From Balanoglossus misakiensis (Eukaryota; Animalia; Hemichordata), in contig CM082589.2 of NCBI GenBank assembly GCA_040954595.2, positions 5,515,186 to 5,579,185 of the forward strand: a stretch of DNA of 64,000 nt, read 5' to 3'. This document shows positions 1 to 64,000 of this stretch, piece by piece (within the stretch, counting starts at the first letter, position 1; every line of letters starts with the position of its first letter). The notes beneath the pieces were generated by a model that was given only the letters and a program-made list of their open reading frames with translations, ran no database searches and was not told the origin of the DNA. The position numbers and the translations under genes were made by a program.

Positions 1-3000
1 ACATTTCACATACTTTTAGAATTTCGTGAAGAATTAGTTGATTATCCCGCCTAACTCGTTGCTTTTTTCTGTCTCCCTTTGTCTCTGCCTCTGTCTCACT
101 ATCCCCCTTTCAACTCGACGATTTTTACCATAATGGACTTCTAACAGAAAATCGTAAGTCATGCCATTTGATTTCAATTGTTTTCCATATTTAAACTCCA
201 ACACGAGCTTTGTATATAATATGGTCTATGATGTAACTGGGATAGATCATTTCACATACTTTTAGAATTTTGTGTCGAATTATAGTTGATTATCCCGTCT
301 AACTCGTTGCTTTTCTCTGTCTCCCTATGTCTCTGCCTCTGTCTCACCGTCCCCCTTTCAACTCGGCGATTTTTTTTACCATAATGGACTTCTAACAGGA
401 ATTGGTAAGTCATGCCATTTGATTTCAATTGTTTACCATATTTAAACTCCAACACGGGCTTTGTATATAATATGGTCTATGATGTAACTGGGATAGAACA
501 TTTCACATACTTTTAGAATTTCGTGAAGAATTAGATGATTATCCCGTCTAACTCGTTGCTTTTCTCTGTCTCCCTATGTCTCTGCCTCTGTCTCACCGTC
601 CCCCTTTCAACTCGGCGATTTTTTTTACCATAATGGACTTCTAACAGGAATTGGTAAGTCATGCCATTTGATTTCAATTGTTTACCATATTTAAACTCCA
701 ACACGAGCTTTGTATATAATATGGTCTATGATGTAACTGGGATAGAACATTTCACATACTTTTAGAATTTCGTAAAGAATTAGTTGATTATCCCGTCTAA
801 CTCGTTGCTTTTCTCTGTCTCCCTATGTCTCTGCCTCTGTCTCACCGTCCCCCTTTCAACTCGGCGATTTTTACCATAATGGACTTCTAACAGACATCTG
901 TAAGTCATGCCATTTGATTTTCAATTGTTTGCCATATTTAAACTCCAACACGGGCTTTGTATATAATATGGTCTATGATGTAACTGGGATAGAACATTTC
1001 ACATACTTTTAGAATTTCGTGAAGAATTAGTTGATTATCCCGTCTAACTCGTTGCTTTTCTCTGTCTCCCTATGTCTCTGCCTCTGTCTCACCGTCCCCC
1101 TTTCAACTCGGGGATTTTTACTATAATGGACTTCTAACAGCCATATGTAAGTCATGCCATTTGATTTCTATTGTTTGCCATATTTAAACTCCAACACGGG
1201 CTTTGTATATAATATGGTCTATGATGTAACTGGGATAGAACATTTCACATACTTTTAGAATTTCGTGAAGAATTAGATGATTATCCCGTCTAACTCGTTG
1301 CTTTTCTCTGTCTCCCTATGTCTCTGCCTCTGTCTGACCGTCCCCCTTTCAACTCGGCGATTTTTACCATTATGGACTTCTAAACAGGAACATGTAAGTC
1401 ATGCCATTTGATTTCAATTGTTTGCCATATTTAAACTCCAACACGGGCTTTGTATATAATATGGTCTATGATGTAACTGGGATAGAACATTTCACATACT
1501 TTTAGAATTTCGTAAAGAATTAGTTGATTATCCCGTCTAACTCGTTGTTTTTCTCTGTCTCCCTATGTCTCTGCCTCTGTCTCACCGTCCCCCTTTCAAC
1601 TCGGCGATTTTTACTATAATGGACTTCTAACAGCCATATGTAAGTCATGCCATTTGATTTCTATTGTTTGCCATATTTAAACTCCAACACGGGCTTTGTA
1701 TATAATATGGTCTATATGTAACTGGGATAGAACATTTCACATACTTTTAGAATTTCGTGAAGAATTAGTTGATTATCCCGTCTAACTCGTTGCTTTTCTC
1801 TGTCTCCCTATGTCTCTGCCTCTGTCTCACCGTCCCCCTTTCAACTCGGCGATTTTTACTATAATGGACTTCTAACAGCCATATGTAAGTCATGCCATTT
1901 GATTTCTATTGTTTGCCATATTTAAACTCCAACACGAGCTTTGTATATAATATGGTCTATGATGTAACTGGGATAGAACATTTCACATACTTTTAGAATT
2001 TCGTAAAGAATTAGTTGATTATCCCGCCTAACTCGCTGCTTTTCTCTGTCTCCCTATGTCTCTGCCTTTGTCTCACCGTTCCCCTTTCAACTCGGCGATT
2101 TTTACCATAATGGACTTCTAACAGGCACGGGTAAGTCATGCCATTTGATTTCAATTGTTTGCCATATTTAAACTCCAACACGGGCTTTGTATATAATATG
2201 GTCTATGATGTATTAAACTGGGATAGAACATTTCACATACTTTTAGAATTTCGTGAAGAATTAGTTGATTATCCCGCCTAACTCGTTGCTTTTCTCTGTC
2301 TCCCTATGTCTCTGCCTCTGTCTTACCGTTCCCCTTTCAACTCTGCGATTTTTACTATAATGGACTCTAAACAGGAAGTTGTAAGTCATGCCATTTGATT
2401 TCAATTGTTTGCCATATTTAAACTCCAACACGGGCTTTGTATATAATATGGTCTATGATGTATTAAACTGGGATAGACCATTTCACATACTTTTAGAATT
2501 TCGTGAAGAATTAGTTGATTATACCGTCTAACTCGCTGCTTTTCTCTGTCTCCCTATGTCTCTGCCTCTGTCTCACCGTCCCCCTTTCAACTCGGCGATT
2601 TTTACCATAATGGACTTCTAAACAGGAATTGGTAAGTCATGCCATTTAATTTCAATTGTTTGCCATATTTAAACTCCAACACGAGCTTTGTATATAATAT
2701 GGTCTATGATGTGACTGGGATAGACCATTTCACATACTTTTAGAATTTCGTGAAGAATTAGTTGATTATACCGTCTAACTCGCTGCTTTTCTCTGTCTCC
2801 CTATGTCTCTGCCTCTGTCTCACCGTCCCCCTTTCAACTCGGCGATTTTTACCATAATGGACTTCTAAACAGGAATTGGTAAGTCATGCCATTTAATTTC
2901 AATTGTTTGCCATATTTAAACTCCAACACGAGCTTTGTATATAATATGGTCTATGATGTATTAAACTGGGATAGAACATTTCACATACTTTTAGAATTTC

Positions 3001-3940
3001 GTAAAGAATTAGTTGATTATCCCGCCTAACTCGTTGCTTTTCTCTGTCTCCCTATGTCTCTGCCTCTGTCTCACCGTCCCCCTTTCAACTCGGCGATTTT
3101 TACCATAATGGACTTCTAACAGGCACGGGTAAGTCATGCCATTTGATTTCAATTGTTTGCCATATTTAAACTCCAACACGGGCTTTGTATATAATATGGT
3201 CTATGATGTATTAAACTGGGATAGAACATTTCACATACTTTTAGAATTTCGTGAAGAATTAGTTGATTATCCCGTCTAACTCGCTGCTTTTCTCTGTCTC
3301 CCTATGTCTCTGCCTCTGTCTTACCGTTCCCCTTTCAACTCTGCGATTTTTACTATAATGGACTCTAAACAGGAAGTTGTAAGTCATGCCATTTGATTTC
3401 AATTGTTTGCCATATTTAAACTCCAACACGGACTTTGTATATAATATGGTCTATGATGTATTAAACTGGGATAGAACATTTCACATACTTTTAGAATTTC
3501 GTAAAGAATTAGTTGATTATCCCGTCTAACTCGTTGCTTTTCTCTGTCTCCCTATGTCTCTGCCTCTGTCTCACCGTCCCCCTTTCAACTCGACGATTTT
3601 TACCATAATGGACTTCTAAACAGGAACGTGTAAGTCATGCCATGTAATTTCAATTGTTTGCCATATTAAAACTCCAACACGAGCTTTGTATATAATATGG
3701 TCTATGATGTAACTGGGATAGAACATTTCACATACTTTTAGAATTTCGTGAAGAATTAGTTGATTATCCCGCCTAACTCGTTGCTTTTCTCTGTCTCCCT
3801 ATGTCTCTGCTTCTGTCTCACCGTCCCCCTTTCAACTCGACGATTTTTACCATAATGGACTTCTAAACAGAAATGGGTAAGTCATGCCATTTGATTTCAA
3901 TTGTTTGCCATATTTAAACTCCAACACGGGCTTTGTATGT
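1..3940 (+). repeat. Tandem array of a ~245-251 bp unit (16 near-identical copies, continues beyond the left edge), plus a diverged 17th unit at ~3970-4170
   Basis: Unit acatttcacatacttttagaatttcg...gggatagaa recurs at ~247-bp spacing. Variation is concentrated in a 6-nt site between cag and gtaagt. Confidence 0.97.
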
Positions 3941-4159
3941 AGCCTTAGATAACACTTGCTAAAGTGTTAAAATATTTCACATATTTGTTGACTTCCGTGA
4001 AGAATTAGTTTTGCACCGTTTCTAACTTGTCGCATCTCTGTCTCTGTCTCTCTCTCTCTCTCTGTCTCTCTCTCTTTCTCTCTCTCTCTCGCTTCCATCC
4101 TCGCTCAACCCATCGATTTTTACCATTATGGAATCAATATGGAATTCGAATAGTCGGAT
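148..4159 (+). CDS. Array of 17 putative 6-nt phase-0 microexons of the ZU5/death-domain gene
   Basis: 148-153 AAAATC(KI), 399-404 GAATTG(EL), 648-653 GAATTG(EL), 894-899 ACATCT(TS), 1141-1146 CCATAT(PY), 1388-1393 GAACAT(EH), 1634-1639 CCATAT(PY), 1879-1884 CCATAT(PY), 2125-2130 GCACGG(AR), 2375-2380 GAAGTT(EV), 2626-2631 GAATTG(EL), 2873-2878 GAATTG(EL), 3123-3128 GCACGG(AR), 3373-3378 GAAGTT(EV), 3624-3629 GAACGT(ER), 3871-3876 AAATGG(KW), 4154-4159 TCGGAT(SD). Each is flanked by YAG and GTAAGT, with an upstream CTAAC, a pyrimidine tract and an AG-free zone. Confidence 0.7.
4037..4090 (+). repeat. (TC)n microsatellite replacing the pyrimidine tract of the last array unit
   Basis: tctgtctctgtctctctctctc... 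directly visible. Confidence 0.9.
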
Positions 4160-4554
4160 GTAAGTCATACCACCATTTGATAATATTCTTTCAACTCCCG
4201 TGTCGTCTTTTAAGCCATTAAATTTATGATGACACTAGCGTATGCACTTTCACATATTTGTAGATGTAAACAATTAGTTGTTGTTTTTCCCTTCCGTATT
4301 GTTTTACCAATGCGAATTTATATCGTATTACCATATAAGATCTTCTTGACAAGATGTTATAGGTGTTTAAATGTTATCAAATAAATGAAATGGCATAGTA
4401 TGGCTTACCACTGACTCCTATTGCTATAATGATGATGACAGACAGACGGACAGAAATTAATGGATGTAGACACAAGGAGGTCACAATGCATAGAGGGGAA
4501 ATTAAATATAGTTTAGACGACAGCGAGAAATTAATTGTCCATCTTTTCTTTTAG

Positions 4555-7500
4555 TTGTTTCCGACGGTGCATAATACGGAAATACCAACAGGGATACAAG
4601 CGCAACAATTTGATTCAGAAGGTGGAATACTTAAGGATGCAAAATCGGGAGTAGAAGTCGTCATACCCAAAGGAGCAATACCTCAAGGAAGATTTCAGTT
4701 AATAACGTTAAAAATTTACAATGATCGTAGTTCCTATTCGGGTGTAAAATTTAAGAAACATGAGACCATTATGACGCCTGTTGTCGAGTGCTTGTCGCCC
4801 GGGTTGATACGGTTTCGCAAACCAGTTACTGTGAAGATACCAATATCAACGCCAGGTTACGAGCACATGCGTTACAAGCTGCTCTACAATGAATCTGAGA
4901 ATTTCACAGAAGATTGCGACAAGCAATGGAAGTGTGTTACCACAAAAGGGGGACACTTGGATTCCAAACGAGATGTCAATTTTGAAGTTGGCGAAAAACA
5001 TGTTACCATAAAAACGTTCCATTTCACCCGCTTTGTCTGTTCGGGTTGCAAAGAGAGCAAAGACCTGAACATGGAAGCAGTGGCCACCGGAAAGTATCTG
5101 GATCCAAACACCGTTTCTGTTCGTGTATACATTGGCAATGCTAGTGAAGACAGCAGAAAGAAACTCAACGAGAGAGAGCATGGCAATGCCCGTTCAGACA
5201 TAGTTCGGCTTCGAGTTGAAGACACAAGCAGAGACTGGATAGTACAGTGCGTTGGTGATACAAGGTCAACCAGCGAAGACTGGGAGTGGAAGCTGGAAAG
5301 TCCGTTAGATCCCCAGGTTTGTTAACTCTATTTCTACCATAGAACTTCTTAAATGATCTCATCAATCTTCTTTGGGAGAATCCATTTCAGATGCCAATAC
5401 TCTGTGTCTCACTGAAATGAGTCGCAAGCTCTACAGTATGTAAGTTGTTAAAGTTATACACCGTAATGTGTAGCCGATGGAATATTACTTGACAAGTGGA
5501 GAACAAATAGTATGATTTTAATGCTGCAATCGCACAGTTTGCTATATCACAAACATTATTATGTCTTAATATGTCTAATAAAATAATTCAGAGTATGATG
5601 CCGAACTGTCGTTTTTTGTTCATGGGTAGTTTTGTTTAAGTTAATATGTAATTTCTTATTTTACTTTTGCTGAATACTGAAAACACAAATATGTTATCTT
5701 TCTATCTTAAATTCAGATCATCCAAAGTGACGGAGACGACTGGTGTTGTGGAGATGGTTTGGCAGCATCAAAGGAGTTCATTTTTAAATCAAAAGAAACA
5801 ACTCCGACACCATACAACTGCTCATTTATTATACGCCAGTCAGAGCAAGAAACGAACAAAGGAAATGTGTTGTCCATTTACATGGCTGGTGTTGAGGTAG
5901 AGACATAGATTAATTTCTTTCACTAGTAAACAACGTCGATTCCGTGTTATAACCCATCTTTAAACCAGTGAAATATATGTTTCAGATGCACAATTGATGG
6001 ATTTAGCTCACCGCCAAAAACAAGTACACAGTGTCAGAAATAATCAGACAACAGAATTTCTTTCAGAATACTGGAGCACGTGGAGGGAATGCAAAACCGA
6101 GTCATAATAAGGTGACCTGTGCTGGTGAACTGAGTTCACCATCGAAGATTCCACGCCTGAATGGCATCAGTGATGTCAAAGAGATGGTAAAGTTGGCAAA
6201 CGATTGTGTACCAGATTCAATTCCGCCGGTCATAGAAGAGCATCCAAGACCAATCAAGGAAAGCAATACCAAACCTACTGGTCCTCTTACTAATGGTAAT
6301 CTGAAGACCACCGCAAGATATAGTTCCAAGACAGGAAAGGCGGGAAATGGCGCAGGCTATATTTCCAAAGCAGAATACGCACCGTCTTCAAGTAGGATTC
6401 TCACAACTGTCATTGACATCTACAGTATATCGTTCAGTGATACATTTGACTACTGTGGAGGAAAATTGCAACATCCTGAGTCAGATGTAAGCCTTACAAT
6501 TCCAGAAGGAGCAATACCAAAGGGTGTCACTCAGCTGATCGAGGTACAAGTTGGTCTTTATCCAGAACGTTTCAATCTCAAATCTGATGATATGGCAGGC
6601 AAGCACTACATGTCCCCAGTCGTCAACTGTGTCGCACCAGGCCTGACTCGATTTGAGAAACCAGTCCTGCTGAGCCTTCCTCACCGGGCACAACTGAAAG
6701 ATTCCAACTGGGCGTTTACTGTGCACGTCTCCGAACATGCCTCGGTTGAGAATGTGGTCTGGGAAGATGTGAACAGTGCAGATGAGAACGATGACGTCAC
6801 GTTTCAGGTGTGCGATGGATATGTGGAAGTCAGCCTCATGCATTTCACGTTAGTTACCTGCACAGCACACCCAAGAGAAATCTCATACATCAGATTACAG
6901 TCGGTCGCTTTTGGTAACTACATCAAACCATATAAGAAGCAGCTGGTGGCCATCAAGGTATACGTATGTGACACAATCAAAGACTACAACAAGCTGGTTG
7001 AAGAAAATGAACGAGCTTCCACTAAGTCAGATGTCATACTGATGTCAATACCCATAAAGGAACCCGTAAAGATTTCCTGTAAGGGCGACACAAGACGTGA
7101 TCCTGATGAGTGGGAGTGGCAACTGAATACTAACAGAGACTTGTTGCCCAAAACGCAGGTAAGCCATCATACATCAATTATACTAGTAAAATACCTTTAT
7201 CTATTTTACTGAAATGAAATTGGCAATATTTGAGAATGAAAATCTGTCCCGCTGAGTGACTTAATTCTTAATTAGCTTAGCGTTTACAGTAAAACCGCCA
7301 GGCATGTGTACTTTCACGGCAACCCTTACAAGCGGTAACATCATTCAACCATATATTAGTAGAATTTTTAGGTCTATTTTGGTGAAATATTGCATGCCTT
7401 ACGGTACAAAATATGTTGAATACAATCCCATCCTCCGTATTCTCTTTGTCCAAACTTTTAGGTCATCCATCCGCATCAGTTCGTCACCTGTCACTGTTCT

Positions 7501-8469
7501 CCAGCTGTTGCACCACATTGCCGCTTCGAGTTTGAACCAAAGGTAGACAAGCAGACACTGGACAACATTTATGTCACGTTCGGTATATGCTCAGAGAGAA
7601 ATGACACCGAGGACATTTTGTCCTTCCACTTTCCCGTGAACGAGGTGAGAAACAACGGATATTAAGACTTTCTGTATTTGTACTGACCAGATTTATGAGA
7701 GATTTCCTCAATTACAATGAAGGCATCGGATGGTCTGTTTATCGAAACCTCTTACTAGTTAGGATTCCTGTTGAGAGATGTTGGTAATTTCAGGTGTGGG
7801 AATGCCCAGCTGCACAACTTCTATAGCACTATGTAAACGAGTTGTTGGGTAAAACATACAATTCACGGCTCACCATTAATAATTCTTTACAGGAAACAGT
7901 GATTATGCCAAGCAAAATTGATCCAAAGGACTCAAGCGGTGAGTACTGAGTGAATATATTTTTTTATCTGCATAGGAATGTTCTTACTAGCGATACCGAT
8001 GACATCGTGAACATTTCGTTCTCACATTATGTCATATGAAAATAAGAAAAAAATATGAATAGTTTCATTTTGCCATACTTTCAATCGACGCACATTTTGG
8101 TTTTATTGAGTACACTTGCTAAATTATTATTACTCAACCATAAAACATGATATTAGAGAATGAACAATATCGCATCTTCCAGCAGTGTGCACAATAGATG
8201 ATCTGGGGCGTTTGGCAAGGATTTTGGAAGAGGGTGCTACAAAATCGGTTGTACGGAAGCTGCTGCAAGAAATGGTCAACGTAGACGCTGAAATTCAAGC
8301 AGTAGAGGGTGACAACTCAGCAGCCGGTACACAAGAAAAGAAGTACAAGTTACTCGATCTGTGGAAGATCAAAAAAGGGCAAGAAGCTACTCGGTCGAAA
8401 TTACTGCAAGCTCTCGAGGATTGCGGCTTCAAAGCCGCGGCGGATCAGTGGAAAGAGTCGACTGGTTGA
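4555..8469 (+). CDS. ZU5-UPA-like x2 plus C-terminal death domain protein (UNC5/PIDD/FIIND-like architecture), 5' end outside the window
   Basis: Exons 4555-5316, 5717-5896, ~6007-7158, 7462-7644, 7893-7938, 8183(or 8186)-8469 with GT-AG boundaries in compatible phases. ZU5 signatures FDSEGGIL..SGVEVVIPKGAIPQG..MTPVVEC..FRKPV and FDYCGGKL..DVSLTIPEGAIPKG..MSPVVNC..FEKPV. Death domain IQAVEGDN..QEKKYKLLDLWK..GQEATRSKLLQALEDCG. The acceptor of exon 3 is uncertain. Confidence 0.85.
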
Positions 8470-9944
8470 AAAGAAATCTCCGACTGAGGTAGTTTGAATA
8501 ATTTGTAATTGATCAGTGAAAAACTCTGTGTGTCTGTATTATTTCATTATTTGAATCAATGAGAATTGTATTTTTCCAACAAAAACACCCTGAAGAGGTA
8601 AAAGCAGGTCCTCTTTAAATTACACATACTGAATACTTATTTTCTGACACTCCTTGGATATAAATCAAATTATTCTGTCAGTATGGTTGGAGATATTGAC
8701 AATCAAACTATACTCCTGAGCCTCCAAATTTTACTTTTACCATCTCATTGTGTCACGAGTATTTTCAAGATAATGATTGCAGTTACTTGTATGTTTCTTG
8801 GCACTAGCAAGCCAAGTTTTATAAGTAATTTTTGGATAGCAGTTAAGAGTTTTTGTCATATTACGTTATTAGCTAAATGCAAGACAAGGAGTCTTGCAGT
8901 TTTAAAAATCACTGATAGTTCTCATCGTATCGTCAGGGGAGCCCTCGAATGTTGATCTGTCATTTGAAGTTTTATTAACAGATAAGGTTATAACACAGCA
9001 TAGAAATTTTGGTTTGTTTGTTTTCTTTAATCAATCGTTGATTCATCACCACCAATACAAGTCTACCAATAATATCCCGCACATTAAATGGGAAGGGAAC
9101 ATATATTACCCAGACAAGATAATTTATAGTTCAGATAATGACTGTCTTAGTTTATATTATGTAATGTTATAGACTCATTTCAAAGCAGACAGAATATTTA
9201 CTTAATGATCTCGAATAATTTGCTGTCTGAACCAGTATGACAGCACACTTGTAATATTTTTAAAGAGGTAGCTTCCACTAATGAACGATACATTTACATA
9301 ATTCTGTATTTACCCAGCGAATAGGTTTATAGTGGAGAGGCGAGTATCCAAATTGAGAGTGACGTCTGACTAATTATAAACATTTTGAAATTATAATGGG
9401 GTCAGAGCTGAGAATATAAACTACAGTCTTTCACAGAGTTACATAATAATCTGCAGTTGATAAATTATTAAATGTTTTTTTGCTCTGGTTCAAGAGTCGC
9501 GGAGCTACAAATTTCCACAACCTGATAGATTTTGTTTGTGTATGACAGGTTCATAATCGTACCATAAATAGTTGCACTAATACATACAAAAAGTAACAAG
9601 TTATGAGAAGATTTCATGATTGTAGATTTGACAATGACTATTCTTTTTCATGTTACTGAATTTTAACAATGGTATATAAGGTATAGACTTTAGTTTCTCT
9701 GTATTTTGAAGTATTCAAATTGTGACAAGGATGCTAGTTGATCAGTTTTTAATTTTAAGTGGATAATTTTGACATTGGATGAGGTGGGAACTTGTCACCT
9801 GTCAGATCTCCCTGGAACACAAAACTAAGATTTTGCTCCATGTTCTGTTCAAAGAATTATAACACTATGACATGTTGTTTTGAAATCGCTCAAGAATATT
9901 AACCAGTTCCCGAAACCAATCACTAAAATGCAGCAAAAAAGACT

Positions 9945-11320
9945 TGGGAACCCAGGCAATTTTGATAATATTGTGAAAATTTCAACACCATCTAGATCAA
10001 GGCAAGGATTCAAGCCTTTATGAATGTGGGTTTAAGGTTTGGGTATATGACGAATGATCTACGTGTAGTTAGTACATATCTTTAGTTTCCTGTGTTTTTC
10101 CTAGATGTGTTTGAGATTTTATTACAATTAAGCCCCTTTCCATATACGTGAAACTCTATGAACGCGTTGAATAAACACCAGGAATTTAAAAGCAATGTGA
10201 TGGTGTATATACGATCCATTGTTCTATTTCGGATTCACAGATCTAACTGTTGCTTAGATTCTCACCGTTCATAAGTTTCATGTTTATGGTCTTTATCTTA
10301 CAGTTATAATTTGTTGTGTTTTATTTACTCAAGTATTTGCTTCCTTTTGCAAAATACAATGTGGTAATAGTTATCGTAATAGTAATGGCATAATAAGCAA
10401 CGTTTACAATAACTATATATGATGAACGGCTGTTGCTGATCGTCATTTTTGACAGTGATTTCAGGTAGATTCATACAACTGGGAAACTGGGCCGCAATTT
10501 TTAGCCGGTTTAAATATTGCCAAGCCTATCCCATGGAAATAATTATCTTGAAATATTCCCGTATTATAGTATATTCTGTATTTCTTACCATTTGTCACAA
10601 TTGGTGAATATTTCAACACCATGGTACAAGGTACATGCAGATAAAGCTGTTACATGTGAAATTTGGTTGTTGGAATTTTCATCTGTGTGTACAACATGGT
10701 ACATATTTAGTTTGCTGTGTTTTCATGTTTCCTAGATGTGTAAGAAGTTATTTCAGTTAAGTCATTTGTCGTATACGTGAAACTATGAACGCGTTGAACA
10801 GACACCGGGAATTTAAAAGTAAAGTGCAGTATATCTACCATTCAGAAAAATGATGTTGCCACTGATATTAAACGGCAGTCATAAGTCGATCCATGTTGAA
10901 ATCTTTATTGTTGATCTGCTGCACATTGGCGGTCAAAATAAAGCGAAAATTGAACATTTAATGTTAGACTGCCTTAATGATAGATGACCATACCTATCCT
11001 ACTCCAAACATGGGTCAAATGTCATATTTACTTAGCCAGTTGCAAAGACCAGTAGAAAATTGACAGACAACCAACAGGGCTCACTGGAAAGGGCGATACG
11101 CAGACTGCTGGTTAAAAGATTACTCAGTGGTGTCAGGTGTTTCAAAAATAAGTTTTTCGAGTACACAAGGAGCAAAGATTCCAACCGTTCATAAATTTCA
11201 TGTGTACGGTCATATGTTACAGTGATATTTTGCTGTGTTTTATTTACTCAAGTTTTTTTCTCCATTATGCAAATCAAATTATTATCAAATTATTCAATGA
11301 TTGTAATAGTAATGACACAA
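9945..11320. repeat. Diverged tandem duplication downstream of the ZU5 gene (~9945-10400 vs ~10480-11320)
   Basis: Shared blocks atttcaacaccat, tttcctagatgtgt, atacgtgaaac..tatgaacgcgttgaa, accgttcataa.tttcatgt, tttatttactcaagt occur twice in the same order. Confidence 0.7.
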
Positions 11321-12337
11321 CATGCAATATTAAAACACAGTAATGTGTGCACATACCGTTTATGTCCAACATATGAGACAACAGAGCGGTTATTTTAATT
11401 GTTGTGATAACTTGTAGCCTAATCAGTTGTGTGAAATATTATACTCCAGTCTGCTGTGTTACATTTTAAGCGTTTCCTTTGCTATACACTTCGAATGAAA
11501 CAACAATGTACATCAAATCTACTTGAACAATTTGTTTTAAACATTAATAGATATACAACATATCACTTTTTACATTTTGTTTTATTCATACATAAAGCAA
11601 TTTGACTATTATCTCTAAATTATTTACTAATTTATTTTGAACACAAGAAGATCTTTTCCTGATTTTTACATGTACGCCATGTAAACCTTACTTAAATAGT
11701 CTAGTAATTGTATGATTTATTTCATTATTTACGTGTGCAATAAATGTTTTGATGATAAATTGCTAAAAGATAAATTCTAATGGTCTGTTGTCAAATCTTG
11801 GGTTAAATAAATATTGACTATTGGAAGTGGGCGACACATTTGAAGATAGCCTGTTCTCTAACGCTGACAGAAAAAGCCAACTGACAGAATCACCTCCGTT
11901 ATAACATGGACTTCCGTTGCATCACTTACAGTTTGTTTTAAATTAACAAAATCACCTGTGGAATGAAGGATATAGGCTTATATGCGTTATATGTCGAAAA
12001 GTGACTGTGCTGCCGAGTGGGTAAGAGAGCAGGTATGGCCTAAATGAATGAAACTTCGCGGTGAGAAAAAGTGAATGCCACGGATAAGCGCGTCCTACTA
12101 GCAATCGCCATTTCTGAAAACTGACCTGATCCCAAACAGTTAAAAATAACTCCTTCCCAGTCCCGTTGAACATGGGTATCCATGGTTTGTTACATGAGTT
12201 AAGTTTTCTATTGTTTTTCGTGACCAGCTGTGTTTATCATTGGCGTTCGTTATTTGCATATTTGTGTGACCAGGTGTGAATTCATTACGTTGCTCGTCAT
12301 GTACAAGCTCGCACGTTGCCACGTTGTGGGGGTAGCT

Positions 12338-12470
12338 GCTGTTTTGAACTGTCCTCGAAGCCGTGCTGTCTCAGGTTGTACTGGCATGGAAGCCGTGCTC
12401 TCTCATGTTGAACGGGCCTAGAAGCTATGCTGTTTCGTGTTGAACTGGACTGTAAGTCGTGCTGTCTACC
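12338..12470. repeat. Degenerate ~32-bp tandem repeat x4, possibly within an LTR-like relic
   Basis: ttgaactg..gaagccgtgctgtctc-type unit repeated four times. Confidence 0.6.
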
Positions 12471-13344
12471 TGTCGATTTGAAGCTCGAGTTGGGGCCGTT
12501 AGGAGCCAGATATACGACTCGGACTAAACGTTGGAGCTGTCACGGTGTCGTCGTGTCCTCTACGGAACTTTCTACGGGACATTGGACTTGATTAGTTCTC
12601 ATTTCCACACCAGGTCACACTCAAAGGTAGTCTCTTATTTTGTGTACTTTCAGACTGAGTGTAGAGTGTTTAATGTTTAGTATTACTTTATTTGCTGTAA
12701 TTAATTAAAATTTACCATAATTAAGCCTTAAGGCAATATCGCTGTTGTTTGACTGTTGTTGACCATTTTTGTTGCGTACAGCGCTGGCTGGTTCATTTTA
12801 AAGCGAGGCATTCTAATTTGTTTACTGCCCTTATTAGACATCGATCGACCAGCGTGTCGCGACAATGGTGTTCCACAAAATCACGCACGGAGGGATTTTG
12901 GTTCATTTTAACGGAGTTCTTTAAAAGGGGAGAAAGAAGGGCTTTTCCTAAACAGAAGCCCGGCCCGTGAAAGGATTAGATCGTATATCAGACAGTCTAA
13001 ATTCAAAAAAGTAAGTTTGGGCGTACAGGGCTGGCGTACTCGACAGCACTATATGACACGAGCACTGATAGGATATGAACGTTCTTTAATTGGCGCATAC
13101 GAAATGTTATCCAATGGCACAGTGTGTAATACATGGACAGAAACTACAATATGTCGCTCTGTTTTATTGAGGTCAAACTGTGGTCATGTGAGAAATAGAA
13201 TCTCGCATACCATACACCTACGACCATTAGATTTGTCACATGGGAGACAATATATTCCAGAGTGTGAGATTATATTAGTCCATTGACGTACGTGAACTCA
13301 TGATTAGTCTCACCCCGAATATATGTTGTCTCCTTCATGCATTC

Positions 13345-13410
13345 CACCCAAGCATCTGATGAGGGGAGACTGCATGTCTCCGATAGCTCAAGCTTTTGTA
13401 CCAATAATTA
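13345..13410 (+). ncRNA. Degenerate minimal hammerhead-ribozyme-like motif (Penelope-like element end?)
   Basis: CTGATGA (13356) followed by a GGAGAC/GTCTCC stem, GATA (canonical GAAA), AGC-tcaa-GCT-T and then an AATAAT signal. Confidence 0.35.
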
Positions 13411-13599
13411 ACCTTTGAGTGTTGTCAAACCCTAGTATGTACATATTACATCGAAGCTACGGCTATGCACTACTATTTATAATTATTCCGTAGAACAGAC
13501 TGGACTCTGACCCATACACTTCCGACGACAACGTCCAGCCTCCCAGGTCAAGCGCATGCATTGCAAAAATATGTCAGTGTACTATTTAGCATTAGAGTC

Positions 13600-13750
13600 A
13601 TACAGTCACCTCCAATTTACATACGCCCATATATAATATGGCTGAAATGGCGTATTTGAGTGTTCTAAAGAACATATTTTTTCGCATGTGCCACCCACTA
13701 AAAATCTGTCATTGGCTAGATCTCAATTTGCCATGGTAACTGTAACTAAA
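13600..13750. mobile_element. MITE family member (same family as 21291-21487 and ~50088-50234)
   Basis: Shared core gccaccca..aaaatctgtcattggctagatct and termini ca.tcacc / ggt.a.tgta. Confidence 0.55.
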
Positions 13751-14477
13751 TTTGCATAGGTAAAATAACGTATTTTGTGTTGTGAGATCAGTTGAAGGTT
13801 TTAAGGGACCGGTGGACATGAACATTGCGTGTCCAGCAGTTGCGTACAACTAATTTGCATTTTGACATTGATATCTTTAATATTGTCGTTCTCACCTTTC
13901 TTGATATGACTAAGTAGAATCACTGTGTATCAGGGTATCCGTCAAACTGAGAAAGGTGCAGTGTCATCTGGTCTTTTCTCCACTTATAAATCCGCCGATT
14001 ACATAGAATAACAATTTGTTTCTCCACAATCAGCGCTGACAGCCATGTTAGATCACACAATATCAATCCACTTTCGTAGTCAAATGGAAGGCGTGAATTC
14101 GCGCGAAATTCCACACTTGTCTCCCCAAAATGTACGTTTGCACATGCACGTGCAGAGATCAACGTATCTTGACATACACATACTAGTAGTGTTTTTACCG
14201 CGTGTTCAGTGTTCAGCACGTCTGTGTTTCATTCATTCAGTTATCAGAACTGGTAACCTAGCCCCACAGCCTCCGCCAATCGCGGCTCGCGCCAAAAGCC
14301 CACATACAACATTTAAACTCCTCCCACAAGCTTCCAGTGTAAAATGTGCTCAATGTAAAGTGTGCATGTGTCATTTGTGATTAATGATGTTGGTGCCGTG
14401 CATGTGTTGTGGCGGGATTTCCAAGCAAAGTCTTCAAAACCAAGGGACGAGGAAGAGTTTGCCACCTCTTGCATCTA

Positions 14478-14970
14478 CAGTGAAACCTGTCATTATGACC
14501 ACCTCTCTAATCAGGACACCTCTCTATTAAGGATTTAACAGAATTTTCAAGACAAATGTCACGGTTTGAATAGAATACTACCTGGGTATTAAGGACATAT
14601 CTCTCTTAAAGCCCCTTAGAGCTGCCAAATTTCACATATTTTTTTCCATAATAAAATACTTCGAATTTATTCCCTATCCTTTAAAATCCTCACCATTAAG
14701 CCATATTACTTGTATTTGCATCAGTTTGTCATCTCTCGGCGACGCATACCACGATAGCTGCGTACTGTTTTTATGGAGGCTGATTAAATCGGTGCGGCAC
14801 CAGTTTAATACATGGCGTGTTCAAATTGCAACATACAGCCACGATAAGATGTTGATGTATACCTATCAGTAAGCTTGTTTCTATGTACTCAGTTGGAAAA
14901 TAAAATCATGAAAATAATGCAAAAAGTGGCAGCTGTAGAGGTTTTTTCTGGTCCCAGGGGTGTTTCACTG
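14478..14970. mobile_element. Tc1/pogo-like MITE with TA target site, containing a nested TTAA-type (Kolobok-like) MITE at ~14606-14945
   Basis: TA|CAGTGAAAC...GTTTCACTG|TA terminal inverted repeats. Inner element ttaaagcccct.agagctgcc...ggcagctgtagagggt. Confidence 0.65.
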
Positions 14971-15695
14971 TATATCATATTCATGGACAGAAGAACATGG
15001 TACAACCACAGAACTCCGTGACCTTTGCGAGCGATTTGTGCGTACATAATTATTTTCACAAGTGGTGTGGGTATTTTACGGAACTACTTTCGCGATCGAG
15101 CACAGCGAGTGAAAGTACAGCAAAATACTCCGCATCACGGGTGAAAAATAACTCCTGTCACAGTCCCTCAAGAAAGAGAAGGAACTGTGCTTCTGTGCAG
15201 TGCAGATCCCGCGCATAGGTAATGGAATTTTGCTATTATTGCACATGTTTCCTTAGATATATCGAATATTGAAGTTACGTTCACGGCGTTTGATTTTCAA
15301 TGCAGTGATGCGGCAGGGATGACGCAACCCAGAGACGGTCGCTCATTGGCCAAGCTTGGCAACTTTTGTTATGCAAAGAAGGGTCATGTTGGGTCAGGTC
15401 ATCAGTGGCTTAGCTCAGGTCGCGAGATCGTAATATTCGAGAACAACATTGACGGTAGCGTGAGATAATCTGTAAAGTTAAAAGTTCCCAAATATACTGA
15501 TAACTAATGTTTTTTTCTGGTGATAGATGGGAAGCATAGTAAAATAACATGCCGAATGTTGAATAATCTCCACATTTTGGCGATCGTAATGCTTCAAGCG
15601 TTCTTTGTGTTCAATGTTTATACTAGTAAACAGAACACAGAAAGTAGTCCTACATGTACATGTTTACTCATTTGCCTAAGATAAAGGGGAAATCC

Positions 15696-16292
15696 GCTGT
15701 AGCTGATTTCTACATAATTTGGTAGCTTTGATGTCTCTCTTTCAGAAAAAAACATATTCGCCATGTATAGGTTGCGCGATTTTTTACAAAATCTAGGGAA
15801 AGTTGGCAGAATTTCCAATATGGCGTTTACTGTAATTTGAATCATGGGAAAAAAAGCGCCAGGAGCAACTTCCGCCCACCATGGTGTGGGTGATACCATT
15901 CTCCGATTGGTGTCACTGGGCGACAGACTAGGCGTATTTTCATAGCTATTGTTTGTTCTTTGCATCAGTTGATAAACAATCATCAGCAAAGTCGAAAATT
16001 TGTCATCTATTGACAGTTTTCATGAGCTATAACCCATGAAAAATATGCAAATACGCTTAGCTTGTGACACAGTGACACCAATCGGAAAATGGTATCACCC
16101 ACACCAAGGTGGGCGGAAGTTGCTCCTGGCGCTTTTTTTCCCATGATTCAAATTACAGTAAACGCCATATTGGAAATTCTGCCAACTTTCCCTAGATTTT
16201 GTAAAAAATCGCGCGACCTATACATGGCGAATATGTTTTTTTCTGAAAGAGAGACATCAAAGCTACCAAATTATGTAGAAATCAGCTACAGC
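15696..16292. mobile_element. Foldback element: ~240-bp near-perfect inverted arms (15696-~15940 / ~16050-16292) with a spacer holding part of the 88-bp minisatellite unit
   Basis: The ORF track gives nearly the same peptide on opposite strands (MVSPTPxWAEVAPGAFF...), and the arms are reverse complements. Confidence 0.85.
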
Positions 16293-16855
16293 TACGTCTG
16301 AAATTTGTCAAATGACTAGAAACTTGGCTGGTGAAAACTGTTCATACGTGACTGTTATGCATGACTGATTTGTATTTAGTATAAATCATAATAATTCAGA
16401 AGTTTTAAAAGACTCGATCTTGCTGTTTTAACTAGCATTCAACAGTGACTACTTTATTTCATATGAGCTGTGAAAAATACCAGTTTTATTTCGCAGATGA
16501 AATAAGTTATTTTTTCTATATCCGCACTTTTAAGACGCAAAACAAAGAAACCGTTCCAGTACTACGAATTTTTTGGTGACACAGTCATAGAAAGACTGGG
16601 CTTTTCAATGATATAGCGGTCTTTGGTTTAACAAATCCATTGCCTGTTTAGAACTACCATGACAAAGAATGAAAAAAAATCCCCCATACCGCGGATTCTT
16701 GCGCAGTCGCTTGACAATTGTGCGTTGTTTACACGGCGATCGCCTATGACTCAGAGGTGAACAACGCACAGTTTTCATGTGCTTGATGAAACCCAAGAAT
16801 TTAAAAATAAGCATGATGCAACGTTGAGCTCACCCACCCAGTCCTACAACATGTA

Positions 16856-17036
16856 CAATGTAAACAAAAGTTTAAATAAACATGGACTGTTTGAACTGAG
16901 AAGCACAGTCCTTGTTCTGTATCTAACAACATCAGAGTGGTCGTCAATGTAAACAAAAGTTTAAATAAACATGGACTGTTTGAACTGAGAAGCACAGTCC
17001 TTGTTCTGTATCTAACAACATCAGAGTGGTCGTCAA
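16856..17036. repeat. Exact 89-bp tandem duplication
   Basis: caatgtaaacaaaagtttaaataaacatggactg...cagagtggtcgt occurs at 16856 and 16945. Confidence 0.9.
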
Positions 17037-17324
17037 CTGCCTACAGTGGAATGTTTGTGGTTGTAACAGTGGTGATATTAAAATGCCTGAGACTTCGTGA
17101 CTCGATTGAATCATTGAATTACTGCGTTAGAGTAAACAGGCGAAATGCAATGAATCATTCCGGATCTTAATTGTGAAATGTGCATGAGGTCATGTCTTTT
17201 TGTGTTTTTCGAGATCACTGTGAAGCCAGGAGATTCTGCAGAGGGCGCTCTTCTAGGATGATATTCTTTCATCCAAACTCAAAAAGATATGTGAACTGGA
17301 GTAAAGACTAGAATGACATTCATA

Positions 17325-17449
17325 TGTTGTTGTTGTTGTTGTTGTTGTTGTGTTGATGAGAATGAATGAATGAATGAATGAATGAATGAATGAATGAATG
17401 AATGAATGAATGAATGAATGAATGAATGAACGAATGAATGAATGAATGA
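17325..17449. repeat. Compound microsatellite (GTT)n + (GAAT)n
   Basis: Directly visible. Confidence 0.95.
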
Positions 17450-18636
17450 AAGTTGGGCATGTCACCAGTTGTCAATATACTAATTTCAATAGGAAAAGGC
17501 AAAACCATATTCTCTCTAATTTACTGATACAGATTCTGCGAGTTTTAATGACAAACGCAGTTCAGGCAGGTTTATACAGGCAAAGGGCGTGTCACATTCC
17601 CTCCATGGGCGTTGTCTTTTGTTAAGCGCCACCAACAGAACTGAATAATGCAGCCTTTTGTTTTTAGGACTGTGTGCACTTGACGTACTATCCAGTATTC
17701 AGATATCAACAATCATTGTTCGTGTTCAGCCATGAAAGAAAATGCAAAATATAGCTATCTCCCAGAAAATACGATATATCACATTCAAGCATCATTGTAC
17801 CCAATCAAACTCCCACAACCAACAATATTTTAAACCATTGTAATCTTTATTATACACCAGTCAAATATAGACATTATAACTAAAATAATTAAAATATTCA
17901 CAAAAGTAACTTTGGTGACAAGAATATAATGGCAGACATGAAACTTGACCACAACCTTAAAATAACATTTTTCACTTAATTTTACCCATAAAATATTGTT
18001 TTCACAAATGTATGTACATCTGTGTATATTTGCATTGTTAAAGCAGCCATATATGGTGATACAGTGATAGTCACCCCATTCTGTTACAGGAGAAAATATA
18101 AAGTAACTTACTTCGATATTGGTAAAAATAAGTTATCACCAAAAGCCAGGAGGATAATTCAATTTGGGCAAGGATCATTTACATGTTACCTGGCCAATAA
18201 AACGACTGCAGTATGTATTGATGAAGTTAAGTAGCCCTCATTAAGCGTGACTTGTGAGTACTGCAGTGAAAACTATACGTAAACAATGGGAAAGTATAAT
18301 TTTCGCCAAGGTAGTTTTAGCGGAAAAGTGAATCAAGCAAAAATAAGTTCAAAGTTGAAATTAAGTTTTCAACAGTAGTCCTTAAGTAAAAGGTATCATT
18401 TGAAAAATTACATTTGATAAAAACTTTGAAATAAGAGTATATCCTGAAAATAACAGCAGTTCATTATAAGACTTAAAGAACATCCATAAAATATATTTAC
18501 CAAGTTTTGTACTTTATGTAATATAATGGCAAGTTTATCGAAACATGTGACCTGTTACAAGAAGTAAAATAGTACCATCTTCAATTTAAACAATTTGCAA
18601 AAATCCCAATTCCTCTAGGATTTTTAAGGAAGCCTG

Positions 18637-21600
18637 TTAGACCAACTGATTTCCTGTACCGAAAATTGAGAAGACGGTCCAACCAACTGCGACCACACAC
18701 GCTGCGGAGTTGAAGACCACTGTCCAGCTGTTGGTCAGTTCTAGAATGTGACCAGTGATGTAGACTCCGATGAAACCGGGCATCGCTCCGACAGTGTTCA
18801 TTACACCTGTAATGAAGAAAATAAGGACGCGGTCAAAAAAGTCAGTTTTCTTTAATTTTTCTCAGTTTTGATAATTCAGTCAGTGCATTTAAGCCCTTCA
18901 CCCCCAGTTCTCTCGTTAGAAGTCCAACCTTACCGTAGAAAACAATGGGTTTGGACTGAACCACGGTGGTGAAAGGGGTAAGATAACTCGACTTACCGAA
19001 GACGGACCCTGCCCAGTTCGGAGCCAAGTCTTGAGGATTTGTTAAGACACCTGCATTGCTGAAGGATTGGAAGACTAACGCAGAAGCAGCAAATATGAGT
19101 GCAGCATTAAAACTTTCTGTCTTGCCGATGGCTATGAGACACACCATAATACCCGTGGATGCTACTGTCTGTGAAGGAAATAAAAAGGATTAGGTATTTT
19201 ACACTTTAAGTTGTAACAAAGCTTCAATGCTTTGTCAGTAATACGTGACAGTTCCGAACACTTTATGTATGCAGAAAAAAAGTCAAAATTGTTTAGATTA
19301 TACATCTCTGTCTGTCTCCAAGAAGAAAATCATACTTACATGTATAAATTTTCTGGCATATGTGACAGAGTGTCCAGATGCAACTATGTAGTCAGCAACG
19401 AGGCCTGTCACAATGGATGATGGGATTGATACAATCCATGGTACGACATTAAAAACCCAGCCCTGAAAAAAAACACCAAAATCGTCTTCATAAAAAAATC
19501 TGTCTGCTGTATGCCAACAACTCTAAAACAATTATTCATGCTGCACAAACAATAATAAACTGAGATAAACTGAGAGACTCTACCTTCTGTTCAGGGTATT
19601 TTTCTGTAAAATAGGTGGGTAACCAGGAAAACAATAGAAAGAAGGAATAATTTATACAGAAGTGCCCCATGACCATAGCCCTGCAATAAAACACAATTGT
19701 CAGTCGTGGTACAGGCTTACAAGGCCAAGGGAATCTTGTTTCAAAATGAATGTATGATGGTGATGGATATGTGAAAACTTACCAAAATCCAGGATGTTTG
19801 AGCAGTACCCTCCACGGAACACTCCCCGGTGAGATTGCCTCTGACGGCCTCACCACATCATCTGGCGTCTTGACGATGCCATTGTAAAATAACCGTATGT
19901 CTATTTTCTGTTTCATTAAATAAACCCGCACAGTTAAAGCCCAGAGGATGGCACAAGCACCAAACATGTAAAAAACACTGTGCCAGTGGTATTTCTCGAG
20001 CAAGACCGATCCTACACTACCAGACAGTAGATTTCTAAAAAGAAAGAGAAAGTAAGTGAGAATAATATGCAAGAGGTCGTAATATTCCAAATCGATATCT
20101 GATGTATTTCAGTCTAAAATCGTGTCTACTTTGGTGTATAAATAGAATTATAGCTTATTTCGTATTGTTGCATGTATGTATTGTACATGCAATGTATTTA
20201 TAACTTTATGTAATAAAAAGTGACCTTTTTTAACTTACAGTTTTAGCTACACAGAAGGAATGTACTGACCATTTTTTTTATCAACACAGTTAAAGAATGT
20301 ATCCCCTTTGAAATGGTGAAGAACCAGGGAAAAAATGTGCAAATGTGATATGTTTTGCAGAGTAACAAATGTAACCAGAAATGGAGGAAAAAAAACATAC
20401 AATAATTACAAACAGACTTAATTGATATAAATTGTGTGTTTAAATAGGATGAAGCTGAGTGAATACATTGTTTGCAAATTCAGTTTTCAGTTGCAGCTTA
20501 CTATGCAGGTTGTTTTAAAGACAGCAGGTTAGAAAACTTAACATCACGGAGAGATAGCAGATTTTAGAATCTAGGCTCGCCTTACCCTGCCAAGCCACCC
20601 GATAATACAGTGGTATAAATCACTGTCTTTTGTCTGCAGTGCGACAGCTTCTTACTAATAATGCTGGTTATGGAAGGATAATGGAATGCTGGAATAACAA
20701 AGGAAGTCTGTGTGATAAGATGCAAGGTAACAGATAAGGGTGTGACACTAACGTTAATACTAACTGCCAAAACAGATTTGAATCCTGAAGGACACTGGTT
20801 TGGATTTTGTATGGTGTAATGATCTCCAAACATAAATTCTTTTTTTCAGTGAAACTACAAGGTTGGTGAATCTACTGAAATTGTGACCATATCATGAATT
20901 TCTGCCAATGTGATATATGTGTACAAGTTATGGTGCAATCAGGATTCAAATGTGTTTTGCAGAAGCTGTAAAACAAAGGTGTGTGTGTACCGCATGCAAA
21001 ACCACGGCAATTCAGAGAGTGTTCTGTACGTCATGCGGTGTCTAAAAGTTAAACAGGGGCTATGCCAGCTAATAGGAAATAGGACAAACAATGAGATAAT
21101 AGCTTTTTTTTAAATCTGGTCCTTTTAGCCTCTGCTATGTTTTCAGATATATCCTGGCCCCACTCTGAGCACAGATATATTTGGTTAACCAGCCAGTAGG
21201 TACAAAGATATACTTTGTAGACTCCTGACATTCAGAACACTTTCCTTTCACTATAAACAAAACTGTGTGCAAAGTGCAGTTGAAAACACTTTAAAGGGAA
21301 ACAATCACCTCTAGTTTACATTAAAGGGATACAATCACCCCAAATTTATATATATGTCCGTATATGTTTAAACGGGCATGTCCAGGTCTTTGAATCATGA
21401 CCATGTGGTGGCACACCTTTTTCACATGGCCACCCAAGTGAAAATCTGTCATTGGCTAGATCTGCATAGGTGATTGTACGCCTTTAAGCACTGGAATTGG
21501 TGCCTCTTACCCAGCGTAAGTACCCGATATCACAGTTGTGTAAACATATTTACTAGAACTGTCAACCTTCCTGCCCAGAAGACTTGTCATAGAAGGGTAA

Positions 21601-22170
21601 TGAAAAGCTGACAAGAGAGTGGTAGACAGAAAGAAAATGTTAGAGTACCCCTTAACGAGAGAATAATTATAGTGTTCTAGGGGAGGGCCTCTGGATTGAC
21701 GATCCCCAAGTCAAAATTCAATGTGTGTGTCCAGATGGCAAATTACTGAACACAGATGGAATCATAACATTCAGTCGTATATGATGTTGTTAGAATTCTG
21801 GCTGCTTTAAATAAATAGGTTTTTACATCGTGCTAAGGGGTCAAAACCGTCAAATCACACAATAATAAAAATGTTGCAGGGAGAAGAATAAGAAACAGTA
21901 GTGTATTCACCGAACATTGTCCCTTTAACTTGGAAATGCTACCCACTTACCTTGTATTGCACCATAAGTCACCCTGAGTAAAACCATAAAAGTTAACTGT
22001 GATGCTTTGTCTTGGTAGAGGTACGTGAGATACGGCGTGAGGATTGTGAGCAGTCCCCATGCGATGGCCGCCAGTGTTACGATGAAGTCTCCGCCGTATT
22101 TATCGCTGATGTATCCAGACAGGAATTGTGTCAGTGCGTAGCCCCAGAAGAAAGACGACAGCACTAGTCC

Positions 22171-22233
<63 letters not shown>

Positions 22234-23394
22234 AGAACAAGACACTGTAGTTGTTCCGTGGAAGAAACAAAGTGAAATAATCATACGGCCTGTCACATGG
22301 ACAACATCATGATCTTTAGCCTGCCCTCGAGCTGGTGATCTCTATAACCATAATATTGATGATAACCTCGCCTGCGGGTCAGGCATCATCAATCTAATGG
22401 TCAGAGATCACCATCCCTCGTGCAAGTTAAAAACTATGATATTGCCCTCACTACTGTGTTATACCGCTGAACACTCTCGAGCTATAATTATTGAAATGGT
22501 CACAGCTGCTGTTTGTGTGTGTGACAGCAGTTTTACGTAACAAAGGATGCAAGTGATTATAGATTCAGGTTTAGTATAACGTATGTTCAAATTGCAAACT
22601 CACAGTTTCTGCCTTGTCCCAGCCGAATTCTTTGGAGATTGAAACTGCACACAATGGCATTGCATTTCTAGCTGCGTATACAATGGCAGTCCCTAAAAAT
22701 AAAGCCAAGGTCCATGCCCGCTTTTCCCGTCTACTTGGAGGGGGAAAGAGCAAATGGTATCTGATTAGTGATTATTGGTGATATTTATGATAAGCTTTAA
22801 ATTCTTTAATAGAACTTTGCTCTCTGTATATAATTTACCGTGCATAGCTTGTGTGGGTTTTAATATTGTAGTTCTTATGCAGGGGGTTTGCCCACTTACA
22901 CATAGACCGCTGCCAAAATCGATCACTACCCACACTACGTAATGGGTATGCCGATAGAGGGACTCGATCAGCCGCACCGCCCCTCCCCTCCGGGGGGGGG
23001 GGGGGAGGAGGTGCAGGGCAGTCAACAATCGACTCCATCATCGAGTACTCTATAGACATTGCCTAACAACCAAGCTGTTGAGCAAGGTTTTGATTGTGTG
23101 TGTGTTGGAATGTGACAAAGTCAAAGTTTGGTTTTGCCATGCCATAGGCATAGGTACATGTATCCACCCCCAGCCCTGTATGGTGGTCCAGCCCTTCCCT
23201 TTGCCCGGGCACCGGGAATCGCTCCAAGATCCGATCGTGCGAAACCGTGAATCGGACTGTTGATTTAATGATCAACATGATCCTACTTATACTCGCCTGT
23301 TCCAGTAATGCACTGCCGCCGCTGCTTTGTTGTTTGTGGAGTCAGACAGGGAGATCTGCAACGTGGAATACACCTCTCCCCTGGCCGCAGCCAT
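18637..23394 (-). CDS. SLC17A9: Vesicular nucleotide transporter (VNUT) family, copy A, intact
   Basis: Exons 23394-23297, 22730-22604, 22170-21951, 4a 21607-21511 or 4b 20688-20586, 20034-19783, 19680-19584, 19462-19340, 19168-18997, 18806-18637. Motifs YAARNAMPLC..FGWDK, GLVLSSFFWGYALTQ, FHYPS, SWLPTYF, GWVFNVVPW, NPQDLAP, GVMNTVGAMPGF match SLC17A9. Confidence 0.92.
18889..18981. mobile_element. Short TTAA-flanked (piggyBac-like) MITE; second copy inverted at ~26962-27053
   Basis: TIR ccct(t)tcacc...ggtgaaaggg and shared core caatgggtttggactgaacca. Confidence 0.7.
21291..21487. mobile_element. TTAA-flanked Kolobok-like MITE between exons 4a and 4b of SLC17A9 copy A
   Basis: ttaaaggga.acaatcacc ... 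ggtgattgtacgcctttaa inverted termini, with the left terminus duplicated. Confidence 0.65.
22173..22229. repeat. (GA)n/(TC)n microsatellite forming the polypyrimidine tract of SLC17A9-A exon 3
   Basis: On the minus strand (CT)n abuts CAG|GGA CTA GTG. Confidence 0.9.
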
Positions 23395-24021
23395 GTTTGT
23401 AAATAGAAATGTTACCCAGGGTTCATTTCGGATTGTTGACCTCCCGAGATGTGTTGCGTTGACGACGCGACGCACAGCTGGGATAAGCGGAAGGCAAAAA
23501 CGAAACAATTGACCACGGCTTCGTATAAAATCTGTATAGAATTTGTGTATTTTAAAACTGTTGAAAATGGCAAACTGCACTGCGCTGAGACCATATGTTA
23601 ATTTCGTGACTCAGTTCAGGTCATAGTGCAAAGGTCACGAATCAACAGTAAACACATATGTGATTCATTGAATCAGTACATTATGAGTGTGGGGTTAAGT
23701 ACCGGTCTTTACTCGTCTGTAATTTCTCTGCAACAATTACCTGCACACCGTTAGTACTCTACGCAACATCGCCACTATTGTACACGTTGACAACACCTCT
23801 ACGTAAAACCGATCGCTTGTAGTGAATGAACGAAAAACCGGAAACAGATCAGGTGTGTCGCTAAGGAACCGTGGACGTGGCATTGATTGCCGCCGAGAAG
23901 GTGATCGAGTCAGGATGGAATTGTTTTGAGAAAAGCAAAGGTTAGCTATACTATCTGCTTCATCCTGGACTGAAGATAAGGACAGTATAATAGTTGATCT
24001 GATCACGGACGGTGCACAAAG
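23395..24021. promoter_or_regulatory. Putative bidirectional promoter of SLC17A9 copies A and B
   Basis: Start codons diverge ~630 bp apart. TGACTCA at 23607 and AGTGCA-A-AGGTCA (DR1-like) at 23625-23637. Confidence 0.55.
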
Positions 24022-24718
24022 ATGTCGAAGACCAACGCCCATCATGTTAAATCAGTTGACCTTGACGTTGCACTGTCACCACTGCTGGGCGAAACAGAAG
24101 AATCCCAGTTCATTGAACTTGACACAACTTCAAAAACCACCCACAGCAGGAACCCTAATTTAAACAAACATTGGAAAGGGTGAGTATTAATTTATAAGTT
24201 ATATCCCTTTATAATTATATACTATCTTTTTGCCAGAATTTTGGACAAACGTGGATGTCAATTTCGCTCCAGGGTCTTTGTATTCACTGTCACATATTGA
24301 TGGGCGTGTCGGTGCATCTTATTAAATGTACTTGTCTTATCGGTAGTAATTAAAGGTATCAGCATGTACACTTTAATTGTTTTGGGGAGAATATTAATTG
24401 TAAATACAGTATATTAATTTTGTAGATATAGAGACTGCAAATTATAAAAGTATGAATTATATTGCTGCTGGATAGTACCATATGGTATAGATTCTGAATT
24501 TAAAATGATATGAAAATTTATGTGCATGCAAATAGTGGGAGGTTAGACACCTGTGCATGCATGGTCATAACTTTATTTTAGTGAGGCTTTGTCTATAAAT
24601 ACCCACATGTACTGTGTTTGGAATTAATTATTAGAAGAGCAACATATTATGTGTGTTCTTTTGTGATGTATTGCACACACACATCTATCTGCCACAGATG
24701 TTATAATATTATCATCAC

Positions 24719-24815
<97 letters not shown>

Positions 24816-27800
24816 TTCATCATCATCATCCAACTTTTCTGTGGACTAGTGATGTTAAAATTCTTGTTATTGGAGATTTTTTGATGCTTTTTAAAGCTCT
24901 TCAATATATCTTCAATATCTTCAATTCCAGATCGCAGAAATGGATGTGGACCTTTGCTCTGTTTTTCATGTCAGTATTGAACTACTCTTGTCGTAACGCC
25001 GTCCCCATTTCTGCCGTTGCTATGGGAACAGAACTAGGATGGGATAAAGCTCAAACTGTAAGTTTCATTAATTGGAAAGGAAGGGCACTTTTCTCATTTC
25101 ACGAGCTCCACGCCACCAGGAGTATGGCAAATATGACCATTTTCAGAATTTGTAACCCTTAGCTATGTACATATGTACAGAATCTTTTTTTAGAACTCAA
25201 CAGATGGCTGCGCTGAGACATGTATCTTCATGTTTGGCCATGTGCACAGTGATTTGACATTACATTCATCAGATTGTCTGAGATTCATAAAATGTGATTG
25301 GATGTGTGCATCACTACTTATATAAGAGGAAACAATTCAGAATATAGTAATTCCATTGCTTGAAATGGAATGATAAATTACTAAAACTGACCTGAGCTTT
25401 GTTTGTTAATATTTGCATCTTCAAAATTGTAGTATACAGATTAATAATGAAGGGAGATTGAGGATCTTTTCTAATTTTTTCATAGTACATGTAAACAACA
25501 AATACAAACATTGGATTTCACCTCTTGTTTTTAGGGGCTCGTGCTGTCAAGTTTCTTCTGGGGTTACGCATTAACCCAGGTGCCCGCTGGGTATATCAGC
25601 GATGTGATTGGTGGAGACCAGGTGGTGACCTTGGCAGCCATTGGATGGGGTTCCCTGACTGTCGTTATGCCTTTCATTACCTCCATGTTCACTGACAAGT
25701 CGACGCAGATGACGGCTCTGGTCATCCAAAGGGTTATCTTTGGGATACTCCAAGGTGGGTGTGTCATGCATGATCAGTAACGTAACCATATTCAAATGTT
25801 AAAGAGTTAGATGTGCATACGGAGAACCATCTTAAAGCCCCTGTCTGTTAACTTAACACTGAATCAGTGTAAAGCAGTTTTATTTTCATACTACCCTATT
25901 CTACCAGGTATACCTTGACCACAGAGAATCTGAACCAATGAAAAGCCATTAATTTCCTCGTGTGTTGTGACGGTTGAATCAACACTTCATCTGCCACTCT
26001 TAAAGCATTATATCAGCCCTGCACTCATTTTTGTATTCCATATTGCTTTATGCCATTTTTTTAGCAAATTCAAATTTAGCAAGGCCAAACTTTCCCTGAT
26101 CATCTTCCATCACACATCTCTGCTTCAGTCAGAAATGGTGAACATTTTAACTCATGGGACCAGTAGTTCCATATTTCAGAGTTTTCACTATTTCTGTCGT
26201 GCTGTAGCAATGGGAGCTACAGTGCCTAGGCTGCCATTTTTTAGTTGCTTTTCTTTCTGTTTTATTCCAGCCCTTCATTATCCTGCTGTTATCAGCCTCC
26301 TTAGTCAAAAAGCACCAGCGGAGGGTAAAACCACTATTTATACAATAGTTGTGTCTGGCTCACCAGCAGGGTAAGCCGATTTTCTTTTTATATTTTTGTT
26401 GCATAAAAGGGAAGAAACATGTTTCGTTTCACAAGAGCGTTTTTAATGTTTTTTTGGCCACTACCAGGTAATTGTCAGAGTTTCTATGCATTTATAACAT
26501 CCCTTTATGGTCAGTGGCATGTGTTACTGTAGCTTCCATCTGCATACATAATAGAAGCTGTTTATATAGGTTGAAAATCCTTGACAATATTTTTAATTTT
26601 GAGGATCATTTTTTTACAGGGTTGTACTGTGTGGTAGCATAGGGTCATACTTACTGCAGCGATACACCTGGATGTCTGTCTTTTATGTTGCTGGCATTAG
26701 TGCTGTCGTCTGGGCCCTTTTCATCAGGCATTGTTTGATGGACAAAACGTGTAGCAGGGTGCAAGCGAAAAAATCAGCCTCAGAGCTACTCCACAGAAAG
26801 CAGGGTAGTGGATCACAGAAAATGCCATGGAGACTGTGGTTTAGACATAGAGCATTTTGGTAAGTTCCCGAAGATTGTTGATTTATTAAATTATGTCTAA
26901 CTAATATGATGTTACCAATCAGTAGTCAGTTCGGTTGAAAAAAAACAGACAAGGAGTGACTTTTACCCTTTCACCACCATGGTTCAGTCCAAACCCATTG
27001 TTTCCTGGTAAAGTCAGACCTCGAAAGAGGGAAATGGGGGGGTGAAAGGGTTAAAGAGATAAAACAGCAGTAAAATCAAGGTTGCCCAGTGGTTTGAGTG
27101 ACAGCGCCTAACTTTTTAATGAAATATTATCCAATAGTTACAGCTAATAGAGCTTTAAGTATTTGTATCACTTTGTCTTCTTTTTCCAAAAGGGGTATGA
27201 TGACAGCTGGCTTCTGTAGTGGATTCGCCTTCTACCTCCTCTTTTCTTGGATGCCAACATACTTCGAAGAAAATTTTCCAGGAGAAAAGGTGAGCGCATG
27301 AAATGAAATTAAGGTATTTTTTGTCCATCGCATGCACTCCAAAACCAAGTGATTCTAAGCAAGGAGCTGGTTGTTCCTAAGATTCACAAGGCATCATTAA
27401 CATTTATTCAGATGTAATGATATTGATATCAAAGATATTTTCATGTTAAATGTCACATACTTTTTGTAAATCAATTGTTTATTTCTGCACCACATTGTAC
27501 AAATAATTCAAAAGCAACATACTCTAGATGTTTGTAGGTTATGATTATATGGGCACATCTTAGTCTAGTATTTTTTTTAAAAGTAATGTACTGTGTTTAC
27601 GGTAATTATTGTCCTTCAGATAATTTTCAGCTAATAAAGAGTGCCATAATTATCACAAGGCCACCTGTAAATTCTCAGACACTATGCTCATTCACACAGG
27701 GCTGGGTGTTTAATGTAGTCCCGTGGCTTGTAAGTGCGCCTTCGAGAATTACAGCAGGAATCATAGCAGATAGGCTGATATCTCGATATTCTGTGACGGC

Positions 27801-28503
27801 CAGTCGAAAGATTATACAGGTGGGTATTTCACTTTTCACACCTCAACATTCTGTACTGTAGTTCATTTCTAGCCAAGTCAGTGGTCTACATCTCTTCTGT
27901 CTCCTGTGTTTGGTTACTAAAAGGCAAATTTTGCAATTTTTTTTTTATTATTTTGAACAGGCTGTATATGCAATAGGTATTACAAGCTGTCTGTTGGTCT
28001 TCCCATATCTCAAATCGTATGCGGCATCCCTCGCTGTCATAACGTGTGTACTCATGTTCGATAGCTTGAATTCTGCCAGCACTTCAATCAACCCTCAAGA
28101 TCTTGCCCCTGATTGGGCTGGTATTGTTTACGGTGAGTTTCACTGTGATGATTATTTCAATTGTGTATGGGGTATGCTTTAGTGTGTATAGAATGTGTGT
28201 TCGATTATCAAGTTGAAAATATTATTTCTTTTTAATTGGGAGTTGTTTGAAGAATTGCTAAAATAAAAAGAATATTAATAAACGACCAAACATTACTCAA
28301 AAATTGTCTCGTATTTTTTTATCTTCTCTGCAGGCTTTTATAACAGCGCCAATTCCATACCAGGATTCTTTGGTGTGTATATCAGTGGCTACATTCTCCA
28401 CTTGACGGGCAGCTGGGCATCTGTCTTCAACTCAACAGCAGTCATCTGTGCAATAGGGGCTGTCTCATTCATTGTCTTTGGAAGTGGAGAACCTATTCAC
28501 TGA
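24022..28503 (+). CDS. SLC17A9: VNUT family, copy B, intact
   Basis: Exons 24022-24179, 24931-25057, 25535-25754, 26271-26370, 26620-26859, 27193-27289, 27700-27819, 27961-28132, 28334-28503. Same phases as copy A, shared 127/220/97/172-bp exon sizes, open frame. Confidence 0.9.
24710..24830. repeat. (ATC)n microsatellite in intron 1 of copy B
   Basis: Directly visible. Confidence 0.95.
26962..27053. mobile_element. Short piggyBac-like MITE (copy of 18889-18981)
   Basis: accctttcaccacc...ggtgaaagggttaa. Confidence 0.7.
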
Positions 28504-30119
28504 TCAAGTCCACAACTCTAATCACATTTTCCTATTTTCAGCCATTTTACCCATGATGCAAAATTCAAAATGGCTGTCGTAGAATTGTGAGATAAAATGA
28601 AACTCAAAGTCAGAGTCCACAACTCTTGCCTGGATATGTGACTGTGTGGCGGCGTATCCATGTTGGTTTTAAAGGGAGAGGAGCTTATACTTTTAGTTTT
28701 AATATTTTCAGTGTTTTTATTGTGTATCTACAACAGTTTCTTGTTGTTCTCGACATATATACTTATAACCAGCATACATGTATGTATTTATAACCAGTAG
28801 TGTTCATATTAATATTTGAATTTTAGTTTTCCAGCAATGTATACAATGCATGGATTTTTGAGGCTGTTTTCTGTTGTGGGACAGATTATACATATCTTTA
28901 TCTCAGGAAGATAAGCTGTGTAGTTCGCAACCTTGATCGATATAAAAGGGTAAACATCAGGTTTGTAAGTTACAGCTTCATATTCATTTACAGTATGAAG
29001 GCCTAAAACTTTTGACACTCATTTATTTTACATGAACATCTGACAAAGGCAAGTATATTTTGAGAATTAATACTTTAATATATGTTTTTTAGTACACACA
29101 GATATGACTTTTTTTTAAAATAATGGATGTCTCTGCAGGCGGACTCTTAATACTTGAGAATATTTTAAGAGACTTAAAACTTGCTGATAGTGATAGTTTT
29201 AATTGTGAATCATAAAGCTTACAGTTCAATTGATAACATGATTTTGTTTAATATGGTTTAGTTTTAGCATTAAGTTCACTCATTTTTGTGAGACCTTAAT
29301 TTGTAATATTCACGGAGATAAGTATCTGTATATCTTTCTTTTTAACTTTTTTTTTCTGTAAGAATAATATTTTAACTATGTAAAAGATATTGGTATAAGG
29401 AAACCTTTTAGATGTTCTTTTTATTATTATAAAATTACTTTGGAATAAAAATGCTTATTTTTCTCTACTATTTCTGGTTGATTTTTTGCTTCCATTTCAG
29501 TAAACCAAAAGACTGGTGTCAGCACCAGGGATTTTTCGAACTATGATTGGTTGGAGTCAGGGTTTATCCTTAACTAGAAGACCTGGATCTTCACTTGGTG
29601 ATTATTTCTCGCCAAATGTGCTTATCCGCAACCAAATACCCTCATTTGCCGTTTATAGCCTCTAAATGATAACAGGGACAGCCAAGCAAGGCAATGTACA
29701 ACACATCTTGTTTATTATATTTATGGCCATGATGGGCCATGCATCACTGAAAATGAATACAGATAATAAAAGCACCATATATTTAATATCAAGTGTGTCG
29801 ACAGCCTCATTTGATGAGGAAATGTCACAGGCAAGTTGGGCAATGTATGAAAAATCACAAAGCCTCTACAGTTCTATTCCAACCCTGATGTTATTAAAGT
29901 ATGTACCTTTAGAGTTGTTGTGCGTGTTCGGGTATAATATTGAAAATTTAACTCCCCCATTCTTGTGAGCTCAGGAACATTTCCATCATTTTGAGTTCCC
30001 CTGAAAATAGTTCGCTTGTCTTCACCGTTCGGTAGGTGAAAGAATAACAGAACGTTTGTAAATTCGCAGCGATTCAGCCACCCGAAGAATGCCCAGGAAC
30101 TTTACGCGTCTGGCGCTCC

Positions 30120-33100
30120 TTAGTAATCAAACACCACTTGTTCTCCAGATCCGAAGACCACGTACACCAGCCATCCCAGAAGATGAATGGCGGCCATCAA
30201 ACTGAAGACGATGCTCCAACTGTTGAAGTACTCCAGGATGTGGCCACTGAGATAGACGCCGAGAAATCCGGGTATTGCACCGCACGTATTCATTACACCT
30301 GGTCAGTAAAACAATATTCATATTCTAAAGTTCATAGGTCAAATATGCGGTATATTATACATGGCCAGTTGCAAAGGCAAACACAAAACGATATAGAACA
30401 GCACGTGTGCAGACAATCAACAAAAAACAAAGAAACAAGTTAGGTCTGTGAAAGAAAGATAAATGGACCTCTGGCAAAAAGAACCAGGAAGTCCGCTGTT
30501 TTTCGAAAATAGTTTCCACATCCTGCCCCACTTGTGACCCCCACCATATATCAATCTCTAAGAAAATAAGTTGTTAAGACTTCTTCATGAGGACATTTTT
30601 TACTTCAAATTCAAAGAGAGGAAACTTACCATAAACTGCGCCAGCGTGTTCTGGAACCAAGTCTTGCGGATTTGCATACGATCCCGCCGACCCAAAACCA
30701 CCGATCATTAGTGAAAATGTCACAATGAACAAAGCTGTCGTGTAGCAATGGGTATGTCCAACCAGGAAAAAAGCGGTTATTTGCGATAATGAGTGTACTG
30801 TCTGAAACAGAAATTGTTCAAAATTTTCTTAGATTAATATTTTCAAGCGATATCAAGCTGCAACATAAAGCTGTATTTCCCATTCTTAAACATGGCAAAA
30901 ATCGGCCATCTTGAAATTGTGTCGACCATATGAGATACTTACTTGTAAAAATTTTCTCGTTATCGTTATACTTATGCCGTGTTTGATAAGTCTATCAGCA
31001 ACATAACCACTAATGAAATTTGTTATCAACAGGAACAGCCAGGGCAGTACGTTGTAAACCCAACCCTGGAAAAAAATGCAAACATGCGGATGGTAAGTTA
31101 GAATAAAATGAAATGCCCCTGCAGCAGAGCTGGTGTTGCACATGAATTGACCAAGTATTGGATGCCAGTTTTCAGTGATACTAGTAGATTCCCAAATACA
31201 GCAACAAATTTACATTAAAGCCCCATGAGCTGCAAATTTTTAACATGTTTGTCAGTTTGTCTCACAATGTGTGTTCCAATATGGCCTCCAGCCTTAACAA
31301 TTTGGGAAATTATCTTGGAATCTATTTTCAAACTGTACTAATATTAGACCATACAGATGTACCGGTATGCACTGGAGTATATAAAAGTATCATAAATATT
31401 CAATATGAGCACATGTAGAAGAGTTTAACATTTTAGTATAATATTTAGTTGGAGTTAGCACTTACCTTTTCGTTTGGATAATTTTCTTCAAAGAATGTTG
31501 GCAGCCACGATAGTGTTAAATGCCATGAATATGAGGTACAGATATACATAAAGATCATCGCCCTAAAGAAATAATTATATGTAAACATATTCACTAGTGG
31601 CAGTTGCACATATTCAATGATGTTGTCAAAATGTGGATATCCTCTATACCGCAAGGTTTGTCTTATAATGGATGACTGCACGCAACTTGGAGTGGTGTGG
31701 GGGGAAAAACTGGAGTGTGCTTACCAAAAACCCCTATGTCTCGCTAAGGTTGTCCATATAGTCTTGGTTGTTGGCAAAGTAGTAAGTGCTCTAGTTTTGA
31801 TCCTAGTACATGGATGTAGACACCTCTTTTTCATGAGGAATACCCGCACTACAATTGCAGAAACGGTTGCCAAGGCGCCAAAGACGTAGTAAATGATATG
31901 CCAGCCATTAGTTGCGAGAAGGTAGGATCCCAAACTCCCAGAAAGTACATTCCTTAAATGTGGGCAAAAAATAGCATTAATAAGTTCATGATGATGATAT
32001 ATTTTCCATTCTGACAATAAAAACATGAAAAACACAGGATTTTGGTTTAACGGAAGCTCTGTTGTGCTGGAGGATGCCGACATGAAGTGACTGGATATAT
32101 TTTCCTGGAATGATATGATACCCAATGTTGTTGTTTACCCAGCCACGGTTCCGGATCCAACAGCCGTGTAGAAGAAGGATCTGTTCTCCATTACCACTCT
32201 GGAGGCAGCTATACTCGATATCGTTGGATAATGGAAACCTGCGTAGATAGGAAATATTAGTAATCATCATTCTCTCGCATTGTCAAAAATCACATTCACC
32301 CAGAATCAATGGTATTCATGCTTATTTTAAATACTACATTAACGAAACTTATCGTACAGCTGTAATAAAATACATAGAATCACGTTTGGAAAGTTAAGAC
32401 GGTTTGCCTGTTATATTCATTGAAAATATTCAGAAAAAAATAAATTGGTTGGTCACATGTTCACCTGAGCTTGTACTATTATTGTGGTACGGACAAATTT
32501 GATTGGAAGCTCTTTTCTGAAGTGTGGCACCCATTTAATATACCAAGACACAATTTTGAAATTTACAAATAGAGCTGTACTACCTACCTGTCACAATGCC
32601 AAAAATAATCCTGTTTATTACAAGGAAGGTGAGCTGCGACGATTTGTCATCAAATGCATACGCACAGAAGGGATACACAATTGTTAAGGGGCCCCAGACA
32701 AGTGTTGCTATGGTAACCACTTGGTCACCCCCGAAGCGGTCGCTCAGGAAACCGGACAGAATTGTTGTAGTGACGTAGCCCCAGTAGAAACTGGACAAGA
32801 TGAGACCCTGGAAGTAATTTGAGAGTTTACACTTTATAACATTCTGATGTAAATATGGACAGTATTTATATTTCATAAATAACCAGATTAGTTATAATTG
32901 TTTGTGCAACCCATCAGTCTGCTCTGAAAATAAAATCATGAAAATAATGCGAAAAATAGCAGCTACCAGAAATATGACAATATTTTACCGTTTCCGACTT
33001 GTCCCAGTCGAACTCCTTGGACATAGCAACAGCACTTAAAGGCATGCAGTTTCGACAAGCGTATGTTAACATTGTCAAGGTGAAAAATGCTGTTGCCCAT

Positions 33101-33864
33101 GCTATAACTTCTTTCCTGAAGGAAAAAAGGGGAATCTGATGACATGATTATATTGAAGACAATCTAATATTCAGTTGCGTCTATAAATTGACCATATAAT
33201 AATATGCTAATAATATTTAAATCATGTTAGAGTGACTTTAATCAAGTCCTGAAGATGAGGTCATCTCACCCTGGCAGCGAACTTTGACCTCACCCGCGAG
33301 GTCATTATTAGCATATTAATGGAAGTCACTTCCATCCAGTGGGCAAAACCTTGAGAGCTTCTTGGAAACTTGGCTGAAATACGTAATTGGACCCCCAAAA
33401 AAATTCACCGTAGGAGCTTTGGGACTAGAAATAATCAGAGTTCCGGCTGGTGTAAGTAGTTTTATTGAATTACGTTCACTTTGCTTTCTTTTGCCGTTCA
33501 AATGTTCCGACCCATCAGCTCTCGCACGGTACATCTGCGTTTCCATAGCTACCGTACACAGTGTCGTTAAGGCCGCTACAATCGTTACAATCTTATTAAA
33601 ATCAGGTGTAGATATGGGTAGACAGTCTAGCTACTTCCACCATCCATCATAGCTCAGCGTGGCAAGGCGATGTCACAGCCCTGCCACACAGAACTATCGG
33701 GCCGGTTGGCATGACTGTGAATGATGAAGCGCAACTTACCTGTTCCAATAATTTCCGATATAGTCGATTGCGTGATCATTGATCACTACATCTTCTGTGA
33801 TTAGCTGCTTGTTGTCCTCGTCGGGCTCCTCAGAGAGTTCGGTCGGGTCCAACGTACCCAACAT
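30120..33864 (-). CDS. SLC17A9: VNUT family, copy C, intact
   Basis: Exons 33864-33740, 33115-32989, 32807-32588, 32238-32139, 31952-31725, 31562-31466, 31065-30943, 30801-30630, 30298-30120. All phases are compatible and the same motifs are present. Confidence 0.9.
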
Positions 33865-34595
33865 ATTGCACACAGAATGAGATGAACAACAATGCTTCAC
33901 ATACGAGAGTGGACTCAGCTGACCTGACCATCAACTTTGAACTGTCATGCGCATTGGGTGTGTGCGTCCAAATTTAGCTACAGGCGGTTCAAAAATAGAC
34001 GAGAAAGTTACTGTTGTGTCTAAAGTCACAATAAAATACTCATTTAAATGATACCATTCATGCCTTTATTCTCTAAATACAAGTGAAAATTTACTCTCGT
34101 CTCTTGGTGACAATACGCATGATACGTACAGTGCGCCCGCGCGCCCCGGACGCGCGCGCACCCCAGCCATTGACATATGTCGGTATCGTATATATCGTAC
34201 AAACAAACATAATTATGCTGATAAAGTACGATCAGCAAGGATAATATATACGTGGATTTCCATAAGTAAGAAGGTCATATCGTTTAAGGTCATTAGGTCA
34301 TATCAGGATAGGGCAAGGCACACAGACACTATTCAAACAAAGCGATCACAGTCGAAACTATATCGACAACCGTCCTGGTATTTTTGTCTACGAACGTACA
34401 TATGTGCACCAACACGGTTCCTACTGGTGACTCGACATCAACGTTCCACATTTATTTATTGTGTGAAAGCTGGGTTCATAAAAATTCTGTCACTGATTAA
34501 TGGTCTGTCTGGCTCTGTAGGCAAAACGTGTTTCACCGTACCATGGACGTCAATCATCATATCTGTGTTTAATAGTACACGTAGTATAATCCAAC
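33865..34595. promoter_or_regulatory. Putative bidirectional promoter of copies C and D, with clustered AGGTCA half-sites
   Basis: ATGs diverge ~730 bp apart. AGGTCA at 34272, a perfect DR2 AGGTCAttAGGTCA at 34287-34300, and a CpG-rich patch at 34130-34165. Confidence 0.55.
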
Positions 34596-35697
34596 ATGTC
34601 GGACACACTAGAAATGGACGAATTCAGTGAAGAAATGGCTTCGGCGACCACGAAATTGACAAGAGACGATGTGTCAGTGGCAGCTGTAAACTACCACCAC
34701 GATCAAGGTCATTTGAGCAAGTACTGTATGTTCACCAAACTTCCATGTCAAGCAGATCTGACAAATCATAATGTAGGTCATACCCCAATCTGATTAAAAT
34801 CAGATGTATAGGAAACGGTGTACGTATGCAAGGGTGGTGTTGTGGTTTCTAATATAGACTATTGTTCTTTCAACAGGAAGGGATCAATAATATGGGCAAT
34901 AGCACTGTTCACACTAACATCTTTGACATATGCATGTCGAAACTGTATGCCATTAAGCGCCGTCGCCATGTCAACGGAGTTCGGCTGGGACAAAACTGAA
35001 ACGGTGAGGATGGGGTCTATCGTCAATACCAATGCAAGAAAGTGCTGTATACCAATAATTTTATACAAATCGTTCTTTAATATTTGAAAAGTAAGAAATG
35101 GCCTTGATTTGTATACATTTCAATATTCCCAACTATGGGTCTTTATGGCAAACTCTCAAAGAAGGAACCTTTACCCATAAATATAAATATCCTAACAAAA
35201 GTTGTTTATGGGGTTAGTTGCAAATGCAATATTTCAAAGATAGTGGTATTACATTTGCAGGGTCTTGTGTTATCGAGCTACTTTTGGGGATACGTGCTGA
35301 CACAAATGCCCTCGGGTTTTCTAAGTGACCGCATCGGTGGTGACCAGGTGATTACCATAGCAACACTTGTGTGGGGCCCTCTGACGATTATTTATCCGTT
35401 CTGTGCGTATGCGTTTGAAGACAAGTCATCACAGCTAACGTTTCTCGTTATGAACAGAATTGTCTTCGGGATGGCGACAGGTATGTGGTGGCTATCAATC
35501 CCCTTTTCTGTGTGATTGCAATTCACCTCTCCAATTTATATTGATCTGATACAACCGCCAAATATTGAAAATAACAAGTGGTCTTTCTCTGAAATGTGCG
35601 ATTTTTGTGGGTTATTAATGACTAAAATTCTGTACCTACATGTAATGTATACCAGTGATCATACCTGTGCGATATGTGTAGCCAAACCAAGAATACA

Positions 35698-35907
35698 TAC
35701 TGTAAAACCCTTTATTTGCGCGAGTTAAAATTTTCGCGATATCGAGAGAGGCCACTGTTTCGCGAGTATTAATTTTGCGTTCTCTTATTTCATTCACTGC
35801 ATCGTTATCTTGAAAAAAAAATTACGCGACTTTCTAATTTCACGCTATTTTGGCTCTCGCGTATTTCGCGAAAATTAATTGCTCGCGAAAATAAAGTGTT
35901 TTACAAC
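35698..35907. mobile_element. MITE with TACTGTAAAA-type termini and internal TTTCGCGA motifs; partial related terminus at ~60242
   Basis: tactgtaaaaccctttatttgcgcgag ... ctcgcgaaaataaagtgttttaca inverted termini. Confidence 0.7.
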
Positions 35908-37745
35908 TGACGAATAACCGTATTTTAACCCTTCAGGGCTACGTCAGCCATTACTGGTAAATTGAAATTTGTTAGTTCGTCCGTTTATTATCCTTTAAAC
36001 GGCTTCTTTCCTCCACACAGGGTTCCACTTCCCAACTTTATCTAATATAAGTGCATCGACAATCGTGAAAGAGAACAGAAGTTTCTTCTATACGGTGATC
36101 AATGCGGGCGCTACTGCGGGGTAAGTGTGTGTGTGTGTGGGGGGGATACACGCTTCTTGGCAAAAAGATTAGAATCAGTAGGAGAAAGATACGTCTTCAA
36201 TTATGCAAGGGCGTATCAACACAAAGCCTAAATGTTTTCTGTCAATTAAAAGTGTCGACGTTTCTTGACCCTAATTCAGTCGCTGACTTGGGAGTATTTA
36301 CGACTGAAAATCCCAACAACCAAACTTTGAGTTTTCGTATTTCTCGGTCATAAGAGGAGTATGGACGATGAGCTTATGTGTTTAAAACTTATACTCGTTC
36401 CCTTCTCAGTGAAGGTCTGTAAATGTACATCCTGACCATTCATGGTTTTGCATTCCCATAAGGACCATCTTTTCGGGAAGTGCCGGATCGTATATGTTAG
36501 AGACTTACGGCTGGCCTCTGAGCTTTTACGTTCTCGGCGGACTTTCAACAGCATGGGCAATCGCAATGCGAATATTCCTTTTGAAACGGAGATGCCTACA
36601 TCCATGTACACGCGTCCAACAAACCTCCGCAAAGTACGTCCCGACCACAAAACAGACATGGGCAACTTTATTGAAGCACAGATGCTTTTGGTAAGTGGGT
36701 CATTTTCTGTAGTGTTGAGTCCAATAGTCATTTCATTCATCCTAAAGACAGAGTTACATGGATACTAGTATGTCAATCGGATTAAGGCATTCCACGATTC
36801 ACGATCATCGATTGAAAACGCGATCGATCAGCAAAAAGTCGATTTCTTAAAACATAATATGTGGACACACATTCTAAAGATTAAACCAACATGGTATACG
36901 TATAATTTTCAGCCGTTAAACTAATTTTCTGTACTGCAGGGCAATGATCTTCATAAACATCACTGGTTCATACACGTGGAATTTAACAATTTCCTGGCTT
37001 CCAACGTTTTTTGAGGAACGATTTCCAGGACAAAAGGTACATTACAAAGATTATTAGATATTATAGTATGAAATGTCTTTCTTCATTTCAACAAAGCGGA
37101 AACAACAAAGCCTTCATTTTCAACCGGACCACATAGATTTTTGTAAAGGTACATTAATTACCTGCTGTTCTAACACGATCCCAATCAGTAGAATGTTCAG
37201 GTCCAAAGCAACGTATTACATGAAATAATTTCTATTATAGGGCTGGGTTTTCAATGTGGTGCCATGGACATTTGCCCTAATTCCAGAACTTCTGTGTGGC
37301 AAAATAGCTGATAAACTCATGAAGAAAGGTGTGAGTACAACGGCCACGAGAAAGTTCTTACAGGTCAGTGTATAACATTACATAATAGTTCACCAAGGCG
37401 TGGAGGAGGGGGTTGTCAATACATTAGATTACTCGGTTCATTCGCCAATCCACATTACATGCTAGACCAGCTAAAAATGATTAGGTGAATTTCACTTGTA
37501 TTTCAGACAATACAGTCATTGACATGTGACAGGTTACTTTTTAGTGGGTCGCACCAACTGCTACGTCACCGCCCTGGTACTCGTCACATTCTCAGTTACC
37601 ATGGGAGCGTTTGGATCGGCGGGGGCATATGCAATTCCGCAGGACTTGGTTCCATCACATGCTGGGGCAGTTTACGGTGAGTGGTCCGGGTGAGTGGTGT
37701 AGTGTGCCTGACTTGCTGTTCAGTACAAGCTACGTTGCCTATGAT

Positions 37746-37779
37746 TGAACGAATGAATGAATGAATGAATGAATGAATG
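37746..37779. repeat. (GAAT)n microsatellite
   Basis: Directly visible. Confidence 0.85.
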
Positions 37780-38340
37780 GGCGGACGGACGGTAAAACGA
37801 ACGACATAATCAATTCTATCACTCAATTTGCAGTAACATTCAATCAATTTTGGGTGCGTCGAACGCAACATTTGCAGAACCTGTGGATTGGACGTAATGT
37901 TCGTGCACACGAAATTACATGTACGCACATGCGCATAAGACGATCGTCGACGTCCTTTAAAATGATGTATGTTTAATGTTTCCCCAGGTGTAAGACACAC
38001 ATGTGGCTCATTGGCTGGATTTTTTGGTGTTTACGTCAGTGGTTATTTACTGGAATATTTCGACAGTTGGAGCGCCGTATTCACTTTGGGATCAAGCATA
38101 ACTTTCGCTGGCTGGGCGGTGTTTACTATTTTCGGATCTGCAGAACAATTACTATAGACGAGGAGAATTCGTGAAAAAAGGATAGTGTCTTGCTATATGA
38201 ATGACATTCTCAAGTTGAACGAAATAACCCTTTTGCAGTATATTGAGAAGCGATTTGACTTTTCAAAGCCGTGTTAATCATGATTGGTAATGGTTGTCAC
38301 AGCCCATAACTTTAACCATTCACATCTTTCGCCTCCAAAT

Positions 38341-38770
38341 ACCATGGCGACCATCGTCTGGGGCCCTCTGACGCTCATTTACCCATTCTGCGCCTATGCA
38401 TTTCTTGACAAACCGTCACAGTTGACGTTTCTTGTGGTGAATAGGATCGTCTTCGGGATGGCTACAGGTAAATGATAAATAAAAAGACGGAACTTCATAC
38501 CCTCTGCCCGCGATCTGTACAGTATTCGTTTTACTCTGCGGTAGTACTTTCACTAGCGCAGGCACTGAAAGTACGACAGATCTCATCTGACACGTCTACT
38601 TGGTATACGTGGTCATCGGCCATTTTCACGAGATGTATTACCGCGCCTGTCTTTGTTTTGTGTACAGCATTTCACTATCCGGCGTTATCGAGCATTTGTG
38701 CAACAAGAATGGCCAAGGAAAATAGATCTTCTCTCTATGCAGCATTAGATGCAGGAGGAAGTCTTGCGGG
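38341..38770 (+). pseudogene. SLC17A9 fragment E (3' half of exon 3 at 38341-38467 and exon 4 at 38668-38770)
   Basis: WGPLTLIYPFCAYAFLDKPSQLTFLVVNRIVFGMATG is nearly identical to copies C/D, followed by AFHYPALSS..GSLAG with splice sites. No other exons found. Confidence 0.8.
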
Positions 38771-39799
38771 GTAATGAATCGATTACAATTAATATTATAT
38801 ATGTGAGCTGTCTGTATAAACGTATGTATGTGTGTATATGTATGTTCATGTATGTATGTATTGTATGGGTACGAAATGTGTGGTTCGACTTAACCTCCTG
38901 GTGAGTGAGTCCAGTGACTCACGAAACAGCTAGCGTTGTAGAGATACCGCCTATTGTTTCTACAACTATGCATGTATGTATGTATTACATATACCAACCG
39001 GCAGTGCCAGTATAGATAACATTTTTAGTCGGACGGGATAAAAAAAATGACTTCCTAGTCTATGTGTCGGGCTCTGGATAGCGGCCTCGGTCCACGCATC
39101 GATCGTCCGCTACTAGGGGCGATACGTTTTTACTAGTTTCTCACAAGTGAGATTTGCGCGATGTCACCACCGTACACAACATGGTAGGCCCGCACCCAGG
39201 GGGCTCAACCCTAGCATAAAGTGACACAGAGATATTGGATTTGTTTTCTGTAGTCCTCATCATCAGTAAATTACTCGTATTTTCTACAGTAACATTAATT
39301 CGTTTCGCAGTTGCCATACTTTTTTCCTGATTGGTTAATTCGAATGATTGCAAGTCCCTGATTGGCTTGTTCATGCATGAACACGGCTGGTCTGCTGGTT
39401 CTCTTATGCAAATCATTATCTGCAGTATTTCCGATCACCATTCTGTGAATGGTCAGTCTGTCCAGCTAAAATTTGTTTATCAATAGATCGGCCTACACGA
39501 CTAATTATGAATATTGAATTGGCCGTTGAAGTCACTTTTCGAAGGCCACGCCGTTTTCTAGCTCCGACTTTCCCAGTAAAAAAACTCAATTTTGCCTTCC
39601 CAATTCCACACTTGATGTACTGCCCGAAGAAAATGTTATCAGTTGAGGTAAGTTATGGCTTTTTTTTATCATTTTGTGAACAGAACCATGTCAAATTCAA
39701 GTAAAATTGTCCAGAACCATGATGTGAGTGTCCGTGCGTTGTTGGGGTGTCTTTGGCCCAAGCATGGAGAAATGCAGTGTCGGACCTGTTCGTTATTCA

Positions 39800-40730
39800 T
39801 TTTGTGCACACGCTTTGTTCAAATTTGCTTGACTGGAAAATACCAAGTTCAAAACGAGACTGTTTATGCTTCTCTAAATTCGTAAAAGCGACTTGAGACA
39901 ATTTCATTTCTGTCATTTTAGTGGTATATTTTCCTTCATGAGCGGAGTTTTGACCTTGAAATGTCGGACTTTTGAAAAATTTATCGGCATGGCATGAGCT
40001 AACCATGCCAACCACGATAAAATTTAGGAAGTTTTGTCAAGATTATTTCCAAATAAATTTACGGCTGTCATTTTGAGCTACTACAACCCCTTCTCCCAGA
40101 AAAAAATGTAACAAAAGCCTGTCCTGAGCGGAGTTTTGACGCTAGAAGTGCCGGACTTTAGAAAAATTTCCCAGAACGGCATGGTTTTACCACGATAAAA
40201 TTTAGGAATTGGTGTCAAGATTATTTTCAAAGTTACGGATACACAACCCCCACTGACAATTTGCATGTCCCAAGTTGTGCACACGCTTTGTTCAAATTTG
40301 CTTCACTGGAAATATTAAGTTCAAAACGCGGCTGTTTATGCTTCTCTAAATTCATAAAAGCGACTTGCGTCAATTTCATTTCAGTGGTATATTTTCCTTC
40401 ATGAAACTTGCCTTTCGTGAGCGGAGTTTTGACGCTAGAAGTGTCGGACTTTTGAAAAATGTACCGGAATGGCATGAGCTAACCATGCTAACCACGATAA
40501 AATTTAGGAAGTTTTGTCAAGATTATTTCCATATAAATTTTTAGCTTATACGACCCCCTCTCCCATAAAATGTAACAAAAGCCTGTTATGAGCGGAGTTT
40601 TGACGTTGGAAGTGCCGGACTTTCGAAACATTTACCGGAATGGCGGGGTAAAAATTCAGAAAGTGTTGTCAACATTATTTCCAAAGTTTACGGACCACAC
40701 ACCGAGCTGATACGAGCCCCACTGACAATT
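39800..40730. repeat. Complex direct repeats (probable non-autonomous transposon interior)
   Basis: gagcggagttttgac..gtg.cggactt block occurs 4 times, and the tgtgcacacgctttgttcaaatttgctt block twice (~39803, ~40276). Confidence 0.75.
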
Positions 40731-42217
40731 CGCCAACCCCCATTCTAAGCTGCGAAAACGGACTCGCCATTCTTTCATTTTAAGAATCGTTGCTTATTAT
40801 TTTTGGCAAATACAGATTGTTATTCCATTTCTATGAATAAAACGCATTGTCATTTGTTTTTCATAGTGTGTAACCTATTGTCATTCATTTGTTTTAGGGG
40901 GACCCGTTCAAACTGGCCAGCCCAACTGAACACGTGGTCTTCAATGGCGGAAATCAAGGTACGTTACTCATTTACAATTACTCATTAAGAGTCAGTCAGT
41001 CAGATATATTAATGGCAGACAATCATGTTCATGTGGACTTGCTATAAAATTGTGTATTTTTGTTAGTTGGGGCAGTTGTCCATCACATTATTCAGGGCAA
41101 CATCAAAAAAGTTGCTCAGGACAAGCCCTTTCATGCAAATAGGAGTCATAAAAGTGACCAATCATCTTAATCGTCAGTATGCAGATGACTACGCGAAATT
41201 TTTAATTGTCTTGCCATAAGAGTAGCTAGCGCAGGATAGTTCGACACGGTTTATCGGATGTGTAAATCGAAGAAGTTGGATATGGACAACCCAAATATAT
41301 TGCAGTGACAATTAAAAATGTTGGTGTAGAATTATGTAGAATTAAAGGTACAAAGTTGCTCTTTTTGACCTTTCTGCAATATCAAGAATTCGTGGAAAAC
41401 TTTCACAGTCTCTTGGTGTACAAAATATTGACAAATTATAACTTCAAAAAGTGTCAAAATTTTTCTTCTTACTGAATGTAAAAAAAGAAAATTTTGTTTG
41501 TGACCATATTTTAAAAAGTCAAACGGCATAGGAAATCTTCATATCAAAATAGGTCAACAAAGAGCAATTTTGTCACTTTAATAATGAACATTATAAATAA
41601 AACAATAAATATAATAGAGAAATGATTTAAAGTGGTGCTTTATTGTGTGTGTGAGTGTGTGCAGGAAATGCCCTCATAGCTGTAGGAGAAACCATAAGGG
41701 ACCCCAGGAAATTTAATTGCTACTGCCCAGCATGCATCTATCCGGGGCTGTTGCGAGGTGGTCTGGATAACCATATGAAGTAACAGTCTTGGTGCATGGT
41801 TCTCTCTTTGGACCATCCCCAGAGGTTGTAATGATCTCTGTGGCTGTTGCGAGGTTGTCTGGATAGCCAAATTAAGTAACAGTGGTCATCTTATTTTGGA
41901 CCAACCCCAGTAAACATATAGATAGTGATAAACATAAAATTGATTCAGAAACTTCCGATATTCATAAAAAATGAATTAAGTGTAGTTATTTTAGAATATG
42001 AAATTAATATGCAAATTTGTATTGATTGATAATAATAGAAAATAACTCGAGCAAGTCTCATAAAATTAGACAGTGGTCCTGAATTTAGGGTTACCATAAT
42101 TGTTGGATTTTTGTTCACATGTGCTAATTAAGCAGAATATAAGTTATGACAGTTTGAGGTATTTATGTTTGCTGTTTGGAGTTTTTGAAATAATCACATG
42201 AGTCACTCGAAACTTTT

Positions 42218-42528
42218 TAAAGTTTGAAACAAAACAAAGCAGTGTTCACTGTCTTTTTGTCATGGACATCACTAAATTTGGCGGCCATTTTGAATCTCAA
42301 ATTTGGCGGCCATTTTAAATTTCAAATTTGGCAGCCATTTTGAATCGCAAATTTGTGACAACTAAAATGTCAATTAAAGTTTGAAACAAAACAAAGCAGT
42401 GTTCACTGTCTTTTTGTCATGGACATCACTAAATTTGGCGGCCATTTTGAATCTCAAATTTGGCGACCATTTTAAATTTCAAATTTGGCAGCCATTTTGA
42501 ATCGCAAATTTGTGACAACTAAAATGTC
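42218..42528. repeat. ~158-bp tandem duplication, each copy with three aaatttggcggccatttt sub-repeats
   Basis: aaagtttgaaacaaaacaaagcagtgttcac... occurs at ~42219 and ~42376. Confidence 0.85.
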
Positions 42529-43420
42529 AGGGTTACCACAAAAAGAAAGCAATCAAGTTCTCTTCAATAATGCAAGTTTTCTTTATTCACATAAACTCTG
42601 CTGACAAGTTAGAATAAAAGACCAAAAACTTTGATGACAGAAACAAAATTCTATTTAAAATTACAGTTGTCAGAAACCTCAAGTCATAGGTCAAAATCAA
42701 AAGTTTATTTTAGTATTATAACCTAGAAACTTTTAATACAGGGGCTTGTGGTACAAAAACATTTAAAAATTCTAGTTTAAAATGACAAACACTTAAAAAT
42801 CAATAAAAGGACTCTCTTACAAATGTAGTTTTAATAAATAAGTCATTGTTTTATTTTTTCGGCTTACTTAAATACACTACATTCAAAATTTAATGTGGGT
42901 GTTAATTTAAAAAAAACTTAGAAATTTTTTGAAAAGAGTTCCCCTTTACTAAGTTTAAGTTTTAAAAAAAACTTAGAAATTTGAAACATGATTAAGTTTT
43001 CTAAGTAAAGGGTTCTAGGTGAAGTGTTCCCCTTAACTCATGAAATTCCAAAGATCCAATTGAAGTAGCAGATTAGAACAGAACAAAGTTCCGTAATTTC
43101 TAACTGAGAGCCTGTAAACAGTCTTACTTGAGATAACTTCAGTTAAAACACACTCTCTCTTACGAATGTAATTTTAATTAATAAGTCATTGCCTATTTAA
43201 CTACATTCAAAATTTAATGAAATGACAATAATAGAAATAGGCAGTCTAGAATATGTGCATGTATAATCCACAGATTTAAAATTTAGAAATATTGTATGCT
43301 TGATAGATTCCAAAACTGCATCTTCTTAATTGATGTCTACAACCGAGTCCATGGCAACTTCCCTGCACCTAAGGACGAAAATAAAATTAGGAGAATAACT
43401 TAGCAATGTAATTGTGTGTG

Positions 43421-43810
43421 TCTTACTTCGGTTGAGCAAACTTCTATTTTTTTTTTACAAGTGCATTACGGGCATCCTAATCTATGCAAGATCTTTTCAA
43501 AAATGTTTTGCATCTGAAAAGATCTTGCATAGATTATGATGCCCATAATGCACTTGTAAAAAAAAATAATTTAACTTAGCTCAACCTAAGTAAGAGTTGT
43601 GGTTGGGATTTATTAGTCTCTGCTGTACACTCATGGGGAGGTTAGGGTGGGGGCTAGGGATGGCATATAAAAAGCCAAAAAAAAAAAACTAAGTCAGAAA
43701 CGCTAAAAATTTGAAATTTGTCTATACCTCCACGTTGGGGCATATACAAGTTTCAAAAATTTTCTAAGTTTTCTTTGACTTAGAAAATTTTTGAAACTTG
43801 TGTATGCCCC
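43421..43810. repeat. Two adjacent long hairpins (43421-43595 and 43737-43810)
   Basis: ttacaagtgcatta.gggcatc.taatctatgcaagatcttttca and its reverse complement; ggggcata.acaagtttcaaaaattttctaagt and its reverse complement. Confidence 0.85.
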
Positions 43811-44014
43811 CTACATAACTTGCATTTTCTAACACTTGCCTTGTCTTTTCAGATCCCGGCTGGACTCCACTTCTTTCGATTGGTCATCAACCATTCAACA
43901 GATAGACCTGAAACGACAAGTGAATACGAGTTAAATTTCAATATGAAATATGAAATATGAAAATGAAATAAAATACAATAAATTTCAATCCTTGGTGTCT
44001 GCTTTTTTGTAAAA

Positions 44015-44912
44015 AAAAAAACACTTAGAAATTTTTCAGGCTTTACTCTATACTTATTAAAAACACTTAGAAATTTTTCAGGCTTCACTCTATACTTATT
44101 AAAAACACTTAGAAATTTTTCAGGCTTCACTCTATACTTTAACATTAAAAAAATACTTAGAAATTTTTCAGGCTTTACTCTATACTTTGATATTAAAAAC
44201 ACTTAGAAATTTTTCAGGCTTCACTCTATACTTTAACATAAAAAAAAATACTTAGAAATTTTTCAGGCTTTACTCTATACTTTGATATTAAAAAAATACT
44301 TAGACATTTTTCAGGCTTTACTCTATACTTTGATATTAAAAACACTTAGAAATTTTTCAGGCTTCACTCTATACTTTAACATAAAAAAAATACTTAGAAA
44401 TTTTTCAGGCTTTACTCTATACTTTGATATTAAAAACACTTAGAAATTTTTCAGGCTTCACTCTATACTTTAACATTAAAAAAATACTTAGAAATTTTTC
44501 AGGCTTTACTCTATACTTTCACATTAGGAAAATACTTAGAAATTTTTCAGGCGTTTACTCTACACTTTCACATGAGGAAAATACTTAGAAATTTTTCAGG
44601 CTTTACTCTATACTTTGATATTAAAAACACTTAGAAATTTTTCAGGCGTTTACTCTACACTTTCACATTAGGAAAATACTTCGAAATTTTTAAGGCGTTT
44701 ACTCTACACTTTCACATGAGGAAAATACTTAGAAATTTTTCAGGCTTCACTCTATACTTTAACATAAAAAAAAATACTTAGAAATTTTTCAGGCTTTACT
44801 CTATACTTTGACATTAAAAACACTTAGAAATTTTTCAGGCGTTTACTCAATACTTTCACATTAGGAAAATACTTAGAAATTTTTCAGGCGTTTACTCTAC
44901 ACTTTCACATTA
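44015..44912. repeat. Minisatellite, ~42-50 bp unit (cttagaaatttttcaggctttactctatacttt), ~19 copies; related short array at ~47220-47440
   Basis: Directly visible periodicity. Confidence 0.93.
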
Positions 44913-45103
44913 GCGAAATAAAGGGAGTGTGTGTGTCAAATTGAGATTGATTGGGTCTTACCTTAAGCAGTACTCTTGGATTCTTCAAACCATCGTCTGG
45001 GCATTGAGAAGATTTCACCTTGACTTTAACTCACTGCAATGCAAAGAACAAAATCAGGGTAAGTTTAACAACAATATTAATTACACAAAAAGACTGATAA
45101 CAG

Positions 45104-46547
45104 TCAAGAATTTGACAATTTCCATGAGCTATAACCCATGAAAAGTGTCCCAGAATGACAACATCACCAAAGTTTGCAAAGTCGAGAATTTGTCATTTTG
45201 TGACATTTTCATGAGCTATAACCAATGAAAAATGTCCCAGAATGACAAAATCACCAAAGTTTGTAAAGTGGAGAATTTGTCATCTCTTGACAATTTCCAT
45301 GAGCTATAGCCCATGAAAAGTGTCCCAAAATGACAACATCACCAAAGTTTGCAAAGTCGAGAATTTGTCATCTCTTGACAATTTTCATGAGCTATAGCCC
45401 ATGAAAAGTGTCCCAGAATGACAACATCACCAAAGTTTGCAAAGTCGAGAATTTGTCATCTCTTGACAATTTTCATGAGCTATAGCCCATGAAAAGTGTC
45501 CCAGAATGACAACATCACCAAAGTTTGCAAAGTCGAGAATTTGTCATCTCTTGACAATTTCCATGAGCTATAACCCATGAAAAGTGTCCCAGAATGACAA
45601 CATCACCAAAGTTTGCAAAGTAGAGAATTTGTCATCTCTTGACAATTTCCATGAGCTATAACCCATGAAAAGTGTCCTAGAATGACAACATCACCAAAGT
45701 TTGCAAAGTCGAGAATTTGTCATCTCTTGACAATTTCCATGAGCTATAGCCCATGAAAAGTGTCCCAGAATGACAACATCACCAAAGTTTGTAAAGTCGA
45801 GAATTTGTCATCTCTTGACAATTTCCATGAGCTATAGCCTATGAAAAGTGTCCCAGAATGACAAAATCACCAAAGTTTGCAAAGTCGAGAATTTGTCATC
45901 TCTTGACAATTTCCATGAGCTATAGCCCATGAAAAGTGTCCCAGAATGACAAAATCACCAAAGTTTGCAAAGTCGAGAATTTGTCATCTCTTGACAATTT
46001 CCATGAGCTATAGCCCATGAAAAGTGTCCCAGAATGACAAAATCACCAAAGTTTGCAAAGTCGAGAATTTGTCATCTCTTGACAATTTCCATGAGCTATA
46101 GCCCATGAAAAGTGTCCCAGAATGACAAAATCACCAAAGTTTGCAAAGTCGTGAATTTGTCATCTCTTGACAATTTTCATGAGCTATAGCCCATGAAAAG
46201 TGTCCCAGAATGACAAAATCACAAAAGTTTTCAAAGTCGTGAATTTGTCATCTCTTGACAATTTCCATGAGCTATAGCCCATGAAAAGTGTCCCAGAATG
46301 ACAAAATCACCAAAGTTTGCAAAGTCGAGAATTTGTCATCTCTTGACAATTTCCATGAGCTATAGCCCATGAAAAGTGTCCCAGAATGACAAAATCACCA
46401 AAGTTTGCAAAGTCGAGAATTTGTCATCTCTTGACAATTTCCATGCGCTATAGCCCATGAAAAGTGTCCCAGAATGACAAAATCACCAAAGTTTGCAAAG
46501 TCGAGAATTTGTCATCTCTTGACAATTTCCATGAGCTATAGCCCATA
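45104..46547. repeat. Minisatellite, 88-bp unit, ~16 copies, with internal palindromes
   Basis: gaatttgtcatctcttgacaatttccatgagctatagcccatgaaaagtgtcccagaatgacaa..caccaaagtttgcaaagtcga with period 88 (45361, 45449, 45537). Confidence 0.95.
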
Positions 46548-46556
46548 TAGCAGGGG

Positions 46557-47593
46557 TTTATTAGACTCTTCTTGAAAGTTTGGTGGGGATAGTAAGGGTG
46601 GGGGTTTGGGACTTAGTTTTTTTTTTTAAAGTATAAAAACACTAAAAATTTGAAATTTGTCTATACCCCCTCGTTGGGGCATACACAAGTTTCAAAAATT
46701 TTCTAATTTAGAAACTTAGACAATTTTTGAAAAGAGTTCCCCTTTACTAAGTTTTAAGTTTTATAAAAAAATTAGAAATTTTTTGAAAAGAGTGCCCCTT
46801 TACTTAGTTTTCTAAGTAAAGGGGAACCCTTTTCAAAAATTTTAAACATGATTAAGTTTTCTAAGTAAAGGCTTCTAGGTGAAGTGTTCCCCTTTACTTA
46901 GAAAACTTAATCATGTTTCTAATTCCCCCATGATTAAGTTTTCTAAGTAAAGGGGAACACTTTACCTAGAACCCTTAACTTAGAAAACTTAATCATGTTT
47001 CTAATTCCCCCCTATACTTATACTTACACCTTGTTTTTTCAGATCATCCATCCATCCGGACTCCACTTCTTTCGATTGGTCATCAACCATTCAACAGATA
47101 GACCTGAAACAACAAGTGAATACAAGTTCAATTCAACACTGGTTTTGTCACAATTTTATAGAAATAAAATAAAATAAAAATAAAGTGCAATCTTTAGTGT
47201 GTCTGTTTTTTTAAAAAAAACTTAGATTAGGAAAAACTTAGAAAATTTTTCACGATTGACTCTATACTTGCATTCATAAAAAAACTTAGAAAAGTTTTCA
47301 GGACTGACTCTATACTTGCATTCATAAAAAAAAACTTAGACAATTTTTCACGATTGACTCTATACTTAGATTAGGAAAAACTAAGAAAATTTTTCAGGAC
47401 TGACTCTATACTTACATTGGGAAAAAACTTAGACAAATTTACCTGAACAGCACTCTTGGATTCTATGGAGTATTGGTTGAGCATTGGGTGGATTTCACTT
47501 TGAGTAAACTCACTGCAATGCAAAAAATAAAATAAAATTAGGGTGAGTTTAACAACATCAGCAATTAATTAAACAAAATGACTGACTACGGTC
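46557..47593. repeat. Diverged direct copy of block 43609-45104, with additional short inverted repeats at 46844-47001
   Basis: Shared aaatttgaaatttgtctatacc, ggactccacttctttcgattggtcatcaaccattcaacagatagacctgaaac and aactcactgcaatgcaaa in the same order. Confidence 0.8.
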
Positions 47594-48787
47594 TATGTGC
47601 AATAGGCCACATCTGGTGAATACAGCATTTTGTGCACATGAAGACATGAAAGAACAAAGAAACACGGTGAAAAATTTGTGAAGCCTTACCAACCATCAAC
47701 TGATCCAAGGTCCCAATGGTACATATACATAATTTTACTGGATTGGTCCTAATAATGGATATAATTAGAATGACAAAACTGCCACAAAGTTATTTGATTT
47801 TGGCACAAACTGACGAAAACACAGGCCGTTTCAAAGATAGCAAGTTTTAATCACTAATTAGTGAAATGCACCACAAAAAACTCCATACTGGATTTTTCAA
47901 ACTACATTTGGCATACCAGAATGAGGCATCCCTGACTCTGTGGCAAAGCAATGTGACAAGTTGTTTTCAAGTTTTTGATCAGAAGCAGCTAAATTTGACA
48001 TGGAAATGTAAAAAATTAACTAGGAACATGCCCAATAAAGTGTCATGGCAGTCTTGTAAGTGGTGCTGGAAAAATTCAGTTTTTGACCAAATATTGTCTG
48101 TGCAAACACAGAGGGGGAAAGTTTAACAAAGATCTAATGAAAGAATCTACAACAAAAGCACCAATTAATGCCTCAAGTTTGAGTTTAAAGTATAATAAAT
48201 AACTTTGGTTACCGGAACAAATGAAATGACATGGGCACTCGACTCTAGTCTGATTAATGTAGATGAGCCCTTTACAGCCTGTTTAGATACAGGATTAATG
48301 TACATGTACAATACTCTACAGAGACTTGTAAATTCTCCACTTAGTAACAGAGCCAGTACTAAGCTGCCTTTTGACCCTATTGGAAATCCAAACAACCATT
48401 ACCTCGTCCCAGTTAAAATACAACTTTTAGAACTTTTCAATCAAACAGCCCAAGTGATCCAGTCATCCTCTCTTAGAAGAAAATATTCAAGATTTATGAT
48501 TAAAAACAAAAAGGTTTTCGAGGTGAAAGGTCACATCACCATAATATGATCACATTCAACTGGTAATCTCTATTCTCAAAATATACAGAGTACATCAATA
48601 ATTTCCTTGCATTTATAATACACAATGAATCCCATGGATGAGCTATTGAAGACCAGAAATTCAACTCCAAAAATATCAGTTCCTCTTCTCAAGAATTTTA
48701 TCACCACAAAATACCTGTGACACTCCCAGTCCCATTTACTCTGAGGAAAGTCAATGTTAATTTGCATTTGGCTCGGCCGTCCAGTTT

Positions 48788-59715
<10,928 letters not shown>

Positions 59716-60318
59716 GATCTGGGAAGAAAACAGAAAATATCCAAAAATGTTATTTTCTCTAAAATCAGTATTGTTTGCTATTGCACATAACAAAATGTTC
59801 ATCTTTGACCAAAATTTGATCCTCGTTAAATTTTTAGTGGTGGTTACCCTATGACTGTTTTTAAACAATAATCCATAAAGTTCTCATCTTTAATATTTGA
59901 TGTACATTTGTGATTGTGTAATTTTACTATAGGATATTTGGTTTTATTTTCTACATTCACTGCGTAGTAAAACTTTATTGTATTTTTAGTACATGTCATC
60001 AAAGCCAGTCCAGTTTTCTCTGTCTTTGATGACCCTGGGCGATGAAACACGAAACTGAAATCCACCTACGTATGTGCGTGGTGTTTTCGTTCTGTTTCAA
60101 GGCACGTGCACATTTGTGCGTACCGTAAATGCTTGACGTAAATGCTACCAGAATCACTTCGCCGTCAACAAACTAGAAAGCTTGAGTGTGTCTAGAGGTC
60201 AAGGTTAGAAAATACTCTGGGGGACCCAGCTAACGTTTAAATACTGTAAAACATGTTATTTTCGCGAGTTGAAATCTCCTGTAATCGAATCCATGGGAAG
60301 TCGGTGCACAGCATAGGT

Positions 60319-60332
60319 CCGCCGCCATTTTC
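60319..60332 (-). promoter_or_regulatory. YY1-type motif (AAAATGGCGGC), candidate ARFRP1 promoter/5'UTR
   Basis: The motif lies ~600 bp upstream of the ATG exon, which itself begins with an acceptor at 59719 and so needs a non-coding first exon. Confidence 0.3.
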
Positions 60333-60645
60333 AAAACCACATGCGGCAAAGATTTCCACTGTTTTCCCAATCAGCAATTCATGATTCCTGGTTTAAAAAT
60401 AACACAAGAATAGATGTGAAACCAGCCCCCCCAGTGAAGTGATACTAATTTCCTCGGCCAGGTTTTTTCCATTGAGTGCTGCGACAATTATTTTCGGTGA
60501 ATGTGAGCAGCGCTTTCTGCCGACAGAGCAGGAATGTGATATTAATCAACACCCTGCCAATGTGTCACTCTGGTTTTGTTGTGATAGACACGGGTTTCCA
60601 AACAATTGAAAATAGGGTTAAGACCATGGCAGGGACTATGCAATG

Positions 60646-60755
60646 CAGTACAGTACAGTACAGTACAGTACAGTACAGTACAGTACAGTACAGTACAGTA
60701 CAGTACAGTACAGCACAGCACAGCACAGCACAGCACAGTACAGTACAGTACAGTA
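60646..60755. repeat. (CAGTA/CAGCA)n pentanucleotide microsatellite
   Basis: Directly visible. Confidence 0.95.
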
Positions 60756-63700
60756 AATTCATTTTGACAAGTACTTCTTCTTTATAAAGTTGACAACTCA
60801 TAATCCTTTCATGTAGCAGCCTTCGAAGTATCATGACCCACTTTCATTGACCGAGTAATCTCAAATCAGAACTGTCACCTAACGTGAAGGATTAACTTTA
60901 TTATCTTTTCATAATTCACTTCTCCATTTTGTCACTTACACAGAAAAAATCTTTGTTTCAGATCTTGTACTTTTTATTGTCAAATGACATCAAGGTCTTG
61001 TTGTAAATTATGTTTCCTGACAACAAGTGTTTCGTCCATGAACTCTGTGCAGCACAGTATGCCACTCAGCAATACAGATCTCGAACATCACTCTGCAGCA
61101 CAGTAGCAACCCCACTGAATTTATTTGCAGTCTAAGGGCCACATGCCAGAGGTACAGATAAAATGGTGGCATGTACACACATTTGTCAAGAAGAGGCAAT
61201 CCTACATTTCAGGCAAAGTTCCGGTAGCTAAACAGATCTGCCACCAACTCAGAACACACAAATATACAAGTGTTCATCAACACCTAAAACATACCTTGGA
61301 ATCGCATAAACACAATTATCGCAAGAATCTGACCTTACACAGTGAGCAAGTTGATACTATCGTGCAAACATATCACCCTACAATTACAACCCCAGCGTCC
61401 GGGAACCTTGAAGTTGAACTTAAAACAGCTATCCCAGGATTAACATTCCCCCCGGAAGGTTTGGCATTCCCATCTGCTTTCGCTTAAACTCCGTCGTGGC
61501 AAGTCTGCTTCAAAGAGATTGAGTTTACATCGGAATTTCAACCCAGTGTCCTAGTTTTCCACTGAGGGGGGGTTCATTGTCAGGATCGTGAAATACAGTC
61601 AGTCGTCACAGTGGTCACTTGTAAACACAAACTTTTATCACCCAAACCCAACAGAAAATAGCACATACATGTAAAGCACAAGGCTGAAACATTTCCAGAA
61701 ACAAAAAGATGATATTATGGACATATACTTTATTTCTCACAGATGACCTACTGACACCGATTTTCCTAGAATCGCTGGACGTTAGACTTCGCCTGGACAA
61801 GTGGACGGTTTACGATTTTGTATGAATTACTGCCAGAAGGTTATTTCCGATAAAAACCACAGAAGAAATGTGCCGGTTGATATATATGAAGGCATGGCAA
61901 AGTGTTGCCCTATTTTATGGTTTGTTATGTTTGGGTGGTTCCAAGATGTCAAATTCATTCTTGGTGATAAGTTTTATAAGAAACACCAGCTGGAGTGCGA
62001 TGAAGCGTTGACAGCATTCCAGGAGTATCCGTCCCCCCCCCCTCTCTCTCTCTCTCTCCACCCATCCTGACCCACATTAGAAATGACTTGCTATTACTCA
62101 AAAATCAACATCTATTTTCCACATGTCCCAATTTTGAACATTAGAGGAAAGAAAACTGTCAGCTAAACCTGGTATCTGCTGGATTCCCATCACAGAATGT
62201 GGTCACGTTTTGATCGCATGCAAGATTACATCAATTTCATACAGAGCAGTATTGTAAGACTGAAGAGGACTTCTTTCTTCCATCTTTCATCCACTAGGTT
62301 GACCCAATTATGGATCGGCCAAATGCAAATCACTTGAGGATTACATGATCGTGGAGTTCACAAGCATTCACGACTAGAAAACAACAGGCAGAATTCAGTA
62401 TGTGCAGGCCTTGGTACAGGCCCTACAGGGGCGAACTTTTGTAAGGTTCGACTAGTTTTCATGGGAGTGTCCCACCGGCACCTGTTCTTCCTCACAGACC
62501 TTGACACCTACTTTCTGCGGGGCTGGGTCGACCTGGTTTTGAGCGGCCAGTAGGTCGCATACTTTTGACGTTGTTTTAAGAGACCACTGTATCTACTGGC
62601 TGAAGTGCTGAGGAATTCTCGCCCACCACCATAGACACGGACACACAAGGATGAAAAAAGTTATGCTAGGTGTGGTCGGGTGCGAGAGACATGGAATGGC
62701 GCGGAGGCACTGCCGTTAAACTTGCAATAATCAAGTGCAGCTGATAGCGTTGCCGTGGTTTACGAGGGTCATTACTTTCTTTTTATCGCCCTGCAGTAAC
62801 GGCGATTGCGAGGGAGGAGGGGGGGGGGGGTTGATAATGAACTGATGTAGTGTTCTGCGCGTGGAGGCATCCAAATCTGGCATCTATCCTTCGTATCCGT
62901 AAAAACTCTGTGATATACAAAACAGACGCCAGAAAAATGTGAATTTTCCAAAGCTGTGATACCAGGGAATAAAATGCTTGTACACATTTATTCCACAATA
63001 GATGTGTTTTCACAAGTTAATATCTTGGTATGCTTTCCTTAACCGGCAAAGATTGACTCAGTATCAAGTCTGAAGCAACCCAAATCTGAGCATTTCAGCA
63101 GACAATGAAACGTAAAAGACAAACAAACAAATTGTAAATGAAGCAGGAAAATACTGATGTGTGATTGGTTGGAAGTTCTATCACATGGCAATTTGCATAA
63201 TGACAGGTGACCAGCCCATGAACAAATCAAATCAACTGTCCATCTATGCAGGCAGATAAAAAAAAAACTTGATAACTATAGGTACACAGATATCAATGGC
63301 AGCTTGTTCAATGGCTACACTTCAAACCAAATATAAGACCATCTGCACGTTGAAAACCCATTAACAGACCCATTTTATTCCAGAAGTCAACCCGCTGACT
63401 ACAGTTGGAATGATTTACGCAATCTTCTTCCTTAATTCCCGTCATGATCTACAAGAGTGGTGAAAAACTGATCTAGAACACGCAATTAAGTCCACTGTGC
63501 AAAATCCTCTCATGATTGCCACACAATTTACATGTACTATCTTGCATGCATGTGTACTGTACTTAACTTGACATGTTCACACTCTCCATTTTCCCCTTTC
63601 AATGCAAGGTGCCTATCTACTTATTGATTTTATTATCAATATTGATGTCTATATTACAAGGTTATAAACCTGCGCCCGAAATGTCATTACTGTATCAATT

Positions 63701-63765
63701 CAGCGTTTTTACAAGAGCCTTGAGAGAAATCGTGTTCAGCCAACATATACACATCGCAGCGGTAA

Positions 63766-64000
63766 TCAAATTTCAAAATCGTGTTCCGAGCGATCAACAG
63801 TTCTGTGACAACTGCACAGAGGCAGAGAGTCACCACAGTAGCTGAAGTAGGCATAGTAGAGAATTATCTCCAGAATTCGTGGCAAGCGATATTCTGATCC
63901 ACTTGAGAAGCCACAGACAGTAAACATGTTTCGTGGCATCCTAAACAGGCTGTCAAAAACGCTATCTCCAAGAGACGCACAAAACATGGGCTGGGCCCGT
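63766..64000 (-). CDS. Possible terminal coding exon of an unidentified gene entering from the right edge
   Basis: The frame is open from the window edge to a TGA at 63766 (..DSVFDSLFRMP..LPRILEIILYYAYFSYCGDSLPLCSC..) with coding-like composition. Family not recognised. Confidence 0.3.
   Translation of the reverse strand, partial: RAQPMFCASLGDSVFDSLFRMPRNMFTVCGFSSGSEYRLPRILEIILYYAYFSYCGDSLPLCSCHRTVDRSEHDFEI

What the first reader, a model, noticed from the sequence alone, without database searches (positions are those of the whole stretch)
4555..8469. Tandem FIIND-like (ZU5-UPA)x2-death domain protein with two HF|T autoproteolysis motifs: candidate protease 'tripwire' immune sensor
Seen: each ZU5 ends in H-F-T (FHFTRF at 5020-5028; MHFTLV at 6841-6849), followed by a Cys-containing UPA-like segment, and the protein ends in a death domain. 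Established: PIDD1 and UNC5CL self-cleave at HF|S, and the NLRP1/CARD8 FIIND cleaves at F|S between ZU5 and UPA. In NLRP1/CARD8, pathogen protease cleavage of a fast-evolving N-terminal region releases the UPA-death-fold fragment. Inference: the microexon-encoded segment sits where such a bait region would be, so splicing could diversify the cleavage-site repertoire. The order ZU5-UPA-ZU5-UPA-DD differs from PIDD/ankyrin (ZU5-ZU5-UPA-DD) and UNC5 (ZU5-UPA-DD).
Basis: partly seen in the sequence, partly recalled or inferred. Interest (0 to 1): 0.8.

Follow-up and report, generated by a model that had tools for sequence, protein, structure and literature searches.

The report
Self-cleaving death receptor, hypervariable microexons
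An acorn-worm-like gene encodes two copies of a module predicted to cut itself, followed by a cell-death signalling domain, and directly upstream lie 17 candidate six-letter exons that change over ten times faster than the repeats around them and would build a variable stretch that may act as bait for pathogen enzymes.

Summary
Six GT-AG exons (4555-8469) give an open 848-residue ZU5-UPA-ZU5-UPA-death-domain protein with His-Phe-Thr at 5020-5028 and 6841-6849. The motif sits at the structural position of known autoproteolysis sites and is kept in 28 of 33 close relatives, so self-cleavage is likely; site 1 is less sure, as it lacks a conserved ZU5 histidine.

The closest relatives are hemichordate members of a coral-to-amphioxus family of single-pass receptors (signal peptide, TNF-receptor cysteine repeat or stalk, membrane helix, ZU5-UPA-death domain). 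That is UNC5CL/PIDD1-like, not an NLRP1/CARD8 FIIND protein, and TNFR-ZU5-death proteins are already listed for Acropora in a published supplement.

The striking part is upstream: a 247-bp tandem array whose every unit holds AG, six bases, GTAAGT. Those six bases change 11-15 times faster than the rest of the unit, mostly altering amino acids, and are in phase with the ZU5 exon. They would encode the cytoplasmic linker in front of the first ZU5, where a bait would sit. No RNA was available, the N-terminus lies outside the window, and the tripwire role is untested.

The parts
1..3938 (+). Tandem array of ~247-bp units, each a candidate intron plus a 6-nt phase-0 exon; runs off the window's left edge. 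Candidate exons start at 148, 399, 648, 894, 1141, 1388, 1634, 1879, 2125, 2375, 2626, 2873, 3123, 3373, 3624, 3871 (9 alleles; dipeptides KI, EL, TS, PY, EH, AR, EV, ER, KW)
   Evidence: TRF period 247, 15.9 copies, 95% matches; AG-6nt-GTAAGT in each unit, AG-free zone 110-113 nt; branch-point-like CTAAC 97 nt upstream and a 61-nt, 82% pyrimidine tract; diversity 0.51 against 0.043. Splicing not shown.
4154..4159 (+). 17th, diverged candidate microexon (SD); splice signals kept although the unit has diverged
   Evidence: AG-free zone 145 nt
4555..5316 (+). Exon A: short linker, ZU5-1 (about 4591-5058) and the N-terminal part of UPA-1
   Evidence: Pfam ZU5 E 1.1e-15; AlphaFold pLDDT 83.6; Z 12.0, rmsd 2.2 over 144 residues to UNC5b; best acceptor between 4160 and 4700, 16 of 18 pyrimidines, phase 0
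4843..4845 (+). Ile97, in place of the ZU5 Pro-His histidine (UNC5b His624, CARD8 His252)
   Evidence: PMC3210808
5020..5028 (+). His-Phe|Thr site 1, predicted autoproteolysis site (residues 156-158 of the partial protein)
   Evidence: structural alignments to several GAIN chains and the NLRP1 ZU5 chain end at model residue 157
5717..5896 (+). Exon B: C-terminal part of UPA-1 (weak donor GTAGAG; read-through stops at 5908)
   Evidence: family UPA profile covers residues 170-301, E 1.1e-20 for one comparison
6067..7158 (+). Exon C: 122-residue S/G/K/P/T-rich linker, ZU5-2 (about 6430-6882) and the N-terminal part of UPA-2
   Evidence: Pfam ZU5 E 4.7e-17; tblastn 42% to Glandiceps P0001
6841..6849 (+). 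His-Phe|Thr site 2, predicted autoproteolysis site (residues 573-575)
7462..7644 (+). Exon D: C-terminal part of UPA-2
7893..7938 (+). Exon E: 46-nt linker exon (phase 0 to 1), needed to reach the death-domain frame
   Evidence: inferred from splice sites and frame
8186..8469 (+). Exon F: death domain (about 8209-8451) and stop; alternative acceptor 3 nt upstream
   Evidence: Pfam Death E 4.6e-11
9083..9088 (+). First polyadenylation-signal-like hexamer after the stop
   Evidence: pattern only

Best explanation
This is the 3' part of an acorn-worm-like gene for a likely membrane-anchored death receptor whose inner tail has two ZU5-UPA modules and a death domain, each module predicted to cut itself at His-Phe|Thr, with an array of fast-changing six-base candidate exons likely building a variable linker that would act as the trigger or bait segment. 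Mechanism, step by step: (1) shown: domain order, motifs, array, excess change in the six bases. (2) Inferred from structure and conservation: Thr attacks the Phe-Thr bond after folding (site 2 about 0.85, site 1 about 0.65); the pieces stay together because the last ZU5 strand remains inserted, and ZU5 holds the death domain closed as in UNC5b. Two cuts would give PIDD1-like C (about 77 kDa) and CC (about 31 kDa, UPA-death domain) fragments. (3) Inferred from relatives (about 0.75): upstream of the window lie a signal peptide, a TNF-receptor cysteine repeat or stalk and one membrane helix, so the microexon segment is cytoplasmic. (4) Inferred (about 0.7): the microexons are spliced in, probably variably. 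(5) Hypothesis (about 0.3): cutting or tagging of this linker by pathogen enzymes leads to degradation of ZU5-1 and release of the death-domain fragments from the membrane, which then recruit FADD/RIPK/IRAK-type adaptors for NF-kB or caspase signalling.
For: Motif position: the family profile aligns in one stretch to UNC5b residues 5-283 of chain 3g5b (E 1.7e-22) with the motif's Phe opposite Leu677, the residue that PMC3210808 equates with CARD8 Phe296 at the cleavage site. In the window's own ZU5-1 model, alignments to rat NLRP1 ZU5 (7crv_A, Z 7.6) and six GAIN chains end at residue 157, the Phe. Conservation: HF[S/T] in 28 of 33 module hits of 120 bits or more that cover the site (19 Thr, 9 Ser; 3 of 36 rows did not cover it; 12 of these proteins seeded the profile), while UNC5 has Gln-Leu-Gly there. 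Thr works as nucleophile in GAIN and MAIN domains (10.64898/2026.05.12.724683, passages) and Ser/Cys/Thr in this class generally (PMC9162469). Fold: the closest relative P0001 (38% identical over 438 residues to module 2 plus death domain) models at pLDDT 78 and matches UNC5b Z 24.3/rmsd 2.6/283 residues, rat NLRP1 FIIND Z 18.4/3.4/259, NLRP1 UPA alone Z 10.2 and 9.0. Receptor context: a hydrophobic helix precedes ZU5 in 21 of 36 top relatives and in 17 of 17 with at least 200 residues before ZU5, linker 62-283 residues; TNFR_c6 hits in 5 of the 35 of them scanned and in the long Saccoglossus model P0151. Microexons: 17-24 parsimony changes in 6 sites against 48-49 in 185 flanking sites, 10.7-15.4-fold; first codon pS 0, pN 0.47; exact 6-nt length in 17 of 17; 0 of 136 ordered pairs give a stop in phase 0 against 40 and 6 in phases 1 and 2; an 88-bp control satellite in the same window has no such hot spot (best 6-column window 0.11 against 0.51). 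Precedents: degradation-triggered release in NLRP1B (10.1101/317834, abstract); spliced bait-region variants in tick alpha-2-macroglobulin (PMC5438962, passages).
Against: No transcript evidence for any junction or microexon. The N-terminus is outside the window, and the two closest relatives show no clear membrane helix in their models (P0001 starts just after a short hydrophobic stretch; P0151 has signal peptide and cysteine repeat but no helix detected). Module 1 lacks the Pro-His histidine present in 31 of 31 top relatives covering both columns; its CARD8 equivalent His252 is needed for autoprocessing (PMC3210808), although 5 of 41 more distant HF[S/T] rows also lack it. The donors of exons A and B are weak (GTTTGT, GTAGAG). 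With two modules, one cut in the variable linker would remove only ZU5-1 and leave ZU5-2 on the UPA-death-domain piece. Array units are not independent, so the binomial p-values (1.6e-11, 1.6e-18) overstate certainty; pS in the second codon is also high (0.52), and the invariant third base could be a splicing constraint. Fast linker evolution is also expected from evasion or relaxed constraint: Ptychodera paralogues differ in this linker (59-70% of aligned residues identical, with large gaps) while their ZU5 is 95-96% identical. The coral members seen here carry Thr-Phe-Ser rather than His-Phe-Ser.
Confidence: 0.4

Rival explanations
1. A ligand-activated, self-cleaving TNF-receptor-like death receptor; the microexons are real but diversify to escape pathogen enzymes or binding proteins that switch the receptor off, or to vary linker length and partner binding, so cutting the linker would silence rather than fire it.
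For: Relatives carry TNFR cysteine repeats or stalks, which suggests an outside ligand. Diversifying selection looks the same under evasion and under baiting. UNC5CL is a membrane-anchored, autoproteolytic ZU5-UPA-death-domain protein with no known bait (PMC10084454, passages). The second ZU5 would still cover the death domain after one linker cut.
Against: Strict HF[S/T] retention implies that release of the tail matters. An array of many different dipeptides offers more cleavable junctions (56 different four-residue joins from any two exons in order, 14 from neighbours), which suits a bait better than an escape segment.
Confidence: 0.27
2. The array is an intronic satellite whose units descend from one small exon and its flanks; the six-base pieces are not, or no longer, spliced in, and the gene is an ordinary family member with a duplicated ZU5-UPA module.
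For: No RNA support. The array is 95% uniform and shows block duplications typical of satellites. Exons of 6 nt are often skipped (general knowledge). A degenerate 18th unit before exon A has lost the pattern.
Against: Variation is confined to the six bases between invariant AG and GTAAGT; length never changes; a 110-nt AG-free zone with a pyrimidine tract precedes each (only 8 of 3362 AG-to-AG gaps outside the array reach 110); the diverged 17th unit keeps all splice signals; the 88-bp control satellite shows nothing similar.
Confidence: 0.18
3. One reading: a cytosolic, CARD8-like sensor without a membrane anchor, with a microexon-built N-terminal bait in front of two FIIND-like modules.
For: No membrane helix in the 848 residues seen; 15 of 36 top relatives show none, including the two closest; the fold matches the NLRP1 FIIND; ZU5-UPA-death modules are fused to many cytosolic partners such as Rel-homology, NACHT and SH2 domains.
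Against: All 15 helix-less relatives have at most 179 residues before ZU5 and look like truncated models; 17 of 17 with a long N-terminus have a helix. Both modules group with Glandiceps and Saccoglossus proteins (98/92), and the long Saccoglossus model has a signal peptide and TNFR repeat.
Confidence: 0.15

Closest known systems
UNC5CL (ZUD)
   Same: Membrane helix followed by ZU5-UPA-death domain with preserved autoproteolysis (PMC10084454, passages); HF|S site (recalled; original paper not read).
   Different: Vertebrate UNC5CL lacks an ectodomain and has one module; this family has a TNFR repeat or stalk, and this gene has two modules and a microexon array. UNC5CL itself was not among the labelled tree rows, so orthology was not tested.
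PIDD1
   Same: Two His-Phe-nucleophile sites, two predicted C-terminal fragments ending in UPA-death domain (PMC9162469, section 6).
   Different: PIDD1 is LRR-ZU5-ZU5-UPA-DD, cytosolic, with Ser; here ZU5-UPA-ZU5-UPA-DD with Thr, and the relatives are receptors.
NLRP1 and CARD8 (FIIND inflammasome sensors)
   Same: ZU5-UPA fold (Z 18.4 for the proxy model), cleavage position, variable segment N-terminal of ZU5, death-fold at the end.
   Different: Ser-Phe|Ser rather than His-Phe|Thr, CARD rather than death domain, one module, no Pfam FIIND hit, 11-12% identity; activation by degradation is shown for NLRP1B only.
Coral TNFR-ZU5-death-domain proteins (Acropora digitifera)
   Same: Ten CRD-containing proteins with a ZU5 hit are listed in Table S1 of PMC4979521; the two whose rows I read in full also have a death domain. 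Stylophora and Montipora relatives have TNFR_c6 plus ZU5.
   Different: Listed as domain hits only; the paper's main text does not mention ZU5. Coral members seen here have Thr-Phe-Ser and a single module.
UNC5A-D netrin receptors
   Same: Best structural match for the tail (Z 24.3).
   Different: Ig and TSP1 ectodomain, Gln-Leu-Gly at the site, no autoproteolysis; separate clade 100/100.
Microexon diversification systems: Schistosoma MEGs; Tuber melanosporum NACHT-ANK genes; Podospora WD-repeat NLRs; tick alpha-2-macroglobulin bait variants
   Same: Tiny symmetric exons with high dN/dS (PMC4350168); codon-sized microexons in immune-type genes and near-identical repeats with a few positively selected positions (PMC4986451, PMC10197012); spliced bait variants (PMC5438962).
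   Different: None is an animal death receptor, and none combines a homogenised intron array of two-codon exons with an autoproteolytic ZU5-UPA module, as far as these passages show.

Membership tests
ZU5-UPA-DD supramodule proteins | ZU5 domain | tested here: met
   Pfam E 1.1e-15 and 4.7e-17; model Z 12.0, rmsd 2.2, 144 residues to UNC5b
ZU5-UPA-DD supramodule proteins | UPA domain after ZU5 | tested here: met
   hhalign probability 95.9 and 92.8; proxy P0001 model matches UPA chains at Z 10.2 and 9.0. Direct Pfam UPA scan of single exons was negative, and the window's whole UPA was not folded because it spans two exons.
ZU5-UPA-DD supramodule proteins | C-terminal death domain | tested here: met
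   Pfam Death E 4.6e-11
Autoproteolytic ZU5 (PIDD1/UNC5CL type) | His-Phe-Ser/Thr before the last ZU5 strand | tested here: met
Autoproteolytic ZU5 (PIDD1/UNC5CL type) | Supporting ZU5 Pro-His histidine (CARD8 His252 equivalent) | tested here: inconclusive
   Present in module 2, replaced by Ile in module 1; its need is shown for CARD8 only
Autoproteolytic ZU5 (PIDD1/UNC5CL type) | Demonstrated self-cleavage | not testable with these tools
   needs expression with Thr-to-Ala controls
NLRP1/CARD8 FIIND sensors | Ser-Phe|Ser site and Pfam FIIND match | tested here: not met
   His-Phe-Thr; no FIIND family at E<=1; FIIND clusters rank below ZU5/UPA clusters in the Atlas (0.92 against 0.96)
NLRP1/CARD8 FIIND sensors | C-terminal CARD | tested here: not met
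   Death 43.1 bits against CARD_2 15.3 bits
NLRP1/CARD8 FIIND sensors | Activation by N-terminal cleavage and degradation | not testable with these tools
   no functional data
PIDD1 | LRR-ZU5-ZU5-UPA-DD order | tested here: not met
   a UPA lies between the two ZU5 domains
UNC5 netrin receptors | Groups with UNC5 orthologues; non-cleaving site | tested here: not met
   UNC5 rows form their own clade, 100/100; site is His-Phe-Thr, not Gln-Leu-Gly
Invertebrate TNFR/stalk-TM-ZU5-UPA-DD receptors | ZU5-UPA module groups with the family | tested here: met
   both modules with Glandiceps P0001 and Saccoglossus P0002, 98/92; top hits E 1.7e-64 to 1e-30
Invertebrate TNFR/stalk-TM-ZU5-UPA-DD receptors | Signal peptide, cysteine repeat or stalk, membrane helix | not testable with these tools
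   upstream of the window; no genome held
Micro-exon genes / microexon arrays | Symmetric tiny exons with splice signals and accelerated coding change | tested here: met
   (sequence level)
Micro-exon genes / microexon arrays | Inclusion and alternative splicing in mRNA | not testable with these tools
   no run could be laid on the locus

The most novel reading that the evidence does not exclude
An animal death receptor that writes its own library of protease baits: variable inclusion of dozens of positively selected two-codon exons gives each transcript a different cytoplasmic linker, and a pathogen enzyme that cuts any of them trips a two-stage autoproteolytic release of UPA-death-domain fragments. 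This would be a splice-diversified NLRP1-style tripwire built on a TNF-receptor scaffold.
Probability: 0.2. Interest if true: 0.9.

Novelty: new variant of a known kind. Interest (0 to 1): 0.68.

Why it matters
Protease tripwires of the NLRP1/CARD8 kind are known from vertebrates, where the bait changes only by slow substitution. If this linker is spliced variably and its cleavage fires the receptor, an invertebrate deuterostome would have a way to broaden such sensing within one individual, and the array gives an unusually clean, testable signature of selection on six bases inside homogenised introns. Even without the bait, the finding points to a widespread family of TNF-receptor-like proteins with a probably self-cleaving ZU5-UPA-death-domain tail, from corals to amphioxus, which databases mislabel as UNC5 and whose autoproteolysis I did not find discussed.

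Tried and rejected
Whole genome: none held, so the N-terminus and paralogues could not be read. Sequencing runs: none was listed; no evidence either way, and no reads were laid. Word-indexed protein searches: exon A against longer proteins, none; family alignment against 1582-4515 residues, 6 ankyrins only; against 124-1581 residues, 3 proteins already known; these are weak negatives. Metagenome contigs: 113 pattern matches, none confirmed. BLASTP of exon B against exon D found no alignment; their homology rests on the family profile. An UNC5-only UPA HMM did not detect the window's UPA directly (best E 0.018). The window's own exon-A model holds only part of UPA-1, so its fold search tests ZU5 only. 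Considered and rejected: UNC5 or ankyrin orthologue (tree, motif); two separate genes (only 170 nt between exons B and C); microexons in phase 1 or 2 (stops in 40 and 6 of 136 ordered pairs, and weaker acceptors); six-base target-site duplications of an inserted element (neighbouring hexamers mostly differ). A second control satellite (49-bp, 18 units) reached 0.30 in its best 6-column window, at ragged unit ends. Literature: searches for ZU5+death domain+amphioxus (4 papers), ZU5+autoproteol+invertebrate (4), TNFR+ZU5 (32, 30 titles seen), and searches listed no paper on this family's autoproteolysis or on such an array in a death receptor; I saw titles and abstract starts for most. Not read: Liao 2014 (PMC4258472), Heinz 2012 (PMC3307986), Iotti 2012 and the 2014 coral TNF paper; any of them may bear on novelty. 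bioRxiv supplements were closed, and file 13 of PMC8195603 was not searched. No complex prediction was run.
Full report
Observation. The region 4555-8469 holds six exons with GT-AG introns that join to 848 codons without a stop. Pfam finds ZU5 twice (E 1.1e-15, 4.7e-17) and a death domain (E 4.6e-11), and no UPA or FIIND (five of six exons scanned). The two large exons are 32% identical and end at the same intron position. There is no Met before ZU5-1, so the coding sequence starts upstream. No genome is held and no sequencing run was listed, so the model is a prediction. It is backed by homology: the joined module 2 plus death domain aligns with Glandiceps XP_077994808 (P0001) at 38% over 438 residues, and module 1 at 31% over 297.

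UPA. The segments after each motif match an alignment of nine UNC5-type UPA domains by hhalign (probability 95.9 and 92.8, 120 columns). A family profile aligns to the UNC5b cytoplasmic structure across ZU5 and UPA in one stretch (E 1.7e-22). P0001, folded as a proxy (pLDDT 78), matches UNC5b (Z 24.3, rmsd 2.6, 283 residues), rat NLRP1 FIIND (Z 18.4, 3.4, 259) and isolated NLRP1 UPA chains (Z 10.2 and 9.0 for residues 262-416 and 262-411). So 'FIIND-like' is right as a fold description.

Self-cleavage. In the profile alignment the motif's Phe faces UNC5b Leu677 (chain offset 540 fixed by Cys663/Cys670, Val619 and His624), which PMC3210808 equates with CARD8 Phe296 at the scissile bond (parts 1-3 of 5 read). 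In the window's own exon-A model (pLDDT 83.6) the motif lies between the last two ZU5 strands, and alignments to the NLRP1 ZU5 chain and six GAIN chains end at residue 157, the Phe; that those chains end at their own cleavage sites is my recall. HF[S/T] is kept in 28 of 33 module hits of at least 120 bits that cover the site, and in 20 of 32 and 22 of 33 weaker hits. Thr serves as nucleophile in GAIN and MAIN domains (10.64898/2026.05.12.724683, passages). Against: module 1 has Ile where 31 of 31 top relatives have the ZU5 Pro-His histidine; its CARD8 equivalent is needed for cleavage. Otherwise module 1 keeps 28 of 32 strongly conserved positions and module 2 keeps 29 of 32, so both look functional.

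Family. A HMMER search of both modules against 1.84 billion representatives gave 409 hits at E<=0.001, of which 150 were listed. The best are from Glandiceps, Saccoglossus and Ptychodera, then Lingula, echinoderms, amphioxus, Owenia and corals (names for 30 of 150). Most are labelled uncharacterized or UNC5-like. A membrane helix precedes ZU5 in 21 of 36 top relatives and in all 17 that have 200 or more residues before ZU5; the 15 without one have at most 179. TNFR cysteine repeats occur in 5 of 35 scanned, some below Pfam's cut-off, and in the long Saccoglossus model P0151, which however shows no helix. A tree of the 38 module hits with at least 80% coverage puts both window modules with Glandiceps and Saccoglossus (98/92) and UNC5 orthologues apart (100/100); the modules are not sisters and have long branches. 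The animal is therefore probably a hemichordate, and the gene probably a single-pass receptor whose N-terminus lies left of the window. Among the 150 hits only P0063 (Branchiostoma lanceolatum) also has two modules at 55% coverage or more, without the motif; an Apostichopus NACHT protein has three ZU5 and two death domains. Table S1 of PMC4979521 lists ten Acropora TNFR-type proteins with ZU5, and the two read in full also have a death domain, so the receptor architecture is on record as domain hits.

The microexon array. Positions 1-3938 are about 16 copies of a 247-bp unit, 95% alike. Each has a branch-point-like CTAAC 97 nt before the acceptor, a 61-nt pyrimidine tract, a 110-113-nt AG-free zone, AG, six bases and GTAAGT. 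A diverged 17th unit keeps these signals. The pattern CAG-N6-GTAAGT occurs 17 times in the window against 0.37 expected, but 16 are copies of one unit, so the telling figure is where the variation lies. Diversity is 0.51 in the six bases and 0.043 in the other 240 columns; the best other six-column window reaches 0.14. Parsimony gives 10.7 to 15.4 times more changes per site. Among nine alleles the first codon has pS 0 and pN 0.47, the second 0.52 and 0.81. An 88-bp satellite in the same window peaks at 0.11; a ragged 49-bp one at 0.30. Phase 0 matches the best acceptor of exon A and gives no stop in 136 ordered pairs, against 40 and 6 in the other phases. The simplest reading is real two-codon exons under diversifying selection inside introns homogenised by unequal crossover or conversion. 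Units are not independent and splicing is not shown. No membrane helix lies between the array and ZU5-1, so in a receptor these dipeptides would be in the cytoplasmic linker, 62-283 residues long in relatives.

Mechanism. Most likely the tail cuts itself after folding and stays assembled, with ZU5 restraining the death domain as described for UNC5-type modules (PMC10084454, passages). Two cuts would give fragments of about 77 and 31 kDa, like PIDD1-C and PIDD1-CC (PMC9162469, section 6). The variable linker then sits where cleavage or tagging would expose ZU5-1 to degradation, as in NLRP1B (10.1101/317834, abstract); spliced bait variants exist in tick alpha-2-macroglobulin (PMC5438962, passages). 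This last step is a hypothesis. One cut would free only the long fragment, and evasion of pathogen enzymes predicts the same selection signal. I give 0.4 to the whole reading, 0.27 to a ligand-driven receptor with an escaping or tuning linker, 0.18 to unspliced units and 0.15 to a cytosolic CARD8-like sensor.

Comparison and novelty. It works like UNC5CL and PIDD1 in chemistry and possibly like NLRP1/CARD8 in logic, but fails membership of the FIIND sensors, PIDD1 and UNC5. Microexon diversification is known in Schistosoma MEGs (PMC4350168, passages) and Tuber NACHT-ANK genes, and uniform repeats with hypervariable positions in Podospora NLRs (PMC4986451, PMC10197012, passages). Three papers on invertebrate TNFRs or apoptosis do not mention UNC5 or ZU5 in their main text (10.1101/2024.07.27.603686, 10.1101/2021.12.26.474206, PMC11463336; passages). 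PMC8195603 and PMC3482391 (passages) note ZU5 modules in expanded invertebrate defence proteins. Ten searches listed no paper on this combination, but I saw mostly titles, and Liao 2014, Heinz 2012 and Iotti 2012 were not read. Earlier notes of this scan, unchecked by me, describe ZU5-UPA-death modules on many invertebrate scaffolds and similar microexon arrays in fungi, protists, an urchin and an octopod, where RNA showed chained rather than alternative use. That lowers the surprise of each part and warns against assuming combinatorial splicing. Verdict: real; a new variant of a known kind; interest 0.68, carried mainly by the hypervariable array at the bait position of a probably self-cleaving death receptor.

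Noticed in passing
window 4555-5896: Exons A and B are flanked by phase-0 introns, as are the microexons and exon C, so module 1 could be skipped as a cassette to give an ordinary one-module receptor; read-through of exon B's weak donor would stop at 5908 and give a form without a death domain.
   Followed up: partly
window 148-3876: The last three bases of each candidate microexon, which pair with U1 snRNA, differ between alleles, so alleles may differ in inclusion level; block duplications are visible (2125/2375 repeated at 3123/3373).
   Followed up: no
window 4230-4480: A degenerate 18th copy of the repeat unit lies in the last intron before exon A and has lost the six-base pattern.
   Followed up: partly
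P0003, P0011, P0014, P0022, P0023, P0028, P0031, P0038: Eight Ptychodera flava family models lie on a contig of the same length (62,999,500), suggesting a cluster; three have 95-96% identical ZU5 but diverged juxtamembrane linkers.
   Followed up: partly
P0061, P0079, P0094, P0116: Relatives with a Rel-homology (NF-kB-type) domain fused to ZU5-UPA-death domain, at least one with His-Phe-Thr; gene models not checked.
   Followed up: no
window 18845-35512: Exons of at least two or three major-facilitator transporter genes on both strands (MFS_1 hits at 21928-22170 minus, 31724-32134 minus, 35108-35512 plus); they look SLC17-like (recalled).
   Followed up: no
window 59527-59880 minus: Exon of an Arf-family GTPase (E 0.0018), ARFRP1-like by recall.
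   Followed up: no
window 44015-47440: Non-coding satellites of 49, 88 and 48 bp; two were used as controls.
   Followed up: partly
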